From Torpedo marmorata (lineage: Eukaryota): a stretch of DNA of 64,000 nt. The stretch spans positions 55,552,001 to 55,616,000 of the forward strand of contig OZ360233.1 of assembly GCA_977017645.1 (NCBI GenBank), read 5' to 3'. The notes under the pieces were generated by a model. It did not search any database and had not been told where the DNA came from. It saw nothing but the letters and a program-made list of their open reading frames with translations. This document shows positions 1 through 64,000 of this stretch, one piece after another. Each line of letters starts with the position of its first letter. Position 1 is the first letter of the stretch. Position numbers and translations under genes: made by a program.

Positions 1-316
1 GCGTGGGTTTTCTCCGGGGGCTCCAGTTTCCTCCCACCCTCCAAAACGTACCAGGGTTTGTAGTCAATTGGGTGTGATTGGGCAGCATGGGCACGTGGGC
101 CAAAAGGGCTTGTTACCATGCTGTATGTCTAAAAATTTAAAATTCAGTGGCAAATGGTCTCTGCTTTTGGGCTCTCCAGCCTATTTGCTTCATTTCAATC
201 TGCCAGCAAATCTGGAAGACTATCATTAGCTGCTTCACCCTCTCTCCATCATTTAGCCTGCAGTAATTCTACAATGTACAAATTTATTTACTACTCTTAT
301 AAATACAAAATTTATA

Positions 317-546
317 AGCGCAGTTAGCACAACGCTATTACAGCACCAGCGACCTGGGTTTGAATCCGGTGCTGTCTGTAAGGGATTTGTATGTTCTTCC
401 CGTATCTGCGTGGGTTCCTCCGGGTGCTCTGGTTTCCTCCCACCTTCCAAAAACATATGGAGACTATAGGTCAATTGGTATATTTGGGGGGCACGGACTC
501 GTGGGATGGAAGGGCCTGTTATGGTGCTGAATGTCTAAAAAATAAA
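317..546 (+). mobile_element. tRNA-derived V-SINE (HE1-like); other copies at ~1-140, 6340-6590(-), 8774-9020, 9340-9440(-), 14229-14410, 15140-15320(-), 17340-17545, 44078-44160, 44307-44400(-), 48899-49110, 49200-49320
   Basis: B-box-like gggtt(t/c)gaatcc followed by the V-domain-like gttct..ccgt.tctgcgtgggtt.cctccgggtgctc.ggtttcctcccac. Confidence 0.8.
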
Positions 547-1579
547 TCACCCACGCCATCCTACTATTGGGCCAAGATAACATTCATGATTGAATTGGAG
601 AGAAACAGATTATATTTATGGAGTGTAAGTGAAGACCATCTCCAATAAGGAGAGCTCCTCTTGATCTTTACACTCACACACTGTCATTTAGCCCTGTACT
701 GTCAACTGCTGGCGATGGGCAGTTGAACTGGACCAGCCAGAGCAGCATTGTGGGTTAAAATTGAGAGAAGAGAACACCTCCTGACCTTCGACAAGACTCC
801 TGTAAGCCTTTTCGTTATGAGTAGGTTGCCTGCACGGGACTGGTAGAGAGATTTAATGAAGTGATTAGTAAAAGATTAGATTTAGAGATCTGCAGGCACA
901 TGAACAAATTATGGATCTGGAGGAGATTACGGAGATTGAGAGGATCAAGTTGGATCCAGCACAAAAACTTCAAATACCAGAGGGCACGTGTTTAAAGTGA
1001 GATGGGGAAAGTTTACGGGAGATGTGTGGGGCAAGTCAGTCAAGTTGTAAAATCCCATGAACAATAAGAGGATCAAGCAATTGATGAGTTTTGACAGTGT
1101 CCAGAAGGTATCTGGACTGATGTATGGATAGAAGAGGGATATGGAGGCAAATGGGACTGGCCCAAAATGCCACTGTGGTTGGCATTGATGAGTTAGGCCG
1201 AAGGGTCTGTTCTGTGCTGTATGACCCTTTGACTCTACACTGGATGAAGGTTAAATCATGCAATATCCATAGGAGCTTGAAGTCACACAGCACCATCCCA
1301 CTACTCCTTCACCTCCAGGGCCTGCAGGCACAGAGTAGGACAGAGTGTGTGCTCAACTTGTGGTGTGGTTTCATGCCATTTCCATTCATTGCTGTTACCT
1401 GCAGCAGCAGCAGTTTAAAGCAGAGCCCACCGTGGCATTAGCTCAGGTGACCCGTTGGTGCAATAAGGGAGCACAATATCCCCATCTCTAGGAACAAGTG
1501 ACTCATACCTGTGCTTTACCCTTCTCGTTCTGGGACCGGAAGTAAGACCAGGTTGCAATGGTGCAGGTGGCCCAGGTTG

Positions 1580-1968
1580 GGATCTCATTGAAACATTTAG
1601 AAAAGTTGAAAGGCGTGGACAGAGCAGATGTAGAAAGGTTGTTTTCCATGGTGGGAGAGTCTAGGACAAGAGGGCACAACTTCAGAATTGAAGGGCGTCT
1701 GCTTAGAACAGAGATGCAGAGGAATTTCCTTCACCAGTCCATGGTGAATGTGGAATTTGTTGCCACAGGTGGTTGTGGAGGCCAGGTCATTGAGTGTTGT
1801 TTAAGGCAGAGATTGATAGGTTCTTGATTAGCCAGGGCATCAAAGGTTATGGGGAGAAGGCTGGGCAATGGAGCTTAGTGGGGAAATGGATCAGCTCTTG
1901 ATTAAATGGCGGGGCAGACTCGATGGGCTGAATAGCCTATTTCTGATCCTATGTCTTATGGTCTTATA
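1580..1968 (+). mobile_element. CR1 3' fragment
   Basis: VGESRTRGH motif; tcttatggtcttat tail. Confidence 0.8.
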
Positions 1969-1969
1969 G

Positions 1970-2155
1970 ATGGCCCAGGTTGGACTGGGGCAGGTGTCCC
2001 AGGTTGCACTGGGGCAGATAGCCCAGGTTTGATTGGGGCAGGTGGCCCAGGTTGATTTGGGGCAGGTGGTCCAGGTTGGACTGGGGCAGCTGGTCCAGGT
2101 TGGATTGGGGCAGCTGGTCCAGGTTGGATTGGGGCAGGTGGTCCAGGTTGGACTG
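1970..2155. repeat. 30-bp minisatellite, about 6 copies (consensus-like GGTCCAGGTTGGA(C/T)TGGGGCAG(G/C)T)
   Basis: Direct tandem units are visible. Confidence 0.85.
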
Positions 2156-2554
2156 ATACAGAGACCTGCTCCCCCATGCGGCTAGGTCAGGTGGAGGAGT
2201 TTTGCCCAGTTTCCAGTGACTCCTGGTTTGATGCCTGCCCATCATGGACTTGCCAATGACCTGTTTCCCATCACCGTCTTTTCTCTCAAGAGACGAGCAA
2301 AGTCTTCAACCATGACATGATGACCAACCAATCCTGCAGTGCTTGCTCTAGTTTTCTGTTAGAATTTTTATTATTTTCAAAATAAATGATAGCACCACAC
2401 ACATGCACAAACCCTCTATTTTTGGAAATAAACATTGGAAGAGAGGGCCTTATCTGAGGCACAGGAGAATTCTAAGACAAAGCCTTCATGTAGCTGGAAA
2501 TACATCAATCCTTTTGTACATTTTAATGTGGACGGTTCAAGGGTGCCAGACTGC

Positions 2555-2643
2555 AGAGAGAGCGAGAGAGAGAGAGAGAGAAAGAAAGAGAGAGAAGGAA
2601 AGAGAGGGAAAAAGAGAGAGAGAAAGAAAGAAAGAGAGAGAAA
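2555..2643. repeat. GA-rich microsatellite in the putative 3'UTR
   Basis: (GA)n/(GAAA)n run. Confidence 0.95.
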
Positions 2644-2880
2644 CATTTCCTTCTCTCAACAAATACACACTCTATGTCCCGGGTTCCTCTAGCAGTCTTT
2701 AAATGTCTTTTGACCAATGACTGAGGCCTGTGGCTCAGACACCAATCATCAGATAATTGAGACCCAGTTTTCCTTCTATTGACCAGTGGTCACCCCACAA
2801 TATGTGTCCAACCCACAGCATGAGAGCTGATCTTTATGTTTGGGGAAATAAATTTACTCCAGCACGGCAGAGAAAAGCGT

Positions 2881-5442
2881 TCACATCTTCTTGAGTCTCT
2901 TCTCTTCATCATCCTTCCGTTTCCTGATCAGGTCCCGAGCAGCTTCCAGACCAAGGAAGTGCAACACCCCCCAGTACTCGTGGTCCTCCTCAGGAACGCT
3001 GACCAGCATCCCATCTGGCACGTACATCGGAGTGTGGAAGAGGATTTTGAAAAGGGTCTCATCAAAATGCTCAGGATTGGACGGTGTCTCAGGGGCTGAT
3101 AGGAAGGGAGCAGAGCTGGAGACTGCCAGGCTCTTTGTTGTGGTGGGATGCAGTTGTCGTCCTGCCACAGGCACCTCATCAACTAACCCTCCAAAGTTAT
3201 CCTCCATCTGTGAAGATGCGTTTGCTCTGGGGATAAGAACATTTGGTGCCGAGGTCATTGATTCCGTCAATGAGCCTTCGTGACGTCCAGTTCCTGTACC
3301 CAGGTCCTGGGTGTAAATAGCTGCCTCCAATTGTAGGGACTTTGTAGATGATAATTGGGTGTCAGAACTAGAGGTGGTTGCATATGAAAGTGAAGGAGAC
3401 ATTTCTTCACTCTCCGCTTTGGACTCAGCTACCAAGTATGGTCCAGAGGAGACCTTGTTTGGAGCTGCAGGAAATTGGCCTGATTCAGTGCGGTTCTGGC
3501 TTGCTCCTGTGTGGACCTGGTTTGGTATTGAGCCGACTTGGTTCAAAATGATGGGATACTGACCAGGTTCAATGGAAACATCCAGAGCTGCGGGGACCTG
3601 GACTCCAGGGAGATTTTCTGCTGCTTCAGGTTGTTGCTCTGGCATTCCACGGTGTCTCTCCGGTGCCCTAGATGGTTTGGTTGGTGTTCCAGGGAGTTCC
3701 TTTGGTGTTGTGGTAAGTTTCTCTGCTGTTCCAGGGATTTCTTTTGGTGTTCTACGGTGTCTCTCCAGTGCTGCGAAAAGTTTCTCTAGTGCTGCGGGGA
3801 GCACCGCTGGTCCTACAGGGTGTCTCTCTAGAGCTATGGAAGATTCCACAGGAGATCCAGGGAGTTTCTTTGGAGTTGTGGGGGATTTATCAGGAGTTTC
3901 AGTGAGTGGCTCTGGAGTTATAGAAGGTTTCTCAGGAGATCCAAGGAGTTTCTCTGGAGTTGTGGGGGATTTCTCAGGAGATCCAGGGAGTTTCTCTGAA
4001 GTTGTGGGGGATTTGTCAGGAGATCCAGGGAGTCTCTCTGGTGTGGTGGAAGATTCCTCAGGAGATCCAGGGAGTTTCTTTGGAGTTGTGGGGGATTTCT
4101 CAGGAGTTTCAGTGAGTGGCTCTGGAGTTATAGAAGGTTTCTCAGGAGATCCAGGGAGTTTCTCTGGAGTTGTGGGTGATTTCTCAGGAGATCCAGTGAG
4201 TTTCTCTGAAGTTGTGGGAGATTTTTCAGGAGATCCAGGGAGTCTCTCTAGTGTGGTGGAAGATTCCTCAGGAGATCCAAGGAGTTTATTTGGAGTTCTG
4301 GGGGATTTGTCAGGAGATCCAGGGAGTCTCTCTGGTGTGGTGGAAGATTTCTCAGGAGATCCAGGGAGTTTCTCTGAAGTTGTGAGGGATTTGTCAGGAG
4401 ATCCAGGGAGTCTCTCTGGTGTGTTGGAAGATTCCTCAGGGGATCCAAGGAGTTTCTTTAGAGTTGTGGGGGATTTCTCAGCAGATCCAGGGATTTTCTC
4501 TGTTGCTGTTGGAGATTCTCCAGGAAGTTTTGTTGGTTCTGCAAAGACTTTGTCTTGTTCTGTAGAGAATTTGTCCAGTGTTGCAGTCAATATTGTAGGT
4601 TCTGAGGGGATTTTATCTGGTTTTGTAGCGACCTCTCCTGGTTCTGCAGAGGCTTTATCCATTTTAGCAGGGACCTCTGCTGGTTCTGCAGGAATTTTAC
4701 CTGGTTTTGTGGGGACCTCTCTTGTTTCTGCAGGGATTTCATCTGCTTTAGTGGGGACCTCTGCTGGTTCTGCAGGGATTTTGCCTGGTTTTGTGGGAAT
4801 TTCTCCTGGTTCTGTGGGGATTTTGCCTGGTTTTGTGGGAACCTCTCCTGGTTCTGCAGGGATTTTATCTGATTTAGTGTGGCCATCACCTGGTTCTGCA
4901 GGAATTTTACCTGGTTTTGTGGGGACCTCTCCTGGTTCTGTGGGGATTTTACCTGGTTTTGTGGGAATTTCTCCTGATTCTGCGGGGACTTTATCTGCTT
5001 TAGCGGGGACCTCTCCTGATTCTGTGGGGATTTTGCCTGGTTTTATGGCGACCTCTCCTGGTTCTGCAGGGATTTTATCTGGGATTTTTCTGGGGACTTG
5101 GTCTGGCTCTCCGGGAACTTTACTTGGGTCTGTGAGAACTTCATCTGATACTGTGGGGACTTTGTTTGCTTCTGCTGGGATCTTGTCTGGTTCTGCAGGG
5201 ACTCTGACTGGAGCTGTAGGGACTTTGTCTGGCTCTGCCGGCTCCTTGTCTGGTCCTGTGGAGATTTTATTTGGAGTTGGGAATTCAGTCAATGATCCTT
5301 TTCCCATTGTCTCTCTGAGCCCCCTTTCACTAATCGAAGAAGTGGTTGACAACTCGTGGTCCCTGCAGCTGGCTTCTGGTGTACTTGTTGAAGGTGGAGG
5401 GGTTTCAGGAGCGGACTCATCAGCAAGGTTACCCCTGAGTTC
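2881..5442 (-). CDS. Large terminal exon (853 aa) of an unidentified Pro/Glu/Lys/Ser-rich repeat protein
   Basis: Open for 2.56 kb, including non-repetitive N- and C-terminal parts. Acceptor ttttgtttgcgtctccAG|GAA at 5443. Codon-length 21/42-bp repeats. Candidate AATAAA at 2372-2367. Confidence 0.8.
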   Translation of the reverse strand, partial: ELRGNLADESAPETPPPSTSTPEASCRDHELSTTSSISERGLRETMGKGSLTEFPTPNKISTGPDKEPAEPDKVPTAPVRVPAEPDKIPAEANKVPTVSDEVLTDPSKVPGEPDQVPRKIPDKIPAEPGEVAIKPGKIPTESGEVPAKADKVPAESGEIPTKPGKIPTEPGEVPTKPGKIPAEPGDGHTKSDKIPAEPGEVPTKPGKIPTEPGEIPTKPGKIPAEPAEVPTKADEIPAETREVPTKPGKIPAEPAEVPAKMDKASAEPGEVATKPDKIPSEPTILTATLDKFSTEQDKVFAEPTKLPGESPTATEKIPGSAEKSPTTLKKLLGSPEESSNTPERLPGSPDKSLTTSEKLPGSPEKSSTTPERLPGSPDKSPRTPNKLLGSPEESSTTLERLPGSPEKSPTTSEKLTGSPEKSPTTPEKLPGSPEKPSITPEPLTETPEKSPTTPKKLPGSPEESSTTPERLPGSPDKSPTTSEKLPGSPEKSPTTPEKLLGSPEKPSITPEPLTETPDKSPTTPKKLPGSPVESSIALERHPVGPAVLPAALEKLFAALERHRRTPKEIPGTAEKLTTTPKELPGTPTKPSRAPERHRGMPEQQPEAAENLPGVQVPAALDVSIEPGQYPIILNQVGSIPNQVHTGASQNRTESGQFPAAPNKVSSGPYLVAESKAESEEMSPSLSYATTSSSDTQLSSTKSLQLEAAIYTQDLGTGTGRHEGSLTESMTSAPNVLIPRANASSQMEDNFGGLVDEVPVAGRQLHPTTTKSLAVSSSAPFLSAPETPSNPEHFDETLFKILFHTPMYVPDGMLVSVPEEDHEYWGVLHFLGLEAARDLIRKRKDDEEKRLKKM

Positions 5443-5729
5443 CTGGAGACGCAAACAAAACCCCAAGTAACATTTTTGAAAATCCTCGGTACAATAAGAT
5501 TCTGATTCCCACTAGGCTCCCATCAGAAATAAGTTCAGCACACACTGGGAGACTGAGAGAACAAGCCCTCAACATGTAAACCATTTACAAGGCTTGCAAT
5601 GTAAGCAAGCGTATATACAATGTATACCTATATAGGCAAATACATACATCAATATACCTTTACACTTTCAAACCTGGATTAGCTATGGCTTGCTGTCATT
5701 GCATCAAAGTCAATTATATTTATGCAATG

Positions 5730-6200
5730 AAGACCATAAGGAGCAGAATGAAGCCATTCTGCCCATCGAGTGTACTCTGTCATTCGAATCCTGACAGATG
5801 TATTTTTCCTCTTAACCCCATTTTCCTGCCTTTTCCCCATAACCTTTAACACCTTTGCTGATCAAGAACCTGTCAACCTCTGCTTTAAATCTACCCAATA
5901 ACTTGGCATCCACATCTGTCTGTGGCAACGAATTCCACAGATTCACTACCCTCTGGCTGAAGAAACTTCTCCTCATCTCTGTTCTAAAGGGATGTCTTTT
6001 TATTCTGAGGCTGTGCCCTCTGGTCCTAGACTCTCCCAGTATCGGAAACATCTTCTCCATGTCCACTCTGTCTAGCCCGTTCAATATTTGGTGCGTTTCG
6101 ATGAGATCCTCCTCTCATTTTTTTAAACTCCAGTGAGTATGGGCCCAGAGACATCAAAAGCTCCTAATACGTTAACCCTCTCATCCCCAGGATCAATTGT
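5730..6200 (-). mobile_element. CR1 3' fragment
   Basis: LGESRTRGHSL..FFSQRVVNLWNSLP. Confidence 0.82.
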
Positions 6201-7151
6201 AATGACAGAAAAAACAGAAGGGACATTTTTCTGTATTTCTATTGGATAGTAAAGGAGCTCATTCAGCTCAGCAAGTCAAGGCTGGCTCACAAAACAATCC
6301 CATTCCTGACTAAATTTCCCTGTAACCCACATTCCCATCAAGTCTCCTCAGATGCTACCACTCGCCTACAGATTAAGGGGCAACTTACAGTGCCCAACTA
6401 ACCTACCAACCCACACATTTAAGGGATAGACGGAGGGGGGAAGTGTGAGGGGGGAAACTAGAGTACCTGGAGGAAACCAAAGCAGTCACAGGGCAAACAT
6501 GCAAACTCCCCACAGGGACAGCATCCGAGGTCAGGATTGAACCTGGGTCTGGAGGTGTGAGGCAGCGCCTTCACAAACTCTGCAACTGGGCCATTTGTTT
6601 GTCAAGCACATTTGATCTGCCTGACATTATGCCTTAATCCTACATTAATCACAGAGTCATAGAATTATACAACATGGAAAATCTGTCTAACTGTGATTTA
6701 TACATTCAACGAGGCAGCCTCTACCACTTCCTTGCACAGAGAATTGCACAGATTCACTTCTAAGGGAAGAAGTTCCTTCTCATCTCTGTCTTAAATCTGT
6801 CTCCTAGTTCCAGTCTCACCTGCCAATGGAAACAATCTCCCTGCTCTATCTTACTTATTCCTTTCATAATTTTATGGTTTTTTATAAGATCTCCCCTCAT
6901 CCTTCTGAACTCTAATAACTCTACAAGGAGTATAGACCCAGCTTAATCTCACCTCATAAATTTATCCCTTCATCCCCACAATAAACTTGGTGAAGCTCCT
7001 TTGCCCTGCCTCCAAAGCCAGTGGATCCTTTCCCCAGTAGGGAGACCAGAACTGCACGCAATACTCCAGGTATTGCCTCACCAGTACCCTGTATACAGAT
7101 GCAGCAGAACCTCCCTGTCCTAGCAATCAAGGCCAATACTGCGACACTTAC

Positions 7152-7238
7152 AATGGGTGACTGGATAACGATCACACTCCGGGAACTTTTCTGCGGTACA
7201 TCGGGCACACTTGACTTATTGTTTCCCATCTTATCTGC
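7152..7238 (-). CDS. Penultimate exon of the repeat-protein gene: ADKMGNNKSSVPDVPQKSSRSVIVIQSPI
   Basis: cctttgttttccAG acceptor and GTaagt donor; 87 nt, phase 0-0, joins exon 5442 in frame; lies in unique sequence between repeats. Confidence 0.7.
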
Positions 7239-7579
7239 CTGGAAAACAAAGGCAAATACCATTACTCATGGGCTGAACGGCATTCCATAAAAGTGCTCTG
7301 ATGGATGGAGAGGCAGAAGTGATTCTCAAGCACTTACAATTTCATTCCATTTTTGAGTCTCTCATTGGTCACGATTGTTCCTTGCCAGAGCTTGCGCTGT
7401 GAAGTGAAGGAAACCGGAGTCAATAATAGGAAATTATTAGCTCTACATTTAATAAACACATTAAAACACCGATAATCCGGCACCAATGGATTAGTTCATC
7501 ACCAGAGGATTTTCCTAGATTATTGGACATTACTCCAACTAACACCCAAACCTACTTTTATTGCACTTTTTAAAATCAT

Positions 7580-8450
7580 GTTTTGGACAGCGAGGAAGGT
7601 TTTCAAAGCTTGCAGAGGGATCTGGACCAGCTGGAAAAATGGGCTGAAAAATGGCAGATGGAATTTAATGCAGACAAGTGTGAGAAGATGGATTTTGGAA
7701 GGACAAACCAAGAAAGGACATACACGGTATATGGTAGGGTACTGAAGAGTGCGGTAGAACAGAGGAATCTGGGAATACGGATACATAATTCCCTGAAAGT
7801 GGCATCACAGGTGGATAGGGTTGTAAAGAGAGATTTTGGCATATTGGCCTTCATAAATCAAAGTATTGCGTATAAGAGTTGGGATGCTATGGTAAAGTTG
7901 TATAAGACATTAGTGAGGCCAAATTTGGAGTATTATGTACAGTTTTGGTCACCTAACTACAGGAAAGATATCAATAAGATTGAAAGAGTGCAGAGAAGAT
8001 TTACTAGGATGTTGTCTGGACTTCAGGAACTGAGTTGCAGGGAATGGTTAAACAGGTTAGGACTTTATTCCCTGGAGCGTAGAAGAATGAGGGGAGATTT
8101 GATAGAGGTATTTAAAATTATAAGGGGGATAGACAGAGTAAATGTAGATAGGCTTTTTCCACTGAGGGTAGGTGAGATACAAACTAGAGGACATGGGTTA
8201 AGAGTGAAAGGGGAAAAGTTTAGGGGGAACATGAGGGGGAACTTCTTCACACAGAGAGTGGTGGGAATGTGGAATGAGCTGCCAGCTGAAGTGGTGAATA
8301 CAGGCTCAGTTTTAACATTTAAGAATAATTTGGACAGGTACATGGATGGGAGAGGTATGGAGGGCTATGGCCTGGGTGAATAATAGTTTGGCATAGACTA
8401 GAAGGGCTGGAGGACCTGTTTCTGTGCTGTAATGTTCTATGGTTCTATGT
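7580..8450 (+). mobile_element. CR1 LINE 3' portion (RT C-terminus)
   Basis: ORF 7583-8383 with LQRDLDQLEKWAEKWQMEFN, RPNLEY..QFWSP, TRGH, FFTQRVV; short tandem tail gttctatg. Confidence 0.92.
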
Positions 8451-9716
8451 TTCACAGTATGTGATAAATTTCCCAGTGATACCAGTTAGTTTGAAGGGAA
8501 CGGGAAATACACAAGCACGCTGGACCCAGGCTCCAGCCACAAACACCCCCCTCCCTACCTTTCTGACCCCATGGTATTCGACCGGAGAACAAATGGAATG
8601 TTGGCCTTCATTGCTAGAGGGATTGAATTTAAGAGCAGGGCAGTTCAACTGCAACTGTAGAGGGTACTGGTGGCCCACACCTGGTCTCCTTGCTGGAGAA
8701 AGGATATACTGGCTTTGGATGTGGTGCAGAGGAGGTTCGACGGGTTGAGTCCGGAGATGAGGGGAGCTGGAAGTGGGCAGCACAGTTAGCGTAGCGGTTA
8801 GCATGATGCTATTACCACGCCAGCATCCTTGGTTCGAATCTGGTGCTGTCTACAAGGAGTTTGTATATTTTCCTGTGTCTGCGTGGGTTTTCCCCGTGTG
8901 CTCTGGATTTCTCCCACCCTCCAAAAATGTATGGGGTTGTAGGTTAGTTGGGTGTAATTGGGCGGCACGGGTTTAAGTAGTCGGAATCGGCTTCTACCGT
9001 GTTGTAAATTTAAAAAATACATTATAGCACAGAGCAGGCAAAGACTCTTTGCGTTCACCGATCTATTCCTCTCATGATTTTGTATACCTCAATGAGATCA
9101 CCTCTCATCTTCCTGTGTTCCAAGGTATAAAGCCCCAGCCTGCTCAACCTCTCCTTATAGCTCAGGCTCCCGTCCTGACAATATCCTCGTCAATCTTCTC
9201 TGCTCCCTCTCCAGCTTGACAATATCGTTCCTGCAGCACGGTGACCAAAACTGAACAATGGGGCCTTACCAATGTCTTACACATCTACAACATGTTGTCC
9301 CAACCTCTCTATTCTACTCTGTGACTGATGGCCAATTTGCCACAGGGAGAGCGTGCAAACTCCACAAAGACAGCACCCGAGGTCAGGATTGAACCGAGGT
9401 CGTTGAAGCTGTGAGGCACCAGTTCCACAAGCTGCCCTCAAATAAGTCCTGAAACAAATCAATTAATGACACGAACCTCCGGGAATTGGCTTCCAATTCA
9501 ACCCTGACTAAGCGCTATCTTGGATTTATATCTGGGCTTGGATTTGTATCTAAACTGTGCTGGAAATATCCTTTCACTGTTTGAGAGGACAATGTAGAAG
9601 GATTTTATTCTTGATTCCATTTGCTCTATGTCTTTAGAGACTGCAGTGCAGAGAGTTTCTTATTCTGGATAGAATCCATGATGTGCTCTGCTCTGGGTGT
9701 GCAGATGGAATTATTC

Positions 9717-10025
9717 CAATGCACAAAAGTGCTGGAGAAACTCAGCAGGTCACACAGCATCCATGGAAAGTAATCGACAGTAGACATTACGGGCCTAAAC
9801 CCTTCTTCAAAGATGAAAAACATTAGGCAAATGCCCAAATAAGATGGGGTTGGGGAGGTGGAGGGGGAAGGCGAAGAGGGGAGGGGGAGCACAAGCTGCA
9901 AGGAAAGCAATAGGCAGTTGACATTTTGGGCTGTTTACTGCTTTCCAGAGATGCTGCGTGACCTGCTGAGTTCCTCCAGCACTTGTATAAGGTCCCCAGC
10001 ATCTGCAGACTCCTCGGTCACCTAA
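9717..10025. mobile_element. Short Penelope-derived fold-back element
   Basis: Inverted arms; TSD AGATGGAATTATTC / AGATAGAATTATTC (13/14). Confidence 0.75.
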
Positions 10026-10259
10026 AGATAGAATTATTCGGCATCCCATCCATGCTATTGCTGCCCTGACCCTGGGAGTGTCTGTTGGGATAACACTAAG
10101 ATTTATTCTTTATCTTGATGGAGCTTTCCCTGCCTTGGGAGTGAGGCTGTGCTGGTGTAGCAGGACTGAAAAAGGAGCATTCAACCCTTATTCAGCCTCT
10201 TTCTTGGATTTATATCAAGGCTTGGATTTGCATCTAAACTGTGCTGTAGATATTCTGTT

Positions 10260-11070
10260 AGAGAGGATAATGTACAGGGAGGTATGCTGCACTTTGGGAG
10301 GTCAAATGTCAGGGGAAAGCAGGACCTTCAGGAGCATTAATGTACAGTGGATCTCTGAGGTGTAAGTCCACAGCTCCCTTAACGTGACAACACAAGTAGG
10401 TCAGTGATTAAGAAAGCATTCCTGCCTTCATAAAAGTTAGCTGTATAAAGTTTGGTTAGAGTGGTTCTCAACCTTTTTTTTCCACTCACATACTACCTTA
10501 AGTAATCCCTTACTAACCACAGAGCACCTATGGCATAGGATACCAAAGGTGCTCTGTGGTTAGTGAGGGATTACTTAAGGTGGTATGTTTGTGGAAAGAA
10601 CAAGATTGAGAACCACTGGGTTAGACCATACCTGGAGTATTGTGTGTAATTCTGGACACCGCATTATCGTGTGGATGAAGTTTTGGAGAGAGTGCAGAAG
10701 AGGATCACGAGAATGTGGCCTGGATTAGAGAGTATTAGCTGAAGGAGGGGTTGGACAAACTTGTGTTGATTCGTCTAGAGCGTTGGAGGCTGAGGGGAGA
10801 CCTGATAGAAGTTAACAAAATCATGAGAGGCATCGATGCAGTGTCTTTTTCCCAGGATGGAAAGGTCATCCACTAGAAGGGTGTCAGTTTAAGGAGGGAG
10901 GAGAATGTTTAAAGGAAATGAGTGAGGCAGGTTTTTTTTAACCAGAGAGTGGTGGGGATCTGGAACAGGTTGGTATGGGAGACATGATAGCAATGTTTCA
11001 GAGGCATTTAGACAAACTCATAGACAAGAAGGGAATGGAGGGATATAGACTATGTGCAGAGAGATGTACG
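10260..11070 (+). mobile_element. Decayed CR1 containing a palindromic MITE
   Basis: Degenerate ctggagtattgt / gagagtgcagaagagg CR1 motifs. Confidence 0.7.
10460..10618. mobile_element. Palindromic hAT (Charlie-like) MITE
   Basis: AGTGGTTCTCAA...TTGAGAACCACTG ends; almost the whole element is an inverted repeat; flanking GGTTAG duplicated. Confidence 0.82.
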
Positions 11071-11074
11071 GTTT

Positions 11075-12120
11075 AAATTCAAGTTCGTTTATTATCACAT
11101 GACTGTACATTGGATATAGACTATGTACAGGGAGATGTACAGTTTAAATTCAAGTTCAAGCTTATTATCATCTGACATATATATACAACCAGACGAAACA
11201 GTGTTTCTCTGAACCATGGTGCACACACATATACACATAATACACAACACATACTAATCACATATAGACATAAAGGTATAATATAAAATAAATACGTATA
11301 AATATTTTGGAATAATTTACTTGTTTCATTTATAAAAGACCCAAGGTTACTGAATACCATTCATCAATCTCACAGCCTGCGGGAAGAAACTATTTCCCAC
11401 CCTGGCAGTCCTGATGTTGATGCTCCTATACCTCCTTCCTGATGGTAGTACATCCAAGATACTGTGTGATGGATGGATGGAAATTGGCATCATGGTCAGC
11501 AGAGGGGCCTGTTCCACAATGGCCTCCTCAGCCACCTCAGAACCTGCAGAACTGAAATGGAAATGACTCATCCTCTGTCCGAGGGACCACCTCCAAAGAA
11601 TGGGGATTTCCACTCTGTCTCTAATCTGTGCGTTCCTGTTCTGACACTGGGAATAGTTGCTGGGACAGTGGAGTGGGAACTTCACTGGATATTCAACATG
11701 TGATTGCCCTTGCTGGGACAGTGGAGAAGGAGCATTAACCAATCCAACCCATGCTGGACCTGGTCAAGTCAAATCAAGTTTATTATCATCTGATTGCACA
11801 AGTACAACCCGACTAAACACAGTGCAAAACACGCAAACACACAACCAGACAAAAACACATATACAGACGAACAATATATCTGCAGGACAAGTATTCATAA
11901 ATACAAATAAATATTGTTTCGTGAATATGAGAGTCTCAGAGGGTTAGTATGAGCAGTTCCTTTGGTCGTTCAGCATTCTCACTGCCCATGGGAAGAAGCT
12001 GTTCCTCAGCCTGGTGATGCTGCTCTGATACTCCTGTATCTCTTTCCCGATGAAAGCAGCTGAAAGATGCTGTGTGCGGGGTGGATGGGGTCCTCATTGA
12101 TTTTGCGCGCCCTCTTCAGG
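11075..12120 (-). mobile_element. Two Rex1/Babar 3' fragments (~11075-11475, ~11765-12120)
   Basis: LPSGRRYRS..SFFPQAVRL motifs; (TTGAAC)/(TTGAC) tails. Confidence 0.75.
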
Positions 12121-12182
12121 CGTTCTGGGTGTTTGCTGGACAAGTGTGGAGGGAGCAGGGTGGATGGAACTTCACTCTGCAT

Positions 12183-12497
12183 TTGTAACACACAAAAGTG
12201 CTGGAGAAACTCAGCAGGTCACGCAGCATCCAGAGGAAGCAACATTTTGGGCCTTAGCCCTTTGTCAAGAAAGCAAAAAGCAGGCAGGTGCCTGAATAAA
12301 AAGGTGGGGGGTGGAAGGAATTCAGGAGAGACTTTTTCAGTACCTGTTTGCTTTCTGCTCATACCTTGATGAAGGTCTCAGGCCCAAAATTCTGGTTATA
12401 TATCTTTGCTTCCTATGGACGCTGCATGACCTGCTGAGATTATCCAGCACTTTTGTGTGTTGCACTACAGTCACAGCGTCTGCAGACTTTCCTGTTT
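12183..12497. mobile_element. Short Penelope-derived fold-back element
   Basis: Inverted arms (tgctggagaaactcagcagg / cctgctgagattatccagca); perfect 15-bp TSD AACTTCACTCTGCAT (12168-12182, 12498-12512). Confidence 0.8.
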
Positions 12498-13089
12498 AAC
12501 TTCACTCTGCATCTAACTGGAGCTATTCCTGCTCTCAGAGTGTTTGCAGGGACAGCAAGGAAGGAAATTTATTGAATGTGACCTATCTCGTATACCCCTC
12601 GGCACTATTTCGTGGGACATACCAAGTCAAAGAGTCATACAGCTTGGAAACAAGCCACTCAGCCCACTAAATCCCTGCCAACTGGTGGGCACCAATCTCC
12701 ACTGATCCCATCTTCCAGCTCTTGGCCTGCAGCCTTCAATGGCCGGGCGATCCATGCTCATCCGAAACCCCAAATACTGTCAGTGACTCTGCTTCCCACT
12801 GCTCTCTCAGGTAGTGGGTTCCAAGTCCTCTTCAGCCTCTGGCTGAACATGGTCTCCTTCCGACCCCCTCTCAATTTTTTACCCTTTTACCCTCAATCTT
12901 TGTATAAAAGGAGCTGTCCTGTACCTGACCTGGGAGGGTTTGAGGGGACAGTGCAGGGTTGTGATTTTGAACCTGACCCATTCCCTACCTGCCCTGGATG
13001 GCTGAAATGGAGGGATTTCCATTCCCAGCAGTGAAGCACACATGGGTCGCTGCAGGCCAGGCTGTTATATGGATCAGGGAACTACTCAC

Positions 13090-13144
13090 CATGGCTCCTT
13101 CCTGGCACACAGCTTCAGAATCCCATATTTTGACCTGGCCAGGC
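13090..13144 (-). CDS. Candidate upstream exon of the repeat-protein gene (..PGQVKIWDSEAVCQEGAM), or a 5'UTR exon ending in ATG
   Basis: attctttcAG acceptor; gccATG|GTgagt strong donor in phase 0, compatible with exon 7238. Confidence 0.55.
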
Positions 13145-13215
13145 CTGAAAGAATATTGGAATATGAGAAATAATTAGACTGGGAACAGGTAAAGACACAG
13201 CGATAACTTTGAACT

Positions 13216-13765
13216 TGTGGTGGGGAACAAGTTTGAAGGGTTCAAAGAGTGACAACCCCAGACACGTGGTAGTATTAAACAGTGAACTTTATTTACAATG
13301 GAGAACAAATATGCAACAGGAGCCACACACTCTCATGTGAACTGATTTTGCTATCATGCAAGTTACCTTAACTACAACTACAGAGGGTTAAAACAAATAA
13401 TACCTGCCACCCCTCCCCTGAGAAGCAGGCACAGCACTCAACTTAAAGAAACTATTTACAAGTTAGATCAGACTTTGGTTCCCTTTGAGGTGCATGTGAA
13501 AGAGAGCCCCTCCCCATCTACACACCTCACAATTAGTTCTCCAGCACTGTTCACGATCCCCAGTCTGGGTTGTTACCTCAGCAACCCTCCATGTTATACC
13601 CATTCTGTAAACAAAGAGAGGAGCTTGCTGTTCGAAACGATTCCAAGCTAATGTATTTCCATTGCATTTATCTCTGTATTCCACCAGTAATCTATTTATC
13701 TTCTGTTCTGGTTCGGAGTGACAGAACACACCCTCCAAAGATCCCCTCTGACCATAGTCTTCACA
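13216..13765 (-). mobile_element. Possible old solo LTR
   Basis: TGTGG...TCACA ends and minus-strand AATAAA near 13280; flanks gaact/taaat match only 3/5. Confidence 0.3.
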
Positions 13766-14409
13766 TAAATCCGTAAATACTGGAAATACTCAGCAGGGCA
13801 GGCAGCAACGTCGAAAGAGAAACCGAGTTTCAAGATCAAAGATCTAAAATGATATCTCTCCACAGATACTGTCTGACCTTCTAGTTTTTTTCCAACATTT
13901 TCTGTTTTACTTTAGATTTCCAACATCTGGCAGTTTTTTTTGTTGATTGCTATTGATCAAAGTTCTCATCGTTGTCTTTGAATCCTTCCGTTTGTCCCTC
14001 TTGTTCTGTCTTTGAATTCTCTTCTACCTTTAGGTACAAGATATTTGAAAGAAAGATGCACTATCCAACCCATGAATTAGGTGTTGAAACTTCAATAGGA
14101 ATAAGAGTTCTTGAAGAAAAGTATTGCCAATGTTCTGATCAATATTTGTCCATTAATCACTACCACTAAACAAATTATGCAGTCACTTTCCATGTTACAA
14201 TGCTGGGACATTAGCTGAATTAACCGCTAGGGTGGCACGTTAACGTAACGGTTAGTGCAACAGTATTACAGAGCCAGCGATCTGGGTTCAAAACCGGCCC
14301 TGTCTGTAAGGAGTTTGTGCATTCTCCCCGTGTCTGTGTGGGTTTCCTTCCACCCTCGAAAGACCCACGGGGTTTGTGGGTTCATTGGTGTATTTGGGTG
14401 GCACGGGCT

Positions 14410-14970
14410 CATGTTCCATAGTCAAGAAAGCCCAGCAGCATCTTTACTTCCTGCGAAGGCTGAGGAAAGCTCATCTCCCACCCCCTATCCTTACTACATT
14501 CTACAGGGGATGTATTGAGAGTATTCTGAGCAATTGCATCACCGCTTGGTTTGGTTACTGTACCACCTCGGACCGAAAGACCCTGCAGAGGATAGTGAGG
14601 TCAGCGGAGAAAATTATTGGAGTCTCTCTCCCCACCATGACGGACAACTACAACACACGATGCATGAGGAAGGCAAAAACATTGTGAAGGACTTCTCACA
14701 CCCCTTTGGTAAACTGTTTTCCCTTTTGCCATCTGGAAGGAGGTACCGAAGCACTCGGGCTCATACGTCCAGACTGTGCAACAGTTTTTTCCCCCAAGCC
14801 ATCAGGCTCCTCAATTCCTAGATATATATGTGTATTAGCATGTTATAGTTTTTCTATTGTATTATGATATTTATGTACATCTGCCCATGGTCCTGGAGAA
14901 ATGCTATCTTGTCTTACTGTGTATATGGTAATGAACGACAAATAAAGGTGACTTGACTTGACTTGACTTG
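14410..14970 (+). mobile_element. Rex1/Babar 3' fragment inserted in a SINE
   Basis: KKAQQHLYFLRRL..FYRGCIESILS, SFFPQAIRLLN; (ACTTG)n tail. Confidence 0.85.
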
Positions 14971-16574
14971 ATGTGCTGTGGGTCTAAATTTAAATTTTAA
15001 AAAGTCATATTTTCTGTGGAGGTTGTTTGGCCCATCGAGTCAATGCCAGCTCTGAGAGTAATCCTGTCAATACAATTCCCCCATCAGTTCCCACACCCCC
15101 CATCTCATTCTCTCACACATGCTCATTAATAATGCTTGATTCTCCCACCACACGCCTACAGCAGAGGTATTTTACAGCAGCCAATTCACCCACCAACCTG
15201 AACACCTTTGGGATGTGGGAGCTCCCCTGGGGGAACACACACAGTCACAGGAAGAACGTGCAAATTGCAAACAGGTAGGGCCTTAAGTCAGGATCGAACC
15301 AGGGTCACTGTTGCTGTGAGGTATCACCACCTTGTAATGTTTCCTACATTACAATAATAATGTTCAAAAGGTGCCTCAGGAGTGAGCAGTTCTTTCTAAT
15401 AATAAATTGTTATTGAAATTTTCTGTTATTCTCAAAAATATTTGCTTAAAAGAACATCAGGTGTAGCCTGAACAACTCTTTTGAGTTTGGAGATGATCAT
15501 AAGCAATCCCACGTCTCAAATCCCTCAAATCCACTTTACCATCAAGCTCCCCTACCTTCCGATCTCTGTTGTGCCCGCAATGCAATTGATAATAACCTTC
15601 AATGTGCTCAGTTTCTGAGCATCAACAAATCTCTGACAGACAGTTCCAAGGGCTTACAATTCCCTGCCTGAAGATCTCCTCGTCTCAGTCCTAATTGACT
15701 TATCCCGAACCTTTATCCCATGGTTTGACACCATCCGGCTGAAGGGACAGCCTCTTTTAACCTGACAAGTCCTGTCAGAATCCTGCATATCTCAATGAGA
15801 CAGTCTTTTAAACTTCAGTAGACATAGGACCAGTTTGAGGGACAATCCCTGCGTCCCATTGATCAGTGAATCCACCTTGCCTTAACATCAAAGCATAACC
15901 TGCACTCCAAATGTCGTTCCTACGAAGACCAGTGCAATCTATTCAAGGCTCCCTTACCTTTGTACACAAGCTCTCTCGTAATAAAGAACAACATGACTTT
16001 TAGAAAAGTGATGTAAAATATCATCACGCAGCAATTACTCATTGGTAATCTACAGGGGATCGGTTTGTTGTCCGTCAGGACCATATAGCTCTGAATCTCA
16101 TTACGGCCTCGATCCAGACATACAGGAGAGAAGTGATGTCAATGACATGGAGACACACAGGAGCTGCAGACGCTGGAATCTGAAGCTCAACGCAACCTGC
16201 TGGAGGAACTCAGCAGGTCGAGCAGCATCAGTGTGAGAGAAATGAATGGTTGACATTTCGAGCCAAAACCCCTCATCAAGACTGGGGATGTAGAGAAGAG
16301 AAGCCAGTGTAAAGAAGACTGGGTGGGAGGGGTGAGGGGCTCATGTGGGATTGGTGAACCAACGAGAGGTTCTCCTGCCTCTCCCTGACAATGACCTGTT
16401 TTGACATCAAGGCAACATTTCACTAAATGTGACACAAAAGTACCCTGGGAAAGCTGATGTCATTGGGAGTCAAAGGGTTACCAGTCCAATTGTTGGAGTC
16501 ATACCTTCCACAGAGGAAGGGTGGGTGTGGCTGCTGGAAGTCAGCATAGGAGGCTGAGGGTTGACCACATAAAG

Positions 16575-17005
16575 CAGGGGTGGCCAATCATTTTTGGTTG
16601 TGGGCCACATACAGAAAAATATAAGGAGTCACAGGCCGAACAATATTAAGCCCAGCAGTTTTCAACCAGTTACACTGCAAGAAAAACGGTGTTTTTAGAC
16701 CAGAAAACCCCTGTGCCATTGAAAATTCATTTTCTATCAAAATAACTATACGGCACTACTGAACAGTTTAACTGTTCACATTACAGTAGTTTATTGATAT
16801 GCTCTGCTGCTCGTAAATTTAATTTAAATGAATACAATAAAACTCTTAAGTTGTTGTTCAAAATGACAGCGGCATCTAGTGTTGAAACTAAGAAGTGCAA
16901 TGTACACATAGTGCAATTTATTGTGAGAGACTATGTTCCAACGGGCCACTTAAACATGGGTAATGGGCCACAGTTGGCCCGTGGGCCGCAGTTTGGCCAC
17001 CCCTG
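16575..17005. mobile_element. Non-autonomous hAT DNA transposon inside a CR1
   Basis: 13-bp perfect TIR CAGGGGTGGCCAA / TTGGCCACCCCTG; GGGCCAC/GGGCCGC subterminal motifs; TSD decayed. Confidence 0.82.
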
Positions 17006-19606
17006 GTGTAGAGGTTTCTCAAATCATGAGGGGCATAGATTGGGTGGTTGGTCACACATCATTTCCCAGTGTAGGAGAGGGAATAGATTTCAGGCGAGAA
17101 GGGAAAGGTTTAAAGAGGGCCTGAGGGGTACCATTATCACACAGGGCAGTGGTCATATGGACCAAGCTGCCAGAGGAAGTGGAAGAGATGAGCACAAATG
17201 CAATGTTGGGCAGGTACATGGCCAGGGAAGGTATACAGGAATGTGGGCCAGATGCAGGCAAACGGGACCAGCTCAGGTAGTGAACGTGGTCAGCATGGAT
17301 GCATTGGGCCGAAGGACCTGTAAACCTCTATGATGTTATTAGGGTAGCATGGTTAGCATTAGTGGTTCATGCAATGCTATTACAGCACCAGCAACCTGGG
17401 TTCGAATCCGGCACTATCTGTCAGGAGTTTGTACGTTCTCTCCGTGTCCATGTTCCATTGAGGTACATGGTTCATGGGTTAATTGATCACATGGGTGCAT
17501 TTGGGCGGTGCTGGCTCATGGGCCAGAAGGGCCTGTTACCGTGTTGGGCCCCCCTGAAATGGGATGCAGCAGCATGTCTCCACCTGTGGTCAGTGGTCTG
17601 GTATGCGGGCCTTTTTTTTGCCTTTTTGGAGGTAAATCAATACTGCCCCCCTTTATTATTCTTAATCCAAAAGTTATAAGTACTACATTAGTCTACAATT
17701 CAGGCTATTCACACAAAATATAAGTTCCAAATTGAAACATAATTATCTCCATCGATACTGTCAAAACCTTTGGGGGCCAACAGTTCTGGTGCATGGGCCT
17801 TGAGAATGCTTTCCCACCATTTGGGTGGCTTCCTCTATGCCTGTGGTTCTAAACCTTTATGTCATCCACAGATGATCTTAAATACTCCTTTACTTCCTGT
17901 GGACCACCCCAATCCTAGACTCCAGAATGTAGAGCATGGGAGATGCTTGAAGAAGTCATGGTGTACACTTTCCCAAACTGGCTTTCTTAAACTGTTCAAC
18001 TTGGGTCATCCACCTGACTTGATGACTATGGACCTTTCCTTTCCCCAGGTGTTCTGGCTGTGGGATTGACTGGGACCATCCAGTCCAATATTGCAGCATG
18101 GACATTGCCAAGGCAGCACATTCCAGACTCCCGAAGTCATGGAGAACACTGTCTCACGGGTAGCCTGACCCAAGACAACAAAAGCATTATTACATTACAA
18201 CACAAAGCAACACGGTGGTCAGGCACAAAATACCCATCACACAGGATGCTCTGCATTGATGGGATATTGGATTAAACACGCATTATTCCCTTGGATTCGA
18301 AGAAGGGGCACTACGCGAATGTCTGTAAGTCCCAACCGCCCGCTAGACCCAGCAGCGCCGCGTGCGAGCAGAGGGCGCCGCCATCTTGGATGACGTCATC
18401 TTCCCAACCCAGCACCACAACGTGCGAACCATGGGGGCTGCCATCTTGGACGATGCCATCTTCCCGACCCGGCAGCGCCGCATGCAAACCATGGAGGCTG
18501 CCATGTTGGGACTGAACACCCGAGCATCGCATCACACCTACAGAATCCGACAGCGACTCTGTACTGGCCTCCATCACTCTCGATCAAGGGAGCCCCAATC
18601 AACTGGCCAGATCGATGATGGACATTGAGGTGGATGGCCACAGGACGAACTGCCTTTTCGACAGTGGGAGCACGGAGAGCTTTATACACCCCAACACGGT
18701 ACAGCGTTACCGACTCGCGGCAATGCCGGGAAGCCACAAAGTCTCCATGGCAAGTCCCACACAGCAGAGATCCGCGGGTACTGTGTAGTGACCCTGACTG
18801 TACTGGGCACAGAATATAAAAACTTTAAATTACTAGTCATGACACAGTTCTGCGCGGACGTGCTACTGGGGCTAGACTTCCAATGTCACCTTAAAAGCGT
18901 GACGTTGGAGTATGATGGGCCCCATCCCCCTCTTACCATCTGCAATCCGCAGTTTGTGAACCGCCCATCGCAAGTCACCCACAGAAGCTCCCCAGGTCCC
19001 ACTCCCATCGCGTCCAGCCAGCGACCCACCGACCGCCCACCGCGCGCGACCTGCGGCCTTTCTACCCTCCGGATCACCCCCCCACCGTTGTTCACTAATC
19101 GAACCCCCGACTGAAAACCCGTGGCCACCAAAAGTAGGCGATACAGTGCCGGGGACAGGGCCTTTATCAGGTTGGAAGTGCAACGGCTGTTGAAGGAGGG
19201 GATCATCGAAGCCAGCACCAGCTCCTAGAGAGCCCAAGTGGTAGTGGAAAGAAATGGGGAAAAGAACAGGATGGTCATCAATTATAGTCAGACCATCAAC
19301 AGATAAACGCAGCTGGATGCGTACCCCCTCCCCCGCATAGCCGACATGGTGAATCAGATCGCCCAGTACCGGGTATTCTCCACCATTGACTTAAAGTCAG
19401 CATACCACCAACTCCCCATCCGACCGGAGGACAGCCAATACACTGCCTTCGAGGCAGCTGGCCGCCTCTATCATTTCCTGAGGGTCCCCTTTGGTGTCAC
19501 CAACGGGGTCTCGGTCTTCCAGCGGGTGATGGTCAACCAGTACGGGCTGCAGGCCACATTCCCGTATCTGGATAATATCACCATTTGCGGCCATGACCTA
19601 CAGGAT

Positions 19607-20843
19607 TTGTGATGAAATGCTTTGAGAGGCTGGTCATGGCCAGAATTAACACATACCTAAGCAAAGATCTGGACCCACTGCAATTCGCCTATCGCCACAA
19701 TCGCTCCACAGCAGATGCAATATCGCTGGCTCTCCACTCAGCTCTGGACCACCTCGAAAACAGCAATTCATACATACGGTTGCTCTTCATCGACTACAGC
19801 TCGGCCTTCAACACCATTATTCCCTCAGTGCTGGTCAAGAAGCTACAAACTCTAGGCCTCTGTACCCTCCTCTGCAACTGGATCCTTGACTTTCTCATCG
19901 GAAGACCACAGTCAGTACGAATTGGAAACAACGTCTCCTCCTCACTGATTATCAACACAGGTGCACCCCAAGGATCCGTGCTTAGTCCACTGCTCTACTC
20001 GTTATACACTCATGACTGTGTGGCCAGGCACAATTCCAATGCCATATACAAGTTTGCCGATGACACCACAGTTGTTGGCAGAATCACAAACGGCAATGAG
20101 GAAGCATACAGGAGGGAGAAGGATCAGCTCGTTGAATGGTGTAATGGCAACAACCTTGAGCTCAACGTCAGCAAAACCAAGGAGATGATTGTGGACTTCA
20201 GGAGGAAGTCAGGGGAACATGACCCAGTCCTCATCGACGGCTCAGTCGTGGAGAGGGTCAATAACTTCAAATTCCTGGGTGTCAACATCTCCGAGGATCT
20301 GTCCTGGAGCATCCACGTGGATGCAATCACAAAGAAGGCTCGTCAGCGGCTATACTTTGTCAGGTGTTTACGGAGATTCGGTATGTCACCAAAGACTCTC
20401 GTAAACTTCTACAGGTGTACCATGGAGAGCATTCTGGCTGGTTGCATCACTGCCTGGTATGGAGGTGCCAACTCCCAGGACAAGAGTAAACTCCAGAAGG
20501 TTGTTACTCGGCCTGTGACATCACAGGCACCAAACTTCACTCCATCGAGGACATCTATATGAGTCCGTGTCCTTAAAAAGCAGCCTCTATCCTCAAGGAC
20601 CCCCACCACCCAGGCCATGCCCTCTTCACTCTGCTTCCATCGGGAAAAAGGTACAGGAGCCTAAAGACGAGCACTCAACGTCCCAAGGACAGCTTGTTCC
20701 CCGCTGCCATCAGATAATAATGTCGTTAGATGGTTAATATGAATGTTAATTGCACTATGATGCTGCCGCAAAACACCGAATTTCATGACTTGTTCATGAC
20801 AATAAATTCTGATTCTGATTCTGATTCTGATTCTGATTCTGAT
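19607..20843 (+). mobile_element. Rex1/Babar-type LINE (5'-truncated) inserted in the Gypsy RT
   Basis: ORF 19609-20562 with [26 protein letters not shown]; (ATTCTG)n tail; the host Gypsy frame resumes GHDLQD|HEANLQKFL. Confidence 0.92.
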
Positions 20844-21826
20844 CATGAAGCCAACCTCCAAAAATTCCTTCAGACCGCCAAGCTCCTTAACCTTACTTAT
20901 AATAAGGATAAATGCATCTTTGGCACAACACGCCTGCCCATCCTTGGCTGCGTCATACAGGATGGAGTGATTGGCCCAGACCCAGACCGCATGCGCCCCC
21001 TGTTGGAACTCCCACTTCCCCACAGCCTCAAAGCCCTGAAAAGGTGCCTGGGCTTCTTTTCCTATTATGTCCAGTGGGTCCCCAATTATGCGGACAAGGC
21101 CCGCCCCTCGTCAAATCCACCTCTTTTCCCCTGACGTCAGAGGCCCGTGCGGCCTTCAGCCGCATCAAAGCGGACATCGCCAAGGCCGCGATGGACGCTG
21201 TGGACGAATCCACCCCGTTCCAGGTGGAGAGCGATGCATCCGATTTCGCCCTGGCCGCCACCCTCAACCAAGTGGGCAGTCCCGTAGCTTTCTTTTCTCG
21301 CACCCTCCAGGACCCAGAAATCCGACAATCGTCTGTCGAGAAAGAGGCCCAAGCCATTGTTGAGGTGGTGCGCCACTGGAGGCACTACCTCGCCAGAAAA
21401 CGATTCACCTTGCTAACTGACCAACGTTCAGTTGCGTTTATGTTCAATAACCAACAGTGAGGTAAAATTAAGAATGACAAGATTCTGAGGTGGAGAATTG
21501 AACTTTCCACCTACAATTACGATATCTTGTACTGGCCCGGTAAATTCAATGAGCCCCCAGATGCCCTTTCCCACGGAACATGTGCCAGCGCACAAATAGA
21601 CCGACTACAAGCCCTCAACAACGACCTCTGCCACCCTGGGTTCACCAGATTCTTCCATTTTATAAAAGCCCGCAACCTACCTTATTCCATCGAGGAAGTC
21701 AGGACCATGACCAGGAACTGTCAGATCTGTGCAGAGTGCAAACCGCACTTCTACCGACCAGACAGAGCGCACCTGATAAAAGCCATCCGCCCCTTTGAAC
21801 GCCTGAGCATTGACTTCAAGGGACCC

Positions 21827-22485
21827 TGTAAGAGCCGGAGGCTCATTAACTTACCTTTGCTGCAGCGCTCCGATGCCTCGTTGGGTTGTGGAGCGCTCGC
21901 GCTGTCTGTAGGCCGTCCTCGGCCTGTTCTGTGCTCTGCGCATGCGCTGGAGTGCCGACGGGTGCATGCGCAGTATGGAGTGACGTCATTGTGCGCGGTG
22001 TATAGTGGGAGATGTAGTGTGCGCGGTGAAGGGTGCGCAGTGATATAGGAGCGACGGAGCATGCGCGAATCGAGGAGAGAATAGGAAAAAGATGGAGATG
22101 TAGGAGGGTGAGTGAGATCTCCATATCTTTATTGACCGTTTTATAACGTTTTACAACATTTTTGTATCGTTTCATCGAGTGTTTCAGACATCGTTTAATA
22201 CAGCGTTTCACAGATAATTTATAAACGTCTTATACATCGTTTCAGAACATTGAACTGGTTACTTTGTGGTTTGGAATTGTTTAAAGGAATCATTTAAAGA
22301 AACTCATCATACATCGTTTTCAAGAACTGTTTATATTAAAGTCATTGAAGATTACTGCAAGTCACGTGTGTAAATAAAGTTTTTGAACATATTGGACTTT
22401 GTTGGTAAATTAATTAAAACGCGTCAAAGACAAGTATCTCACTTAGCCTCCAGGTGACTAATGTTGGATCGAAGTCACCATAATA
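21827..22485 (+). mobile_element. Solo-LTR-like insertion in the Gypsy integrase
   Basis: 5-bp TSD GACCC (21822-21826, 22486-22490); TG...TA ends; AATAAA near 22373; integrase resumes DFKGP|LPSSDRN. Confidence 0.85.
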
Positions 22486-23653
22486 GACCCCTCCCCTCCT
22501 CTGACCGCAACGTGTACTTCCTCAACATTATTGATGAGTACTCACGTTTCCCGTTCGCCATCCCCTGCCCGGACATGACCACAGCCACAGTCATCAAGGT
22601 CCTATGCAACCTTTTCACCCTCTTCAGGTACCCCTGCTATATCCATAGCGACCGGTGGTCCTCTTTTAAGAGTGAGGAGCTGCATCAGTACCTGCTGGCC
22701 AGAGGCATCACCACGAGTAGGACCACCAGTTATAATCCCCGAGGGAACGGGCAGGTGGAGAGGGCGAACGCTACCGTTTGGAAGGCCACCCTCCTAGCCC
22801 TAAGGTCAAGAGGTCTTCCAGTCTCCCGCTGGCAAGAGGTACTCCCTGAGGCACTCCATTCAATCAGATCACTCTTGTGCACAGCCACCAATGCCACTCC
22901 ACATGAGAGAATGTTTTCCTTTCTTAGGAAGTCCGCTTCAGGGACCATGCTGCCGTCCTGGCTGACGTCCCCAGGGCAGGTCCTACTCCGGAGGCACGCG
23001 AGGAGCCATAAGCATGACCCACTGGTCGAAAGGGTCCATCTCCTCCACGCCAACCCCCAATACGCCTACGTGATGTATCCTGATGGGCGGGACGACACGG
23101 TCTCCGTTCGGGACCTGGCACCCTCAGGAGTCCCTGACACCACTGACGACCATCCTGCCCCCTCCCCACCCATCGCCACCCACGATGCACCCTTACCATG
23201 GCAAGTGACCCCAGCTCCGGGGGATGGCTTGCCAGATACTTCGCCGCCACGCATCTATCAACACAGAGCCAACAACAACACACAGGTGGTCCACTCAGGA
23301 CTGGATGCAACAGCTGTGCCGCAGCCGGTACTACGACGGTCGCAGCGGCAGACCAGACCACCTGAAAGACTGAACCTGTGAGAACTTTAATTCACTTCAC
23401 CCCGCAGGACTCTTTTAAAAAGGAGGGGTGAATGTGGTAAACCACTGTAAATACATGTATATATGTTTATGGTCGTCTGGACACGCCCCTTACTGGCTGT
23501 ACCTGTGGCTCCTCCCACAGACCCTTGAATAAAGGCTATTGTGCCACAGCTCCCTCCCCAGTCCAGCACAGACAACCACCAGGAGTGAACATCCATTCCA
23601 ATGTGAATAAAATCCTATCAGTTCCTGTCTAACTTCTAGTCTTTGGAGTTATT

Positions 23654-24580
23654 TTATTTTTTCAAATATTTTATTTAAAATTTTTAAATCACAGAATACA
23701 TAATATAAAATGCAAAATTATCAAAATACATGTGATACATTTTCAACCCCCCTCCCTCCCTCCCCTCCCTAACCCTCCCACCCCTACTAATCTACTAAAA
23801 TAGAAAAGAAAGAAAGAAAAAAAGAAAAAGATAATGTCAATCTAAAAAAGGACAACTATAAGCTTATTTTATTGTGGAAGATAGGTTCGCCAGTCAGATC
23901 TGATATCCAGAGATCTTTAAATCCTTAAACTAACAGTTTTTATATATGGGCTCCATATTTTCAAAAAGAAATGATATTTATTACGTAAATTATAAGTAAT
24001 TTTTTCAAGTGGTATAGCTAAACGAAGTTCTGCATGCCATCTTTCTAACCCTAAATCTACATCAGATTTCCAAGTAATAGCAATGCATTTCTTAGAAACA
24101 GCTGAAGCAATTCGCAAAAATTCTATTTGATACATATTTAATTTCATCTTAATACTAATTCTTTTAATATCTCCAAACTAAAATATCATAGGGTCCATTG
24201 GAAGTGTAATATTTAATACCTTGTCTAAAAAATTTTTAACTTTCAACCAAAAATCATATATCTTTGGACAGTACCATGTAGAATGTAAAAAAGAACCTTC
24301 CTCTCTATTACATCTGAAACATAAACCTGATAATGTCGGATTAAATTTCTTTAATTTCTTAGGTGTTAGATATAATTGATGAAAAAAATTATATTGCACT
24401 AACCTATATCTAACGTTAATAATCTTCATCATACTTTGTTTAGATAGTTCTTTCCAATGTTCTTCACCTATTGTTACATTAAGATCTGATTCCCATTTTA
24501 ATCTTGATTTATGAACTCCTAATTTAGGCATTTTTCTCTGTAACAATATACATTTGAGAAATAAATTTATTTACACCTCC
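23654..24580 (-). mobile_element. L1-clade LINE 3' fragment inserted in the Gypsy 3' LTR
   Basis: ORF2 C-terminal CFRC...H...C zinc motif; A-rich tail; 16-bp TSD AGTCTTTGGAGTTATT (23638-23653, 24581-24596). Confidence 0.9.
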
Positions 24581-24608
24581 AGTCTTTGGAGTTATTGATG
24601 GTGAATCA

Positions 24609-27280
24609 GAAGGTAGAAGCTGAGAGGTGATAGGGGGAGAGGGAAGAGGCCTAAGAAGGGTGGCTTTCTGATAGGAGAAGGAAGGGAAGGGGGTGGAGAG
24701 GTGGAGGAAAGGAAACGGAGGGGTAAGGAAAGAGAGAGACTGGGGGAGGGGGTTGATGGAAAATGAAGAAGTCAATATTGATGCCGTCTGGAGACTGTCG
24801 AACAGAATACAAGTTGTTGTTTTTCCAATTTGCGGTTGCCTCGATTTGGCATTACACAAGGCCATGGACAAACATGTCAATGTGGGAATGAGGTGTGGAA
24901 TTGATGTGGTTGGCCACTGAAAGGTCCTTGCTGTTGCAGCAGGCAGTGCGACTGTGCTCAGTGGAACGATCTCCCAGTCTGCGTCCAATCTCCCCGATGT
25001 AGAGGGGGCCACATCGGGAGCACCAGATGTAGTAAATGACCCCTAGAGATTCACAGGTGAAGTGTTGCTTCACTTGGAAGGACCGTTTGGGGCCCCGAAT
25101 GGTGGTGTGGGAGGAGGTGTAGGTGCAAGTGTAGCACTTCTTGAGGTCACAGGGGTAGGTTCCAGGGAGGTGATGGTGGGAAGGGATGAGTGGAAAAGGG
25201 AGTCACAGAGGGCGTGGTCCCCATAGAAAGTGGGGAGGGGAGGAGAGGGGAAGATGCGTCTGGTGGTGGGATCGTGTTGTAGGTGGCGGAAACTGTGGAG
25301 AATGATATGTTGGATGCGGAGGCTGGTGGGATGGTAGGTGAGGACAAGGGGAATCCTGTCCTTGTTGCGTTTAGGGGGCGGAGGAGCCAGGACAGATGTT
25401 CAAGAATGAGAGGAGAATCAGGTAAGGCATGAATTAATTGCAGAAGGGAAACCTTGCTTTCTGAAGAGGCAGGCCATCTCAGATGCCCTGGATTGGAAGG
25501 CTCATCCTGGGAGCAAATCGATGGAGACGGAGGAATTGAAAGAAAAGAATAGAATCCTTACTGGAGACAGGGAGGATAAAGGTGTAGTCAAGGTAACTGT
25601 CAGAGTTAATGGGTTTATAGAAGATGTCTGTAGAGAGTTTGTCTCCCGAGATGGAGTCAGAGATTGAGAAGGGAGAGAGAGTTACCGGGCATGTAACGTG
25701 AATTTGAGGTCAGGGGGAAAGCGAGCAGCAAAGTGGATAAAGTTGACGAGCTTATCATGGGTGTGGGAGGCAACACCAATGTAGTCATCAGTGTAGCTGG
25801 GAAAGAGTTGTGGAGCCTTGCCTGCGTGGGTTTGCAGCATGGATTGCTCCACAGAGCCAATGAAAAGACAGGCACTTTGACTTGGAGAGAGTGGGATGAG
25901 TCAAAGGAGAAGTTCTTTTTAAAAAAAAATATTTTATTTAAAATTTTTAAATCACAAAATACATAAAATGAAATATAAAATTATCAAAATATTTGTGATA
26001 CATTTTCACCCCCCCTCCCCAACCCTCCCAACCCCACTAATCTAATAAAAATAAAAATATAAAATAAAAATAGGAAAGGAAGAAGAAAAAAGAAAGAAAA
26101 AGATAGAGTAAGGAGAATGTCAATCTATAAACTAATTCTATTATGGAGGTCAAGCATGCCAGTAGATCCGATATCCAGAGATCTTCAAATCCTTAAACCA
26201 ACAACTTTCATATATGGGCTCCAAATTTTTAAGAAGAAATGATACTTGTTACGTAAATTATAAGTAATTTTTTCAAGTGGTATACACGATCGAAGTTCTG
26301 CATGCCATCTTTCTAATACTAAATCTAAATCAGATTTCCAAGTAATAGTAATACATTTCTTTGAAACAGCTAAAGCAATTCGCAAAAATTCTATTTGATA
26401 CATAATTAATTTCATCTTAATACTAAATTTTCTAATATCTCCAAACAAAAATATCATAGGATCCATTGGAAATGTAATCTTAAATACTTTATCTAAATTT
26501 TTTTTAACTTTCAACCAAAAATCATAAACTTTTGGACAAAACCATGTAGAATGTACAAAAGACCCTTCCTCTTTATTACATCTAAAACATAAACCTGATA
26601 ATGTCGGATTAAATTTCTTTAGTTTTTTAGGTGTTAAATATAATTGATGAAAAAAATTGTATTGTATTAATCTATATCTAACATTAATAATCTTCGTCAT
26701 ACTTAATTTACATAATTCTTTCCAATGATTTTCATCTATTCTTACATTCAAATCTAATTCCCATTTTAATCTTGATTTATGAATTCCTACTTTAGGCATT
26801 TTCCTCTGAAACAATTTATACATTTGAGAAATAAATTTATTGACATCTCTTTAGTAACTAATAATTCTAATTCATTCTGTCTTGGTAAAATCAAAGCATA
26901 ACCTAATTTCTCAATCAGAAAAGCTCTAATTTGATAATAAGCAAAAAGTGTATTATCTAATATATTAAATTTATCTTTCATTCTTTGAAAAGTAATAAAT
27001 TTCCCAGCTTCAAAACAATCATTAATTTTCTTAATTCCTTTTTGAGGGTGAGTACAAGTTCTGTCAGGAGGAGGAGGGTGGTGAAGCAGGGGGACTGTTT
27101 CAGTCTGTTATCTAGGAAGAAGCGGTGAGCCTCGAGGCTTTCTTTGTGGGGCACGGAGGTATATCAGGGCTGGACAGTCATGGTGAAAATGAGGCAGTCC
27201 AGCCCAGGGAACTGAAAGATGTTGAAGTGATGGAGAGCATGTAAGGTGTTGCAGATGCAGGTGGGAAGGGACTGGAATAA
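24609..27280 (-). mobile_element. Decayed Penelope-like element interrupted by L1
   Basis: GIY-YIG-like FTCES..IYYIWCSRCGPLYIGE (ORF 24852-25073); RT-region remnants continue after 27045. Confidence 0.8.
25915..27045 (-). mobile_element. L1-clade LINE 3' fragment, same family as 23654-24580
   Basis: ORF 26185-26823 highly similar to the other copy (CFRCNKEEGSFVHSTWFCP); A-rich tail. Confidence 0.9.
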
Positions 27281-28461
27281 ATGATTCTGATTTACCTGCA
27301 GTCTTGAATTGCTGGGACCACTGTTCGATCACTCTCATGACTAATCTCATCACTTTGCTCTTACCGCATGGGGTTTTCTGCAGATTTTTAAATCCAAAAG
27401 GATGCCAGAGAGTGCCTGGATAGCGCGCAAAATAAAGCTTCTCACTGTATCTCAGTACATATGGCAATAAACGTGTCATCAAAACTCAATCTTTTTTGAC
27501 TGGTTAGGAACTAGTTGGTGCAGAGAAGAAACTCAGTGAGTTAGTTCACAAAATGGAGATAGAGAAGGCAATTCGGTTGGACTTGATTGCAGGAACCAGG
27601 GCAACAGGAGTGAGGAAATGGCGTTGACTGTGCACTGGATTTGATGAAATTATATTTGGAACACTGCAAGCAGTTCGGTGCTTCATACTTAGTCTTGGAG
27701 CAAAAAAGACATTAGTCATGGAGTCAGAGTCACACAGCTTGGAAGCAGGCCCTTTGGCCCATCTTGCCTACGATGACCAAAATGTCCCACCCACACTTGT
27801 CCCACCTGCCTGCATATGGCCCCATATCCCTCTGAACCCATCGTATCCATGTATCCATCCAATATTTTCTTAAACATTGCAATAGTACCTGCCTCCATCA
27901 CTTCCTACGGTAGCCCGTTCCATACACCCATTGCCCTCTGTGTAAAAAAAGTTACCTCTCAGATTCCTGTTAAATCGCTCCCCCCTCACCTTAAACCCAT
28001 GTCCAGAAGACTGTGCGTTCTATCCCTCTCATGATTATGACTACTGGAATGAGAGGTTGGGCCTCTGGAGAGAAGTTGTGTATGATTGGCCTACCTACAG
28101 CGGAGTGCAGGAGATTGATTGGACACACCTCTTGGGAACGTTTGAAGGGACGATGCAGAGGGAGCGAGCGTGGTTTGATTTCTAAAGGCAGATTTTCTCA
28201 TTAATCCTGAATGTACACGCCTATGTTCTCTTGCGGCCCCAATGCTCCCTTCCCCACCATCGACTCTTTCACCTGAACGAGCCAGACTTTATGAAAGAGA
28301 GCTGGCAAAGAAGAAAGCGACCTCACATTTAATGTGGCCACACAGAGAGGAATAAATGGGAGAGGTTCTTGCCTGAATGAGAAGCGTGTCAGGCCGGAAC
28401 GATCATGAGCCGTCGGGTAAATGCTGCTCCAAGGCAGTCGATGAGTAGCCCACACAATTAC

Positions 28462-28683
28462 CTGTGGGGTGTTGCTGTGGCCTCATTGTGATTCACTTCA
28501 CACATGTCTGGCATTGTGAGGTCAGCGGCTGCTGTGAATGCCCTGCAGTGCTTTCTGGGAGTGCCAGAGTGGGACTGAAGGAACACTCCCACAGATGGAG
28601 TCTTCACAGCCTGCTGCACATCAGCTTTCTGCCTTGTGTTGGCCATTCCTTCTGGTCTCCCTGATTCTCCACTATCTGTATCT
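28462..28683 (-). CDS. Candidate further upstream exon (DTDSGESGRPEGMANTRQK...ATPH)
   Basis: 222-nt open frame in unique sequence; caacAG acceptor with weak pyrimidine tract and cacAG|GTaatt donor. Its phase-2 end matches the phase-2 start of exon 13144. Confidence 0.4.
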
Positions 28684-31600
28684 CTGTTGGAATGTTTCAG
28701 AACGTCCTAGAGTTCCACAGTGCAATAACAGACCCTTCGGCCCAACTTGTCCATGCTGACCAAGTTGAATTTCACCTGGGTCCAGGCCCGAAACGTTGGT
28801 TACCCTTTTACTCCCCATGGATGCTGCGTGACCTACTGAGTTTCTCCAGCACATTTGTGTGCTGGCACTCGACCCCAGTATCTGCAGACTTGCTTATTTT
28901 ACTAAACTTCAGCCAGAGGGTGGTGAATCAGTGGGATTCGTTGCCACAGACGGCTGTGGAGGCCAAGTTATTGGGTAGATTTAAAGCAGATGTGGATGGG
29001 TTCTTGATCGGTAAGGGTGTCAAAGGTTACAGGGAGAAGACAGGTGAATGGAGTTAAGAAGGAAAATACATCAGCCATGATTCGAATGGCGGAGCAGTCT
29101 TGATGGGCTAAATGGTCTAATTCTGCTCCTACATCTTATGGTCTTATGGTTCCATTTGCCTGTGTTCAGCCCACTTCCCTCGAAACCTTTGCTATCCATG
29201 GCTTCGTTCAACTGTCTTTTGAACATTACAATTGTTCCCACTTCTACCACTTCCTCTGACAGCTCGTTCCATATACTCACCACTTTCAGGTCCCTTTTAA
29301 ATCTCTCCCCCTCATCTCAAATCTATACCCTCTAGTTTAGAAGTTGCTCTCCTCAAGATCGGAAGAAGCCGCAGAAGGTGGTGAATGCAGCTCAGAACAT
29401 CACGCAAACCTCCCTCCCCTCCGGGGACTCCAATCAACATCTCCAGCTGCCTAGGAAAGTCAGTCGACACACTGAATGCCCCACCACACTCCGGACATGC
29501 TCTCTTCTCCACCCCCCCACCACCCCCCCTATCAGAGAGAAGGCTCGAGAGATTGAAAATGCACACATACAGGCTTAAAGACATTTTCTTCCCCGCAGCC
29601 ATCAGGCTCCTGAATGAACCCCACAACAATGCTCTCATGCTGCCCTTACTTATCGATCTATTTTCATTGTAACTCAATACAAGCGTTACTCTATAATTTG
29701 CAATTGTGCTCTTGTTCTTCTACCTTATACGGTCGTGTGAATGTTAGAGTTAACCTATTAGACTGCTTGAAGAAGAACCTTTCTTACTGCAGCAGGGATA
29801 ATGGTTCATCTTTCTCAGCTCCTTGCCCTCTCCCCCATCAACTCTCAGCTTCTTTCTCTTTTCCCCCCTCCCACCTGTATCCATCTATCACCTGCTAGCC
29901 TGTGCTCCTCCTCCTTCCCCTCCCCCCCCCCCCAACCCCTCTTCTTATTCAAGCGTATGCCTGATCTTTAGCACTCCTGAAGAAGGGCTCAGGTGCCAAA
30001 GACTGACTGCCTGTTGCTTTCCATGGATGCTGTAAGACCTGCTGAGTTCCCCCAGCACATTTATACACTACATTAGTTCCCTGCATCTGAAGACTTCTTG
30101 CTTACCTGTATTTTGATTTTTAGATGGATTTTGATAATATAGAGATGAACAATGGAATGTGGGTACGGAAATGGTTGGACCTGGGGTTGATTAACAGATA
30201 GAAAACAAAGAATAGGAAGGCAGGGATCATTTGCAGTTGCAGCTGAGACTACTGCTGTCCTTCAGTGATTAGATCACAAACCCAAGCTATCTGCAACCAT
30301 CATCAATACAGATAAAATTGAAAATGTAGATGCACTGTGTGCATTTACACTGCATGTACATATATAGGATGTACATATACTGTATGTGCACGTATAATGT
30401 ATGTGAATATACACTGTATGTATGTACATATACACTATGTGCAAGTCAAGTCAAGTCAAGTTTATTGTCATCTGATTGTACAAGTACAAACTGACAAAAC
30501 AGCATTCTCCAGTCCTCGGTCTAAAACACGCAGACACACAACCAGACATAATACACATACAGACAAACAATACAAGTATGCAGGACAAGTATTCATATAT
30601 ACAAACAAATAAATATATCTTGTTTCGTGAATATGAGAGTCTCGGATGGTTAGTGTGAGCAGTTCCTTTGGTCGTTCAGCATTCTCACTGCCCGTGGGAA
30701 GAAGCTGTTCCTCAGCCTGGTTGTGCTGGCTCTGATACTCCTGTATCTCTTTCCCAATGGGAGTAGCTGAAAGATGCAGTGGAAAGGGTCCTCAATGATT
30801 TTGCACGCCCTCTTCAGACAACAATCCCGGTAGATCACATCGATGTGGTGGGGGGGGGGGGGGAGACGCCAGTTATCCTCTTTGCCACTCTTATGGTCTT
30901 GTAGATTGACCTCCGATCCATTTCTCTGCAGCAACTGTACCACACTGTGATGCAGCCAGCCAGGAAGCTCTCAATAGAGCTCCTATAGAAGGTTGACGTA
31001 ACGGTGGCCGGTAGCCTTGCCTGCTTCTGTCTTCTCAGGAAGTGCAGTTGCTGTTGCGTCTTCCTGACAAGAGAGGAGATGTTGTGTGTCCACGATAGGT
31101 CACTAGTTAAGTGAACTCCAAGGAACTTGGTGCTCCCCACTCTCTCCACTACAGAGTTATTGATGTGTAGTGGAGGGTGGCTGTTCCTGGTCCTCCTGAA
31201 GTCCACGATCATCTCATTCGACTTGTCTACGCTGAGACTCAAGTTGTTACTCTTGCACCAAATCACAAGATTTTCCACCTCATCGTTGTTGCTGATGAGG
31301 CCAACTACTGTTGTGTCACCTGCAAACTTGATGACCCTGTTGGAGCTGGATCTGGCGATGCAGTCGTGGGTGAGTAGCGTGAACAGGAGCGGGCTGAGCA
31401 CACAGTCCTGAGGTGCGCCAGTGCTCAGCGCGACAGTGCTCGACATTCTGCTATCGACCTGGACAGACTGTGGTCTTTCCGTTAGGATGTCCAGGATCCA
31501 GTAACAGAGAGGGGTGTTGAGTCCCAGCGAGGCAGCTTCTCCACCAGCCTCTGGGGAATGATCATATTAAATGCCGAACTGAAGTCGATGAACAGCAGCC

Positions 31601-31956
31601 TGGCGTATGGGGCATCATTCTCCAGGTGTGTCAGGACGGAGAGAAGGGACAAGGCTATAGCATTGTCTGTGGAATGGTTTCTTCTATAGGTGAATTGAAA
31701 TGGGTCCAGCGTCTCTGGGAGGTGTGCTTTGATGCGTTCCACCACCAGATGCTCGAAGCATTTCATAATAGTGGAGCTCAGTGCCACAGGGCGGTAGTCA
31801 TTGAGGCCTGTTATTTTTGCCCCCTTACGTATCAGGATGATGGTGGCTGTCTTGAACTTTGCAGGAACGATGGACTGCTGCAGTGAGGTGTTGAAGATGC
31901 CCGTGAAGACCTCCGTCAATTGGTCTGCGCAGTCCTTCAGTACCCGACCAGGTATG

Positions 31957-34900
31957 TGATGTACCTATCAATGACTAACACGAGTCAGGAAGTGCAGGGA
32001 ATCAATAGGCTTTTATTACCAGAAATCAGGCCAGGGCTAAGCTACACTTTGACCTGGTGATCCCTGCTGGACTGTCCCGGAACTGTGGGTGGAGTCAATG
32101 GCTCAAGGCCTTTATTCCAGGGGAAAGGGGGAGGAGTCACCGGGACAGACAGACAGGTCATGATCAGACTTGCCCCAGCCCACAATACACATATACATAC
32201 TATAGTGGTTTACCACATTCACCCCTTCTTTTAGAACAAGTCCGACGGGGGGGGGGTGAAGTGGTCACCGTAATTAAAGATACACAAATCACACAAAAAT
32301 ACTCAAATTATTTACATAGTCGCCATCACATCTACAGATTGAGTCTATCCGGCGGTCGGGCTCGCCGCTGTGACCTGCGTAATACCTGCGGTGATGGCGC
32401 GGGCGATGATTGCAGTTGTGGCTGTGGAACGAGGGTAGGGTGGGTCTGGGTCTGGGTTGCCTCCTGCCTGGCTTGTGGCTCGTCCAGCTCCGGCTGGGGC
32501 GTTGTACCCGCCGTGCTGGGGGGCGGATGAGGCGGAGGGGGCAGCTGTGACCCGGCTTCTCCGCTGTCGGGGACCTCTTCTGACGCTCCTGTAGGCGCCA
32601 GGTCCCGTATTGACACCGTGTCTTCCCGGCCGTCGGGGAAAACAATGAATGCGTACTGCGGGTTCGCGTGGGTCAGCTGCACCCTCTCGACCAAGGACTC
32701 GTACTTGCTACTCCGAAGATGTTTGCGGAGTAGCACCGGTCCCGGGGACGTCAGCCAGTCAGGGAGGGTAGTTCCGGTGGTCGATTTTCTAGGGAAGGAA
32801 AAAAGACGTTCGTGAGGGGTAGCGTTAGTGGCGGTACATAACAGGGATCGTATAGAGTGGAGGGCGTCCAGGAGAACCTCCTGCCAGCGGGCCACTGGCC
32901 ACCCTTTTGATTTCAGGGCCAGTAGTGTAGCTGTCCATACAGTGGCGTTCTCCCTCTCCACCTGTCCGTTCCCCCGTGGGTTGTACCCCGTGGTCCTACT
33001 GGTGGCGATGCCTCGGGCCTGCAGGTACTGCCGCAGCTCCTCGCTCATGAACGCGGATCCCCGATCGCTATGGACATAGCTGGGGAACCCGAACAAGGTG
33101 AATACCTGGCGGAGGGCTTTGATAGCCGAAGCCGCCGAGGTATCGGGGCAGGGGATGGCAAAGGGGAACCGCGAGTACTCATCGATGATATTAAGGAAGT
33201 ACACGTTGCGGTTCGTGGAGGGAAGGGGGCCCTTGAAGTCTATACTGAGACGTTCGAACGGGCGGGTGGCCTTGACCAGCTGTGCTCTGTCGGGGCGGTA
33301 GTACTGCGGTTTGCATTCCGCACAGACTCGGCAGCTGCTGGTCATGGTTCGGACCTCTTCCAGGGAGTAAGGCAGGTTCCGTGCTTTGATGAAGTGGAAC
33401 AGCCTGGTGACTCCTGGGTGGCAGAGGTCGTTGTGTAGGGAGTATACTCGGTCGATCTGCGCGCTGGCGCACGATCCCCGGGATAGAGCATCGGAGGGCT
33501 CGTTGAGCTTCCCGGGCCGGTAAAGGATGTCGTAATTGTAGGTGGAGAGTTCTATTCTCCACCTCATGATTTTATCATTCTTGATTTTACCCCGCTGCTG
33601 GTTGTTAAACATGAATGCAACGGAGCGCTGGTCCGTCAGCAGGGTAAAACTTTTTCCGGCGAGATAGTGCCTCCAGTGCCGAATAGCCTCAACTATGGCC
33701 TGGGCCTCTTTCTCTACCGCGGAGTGCCGAATTTCGGGGCCTTGAAGGGTGCGGGAGAAAAACGCTACCGGTCTTCCCGCCTGGTTGAGGGTAGCAGCCA
33801 GTGCGAAGTCCGAGGCGTCACTCTCCACCTGAAAAGGTACCGACTAGTCCACCGCGTGCATCGCTGCTCGGGCGATGTCCCCTTTTATGAGGTCGAAGGC
33901 CTCGCGTGCCTCCGCTGCCAGGGGAAACTTGGTGGATTTGACGAGGGGTCTGGCTTTGTCCGCGTAGTTTGGGACCCACTGCGCATAATACGAGAAGAAC
34001 CCGAGGCATCGTTTAAGGGCTTTGGGGGTGTGGGGAATCGGAAGTTCCAACAGGGGGCGCATGCGGTCGGGGTCGGGTCCAATCACCCCGTTCTCCACGA
34101 CGCACCCCAGGATAGCGAGTCGGGTAGTCCCGAACACGCATTTCTCCTTGTTATAAGTGAGGTTCAGCGTCTTGGCCGCCTGTAGGAACTTCCGAAGGTT
34201 CCTATCGTGATCCTGGCGATCATGACCACAAATGGTGATGTCGTCCAGGTACGGGAAGGTGGCAGTGAGTTTGAACTGGTCAATGATCCTGTCCATCTCC
34301 CGTTGAAACACAGATACCCCGTTTGTTACCCCGAAGGGGACGCGCAGAAAATGGAATAATCTGCCGTCCGCCTCGAAAGCGGTGTACGCTCGGTCTTCCC
34401 GGCGAATCGGAAGCTGGTGGTAAGCCGACTTTAGATCGATGGTGGAAAATATTTTGTACTGCGCAATCTGGTTGACCATATCCGCGATTCTTGGCAGCGG
34501 ATAGGCATCCAGTTGCGTGAACCGGTTAATGGTCTGGCTATAGTCCACCATCATCCGGCTCTTAGCCCCGTTCTTCACTACGACTACCTGTGCTCTCCAG
34601 GGGCTGTTACTGCGTGCGATGATCCCTTCCCCCAGTAGACGATGCACCTCCGCCTTAATGAATGCCCTGTCCCCTGCACTGTATCGCCTACTTTTAGTTG
34701 CTACAGGCTTACAGTCAGGGGTCAGGTTGGCGAAAAGTGACGGGGGTTGGGTCTTCAGCGTGGAGAGACCACAGGTAGTCTGGGGCGTATTACTCAAATA
34801 CTGGGGGTTAGTCACTACGATCGGAGGGTGGGGCCCATCATAGTGCATGGTGACGCTTCGCAGGTGGCTTTGGAAGTCCAGTCCCAGCAATACAGGAGCA

Positions 34901-36578
34901 CACAAACGGGGCATGACCAACAATGAAAACCCGCGATATTCCGTGCCCTGTACCACTATATTCGCCACACAACCCCCCCGGATGTCTGTTGTGTGCGTTC
35001 CAGACGCCATGGCCACCCTCTGGCTTACCGGTACAATTGTGAGGCCACAGCGCTGGACGGTGTCTGGATGAACAAAACTTTCAGTGCTGCCTGTGTCGAA
35101 CAGGCAGGTCGTCTTATGCCCCTCAACTAGTATGTCCATCATCGATCTGGACAGCTGATGGGGCGCGCTCTGATCCAGCGTCACGGATGCCAGGGTCGGG
35201 ACGAAGTCTTGATCCGATGAGCCGTCTTGATCCGACGCTGACGGCAGCTCCCGTAGGTCGCACGTGTCGCTACAAGATGGCGGCGCCGGAAGTGCTGGAA
35301 GTGCTGCGGTGAGGCTGTAAAATGGCCTTGCCGGAAGTGTCGATACCGGAAATGCCGAAGGCCAAGATGGCCGCCTCCATTCCTCGCATGAGGTCACCGC
35401 CGGAAGTGACGACAGGTAAGATGGCCGCTCCCTTACTTCGCACGCGGCGCTGCTCGGACCCGTACGCGACTTGGAGCGGCAGGCCTTAGCATAGTGGCCT
35501 TTCTTGCCGCAGCTAGAACAAGTCGCGTCTCGGGCCGGGCAGCGCTTACGTGTTTGTCGAGCCCGCAGAAGTAATACTTCTCGGGCTCCCGGGTAACAGC
35601 GGCAGCGGTTAACTCATGGATGGCGGCGGGCTCCCGGGTAGCGGCGGCAGCGGCCAACTCACGGATAGCGTCGGCGGCGGCGATCGGGTCCCGGTAGACG
35701 GCAGCGGCAGTCACGTCGCTTGCAGGGCTGGCGGTTGGGGCGATCCACGAGGCAGGCTGCGCCTGCATAGCGTCAGCGTTCCTGAGCGCCGACTCCAGCG
35801 TGAGGGCCGTGCGGACGGTAGATTTCAGGGTCAGGTCGGCGTGTTCCAGCAATCGCTGGCGAATGTAAACCGACCTGAGCCCCATAATGATAGTGTCCCT
35901 TGCCAATATTTCAGCGTGTTGCTCGGCCGTCAGGGCTCGGCAATCGCACGCCCGCACCAGGAGCTGCACGTCCTGGATATACTCGGAGATCGACTCTCCG
36001 GGTCGCTGGCGCCGTTGCGATAACCTGTGCCTCGCGTAAACCTCGTTCACCGGCGTCAGGTACAGTCTTCGGAGGGCTCCCAAGGCATCCTCATAGGTTT
36101 CACAGTCTCTGACGGTGTTATACACCCGTTTGCTTACCCTAGACATGAGGATGTCGAGTTTATCCTCGTTGGTAGCCGCTCTGGTCGACCTCAGGAAGGC
36201 TACGAAGCAGCGTAGCCAGAGTTCAAAGTCACTTGCGGCGTCTTGGGTCAGGGGGTCGATGTCCAGCTTGTCCGGCCTCAGAAAATTCTCCATCAGATTT
36301 AGAACTGGTAATAAAATTGATGTACCTATCAATGACTAACACGAGTCAGGAAGTGCAGGAAATCAATAGGCTTTTATTACCAGAAATCAGGCCAGGGCTA
36401 AGCTACACTTTGACCTGGTGATCCCTGCTGGACTGTCCCGGAACTGTGGGTGGAGTCAATGGCTCAAGGCCTTTATTCCAGGGGAAAGGGGGAGGAGTCA
36501 CCGGGACAGACAGACAGGTCATGATCAGACTTGTCCCAGCCCACAATACACATATACATACTATAGTGGTTTACCACA
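31957..36578 (-). mobile_element. Full-length young Ty3/Gypsy LTR retrotransposon (gag-PR-RT-RH-IN)
   Basis: LTRs 31957-32217 and 36318-36578 (261 bp, TG..CA, 2 differences by eye); 5-bp TSD GTATG at 31952-31956 and 36579-36583; polypurine tract AAAAGAAGGGGTGAA next to the 3' LTR; motifs FDTGS, YLDD, SDASD, HPG..CxxC, SDRG, GQVER. Confidence 0.97.
32332..36293 (-). pseudogene. gag-pol ORF of the Gypsy element, broken by one frameshift (~35551) and one nonsense codon (33846-33844)
   Basis: The gag frame shifts inside the zinc-knuckle region (FCGLDKH / RKRCPARDATCSSCGKKGHYAKAC). pol reads AVD*SVPFQVESDASD where the related element reads AVDESTPFQVESDASD. Confidence 0.85.
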
Positions 36579-38102
36579 GTATGTTGTCTGGTCCCGCCGC
36601 CTTGTGTGTATTCACCTTGGATAGGGTTCTCCTCACCTTGGCCGCGGCTATGCAGGGGGCCTGTTCAACAGGGGGACACGGAGCTTTCTTTGGCATCATC
36701 CTGTTCTTCTCATCAAACCGTGCATAGAAGATGTTCAGTCTGTCCGGAAGGGAGGTGCGCATATACACTGTATGTAGATATATATTGAATGTACAAGTAC
36801 ACAGAATGTGCACATACACTGTATGTACATGTACACTGTATGTACACAAACTCCAAGACAACGCAGACCCTGGGACTCTATATGATTCCTGCATATTCCC
36901 ACTTAACCTACCTCCTATGTGGAATGATTTGAATTTCAGGCCACAGACAATGGATTCTGACATAGTCTGGGAGAATTCCTACTTATTTTTTACTCATTCC
37001 TGATGATCAACTACAAATCATGACAGATTTCATTGGGATCCCATAATGGTTACGGTGAATCTACCCCCCACTGTGCTGTTAGGCAGGGGTTTCATGCATT
37101 TGAACCAATAGCAATTGAAGAAGACTAATAAAATACCAAGCCAGGAGGTACCTGACATTGAGAGGAAGTTGAGTTGAGGGAGTTTCCATTGTCCAACGAA
37201 CTACTTAAAATCTACTGGACTTTCCAACATGCTACTTGTGTACATACATTGCGGAGTAACTGATATAGATGAAGGCTAGATGTTGCTGTTCGTCCAATGG
37301 AAAATCAAAAAATTATGAGACGGCTACACAATTGTTTACATAATCCACTGAAGAACAATACCAAGATTTCTGGAAATTGAAATAAAACCTAAACAATGTT
37401 AGACGTGATCACCGAATCAGGCTCCATCTGTGGAAAAAGAAATTGCTATAATCTGAAGCATGAACTTTGCTTCCATCTCTATTGATGTTGCATGAAACTG
37501 AATATTTCTCTCGGAATAGTTAGACAGCCTCCATAGGAAGTAAGTGATAAACGCTGGTTGCCCTTTACTTCCTATGGATGCTGCGTGACTTGCTGAGTTT
37601 CGTCGAAATGGGAATAGTGAGATTTATTTTGCTTCTGTAACAACCAACGATTGGCACATGAATGGAAAATCAACAGCCCGTCATCACCAGAAGCATCAGA
37701 TTGGCAAAGGAAGGAAGTGCCTGCAACTTAGGCAGGAAGAGAGTCTCTCTCCAACCACTCCAAGCTGGGTAACTGTGGATTGTCATGGATGCTATGAAAT
37801 GCACCAATTGCAACGGTTGGAACTGAATTTGATCACAGATTTTCCACCATTTCAAACTTCTGATTCATGTAGGTATTGTGAATTAAGAATTGAATATAAT
37901 CATTTTGTCTTTTGAAACAAGATTGACCGAGCTAGGGCTTTTCTCTTTGGATGAGACGAGACTTAATGGAGGTGTATAAAATTATGAGAGGTCTAGATAG
38001 AGTGGACAGCCAGCACCTTTTTTCCTAGGGCAGCAATGGCCAACACCAGTGGGTACCTGTTTATGGTGAGTGGATGAAACTTTAGGGGAGACATCAGAGG
38101 TA

Positions 38103-38578
38103 CCATATATGCTGTTGTATAGGACAGTCCATGAAACAAAAATTTCACCTTAAAATGGGTCGTCCTATACAAAGGGTCTAAAATCTGTACCTTGCCGACA
38201 AAGTCGCAACACCGCCGCCATCTTCCTGCCGGCTCCGACGCAATCTCGCGCATGCCTCGTTAGTTATTTGCGAAGTCTCAGTGCTCCTCCGCGGGGTCCA
38301 TCCTCCAGGTCCTACTGCTGTTGGCTCTGTACAGGCTTTAAACGACCTGTTACAGGAGCCGACAGTGGTTTATTTTAAAATATCCAAATAAAATTTAAAT
38401 CTTTAAATGATAATTTGTTATTAAAATATTGTGATTTGCTTTTAACAGCATCCACTGGTCAGCGATAAGTGCCAGATTTGGGGGTCATCGTATACAAAGG
38501 GTATAACTCAAAACCAAAATTTTAGGTGGAATTCTGGGGTCGTCCTATACAAGTCATCCTATACAATGGTATAAACGG
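38103..38578. mobile_element. Tc1/mariner-superfamily (pogo/Tc2-like) non-autonomous element inside a CR1
   Basis: TA flanks on both sides; imperfect TIRs CCATATATGCTGTTGTATAGGAC / TCCTATACAATGGTATAAACGG; repeated GTCGTCCTATACAA motifs; CR1 resumes on both sides. Confidence 0.75.
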
Positions 38579-41500
38579 TAGGTTATTTTACACAGAGAAT
38601 GATGGGTACCTGGAATGCATTGGTGGTGGTGGTGGTGGAGGCTGGTACAATAGGGATATTTAAAAGAATCTTTGATAGGCAAATGGATGAAAGAAAAATA
38701 GAGGGTTGTGGGTATGTGGTTGGGAAGGATTAGATTGTTGTGGAGTAAGTAGGTTTACATAGGGGCAGCACAGCATCGAGGGCTGAAGGTCGTCTGATCA
38801 TTCTCATTTCCCTTACATATTTTGTCTGTTGGAAATCTGGGAAGAGGCAGTCTCCAATCAAGTGGCATTAACATCAACTTCTCCAATTTCTTTTAACCCC
38901 CTCCCCCGTGTCTCTCTCTTTCCCTATCTCTGTGTCTAATTTCATCCAGCTCCCCACCCCCTCCCCTTTCTTCTCCCATCAGAGAGCTACCCTCGTCCCC
39001 TGTCACCTCAGCTTTTTTCTTCTACCCTCGCACCTGTATCCACCTCTTACCTGTGCCCCTCCCCTCCCTCTTCCTCTTCTTCTTCCTCCTCTCCCCACCT
39101 TTTTTATTCAGACACCTACCTGTTTTTTTTCTTATACCTGACAAAGGGCCAGGCCTGAAATGTTGGTTACCCTTTACTTCCTATGTATGCTGAATTCCCC
39201 CGGCACCGTTGTGTATTGCATTACAAACACAATCTGCCAACAGGTCCACATGTGGGTTAAAATGGCTGCTACTCTACCCATTAGCTATAGTAGAGGATGC
39301 ATTGACGGTGTGAAAATCACTCAGAGAAAGCAGGAAAGCTTCAGACTCTGGTGATAATTTCAAGCCCCAGACCTGGAGGGAGGGGAATCATCCAATTCCT
39401 CCTTTCCACATTCTGGCACTCCCCACCACTCATCACAACAAGTCTCCCCACCACAACCTTCCCTGCTCAATCCTGTATTCTCTCCACACCACACCACATC
39501 CCATGCATTGTCAGGCTGTTGTCTTGTTTCCCCACCGAATTTCATGACAATAAATTCTGATTCTGATTCTGGAAAAAAATGTTAAAGAACACCTACCGGT
39601 AGTTCCCCCAGAACGCCAATATTCTTCAATTTCTCATCATTTAAAAAAATACTCTGCTTTTTATTTGTTTCTATCCAAATCGATGACTTCACATTTTCCA
39701 CATTCCATTCCATCTGTCATGACCTTGCTCATTGACGTATCCTCTCCAAATCACTCCCCCCCCACCCACCCACCCTAAGCCTGTCCAATTCCTCCTCACA
39801 AGACCACACTGCCATCTAATTTTCTATCATCAGCAAATTGGATAGATTTCACATGATGCTCTCATGCAAGTCATTGCAGTACATTGGAAGTAGCTGAGGC
39901 TACAGCAGTAAACCACCAACCTGACAGTGAGCCTTTTATTCCTTCTCAACCTATGCAAAAATGGTATCTCCAATACAATGCTCCAAATTCCTTTAGTGAC
40001 CTTGTGTGTGGCACCTTATCAAAAGCCTTCTGAAACACCAAACACATCATATCCACCACTCCCCTCTTATCCACTCTGCTGATTACAACCTCAAAAGACT
40101 CTCGACACAGTTGTCACACCTGGTTTCCTCTCTCTTCGATGCAACTAATCCTCACGTTAACAGACTTGCGGCCGACAGTCTATTTTTACAGCAAGTAAGA
40201 TTTATTTACTGAGAAAAAGGAACCTTATTGTATAAATGTACAGCAGCCAGCCATCCAGAGTCTATTTCAAACACGTCTCAATGCTGTACAAGAAGTCACT
40301 GGCTGAAGCAAGTTCTCCTGATAAAAAAAGGATGGCGTTTATTATCCATCAAGTTAGAGACAGGTTCAAGACAAAATTAGATCTGCAAAATCAATCACAA
40401 TCACTTCCAGCAGTGTTGTCAGCTGGCGTAATTGAGGGAAAAGTTACCCCATTCTGGCCAGGATACTTATCCATAAAGTATTAACTTAAAGGAAATGCAT
40501 AGATCAAGAAGCATGTAATAAAGGGACAGATGATTTTAACACTTAATAAATTGCTTTCCAAAAGAATGGGACAATACCTACCTTTATATTTGCTGCCTAG
40601 TTGGTGTGGATAAATATTGATTTGGTTGCAAAAATTACTGATTGGCAAGGTAGCAGAGCTAATACTCTCAGGTTCAGAAATTCCAGTGGTCGGGTATGTT
40701 TAGATTCCATCGCCATCAGCTGGCTGAGACAGTGAATAGGGCAATGCCAAGCTGCTGAGTTTGTTTATACTTGTAGCCAAGATTTACATTCTGTTTTAAA
40801 CTTTATTATAGATACGCATGTTTCAACAGCATCAAGTATAAACGGAAGTACAGTACAGCTTTTCAATATCATATTTCATGAAACAAAACTATTTCTGATG
40901 GCATTAATGATAGTTTTATTTTCTGTTTAAAGTTTTATTCTACTCTTTATGACAAAGCAATAAATAGGCAGAGTGAACTGAGAAGCATGGGGGTTTTACA
41001 TGGGGGGTTCCCGGGGCATTTTCTGTAGTTCCAGAGGTGCAGGAGTAGAGAGTGTCAACCTCTATCGAAATGAAACTCATTTGGGAATGAACCACTTCAA
41101 AAGGTTTGAAGCCATATTTCCGAATCACCTCGCAGTTGGACCATCTGAACAGCAACTATGGTGTAAGGCGATTGGCTGGCACTGTGAGCTCAACAGGTTA
41201 ACGATCAAGTGAAGAGTTCGAGAGCTGTGAGGTAATATTGCAACTATAAAATTCAGCCTAGGCCACACTTGGACTATTGCGTTCAGTGCTGGTTGCCTCA
41301 TTATAGGAAGGACGTAGAAGCTTTGGAGAGGGTGCAGAGGAGAGTTATCAGGATGTTGCCTGGATTGGAGAAGGTGCTTTCTGAAGCACAAGTGGGAGAG
41401 CTAGGGCTTTTCTCTTTGGAACGAGAAGGATGAGAGGTGACTCAATAGAGGTATGTAAGATCATGAAGGGCTTAGACAGGGTGAACAGACAGCACCTTTT

Positions 41501-41743
41501 TCCTGGGGGCGACAATTGCAAATACCAGAGGACATCTGATTCACGTGAGTGGAGGAAAGTTTAGGGGAGATGTCAGAGGTAAGGTTCGACACAGAGAGTG
41601 GTGGAGGCCTGGAATGCATTGCCAGGAGTGATGGTGGAGGCTGGTACAATAGGACATTCAAAAGACTCTTGGATAAGCACATGGATGTAAGAAAAATAGA
41701 GGGTTATGGGTGTGAGGGAGGGAAGGAGTAGGTTCACATAGTG

Positions 41744-42248
41744 TGTTAAAGTCGACCCGCGCTGCAATAAAACAACAGCAGAACCAATGAGCGTACAACC
41801 AACTTTATTGTATTACGCTAGCGGGAGTAAGGGGTACAAAGAATGAGTAGACAGTGTCACTCGTTCCCTGCACTGAGCCTTACTCAACTCATACAGCGTT
41901 TTAGTTAATCTTATATAGTCCTTTAGATGGAGCTTTACATGTTTCTTGAAGCTGGTTCTTCTTTATCTTGCAGCTGGTTATTCTTGTTTTTGTAACATCT
42001 TGACCTTGTCTTGCAGCTTTTTCAACTTTAGATACGCTAATCTTGCTTAGGCCTTATCAAGCTATCTTTGTCAGGTCATGCCATGGTCTTGTGGCTTTGT
42101 TTTCAGTCATGTCATGCGCCCTGGTATTTGTGAAACCTTGCTCATATATTTCTTAATCGTGGTTCTTCATCTGCAAGACTAGCAAATCTCCATTAGCGTA
42201 CACCCAACAACAGAAGCCCCTTCCCTTAATGCATTATATTCTTTCACA
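41744..42248 (-). mobile_element. Solo LTR (ERV class I or Gypsy) inserted in a CR1 3' end
   Basis: TGTTAAAG...CTTTCACA ends; 4-bp TSD AGTG; TATA-like ctatataag and AATAAA on the minus strand. Confidence 0.8.
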
Positions 42249-42878
42249 AGTGAGCACAACATCGTGAGCTGAAGGGTCTGTTCTGTGCTGTAATGTTCTC
42301 CGTTCTGTTTTTAAAACTGAGGAAATCTGGAAAGCAGAACTCAGCGAGGTCCTAATGAGCCCGAGAACTCAGTTCAATCATAACCCCTGTGTATTACCTA
42401 GGAGTTTGAGCAGTCATTTAAAGCATTCACCATAGTTACAGTGCATGTTGTGCCAAAGTTAAGACAGGAGGAGTTCAGCTTGTCAGATCCAAACATCTCT
42501 CATCTTGACATCCAATTACAGTTTGAGAGTCGTGCCTGATGACCGTTGGCCGCTACAACATAGACCTTTGCACTAACAGATCTTCAACTCAGAGACCTCC
42601 AGTGAGAATTGCCCTCCAACATTACCAGGGCATTAGAGCTACAGGCAGGGATGTTTGTCCCCTGTTACCTCACTTTAGATCACCTTTCCTTGCATTTGAA
42701 CAATCAACACGAAGACAAAGAAAATATTCAAAGTAAGATATTGCCCTCAAAAGAAATAAAAGCAGTTCAGAAGAACCAAACTAACTAAACACAGAAGGTC
42801 TTGGAAATACATGGATCTGTGGAGGGAGTCACAGAGCTAACCTTTGGGTAATTGTCCTATAATCATAAGACCATAAGA

Positions 42879-43422
42879 ATCAGAATTTATTGTCATGAAC
42901 AAGTCATGAAATTCGGTGTTTTGCGGCAGCATCATAGTGCAACATTCATATTATAACCATCTTATGACATTACGATATAAAAAAATATATATAAATAATA
43001 GTGCACGAAGAGCAAGGCAGTGTCTTTGGTTCATTGATTATTTAGGAATCTGATGGCAGCGGGGAAGAAGCTGTCCTTGTGCCGTTGAGTGCTCAACTTT
43101 AGGCTCCTATACCTTTTTCCTGATGGTAGCAGAGTGAAGAGGGCATGGCCTGGGTGGTGGGGGTCTTTGAGGAAAGAGGCTGCTTTTTTAAGACACCGCC
43201 TCGTGTAAATGTCCTCGATGGAGTGAAGTCTGGTGCCTGTGATGTCACAGGCCGAGTAAACAACCCTCTGGAGTTTATTCTTGTCCTGAGAGTTGGCGCC
43301 TCCATACCAGGCAGTGATGCAACCAGCCAGAATGCTCTTCACGGTACACCTGTAGAAGTTTACGAGAGTCTTCGGTGACATACCGAATCTCCTCAGACAC
43401 CTCACAAAGTATAGCCGCTGGC
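42879..43422 (-). mobile_element. Rex1/Babar LINE 3' fragment, same family as 19607-20843
   Basis: ORF 43031-43435 nearly identical to the 19609 copy; 10-bp TSD GACCATAAGA (42869-42878, 43423-43432) in a CR1 tail. Confidence 0.88.
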
Positions 43423-45297
43423 GACCATAAGACATAGGAGAAGAAATAGGCTACTCAGCTCATTGAGTCTGCCCCATCATTTAATCATGAGCTGATCCAT
43501 TTTCCTACTCAATCCCACTGCCTGGCCTTCTCCCCATAACCTTTGATGCCCTGGATAATCAAGAACCTATCAATCTCTGACTTAAATACACCCAATGACT
43601 TGGCTTCCACAACCGCCTGTGACAACAAATTCCACAGATTTACTACCCTCTGGCTAAAGAAAATCCTCCGCATCTCTGTTCATCATCCACCTGAAATGTT
43701 AACTCCATTTTTCTGTCTGCAGACTGTGCCTGACGCTTTGAGAGTTTCCAACATTTTCTGATTTTATTTCCAATTTCCAGCACTTCCAAACAAAAGAAGG
43801 GAAGTTAATTCTCAGGATTTCAGATAAAGTTGCCAAGTCTGCCTTGGTGTCTTCATTATATGAAGCCCTATTTCCAATTCCCATACCTGATTGACCAGGC
43901 AGAAGTGCTCAAGTAAAAGAGAATGTACTTTTTCAATACCCTAACCATCATTTTTCTGAGCTGCCCATACAACTCACAATGCGTTTAATCTTTAATTTCT
44001 GGCATTTCAGAGGATTAGCAACCTAACTGGGCCTCTCCTGCTTCTCAGCGTAAGCACCATTCCCAACCAATGTGAACGATTAGCATAGCAGTTAGCGCAA
44101 CGTAATTACAGCACCAGCGACTCGGGATCGAATCCACCGCTGTCTGTAAGGAGTTTGTTTTGCTCCATGATCTGTGACATAAACTTTGAGAATGGCCAGG
44201 AAAGTAAGAATTCAGCTCAATAAAGGCAATTGTGGTGGTGCGTTCATTGGGAAGAGTAAACAGGACAAGTGACCTTTGGAAAATCAGGATGTAAATTTTA
44301 AATTAAATGTACAAACTCCTTGCAGACAGCGCGGGATTCGAACCCAGGTCCCGATCGCTGGCACTGTAAAGCGTTGCGCTAACCGCTACGCCAACTGTGC
44401 CACAGTAAATGTTAAACTGGAGCAAAATGACCTGGGACACAAACTTACAAATTATTAAATTTAGAGATGCAAATTAATAAAATTTATTTCTAGGCTGATT
44501 AGCAGGACAAGCAGAGATTTTATATTACACGCATCAAATTTTGGTTAGACCACACCGGGTTTTGGGAACAGTTCTGGGAGAAGGTGGAAAATAGATTTAC
44601 AAGGATGAATTGATTGGGTATAAGCTTCCTGAAAGACCGGTCAAAGGGTTATCTGCTCTGGAGAATAAAAATCTGAGATCCGACCAAAAGAAGGACTTAA
44701 TAAATAGATTAAAAAACAATGTAGGTTTCGGGAAGGTGATCCCACATGTTAGAGAATTTAAACCCAGGGGACGCAAGTCGGGAAGAGGAAGATGAAGGGG
44801 AAAAGATGCTTTGAAAGAGTAAGTCTGAAAGACTTGAGTGAGAGGATTGGTGGGGGGGGGTGTATTGTGGAGATGCAATAGGTGGGATAACGACAGAAAT
44901 GGAGAATAATTCTGACATGGTCTGTTTCTGTTCCTGTGTGATACCATCCCAGGTAATGGTAAAATTTCCGTAAGAATTTCCAAGGACCCGTCCATTGCTC
45001 CTCCAAGCTGTGATGTAGAATTGCAAAGCCCTTGTTTCTGGACCACTCTCAAAAAGTTACAGGCAGCAGCAGGCCAGGAGTCTGATTAGAGTACAGTTCC
45101 ACGCAGAGGTGTGAGGGAGAGGATCGAAGGTGATGTGGATGCACCGGACCGGTAGCACCAATGCAGGGCTCACCCAGATGGAGCCGCTTGAAAGCCGCCC
45201 CATACATAGCAGCAGGAACAAGAGTCCAAGTCTTCAGAAGAGCAGATCCCGTGTTGGCAGAGGAGGCCTTTCCCTCTCTGGGAGGGGAGGTATTGGC

Positions 45298-45369
45298 TCA
45301 CTCGCCGTATGACTTGCCGTTGTTACTTATGTGGCAGTAGAGCGTAATGGCGAATGACATGCCGAGTAT
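45298..45369 (-). CDS. CD53: CD53-like tetraspanin last coding exon: ILGMSFAITLYCHISNNGKSYGE*
   Basis: ttctctgccctcAG acceptor; LGMSFA motif typical of the CD53/TSPAN4/TSPAN9 group; TGA at 45300-45298. Confidence 0.9.
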   Translation of the reverse strand: MLGMSFAITLYCHISNNGKSYGE

Positions 45370-45524
45370 CTGAGGGCAGAGAAGCAAGAACATCAGAGTA
45401 CATCACCCTATGGTCGTGGCAGGAAGGATCGGTCCCACCCACCTTCAGAGCACTGCCATTTTAGACATCAACCGGTTCACCGTCGACAGGGACAGCCCTT
45501 TGTTCGTCCGCCACTCATAGGAAA

Positions 45525-45800
45525 ACAGTGACAGGAGTCGCCATTCAGCCCATTGAACTGGTCTATCAACTACAGGAACAGGCCGTTCAGCCCATTGAAC
45601 TGGTCTATCAACTACAGGAACAGAACGACAGGAACAGGCCATTCAGCCTAATCAACTGGGCTATAAACTACAGGAACAGAACAACAGGAGTGGCCTTTCA
45701 TCCCATTGAACTGGTGAAAACTACAGGAACAAGCCATTCAGCCCATTGAACTGGTCTATATAATCACAAGAATTGAACACCAGCAGTAGACCGTTCAGCT
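45525..45800. repeat. ~42-50-bp tandem repeat (CAGGAACAGGCCATTCAGCCCATTGAACTGGTCTATCAACTA-like) in the last CD53 intron
   Basis: About 6 diverged units; resembles an inverted CR1 3' end. Confidence 0.8.
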
Positions 45801-46426
45801 CCTCAGGAACGGAGTAGGCAAGCTGGGCCTTTCAGGCAATTGCAGCCAATCAAGTCAAGGGAGCAGACGCTGGTCTTGACTGATCTGCCCTTCATTTGGA
45901 TTTCAGCTGATGCATGCACATCTGGTTGGATCAATTGCATTTGCTGCCAATTCCTCAATAATAACAAAAATCGAACACTCATGTTTAAGAACTCCAGTTG
46001 TTGTGCAGGATGCCTGCCCTTCACTTTGGGGAAAGGAGGGTGAGATGGGTACGAGAAGGTGAGGGATGGTGGGACTGGGAGTTGCAGAAGCCTCATGGAT
46101 TACCCATACGTTTTGCAAGTAAAGCGTTTTCTGATCTAACTTAAGCCAGAGAGGTTAAGCCGCAGGAAGTTGTTGAGTTCCTTTCATGACACAAATTCAA
46201 AATGGAGTTGGATGTGGACCTTGTGGCTCAAGGGATCAATGGTGGATGGAGAGAAAACGGGAATAGGGCACTGAAGTCACGTGATCAGCCATGATCCAAT
46301 TGAATGATAGTGCAGGCTTGAGAGGCTGAATGGCCTTCTCCTGCACCCATTTTCTCTGATTCAATGAACATGAAATTGTAACAATTACTTCCAGTAATCT
46401 ACGTCAGCTCCACATAAAGTATTTAC

Positions 46427-46510
46427 CTGGATTACGGATGTGCAGATGATGGTGATCCCAATAGTTAGAAAGTTTGATTCAAACCAGTCCTGGATCAGGC
46501 CATAGCAACC
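46427..46510 (-). CDS. CD53: CD53-like tetraspanin exon: GCYGLIQDWFESNFLTIGITIICTSVIQ
   Basis: GC motif plus start of TM4; close to human CD53 GCYAKARLWFHSNFLYIGIITICVCVIE as I recall it; AG/GT boundaries; 84 nt. Confidence 0.9.
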
Positions 46511-47285
46511 CTGTGAATCAGAGGGCAAGGAACTCAGAGCCAGTTTCTCAGCAAAGCAATGAAAATGTGAGACTAACCACAGAGCCCAAAACACACAGGA
46601 ACTTTTACCCATGATAAAGCTACTTAGAACATAGATCATAACAGCACAGTGCAGGCCCTTCAGCCCACGGTGTTGTGCCGACCTGTGGAAACCTACTCCA
46701 CAGCAATCTAATCTTTCCCTACCTCACACCCATAACCCTTTATTTTTCTTACATCCATGTTCCTATCTAAGAGTCTTTTAAATGTCCCTCCACCATCACC
46801 CCCGGCAATGCATTCCAGACACCCACCACTCTCTGTGTAAAAAACATTACCTCTGACGTCTCCCCTAAACTTTCCTCCACTCACCTTAAACAGATGTCTT
46901 CTGGTACTTGCTATTGACACCCTGGGAAATTCTACATTATTTTGTCAGCAATAATTAATAATGATTATTACTGACAAATGTTGAATAATCAAGATAGTTT
47001 AATTATGCATGGGCTCTTGGGCCTGTTTCCGTGCTGTATCTCCATAGCGTCACATTTAAAAAAAACAAAATTGAGAACAAATGCAATAGTGACTTTTATT
47101 ACAGGCCCCCAATTTCACTTCAGGGTGAAATCCATCTTCAACTCTTCACACGTACAATCCAGATCCTGATTTCTGAAGGATTGAGAAGTGTTTTGAAAGT
47201 ATCGCTCAGACAACATGGATTATTTTTTTCCCCCAGAGGAGGTGATGCTGTTGCAGAACCAGAACAATTTGCTTGTTCATCTCAC

Positions 47286-47390
47286 CTTTGTCCAGTAGTC
47301 TTTGGGGTTGCAGTGACTACTTTCTCGACAACAGGATTGGGGGACCTCATCTCTCCAGTCTGTGTAGTTCAAAACGCCACAGCAGTGCAA
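47286..47390 (-). CDS. CD53: CD53-like tetraspanin exon: LHCCGVLNYTDWRDEVPQSCCRESSHCNPKDYWTK
   Basis: Tetraspanin CCG and PxSCC motifs; tttcctctcAG acceptor and GTgaga donor; 105 nt, phase 0-0. Confidence 0.92.
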
Positions 47391-47956
47391 CTGAGAGGAA
47401 ACAGAGAGACAACCCTCATGCATAAACTGCATAGTTAATTTATCACATTTTCCTGTGCCCTCTGCTCACTAATTGAAGCTGCTATTTGTATTCATTCTTG
47501 CTTTCAACTGAAGTTGGTGTTTATTCCCCAACAATAATTACAATCTCTGCTTGAACATACTCCTAGAAAGTTTTGATAAGTGCTGCTCAGTACCCCATCC
47601 TTGTGGTTTATCACCTTCATGACCACCTTCATGAAATCCAACAGCCAATGGGATCGCCAAGGGCAATCCTGCTGGATTATTGGTTTGAGAAGGTTTTGCT
47701 GGATCTTTGTGAAAGTTTGGTAAGACAGAGGGACTTGGTCAGGCAGCTTTGAACCTATGGTTCAGAGTCATGTTGAGTCATTTATAGGCCAAAATGGATA
47801 AAGATCAGACACGTCTCTCCATAAAGGGCAGCAATGAATCATCAACAAGATGTAAATCACGAAAATCTGTAGACACCGTGGTTGAAGTAAAAAACACAAA
47901 TGCTGGAGAAACTCAGCAGGTCAAACAGTATCTTTTATGTAGCAAAAGTAGAAATA

Positions 47957-47997
47957 CATAACCGACGTTTCGGGCTTGAGCCCTTCATCAAATTATG
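47957..47997 (-). ncRNA. Minimal hammerhead ribozyme motif (inverted arm copy)
   Basis: Reverse complement of the 48342 motif with an identical core. Confidence 0.62.
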
Positions 47998-48341
47998 AGA
48001 AAATGCCGGCAGGCATTTGAATTGCTGTGTGGGTACCTGAGGTCCTTGCGGGGGCCAAACTGCGAGGCCTGGAATCGAAGCTGGAAACCACGAGGCACAA
48101 GATGGCGATGGAGGCAAGTAGCAAGGAAGGCAATGTGGCTGTGGAATCGAGTCTGGGTGAGTACATGGTCGTAGAGCTTGAGAGCAGCAGGGGTTGCAGA
48201 TGGGGAGCAGTGAGAGAGAATTCCACAGAACTCCCTTCGGAGAGCAAAGGCGAACTTCTTCAGGGTATTTTGCTGTGTAGATACCTGAGGTCCTTGCGGG
48301 GGCCAAACTGCGAGTTTTCGGACGCCTTGCCGGCATTTTCT

Positions 48342-48382
48342 CATACTTTGATGAAGGGCTCAAGCCCGAAACGTCGGTTATG
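48342..48382 (+). ncRNA. Minimal type I hammerhead ribozyme motif in a Penelope pseudo-LTR
   Basis: CAUACU-UUGAUGA-A-GGGCU CA AGCCC-GAAAC-GUC-GGUUAUG: core, stem II, loopless palindromic stem III and stem I are all present. Confidence 0.65.
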
Positions 48383-49692
48383 TATTTATACCTTTGCTAC
48401 ATAAAAGACACTGTTTGACCTGCTGAGTTTCTCCAGCATTTGTGTTTTTTTATCATCATCAAGATTCCTAAAGAAGGGCTCAGGCCTGAAATGTCGACTG
48501 CCTTTTACTTCCTTTGGATGCTGCGTGACCTGCTGAGTTTCTCCAGCACTTTTGTGCGTTACAATGAATCATCCGGCTGTTTGTGAGAATCTGACAGTTT
48601 TGTGGATTTACTTTCTGCTGACGTCACGGCTTTGAGTAATAAGATTGACATTTCTTTCGCATCATCACTGATTTGGGGCATAGTGTCATTTCAATAATGG
48701 GGGGAAGTTTCTCACTTCTGTGCTGTAGGTTCAGGGAAAATCCCTGGGGAATTTACATCACTAATCGACATTAAGTTTGGATCCTTGTGGTTTGGCAGTC
48801 CGATTTTAAGGGGACTGTTGATTCAGAATAGAATTACTAATACATGATAAAACAGCTTTTTCTCTGAATTCCAAAAGAATTCTGTCGAGTAAAAACATGC
48901 TTAGCTATGACAGCGCCAGCGACCTTGATTTGAATCCAGTGCTGTCTCTAAGGAGTTTGTATGTTCTCCCCGTGATCGAGTGGGTTTCTTCCGGGTGCTC
49001 CAGTTTCCTTACACCCTCCAAAAAATGTACGGGGTTTGTAGATTAATTGGTGTATTGGGGTGGCATGGGCCTGTGGGCCAGAGGGGCCTGTTACTGTGCT
49101 GTATCTCTCAAAATTAAAAAAACACAAATGAAAGAAAAAGAGATTTTCTTTATAAACAGCAAGCTTTCTCTCCCGTGGACTTTACAGCAGTATCCAAGAG
49201 GTGGGTTTTCCCCAGGTGCTCCGGTTTCCTCCCACCCTCCAAAACGTATGGGTTTGTAGGTTAATTTGGGTGTAGTTGGGTTTAAATGGCCGGAATCGGC
49301 TTCCACCATGCTGCAAATAAAATTGAAGTTAAATTAGTTAACAATTCCTGAGGCTTCCTTCAGAGTGAGCAACACTGGCTCTGATCACGTGACATTTTGC
49401 AGGGATTTTATGGGGACCTCTGTCTGTACCAATGGTCAAGTGGCCAAACCCCAAGGATCCAGCCAGCTGAAAGGAGCAGGTGGGCACTTCCAGTGATGCA
49501 CACCAAAGTTAAGTCTCTGATCAAAACCAACCACTTTAGATTGTTCAGATACATTGAGGGGGTTACATCTGGATGTTGCAGGAAGACCTTGGAACCAAGC
49601 AGATGTACTGTGAAGAGCTAGTGTCATTTGCAGATCAAAATTGCATGATTTCCTCTCATAGATTAAGTCTCTGGGCTTATCATGTTTGAGGT

Positions 49693-52600
49693 TGTTATGC
49701 CTTTGTGTTGCTTGGGAGGCTTCTTAAATAACTAGGATACGAGGTTTCTTAACACAATGCTTTTACTCACTGTTGGCTGACTCCATCTTAGGAAAGAACT
49801 TTTTACACACACACATACATATACATACGCCACACAGTGGTGCACTACAGTTACTACATTGAGAAGGGTGTATTCTTACTCGGTTACAAAATAGTCCACA
49901 TTATCCTGACCATATAACATCCCTCCTTCTCAAGGTAAAGAAAACTTTAGTATTGTTTATCACTTTCTTTCCAGTGCAACTTAAGTAACTGAACTTATAC
50001 AATAGCTTATTTACACATTTTTTTATAGCTCTTATCGATATCGCACTGCCGGCAATATGTTGCTTCGCCATCTTGTGGATTTGGCTGTGACCGTTGTCCT
50101 CTGTGTTGCTGGTACACGTATAGGTGATGTAGCTTGTTGTGCTTCACCTGACAACTGCTGTGTTGATGTTTCGGTACTAGTGGTTGTGGTCTCTTCACTT
50201 GATACCTCTCTTGCTATTGGTGTTGCAGGCTTTTCTGGTATTAAAGCTTTCTGCTTCATCACATCTCGTGTCTGCCGGATGTGAATTCTGTTCCCCCTCA
50301 GCTGATTGCCAGTGTCTGTCTCGACAATGTATGATCTTGGTGTCTCAGCTTCTCTGATGACCTTTGCTGGGTCCATGTTTTCAACCTCGGCTCTTGAATA
50401 TGTACATGCTGCCCTCTGAAGAGTTCTGGCAATGTTTGTGCATGTTTGTTATAATGCTGACATCCTTCTTCTTGTGTGTCAGCCAGTCTTCTTCTGGTTT
50501 TCTCCTGGCCTTCCGGAGGGTGTATTTTGCTTGGCAGAGTCGTTCAATATCTCCTGCCATTTAGGAGTTCTGCTGGGGACTTCATGTCAGCCCTTAAAGG
50601 TCTTGCTCGTAATGATAGAAGAGCTAGGTATGGGTCTTCTTTTGTTTCGCGACACTTAACTAGTGTGCGTTTCGCAGTTTGCACTTGCCTTTCAATGAAC
50701 CCATGACCTTTAGGGTAGTATGGGGTTGATATATTGATAACAAACCCATACTCTGCAGCCAGATTTCTGAATTCTTGTGATGTGAACTGTGTTCCATTGT
50801 CACATATTATTTGCTTGGGTATTCCTTGTTCAGCAAGGAGTGCCATCACTTCTGAGGTGATAGTTGCCGCTCTCAGGTCTTTCACCTTTTTGATGAATGG
50901 AAACTTAGAGTAGTAACAGGCTACTATTAAATACCACTCTTGATTCTCGGTGAACAAGTCTGCTCCCACTGTGTGCCATGGCCTGGCAGGTACTTCTGTG
51001 GAAATTATTTCTTCTTTTTGTTGCGTGTTTCTGTACTTTTGGCATACTTGGCATGTAGCCATTATATTTTCAATGTCTTTGTATATACCAGTCCAGTACA
51101 CGGCTGACTTCACTCTGAGTTTACATTTCTCCATTCCCATGTGACCTTCATGTATTTTCTGGAGAATCTCTTTCCGCATTGTCTCAGGTATAATCAGTCT
51201 TGATCCAGCCAGCAGAACACCATTCTCCAACGATATGTCGTCTCTGATAGACCAATATTGACGTATTGCAGGCTGTATCTGCTTTATCCTCTCTGGCCAT
51301 CCTTGTATTACTTGTGAGAAAGCATTTGCAACACATTGTCCTTACTGGTTTCTTCTCTGATCTGGCTTAGTTTATTACTGGTCACGCTGACGAGATGATG
51401 TATCTTGATCCCCATGCCTTCCATTTCATATTTTTCATTAGGTGAAAGTCGTGACAAGGTATCAGCAAGCACCATTTCTTTGCCTGGTTTGTATTTTAAG
51501 TCGAAGTCATAGCATTGTAGTCGTAAAAGTAATCTCTGCAGCCTAGCTGGTGCCTTGTTTAAGTTTTTCCTATGGATGTGTTCCAGTGGGCGATGATCAC
51601 TTTCTACTATAAACTTTCTTCCATACAGAAACTTGTGAAACTTTTCGCATCCGTATACGACCGCCAACAGCTCTCTCTTGATATTGGCATATCTGGTCTC
51701 CGCTGTTGTTAGTGCTTTTGAGGCAAAAGCTATTGGTTTTCTTTCTTGCACCAAGGCCTCTGTTAGATGCATCTACTTGCAGAGTGAGGGCTTTTTCTCT
51801 ATCATAGTATCTCAACTCTACTTCTCTGCGTATTATTTCTTTGAGCTGGTCAAAGCTTCTCTGGTGTGATGGTGACCACTGAAATTCTACGTCTTCCTTC
51901 AGCAACTCTCTGATGTTTGCTGTGTGGTCTGACATATGTGGTATGAAGGAACTCATGTATTGGACCAATCCATGGAAACTTCTGAGTTCCTTTTTGTCCT
52001 TTGGATGCTCCATCTCGGCAATGGCTTTAACCTTCTCTGGGTTTGGCTTTACCCCATCAGGAGTGTACACCATTCTGAAAAATTGGCATTCCTTCTCTTT
52101 AATAATGCATTTGTCTGCATTAAGTTTAATTCCAGCTCCTCTTGTTCTCTCCATGGCCTCATGTAGATGAAGATCATGAGCTTTTCTGTCTCTGCCAAAG
52201 ACCTGGATGTCGTCCGTGATGCCAACAGCTCCTTTACACCCTCTGTAGGTCTCATTGATCTTCTGTTGGAACACGTCCTGGCTTACCTTAAGGCTGAAAG
52301 GTAATCGCAGGAACTTGTAACGACCAAATGGAGTATTGAACATTGTTAGTATTGTTGATTTGTCATCTACTTTCACATTCCAGTATCCATTCTTAGCATC
52401 CAGCTTGCTAAAGATTTTGGATCCTGCGAGTTCCGCTGTGATGTCTTCTAGTGTTGGTGTTGGCTAGTGACCCCTTTTTATTGCTTGATTTAAGTCTTTA
52501 GGGTCTAGACATATTCTCAAACGGCCATTTGGTTTTTCTTTGACCACTATGGAATTTACCCAGTCAGTCGGCTCAGTCACTTTGGCTATGACTTGCATCC

Positions 52601-54316
52601 TTTCCATGTCCTTTAGTTCTTGCTCCAGCTTCTTCTTAAGCTCTAGTGGTACCTTACTTGGCGCATGGACTACTGGTTGGCAGTTTGGATCTATGGCGAT
52701 GTGATATTCAAAGTCTCCAAAGCATCCAACTGAATCATCAAAGCACTCCGGGTACATGCTCATGAGCTCAGCCTTGATTGTGACAGGAGGTCGGTTTTCC
52801 AATGGAGTGTCTCTGTTGATCCTTTTGTATATCTTCTTCGTCTGGATCTCATAATTGACAGAGATCAACTGCAACTCCCGGCAGCTATCCAGACCTAGAA
52901 TTGCTGGTCCTTCTGCATCTACCACGTAGAACGTACAGAGGATGTTCCTTCCCTTATGACAGCCATTGATCTTCGTTCTTCCCAGCTGCTTGATCATGGG
53001 TCCACCGTAGGCCGTTAATGTGACATTTGTTGTTTCCAATGCACCGTCTTTTGGATACCCTTTTATTATGTTCTCTGGGAACATCTGGCAGTATAGACTG
53101 AGTGGAAGGATATTGCTTTGTGATCCAGTATCCAGCTTCACCTTTAGGTTAAATATCGTTGGCTTGTTCTGGATTGTCCTCCGTATTTGGATCCTTGTGT
53201 GCAACTCGCTTCCTTCTTTCTTCTCACCCGACATCTCGTGAAGGTGTATGGATTCTATGTCCAGCATCTGGGTGTCAGAGTCCTCATTGTTGTTTCCCTT
53301 TATGTGGTGGATCCTCTTCTTGTCTTCTTTCTTCACTGGTATTACTGTTTTCTTCATACCAGACTTGCACATCTTCGCCCAGTGGTTTGCTTTACCACAG
53401 GCTCTACATTCAGAACCGTATGCAGGGCATTTGTTTCAGTCATCGAAGGAGTGTTGTCTGCCGCACCTCCTGCAGGTCTTGGTGGTTTGCACTTTTCTGA
53501 TTATGTTCTTTATATTATCAACCCTTCCTTCTCTTTTCTGTGGGTGGGTCTGCATAAATAGGGATTTCATTTGCATCCTCGTGGCTTCGAAGGCTCTGGC
53601 TGTGTCTATAGCATCGGCCAGCTTCAAGCTCTCCTTCCCTATAAGAGACTTTTGCACTTCGGGATGGGCACTCCCCCATATTAGTTTATCAACTAATCTT
53701 TCCTCAATATCCTTAAATCTGCATTTTACAGCAATAATTTTTAGTCTAGTGAGGAAGTCATCAACAGTTTCATCAGTCTCTTGCATTAAGCCTTGAAATT
53801 CATAGCGTTTAATTCTATGATTAGACCTGGGTTCAAGGTGAGAAGCAAACTTTGTAAATATCTGCTTTGGATCATTTTTCTCCACCTCTGTAAACTCCCA
53901 GCTATTCAATAAGTCAAGGCCTCGCTCCCCCGTCCAGAGAAGTATATAACTGACCTTCTCCTCAGCTGTTGCATTTTTAAAATAGCTTTTGAATGCTAAA
54001 TTGCACTTCTGCTGAAACTTTTTAAACGATTCAACAATGTCTTCTGCCTCCCAGTCCATCACTGGGTGTGCTGCTGTTGCTGCAGCCATTTTTTTTTCTT
54101 TTGTATTTCAGCGACTTACAATCACTTGAATGGCTTTATTCTTTTTCTTATACTGCTGCCACCATGTTATGCCTTTGTGTTGCTTGGGAGGCTTCTTAAA
54201 TAACTAGAATACGAGGTTTCTTAACACAATGCTGTTTACTTACTGTTGGCTGACTCCATCTTAGCGTGTATTCTTACTCGATTACAAAATAGTCCACATT
54301 ATCCTGACTATATAAC
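49693..54316 (-). mobile_element. Mag-like Gypsy LTR retrotransposon (decayed), in a CD53 intron
   Basis: 3' LTR 49693-49919; 5' LTR 54165-~54316 with an internal deletion; PBS TGGTGGCAGCAG (tRNA-Leu-like); PPT GAGAAGGAGGGA; gag, LDTGS protease, RT, RH and IN (HEGH..CQVC, CDNG, ERQVQ) fragments with stops/frameshifts. Confidence 0.92.
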
Positions 54317-54693
54317 TATCACTCTGACATGTTAAGGCCACAGAAAGTTATGCGTAATACTGGAGCTGCCATTGTGAAACTTACCGGTAACTCATAAATC
54401 GCCTTCATCACTCAGAGTATTGAGTATAGAAGTTGGGAGATCATGTTGCAGTTGTATAAGATGATGGTGAGGCCCTATTTGGAGTATTGTGTTCAATTTT
54501 GGTCACCGTGCTGCAGGAAAGATGTTGTGAAAGATGAAAGTCTGCAGACGCTATGATTGTAGTAAAAAAAATGCTTGAGGAATTCAGCTGGTCTCGCAGT
54601 GTCCATAGGAGGTAAAGATATATTACCGATGTTTCGGGCCTGCATTTTTGCTGATACCTTGAAGAGGGGCTCATCCCAAAATGTCGGTAATAT

Positions 54694-55881
54694 GCTGGAC
54701 TACACTTCCTCACACCCTGTCCCCTGCAAGGATTCCATCCCCTTCTCTCAATTTCTCCGTCTCCGCCGCATCTGTTCCCAAGATGAGGTGTTCCAGTCCA
54801 GGTCTTCTGAAATGTCTGCCTTTTTCCACAAACGTGGCTTCCCCTCCACCACCATCAACTCAGCCCTCACCCGCATCTCCTCCATTTCCCACTCATCTGC
54901 CCTGCCCCCTCTGCCACCAGACGCAACAAACATAGAATCCCCCTCATCCTCACCTACCACCCCACCAGCCTCTGCATCCAACACATTATCCGCCGGAATT
55001 TCCGGCACTTACTACAAGATCCCACCACCAGACACATTTTTCCTTCTCCTCCCGTCTCGGCCTATCATAGGGACCGCTCCCTCCGCGATTCCCTCGTGCA
55101 CTCATCCCTCCCCACCCATCGCACCCCCGGCACCTTCCCCTGTGCCCGCAGGAGGTGCAACACTTGCGCCCACACCTCCCCCCTCACCACGGTCCGGGGC
55201 CCCAAACAGGCCTTCCAAGTGAAACTACACTTCACTTGTACATCCAGAGAACTTATTTACTGCATCCGGTGCTCCCTTTGTGGCTTTCTCTACATCGGAG
55301 AGACCGGTCGTAGATTGGGAGATCGCTTTGCTGAGCACCTCCTCTCCATCCGCAACAACAGCGACCTCCCAGTAGCCAACCATTTCAATTCCGGGTCATA
55401 CTCCCACACTCGCATGTCTGTCCATGGCCTTATGTACTATCCCACCCAGACTACCCGCAAAATGGAGGAACAACATCTCATTTTCCGTCTGGGCACTCTC
55501 CAGCCAGATGGCATTAACATTGACTTTTCTGCTTTCCACTAAACCTGCTTGTAGTTTCCTTCCCCTCCCCCCTCACCTGTCCTTCCTGTTTTTTTCCACC
55601 CACCCAGCCATCCCTCCTCCCCCTCTTTGCTGCTGTCCCCTCCCTCCTTTCTCCACCTATCATCTCCTGCCTTTGCCACCTCCCCCCCCTTACCCCCTCA
55701 CTCTTTTGTTCGGACGCCTGCTGGCATTTTATCATACTTTGATGAAGGGCTTAAGCCCGAAACGTCGGTTATGTATTTCTACCTTTGCTACATAAAAGAC
55801 ACTGTTTGACCTACTGAGTTTCTCCAGCATTTGTATTTTTTACTTCAACCACGGTGTCTACAGATTTTCGTGTTTTACTTC
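54694..55881 (+). mobile_element. Penelope-like element (RT C-terminus, GIY-YIG endonuclease, pseudo-LTR)
   Basis: ORF 55096-55542 FTCTSRELIYCIRCSLCGFLYIGETGRRLGDRFAEH; 12-bp TSD TGTCGGTAATAT (54682-54693, 55882-55893). Confidence 0.9.
55733..55773 (+). ncRNA. Minimal hammerhead ribozyme motif in the Penelope 3' pseudo-LTR
   Basis: UUGAUGA-A-GGGCUUAAGCCC-GAAACGUC-GGUUAUG. Confidence 0.65.
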
Positions 55882-56319
55882 TGTCGGTAATATATCTTTG
55901 CCTCCTATGGTCGCTGCGAGACCTGCTGAGTTCCTCCAGCATTTCTGTGCAGAAAAGATGTCAAGCTGTAGAGGTGCAGAGAAGGTTTACGAGTATGTTT
56001 CCAGGATTTGGGGCCTGAGGTATAGGGAGAGGTTGAGCAGGCTGGAGCTTTATTTTTTGGAGCGGTGGGATAAGGGATGATCTCATAGAGGTGTACATAA
56101 TCATTGGAGGAATAGATCGGGTGAATGCAAAGAATCTCTTGCCCAGAGTAGGGGAATCAGTAACTAGAGGACATAGGTTTAGGAAGAGTGGAGGGAGATT
56201 TAACATGAACCTGAGGGGTAACTTTTTTTTTAAACACAGTGTGTGGTGGGTGTATGGAACGGGCTGCCGGAGGAGGTGGTTGAGGCAGGTACTATTGTAA
56301 CATTTAAGAGAAAATTGTA

Positions 56320-56870
56320 CGAGTTCCCACTTCCACACATCGGGTTGTAGCCTTTTCTACATTGTTGGCTAGAAGAGCTATTTTATTTAAATGGAAAGAT
56401 TCTAATCCACCTACTTTGACTCAATGGTTCTCTCAAATTATGTCATGTTCAAGTTTAGAGAAAGTTAGGAGTCGTACATATGATACTTCTGTTAAATTTG
56501 AAGAGACTTGGTGACCTTTTATAAATTATTTCCACATGACCTAGTTAGTATAATTATTTTCCCTTCCGGACTATATTTAATTTTATTTTCTTTCTCTTTG
56601 TTGGTGAAGACCAGACGATTAATTTTATTAATAAATTCTCAGGATAGGCTGCCCAGTCTTTTTTTTTGTTTTTGTTTTTTTTTAAGATTAGGTGGGGTTT
56701 TGTATAATAAAAAAAATTCCTTTTTTTTGGAAGATTTCAGTTTGAGGAGTTGAGAACATATTCGTTAATTGTGGTGTAATGCAATAGGTTATATCATATG
56801 ATGTCATATAGTGATTTTTTTTTCTTCTTGATTATATACTCCTACTCTCCTCATGTATTGTTTACCTATA
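56320..56870 (+). mobile_element. L1-clade 3' fragment inside a CR1
   Basis: Translates LLARRAILFKWKDSNPPTLTQW...LEK, typical of fish L1 ORF2 C-termini. Confidence 0.7.
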
Positions 56871-58054
56871 AACAGATACATGGATAGGATGGGTTTAGAG
56901 GGATGTGTGCCAAACGCAATCTGGTGAGAAAAGTGTGGGTGGGACATTTTGGTCAGCGTGGGCAAGTTGGGCCAAAGGGCCTGTTTCCACACTGTATAAC
57001 TTTGTCTCTAAGGCTTAAAGTGGTTAATATACCACAATACCACATCTAGTTTCTGATTAATAACATGATACCCAGTTCTGGAAATTCACTACACTGACCT
57101 TCTGGAGTTGATTTGCTGTTTAACGATCTCTCAAAAAGTTCTCAAGATGTCATGAAATTCATTAGTGCCTCTCCAGAAACCCTGTCACTGACCTCGCTCG
57201 ATAACTCTAATCTTCTCCAGGAATTGCCGGCAGTTTGGAGATGAATTTCCTGTTATGGACAGATCTGCCCACAGCATGTAGCCTGTATGGACTCGCAGCA
57301 CCATACCAGCAACAGCTGCGAGGTGTTGGCAAGGGTTGGTTGGATGTGGGAGGAGTGGTGAAGTGGTGGAGCCATCCTGCGGGAAGGGAGTGGTAGGAGT
57401 ATGGGTGAGGAGGAGGCGGAGGCTTCCCATTATAAAGGAGGTTGAGCAAGGAGATGTCCATTAAGGCGTGAGTGGCCCAGGTAAATGATGTCCTTCTGGG
57501 AGCCCCGCGTGGTGCCTCCTGGGGTGAATCCAAAGGTCACGTTTATACTCCATAGAAATGCAGCAGTGAACTATTGCATATGGGGACGTCTCAACAAAGA
57601 CCTTCCACACAGATCCCTGGCAAGGTTTTTAGACAGTGTTGCTGCCCCTGACTTGCAGTGGGAGAGTGGGTGATGCAAACCTCTCTGAGCGAGCACACAC
57701 AGGTCCTGCATATATCTACCAGGTGTGTTTGGTAATACCCAATGGTGAATGCGAACCAAGCGATTTGGGGCACAATGTTCTGGGTCCACAGAGTCTCTGT
57801 GGACATGTGGCCAATCCTATCACTACCCGCAGTCAAAATCCACTGGGACAAAGCAGTGGGCAATTGGACTCCAAACAATTAGATGGTGACATTAATACTG
57901 CAAATCATCCACTGTTCACGTATTTATGTTCCATTTTAACCACAACTGCATTTTAGGTTGATAGAATGGTTTATTGTCCCACTCTAGGACTCCGAATCAG
58001 ACGCATTCCCATTTAGGACTTTCCAATGGGCCAAACAGTTCATTCCCTCAGTAG

Positions 58055-58445
58055 CATCCTCCGTCCCATCCCATCAACCCCGTCCCATCCCATCAACCCC
58101 GTCCCATCCCATCAACCCCGTCCCATCCCATCATACTCCGTCCCTATCCCATCATCCCCGTCCTATCCCATGATCCTCTGTCCCTATTCCATCATCCCCA
58201 TCCCCATCCCATCACCCTCGGTCCCCATCCCATGATCCTCTGTCCCTATCCCATCATCCTCCATCCCCATCCCATCATCCTCCATCCCATCATCCTCCAT
58301 CCCATCCCATCATCCTCCATCCCATCCCATCATCCTCCATCCCATCCCATCATCCTCCATCCCCTTCCCATCACCCCCCATTCCCATCCGATCATCCTCC
58401 ACCCCCATCCCATCCCATCAGCCCCTGTTCCATCCCATCATTCCC
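58055..58445 (+). repeat. (CCATC/CCATCAT)n low-complexity array
   Basis: Directly visible. Confidence 0.95.
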
Positions 58446-58562
58446 CATTGGGTGTTCCTGCCCAAACACCACCTCAGTGATGGATCCCAGCCCTGTGACA
58501 TACGAGCCCCATCCCTCAACCCACATCCTATAATGGCCGCAGCTGTGGCAGGTTTAGCTCAC

Positions 58563-58664
58563 CTGCTCCTGGATTTTATCCCAAACTTCCCTCACACCGG
58601 TTCCATTGTTAACTTGCAGTTCTTCCAAACCCTTTATCATGTCTTTTTTGATGTAATTGTCTAT
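58563..58664 (-). CDS. CD53: CD53-like tetraspanin, internal exon (start of large extracellular loop): IDNYIKKDMIKGLEELQVNNGTGVREVWDKIQEQ
   Basis: Minus strand reads tctctgttttgcAG|...|GTgagc; 102 nt, phase 0-0. The WDxIQ motif precedes the CCG exon, as in tetraspanins. Earlier exons were not found and probably lie beyond 64000. Confidence 0.85.
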
Positions 58665-58769
58665 CTGCAAAACAGAGACAGCAATGTTACGAGGAGACTG
58701 GGAGTTTCATCTTTCATTTGCCACAAACCGTGTGAGACCAGGAATAATTATTCAGACAAGGTGAGAGGG

Positions 58770-59410
58770 GGAATGATGAGGTGGAAGGTGGAATGATGGG
58801 ATGGCGGAGCGGGGAAAGGTAATGACGGGATGGGGACGGAGGATGGTAGGGTGGGGCACAGGATGATAGGACGGGTAGAGGATGATGGGACAGAGATGGG
58901 GAATGATGGGATGGGGATGATGGGATGGGGATGGGAATGATGGGATGGGATGGAGGATGATGGGATGGGGATGGAGGATGATGGGATGGGACGGAGGATG
59001 GTAGGGTGGGGCACAGGATAATGGGACGGGTAGAGGATGATGGGACAGAGATGGGGAATGATGGGATGGGGATGATGGAATGGGGATGGAGGATGATGGG
59101 ATGGGGAAGGAGGATGATGGGATGGGGAGGAGGATGATGGGATGGGGACGGGATGGAAGATGATGGGATGACAGAGCAGGGACAGGTAATGACGGGATGG
59201 TAGGGTGGGGCACAGGATGATGGGACGGGCACAGGATGATGGGACAGAGATGGGGAATGATGGGATGGGAACGGAGGATGATGGGATGGGGACGGAGGAT
59301 GATGGGATGGGGACGGAGGATGATGGGATGGGGACGGAGGATGATGGGATGGGAAGGAGGATGATGGGATGGGGATGGGATGGGGATGAGGATGATGGGA
59401 TGGGGATGAC
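58770..59410 (-). repeat. Same (CCATC)n-type array in inverted orientation (GATGG on the plus strand)
   Basis: Directly visible; reverse complement of 58055-58445. Confidence 0.95.
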
Positions 59411-59679
59411 TCTGCATTCCAGGAACATTGTGTCCCCAGTCGCTTGGTGTCAGGTATCGGCATTCCTACCTGCTTCTCATAGAAGAAGAGGATGATGGCA
59501 GCCAGGACTTCAGTCAGAAGGATCAGGAGGAGCAGAATGAAGAACTAGAGTGAATGGCAGGGAGAAACAGGTCCTTGAGTGAAAATTTCATCCCTCTCGC
59601 ACCATGCAACCTCCTTCTCCCACACATGTAAAGAAGCGCCCTTTGGATCAGAAGGGATGGAACATGCACCGATATTGCT

Positions 59680-60090
59680 CTCTGCAAAGTCTCAGCACAT
59701 CCCAATATTGCTCATGGTTAATGCAGTACCTCCTACACAGGCAAGGCCCCTCAATTTTTTCTCCGTTACATTGACAACTACATCGGTGCTGCCTCATGCA
59801 CCCGTGATGAGCTCGTCACCTTTATTCACTTTCCACCCCTTTGCTCTCCAGTCACAGAGCCATCTGCCCTCCCCCTGTTTGCTGGTGTGCCCTCCCTCTC
59901 TTGTCCACCTGTCTGCGGGACTGTGCTCCTCCCCCTGCCCCTTCCCCCACCATTTTGGGCACCTGCCCACAATTTGCACATACCTTGAGGAAGGGCTCAA
60001 GACCAAAATGTTGGTATGTATCTTTATCTTTGCTATATAAAGTACACTGCTTGACCGGCTGAGTTTCTGCACCTTTGCGATTTTACCTAT
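59680..60090 (+). mobile_element. Decayed Penelope fragment with pseudo-LTR
   Basis: RYIDNYIGA-like RT remnant and a degenerate hammerhead-like motif near 59985. Confidence 0.6.
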
Positions 60091-60486
60091 GAGTGCACTA
60101 CTTTACTGCTGCATTGGAGGGAATATTGCAGCCAATTGACACTCAAGAGGCTGCAGGAGAGAGCAACGTCGAAACAACCAGTTTCTCGAGTTTAATGAAT
60201 GAAAAAACTCAACCAAAATCCTGCAGATGTTGGAAATCTGACACAAAAACTCAAATTGCTAGAAACACTCAGCACAAAACAAGAAACATCTTCACGCGGA
60301 GAATGGTGAAGGTGTGGAAAACTTTACCATGCACGGCAGAGGAGGTCAAGTCATTCAATATATTCAAGAAGGGTATGGAGCAAAATCCCAATAGTCTGAT
60401 GTTTGACCTTTCAGAAATCTTGATAGTTCGGCCTCTGGCTGACAGCGTTCCCTCTCGCACAATGGCGACTAGTTCCCTCACTGCCT

Positions 60487-63400
60487 CTCACACACCGGCT
60501 CCCCAGTCCCCTCACTCACACACCGGCTCCCCAGTCCCCTCACTCACACACCGGCTCCCCAGTCCCCTCACTCACACACCGGCTCCCCATTTAACTCACT
60601 CACACACTGGCTCCCCAGTCCCCTCACTCACACACCGGCTCCCCATTCCCTCACTCACACACCGGCTCCCCATTCCCTCACTCACACACCGGCTCCACAG
60701 TCCCCTCACTCACACACCGACTCCCCATTTCCCTCACTCACACACCGGCTCCACAGTCCCCTCACTCACACACCGGCTCCCCAGTCCCCTCACTCACACA
60801 CTAGAGCTCAGCCCCCTCACTCACACACCGGCTCCCCAGTCCCCTCACTCACACACCGGCTCCACAGTCGCCTCACTCACACACCGGCTCCCCAGTTCCC
60901 TCACTCACACACCGGCTCCCCAGTCCCCTCACTTACACACCGGCTCCCCATTTAACTCACTCACACACCGGCTCCCCATTCCCTCACTCACACACCGGCT
61001 CCCCAGTCCCCTCACTCACACACCGGCTCCCCAGTCCCCTCACTCACACACCGGCTCCCCAGTCCCCTCACTCACACACCGGCTCCCCATTCCCTCACTC
61101 ACACACCGGCTCCCCATTCCCTCACTCACACACCGGCTCCCCTGTCCCCTCACTCACACACCGGCTCCCCAGTCCCCTCACTCACACACCGGCTCCCCAG
61201 TCCCCTCACTCACACACCGGCTCCCCAGTCCCCTCACTCACACAACGGCTCCCCAGTCCCCTCACTCACACACCGGCTCCCCAGTCCCCTCACTCACACA
61301 CCGGCTCCCCATTTAACTCACTCACACACCGGCTCCCCATTCCCTCACTCACACACCGGCTCCCCATTCCCTCACTCACACACCGGCTCCCCAGTCCCTC
61401 ACTCACACACCGGCTCCCCATTCCCTCACTCACACACCGGCTCCCCAGTCCCCTCACTCACACACCGGTTCCCCATTCCCTCACTCACACACCGGCTCCC
61501 CAGTCCCCTCACTCACACACCGGCTCCCCAGTTCCCTCACTCACAAACCGGCTCCCCAGTCCCCTCACTCACACACTGGCTCCCCAGTCCCTTCACTCAC
61601 ACACCGGCTCCCCATTTCCCTCACTCACACACGGGCTCCCCAGTCCCCTCACTCACACACCGGCTCCCCAGCCCCCTCACTCACACACCGGCTCCCCAGT
61701 CCCCTCACTCACACACCGGCTCCCCAGTCCCCTCACTCACACACCGGCTCCCCAGTCCCCTCACTCACACACTGGCTCCCCAGCCCCCTCACTCACACAC
61801 TGGCTCCCCAGCCCCCTCACTCACACACCGGCTCCCCAGTCCCCTCACTCACACACTGGCTCCCCAGCCCCCTCACTCACACACCGGCTCCCCAGTTCCG
61901 TCACTCACACACCGGCTCCCCAGTCCCCACACTCACACACCGGCTCCCCAGCCCCCTCACTCACACACCGGCTCCCCAGTCCCCTCACTCACACACCGGC
62001 TCCCCAGTTCCCTCACTCACACACCGGCTCCCCAGTTCCCTCACTCACACACCGGCTCCCCAGTTCCCTCACTCACACACCGGCTCCCCAGTTCCCTCAC
62101 TCACACACCGGCTCCCCAGTTCCCTCACTCACACACCGGCTCCCCATTCCCTCACTCACACACCGGCTCCCCAGTTCCCTCACTCACACACTGGCTCCCC
62201 AGTTCCCTCACTCACACACTGGCTCCCCAGTTCCCTCACTCACACACCGGCTCCCCAGTTCCCTCACTCACACACCGGCTCCCCAGTTCCCTCACTCACA
62301 CACCGGCTCCCCAGTTCCCTCACTCACACACCGGCTCCCCAGTCCCCTCACTCACACACTGGCTCCCCAGTTCCCTCACTCACACACCGGCTCCCCAGTC
62401 CCCTCACTCACACACCGGCTCCCCATTCCCTCACTCACACACCGGCTCCCCAGTTCCCTCACTCACACACCGGCTCCCCAGTTCCCTCACTCACACACCG
62501 GCTCCCCATTCCCTCACTCACACACCGGCTCCCCAGTCCCCTCACTCACACACTGGCTCCCCAGTTCCCTCACTCACACACTGGCTCCCCAGTTCCCTCA
62601 CTCACACACCGGCTCCCCAGTTCCCTCACTCACACACCGGCTCCCCAGTCCCCTCACTCACACACCGGCTCCCCAGTTCCCTCACTCACACACCGGCTCC
62701 CCAGTCCCCTCACTCACACACCGGCTCCACAGTTCCCTCACTCACACACTGGCTCCACAGTTCCCTCACTCACACACCGGCTCCCCATTCCCTCACTCAC
62801 ACACTGGCTCCCCAGTTCCCTCACTCACACAACGGCTCCCCAGTCCCCTCACTCATACACTGGCTCCCCAGTTCCCTCACTCACACACCGGCTCCCCAGT
62901 CCCTCACTTACACACCGGCTCCCCATTTAACTCACTCACACACCGGCTCCCCAGTCCCCTCACTCACACACCGGCTCCCCAGCCCCCTCACTCACACACC
63001 GGCTCCCCATTTAACTCACTCACACACCGGCTCCCCAGTCCCCTCACTCACACACCGGCTCCCCAGTCCCCTCACTCACACACCGGCTCCCCAGTTCCCT
63101 CACTCACACACCGGCTCCCCAGTCCCCTCACTTACACACCGGCTCCCCAGTCCCCTCACTCACACACCGGCTCCCCAGTCCCCTCACTCACACACTGGCT
63201 CCCCATTCCCTGACTCACACACCGGCTCCCCAGTCCCCTCACTCACACACTGGCTCCCCATTCCCTCACTCACACACCGGCTCCCCAGAACCCTCACTCA
63301 CACACTGGCTCCCCATTCCCTCACTCACACACCGGCTCCCCAGTTCCCTCACTCACACACCGGCTCCCCAGTCCCTCACTTACACACCGGCTCCCCATTT

Positions 63401-64000
63401 AACTCACTCACACACCGGCTCCCCATTCCCTCACTCACACACCGGCTCCCCATTTAACTCACTCACACACCGGCTCCCCAGTCCCCTCACTCACACACCG
63501 GCTCCCCAGTCCCCTCACTCACACACCGGCTCCCCAGTTCCCTCACTCACACACCGGCTCCCCAGTCCCCTCACTCACACACCGGCTCCCCATTCCCTCA
63601 CTCACACACCGGCTCCCCATTCCCTCACTCACACACCGGCTCCACAGTCCCCTCACTCACACACCGGCTCCCCAGTCCCCTCACTCACACACCGGCTCCC
63701 CATTCCCTCACTCACACACCGGCTCCCCATTCCCTCACTCACACACCGGCTCCCCATTCCCCTCACTCACACACCGGCTCCCCATTCCCTCACTCACACA
63801 CCGGCTCCCCATTCCCTCACTTACACACCGGCTCCCCATTCCCTCACTCACACACCGGCTCCCCATTTAACTCACTCACACACCGGCTCCCCAGTCCCCT
63901 CACTCACACACTAGCTCCCCAGTCCCCTCACTCACACACCGGCTCCCCATTTAACTCACTCACACACCGGCTCCCCAGTTCCCTCACTCACACACCGGCT
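60487..64000. repeat. 27-28-bp minisatellite (CACTCACACACCGGCTCCCCAGTCCCCT), roughly 125 units, running off the window end
   Basis: Highly homogeneous tandem units with recurrent variants (AGTTCCCT, ATTCCCT, ATTTAACT). Confidence 0.98.

Follow-up and report, generated by a model that had tools for sequence, protein, structure and literature searches.

A self-complementary site in place of a tRNA primer-binding site in a non-chromoviral Ty3/gypsy clade, and its likely use in self-priming

Self-primed Ty3/gypsy retrotransposons are described from fission yeasts, including Tf1 and Tf2 of Schizosaccharomyces pombe and Tj1 of S. japonicus (PMC7175516, PMC4600332, PMC5341516). In Tf1, the transcript's first 11 bases pair with the primer-binding site (PBS); the cut by RNase H falls between bases 11 and 12 (PMC7175516). 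Self-priming has been demonstrated in Tf1, and it has been proposed in Tf2, Tj1, the fungal and vertebrate Tf1/sushi elements, Tcn1, and TAR (PMC4600332, PMC5341516, PMC6317226, PMC6934838), and self-primers are described as lying at transcript 5' ends (PMC5006619). For the Tf1/sushi elements of vertebrates and fungi and for the plant Tcn1 chromoviruses, the prediction was drawn from complementarity between the PBS and the LTR (PMC6317226, PMC4600332). For the TAR lineage of plant Ty1/copia elements (Houba and Osr-1), self-priming is predicted from at least 10 bp of pairing that starts 0 to 5 nt past the LTR (PMC6317226). Self-priming is regarded as characteristic of the Tf1/sushi chromoviruses, with one proposed plant copia case in addition. 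In the vertebrate Tf1/sushi elements, it was reportedly predicted by Butler et al. in 2001. Here we describe a Ty3/gypsy element of Torpedo marmorata, and the clade to which it belongs, in which the sequence at the PBS position complements a stretch of the LTR of the same element.

The element in the window and the site behind its 5' LTR

The window (the whole stretch of 64,000 nucleotides analyzed, from contig OZ360233.1) contains a full-length and young Ty3/gypsy copy on the minus strand (31957-36578), and all features of this copy given below lie on that strand. Its LTRs are 261 nt long, have TG...CA ends, and differ from each other at 2 positions (5' LTR, 36318-36578; 3' LTR, 31957-32217). 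They are flanked by a 5-bp target-site duplication that reads CATAC in element sense (left copy, 36579-36583; right copy, 31952-31956), and a polypurine tract (32222-32232) is found 4 nt 5' of the 3' LTR, so that the paired LTRs, the duplication, and the tract are those of a Ty3/gypsy element. Pfam domains of protease, reverse transcriptase (RT), RNase H, and integrase were identified in gypsy order with RT ahead of integrase, and the integrase-before-RT order of Gmr1-like gypsy elements was not seen. The copy is damaged by a frame change late in gag and by a stop between RT and RNase H: the gag reading frame (35433-36293) departs from the pol frame near the zinc-knuckle region, the protease and RT part (33844-35613) is terminated by the in-frame stop, and the RNase H and integrase part (32332-33843) follows without a chromodomain. 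The nearest solved structure to this RT is that of Ty3. The gag of the window copy has no Pfam match, and Retrotrans_gag was detected in 4 of 25 relatives; the window gag is gag-like by its atlas score of 0.95 to clusters carrying Retrotrans_gag in 17 to 37%.

Other repeats are present in the window. Two LINE-type RT frames with a Pfam ALKBH8_N match were identified (19597-20562, plus strand; 30835-31566, minus strand), one of which sits within an element of a sister family (family 2), while the element described here (family 1) was apparently inserted into the other. Tandem arrays occupy 60369-63900, 58000-59400, 3606-5166, and 1944-2198, with units of 28, ∼20 to 21, 42, and 24 nt, respectively, and several long stop-free frames of the window are products of these arrays.

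The mature 3' end of a tRNA requires TGG in the PBS. No TGG follows the 5' LTR of the window element, as the preliminary description had noted. A single A (36317) separates the CA end of the LTR from a 12-mer at the PBS position (36305-36316), which is the exact reverse complement of an LTR segment at 36372-36383 and of its 3'-LTR copy at 32011-32022; our analysis confirmed these coordinates, together with the gag ATG at 36293, 24 nt past the LTR. The AATAAA hexamer (36373-36378) plus one further A forms the end of the paired LTR segment, which is the putative self-primer with a predicted cut 3' of 36372, and its copy in the 3' LTR is the probable working poly(A) signal. A TGG does occur within the gag start (ATGG, 25 nt downstream), and it was rejected as a PBS given that it is too far from the LTR end and that the sequence behind it varies with the protein.

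The same description had proposed that the pairing can extend across a short bulge by ATTGAT/ATCAAT. Both folding of the leader and alignment folding favor instead a stem GCCUAUUGAU/AUUGAUAGGU of 10 bp (36362-36371 with 36324-36333), which is predicted to stack on the 12-bp helix. The 5' arm of this predicted U5 stem begins with GCC directly past the putative cut, and its 3' arm is followed by a 7-nt bulge that contains the LTR end. The fold of the 156-nt leader is only moderately better than those of shuffled sequences (z, -2.1; 5 of 200 shuffles were equally good). The ATTGAT-N5-ATCA end that had been ascribed to the LTR of the related element maps to 24594-24608, past an insertion that interrupts that LTR.

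The site could in principle be a chance match in an A/T-rich stretch, as 7 of the 12 pairs of the window helix are A-U, or else the outcome of a deletion in an element that once had a normal PBS. We assign a negligible probability to both. When the 115 nt upstream were dinucleotide-shuffled, the pairing averaged 4.2 bp with a maximum of 9 bp, and none of 1,500 shuffles reached 12 bp. A deletion allele is at odds with the 40 scored copies, all of which match by at least 99% across the LTR, leader, and gag start, and with the PBS 12-mer being unbroken in all 30 fetched copies of the family.

Copies, sister families, and covariation

Searches of the 6.2-Gb T. marmorata genome with the gag of the element returned at least 150 matches at 97 to 100% identity, many of them in a single open frame of ∼1,330 codons, and the closest named proteins are from rays and sharks. 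The family is young and abundant, and it thus replicates with the self-complementary site. Pairing is perfect in 29 of the 30 fetched copies, and the self-complementary site is the normal state of the family, not a deletion allele. Altogether, 199 loci of this genome were examined, 181 of which have a gag start; a duplex is recognizable in 178 of these and not in the other 3. None of the 178 duplex copies carries a TGG PBS, the presence of which in relatives had been named in the preliminary description as evidence against its reading. Over the first 12 pairs, the 178 copies have 2,093 Watson-Crick, 10 G-U, and 33 mismatched cells, a tally of copies and not of independent events.

Sister families pair through other sequences. 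Family 2, which is represented in the window by a 3' LTR on the plus strand (23433-24608) split by an insertion at ∼23654-24577, uses a different LTR segment, and its full-length copies carry a matching 14-mer behind the LTR that is fully paired over 14 bp. More distant gag queries retrieved further families in the same genome, one of them with an 18-bp pairing that ends in AGTAAA. Among copies that are 97% identical in the remainder of the LTR, single and fully compensated changes were found, including A-T to T-A transversions. A set of 11 copies was hand-picked from this genome for distinct perfect haplotypes, so that its pairing percentage (153 of 154 cells) is no test, while its compensated changes, with both sides altered at 6 of the 14 pairs, are. 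Sliding the partner by 1 to 3 columns in this set lowered the pairing from 99% to 38 to 55%, and RNAalifold recovered the same helix unaided, plus the adjacent stem. Uncompensated states occur in a few copies, including T-G at pair 8 in two of them and A-G in another two that are independent of each other.

Several observations were made alongside the copy survey. Three loci on small contigs of this genome (L066, L077, and L289) share a flank, an inverted LTR piece abutting the element, and the same helix mismatch, and they are one insertion that was duplicated. The 0.9-kb insertion in the family-2 3' LTR (23635-24596), just downstream of the hexamer, starts T-rich and has a target duplication of 19 nt with one mismatch. 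It resembles an antisense LINE's 3' end, and a stretch at 26164-26463 is 90% identical to it. Gmr1-like gypsy copies, with the integrase before the RT, are abundant in the genome (L233 and L236 to L239). In 5 of 10 fetched copies of this type, the frame passes from the end of the integrase directly into the post-RT region with no RT core in between, suggestive of a deletion derivative that was amplified.

A harvest based on the pol alignment added 80 metagenome, 1 viral, and 19 genome-bin loci. Together with the loci of the T. marmorata genome, 120 included the start of gag with sufficient DNA upstream of it, and these formed 33 clusters at 85% gag identity, i.e., 31 ingroup families (5 from this genome and 26 from other assemblies) and 2 outgroup clusters. 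In the best copy per family, 29 of the 31 ingroup families show pairing of 10 to 19 bp and thus reach the length of at least 10 bp used for Tf1-type sites; the other two (L136, 9 bp; L142, 8 bp) both appear damaged. The element's own LTR is strictly the best partner of the site in 30 of the 31 families. Own pairing has a median of 14 bp, against a mean of 5.5 bp across families, where 11 bp or more was reached in 3 of 930 pairs. Complementarity is therefore conserved and accompanied by compensatory changes on both sides among sister families, which is the outcome of the covariation test proposed in the preliminary description. Because the own LTR is the best partner and both sides change in sister families, the pairing is not due to chance.

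The geometry of the site is also conserved. The helix begins 1 nt past the CA in 27 of 29 families, a TGG at the site (0 to 5 nt from the LTR) occurs in none of the 29, and the 3' LTR confirms the LTR end where both LTRs are in the locus (e.g., L091, L092, L103, L119, L155, and L175). On the LTR side, RCY stands directly behind the paired segment in 25 of 29 families. Each family is represented here by the copy that pairs best, with the helix defined by maximal Watson-Crick length, by which lengths are inflated and G-U pairs deflated. The comparison was repeated with copies picked by gag score and with motif anchors that are blind to complementarity. Pairs 4 to 12 were then fully paired in 18 of 26 families and paired at 7 to 8 of the 9 positions in 3, the anchors were wrong in 5, and 5 further families had no usable anchor. 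These motif-only anchors gave 200 Watson-Crick, 3 G-U, and 31 mismatched pairs over the 26 families. The feature is real and clade-wide.

The association with the poly(A) signal is real on these sequences, if looser than the pairing itself. AATAAA or ATTAAA closes the paired segment in 19 of 29 families. A further canonical hexamer lies downstream in the LTR in only 2 of the 29. In 10 of 29 families, the pairing is kept although the hexamer is not canonical. The hexamer of the paired segment was lost in L140, L166, and L153, where 12 to 15 bp of pairing are retained. Near-complete copies of the clade were also seen on contigs in bacterial genome bins (L172 to L176 and L185), presumably host DNA in those bins.

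Choice of primer and proposed mechanism

A set of 36 host tRNA genes was compared with the sites; it represents 12 isoacceptors, with Ile, Met, Leu, Ser, and Trp among those absent, and 1 of the 36 is a spurious call with a 2.5-kb intron. The best Watson-Crick match in this incomplete set was at most 7 bp, versus 12 to 18 bp to the own LTR. Allowing G-U pairs raised this to 8 to 12 pairs for the T-rich sites, a number expected of such sites by chance; the matched tRNA stretches often end at position 24. A half-tRNA-Ile primer was considered and rejected, as it suits only some family-3 sites, which we take to resemble the anticodon loop of tRNA-Ile, and not families 1, 2, or 4. Priming by a host tRNA, half-tRNA, or other small RNA would be in line with these 8 to 12 pairs and with the half-tRNA priming that occurs in copia-type elements (PMC6317226). 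We nonetheless consider a host RNA very unlikely to be the primer: besides the short Watson-Crick matches, the site offers no TGG to match a CCA end, and it differs from family to family while tracking the own LTR.

The only consistent partner of the post-LTR site is the element's own LTR segment. A minus-strand primer must bind beside the 5' LTR, because the primer defines the LTR end. Taken together, the comparisons indicate that minus-strand DNA synthesis of the element is likely self-primed in the manner of Tf1, by a 5' fold-back and an RNase H cut. The leader RNA would fold so as to pair an LTR segment of 12 to 18 nt, which usually has the poly(A) hexamer at its end, with the position 1 nt past the 5' LTR, and a stem of the form RCC...GGY in the 5' leader would stack on this primer helix. 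The RNase H of the element would then cut at the AAA/RCC junction, just 3' of the segment, to create the primer 3' end. Strong-stop DNA would span only the 24 to 87 nt from the LTR end to the cut, and it would be transferred to the RNA 3' end through the ∼15 to 25 nt between the hexamer and the poly(A) site. Plus-strand synthesis would copy the primer into a new PBS and so rewrite the site in each cycle, and this copying would explain why changes are compensated immediately and by Watson-Crick pairs only. The near absence of G-U in the helix fits such copying when set against the adjacent stem, where 23 G-U were counted in 131 pairs, with the caveat that both counts are biased by method, the stem having been searched with G-U permitted.

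The preliminary description had interpreted the site as a candidate for self-priming and had named a matching host tRNA, a normal TGG site in relatives, and complementarity not conserved across the family as contrary observations. All were looked for and none came true, with the tRNA comparison covering 12 isoacceptors, and the self-priming interpretation is thus supported. It had left the choice between a fold-back of the same RNA, priming from the RNA 3' end, and occlusion of the 5' poly(A) signal. Our analysis favors the 5' fold-back on account of the helix lying 1 nt from the LTR end, the U5 stem, and the persistence of pairing without a hexamer; occlusion is probably secondary.

For the RNA 3' end to provide the primer, the same segment from the element's own or a co-packaged RNA would pair with the PBS, be trimmed, and prime. 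The segment is present in both LTRs, and copying of such a primer would yield identical covariation, so that the sequences are equally compatible with pairing in cis and in trans. The stacked stem of the own-genome families, however, depends on the end of U5, which lies 7 nt ahead of the PBS and which a polyadenylated end would probably lack, and trimming would presumably delete the R overlap that is needed in strand transfer. These points make a 3'-end primer unlikely.

The fold-back helix would also hide the hexamer in the 5' LTR alone, the masking being specific to the 5' LTR because the pairing partner lies outside the LTR. It may be asked whether the helix merely masks the 5'-LTR poly(A) signal, perhaps aiding dimerization or gag translation, while another primer is used. 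This is suggested by the same 5' specificity, by the hexamers that end the segment in 19 of 29 families, and by the scarcity of alternative hexamers downstream. Masking has no need, on the other hand, for a fixed distance of 1 nt or for near-zero G-U, the pairing is found also in hexamer-less families such as L140 and L166, and the minus-strand primer must bind exactly here, where no other site is present. A role restricted to masking is accordingly quite unlikely in our assessment. Since the pairing is kept where the hexamer is absent and its position is fixed, masking of the 5' poly(A) signal is probably secondary to priming, likely a by-product or a second function.

Whether the self-primer would lie at the very 5' end of the transcript, as in Tf1, depends on the start site. 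A TATA-like AATAAAGG (36470-36477) is found 32 nt before the A of an initiator-like CAGT (36443-36446), which makes them a candidate core promoter, with 36445 as the candidate start of transcription, 62 nt ahead of the paired segment. AATAAAG and CAGT are exactly 32 nt apart in 117 of 144 copies of families 1 to 3, while the distance to the helix varies from 39 to 62 nt; the TATA-like/CAGT pair was not seen in family 4 or in the non-fish families. A TATA-like motif 25 to 35 nt upstream of the paired segment is absent in all 29 families. In families 2 and 3, by comparison, the pairing ends sharply at 14 bp behind an initiator-like CCATTC, and this sharp 5' edge is as expected if the primer 5' end were there, which favors a plain Tf1 geometry. 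On balance, the motifs lead us to lean slightly toward an upstream start in families 1 to 3. Such a start would make the primer internal and longer than the first 11 nt of Tf1, and it raises a mechanical problem, namely, what halts the plus-strand copying of a 50- to 75-nt primer. A predicted hairpin (36384-36425) abuts the 5' edge of the paired segment, and families 2 and 3 (L064 and L054) look likewise by eye. This hairpin, which RNAalifold did not recover, could bound plus-strand copying if transcription starts upstream. Contigs of two related runs from one sample, of a kind that does not mark transcript starts or ends, were compared with the leader. No difference within the two paired segments stood among the 40 of 58 entries listed, which we do not count as evidence. 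A search for poly(A)-tailed retrocopies that would mark the poly(A) site returned 12 overlapping matches at 2 places, an uninformative outcome.

Clade identity and comparison with known systems

A quick IQ-TREE analysis of 48 RT sequences (midpoint rooted, excluding 4 with short RT, and built without Tf1 or sushi sequences) placed all self-complementary elements in one group of 36 (SH-aLRT, 99; branch, 0.83), which is separate from the TGG outgroups and from the Gmr1-like copies. The outgroup gypsy loci L178, L183, and L184, which we take to be Mag/SURL-like, have normal TGG sites and ∼32% RT identity and fall on the opposite side of the 0.83 branch; viral contigs contributed one outgroup locus only. 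Neither a Chromo nor an SH3_Tf2-1 domain was found in the 25 pol proteins scanned, 22 of them with an integrase core, or in the window copy, and by domain content the clade is not chromoviral. A search of the genome with SH3_Tf2-1 retrieved Gmr1-like elements and not sushi-type ones, and a search for DUF4939 gag, run without a positive control, retrieved none. Named proteins related to those of the clade occur in cnidarians, a sea cucumber, a mollusc, nematodes, insects, spiders, an isopod, and cartilaginous fish. We infer from them an animal-wide range of the site itself, these relatives being known from proteins and the DNA sites from the T. marmorata genome and from the 26 families of other assemblies.

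The clade may correspond to Cigr-1, whose elements have short LTRs, a length of ∼4.2 kb, one gag-pol frame, and a gag resembling Mag/SURL types; we treat this correspondence as a lead only. Cigr-1 elements (Ciona; RepeatMasker class LTR/Gypsy-Cigr) have been reported from tunicates, molluscs, and annelids (PMC6238403, PMC8556966), and neither "PBS" nor "primer binding" appears in the main text of these two reports. The Saci2/lennie elements were considered as an identity and set aside, as they are described with tRNA sites (PMC12471100, PMC4558846).

If the proposed mechanism holds, a second and widespread animal gypsy clade would use tRNA-free priming, which would then be common and probably of repeated origin. 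Such repeated origin is relevant to the question, discussed previously (PMC3601003), of whether priming began with a hairpin or with a tRNA. The elements of the clade would also evade the silencing that 3' tRNA fragments exert through the PBS (PMC7472051). Annotation tools that require a tRNA PBS would label such elements defective. The conserved AAA/RCC junction pinpoints a single bond, in a family that is young and has many unbroken copies.

The comparison with described systems places the clade nearest in its proposed mechanism to Tf1, Tf2, and Tj1, which likewise have no tRNA site and a PBS complementary to a segment of their own 5' LTR. The predicted U5 stem of the clade lies beside the primer helix, and Lin and Levin reportedly described in 1998 a U5 stem beside the primer helix of Tf1. 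The differences from Tf1 are several. The Tf1 primer consists of the 11 nt at the start of the transcript, whereas the putative primer of the clade is 10 to 19 nt long, lies 24 to 87 nt from the PBS, usually ends in a poly(A) hexamer, and may be internal to the transcript. The Tf1 integrase carries a chromodomain, which is lacking in 25 of 25 pol proteins of the clade. A primer freed by RNase H has been demonstrated for Tf1, and that of the clade is predicted from sequence pairing. The same distinction in domain content separates the clade from the Tf1/sushi and Tcn1 elements, which are chromoviruses, while the clade has no chromodomain or SH3_Tf2-1 match. The TAR lineage is alike in being non-chromoviral, and its length threshold is reached by 29 of the 31 families of the clade; it is an unrelated lineage, however, of the Copia superfamily in plants.

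In HIV-1, an RNA structure, the polyA hairpin, hides the AAUAAA near the 5' end. The clade is predicted to hide its 5' poly(A) signal by RNA structure as well, with the difference that HIV-1 uses a tRNA primer and a hairpin inside R, and the masking partner in the clade is the PBS itself. Self-priming in a non-chromoviral animal gypsy clade was not found in the full-text literature searched, to which Repbase Reports, GyDB, and subscription journals do not belong. It is conceivable, albeit at somewhat less than even probability, that the clade evolved tRNA-free priming independently of Tf1/sushi, with an internal R primer that ends in the poly(A) signal and with one helix that masks the 5' poly(A) signal and, after the RNase H cut at the AAA/RCC junction, also primes and renews its own site in each cycle. 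Relative to the systems above, in which self-priming itself is already known, what is new here is the likely use of a poly(A)-signal segment, and perhaps of an internal primer, outside the chromoviruses.
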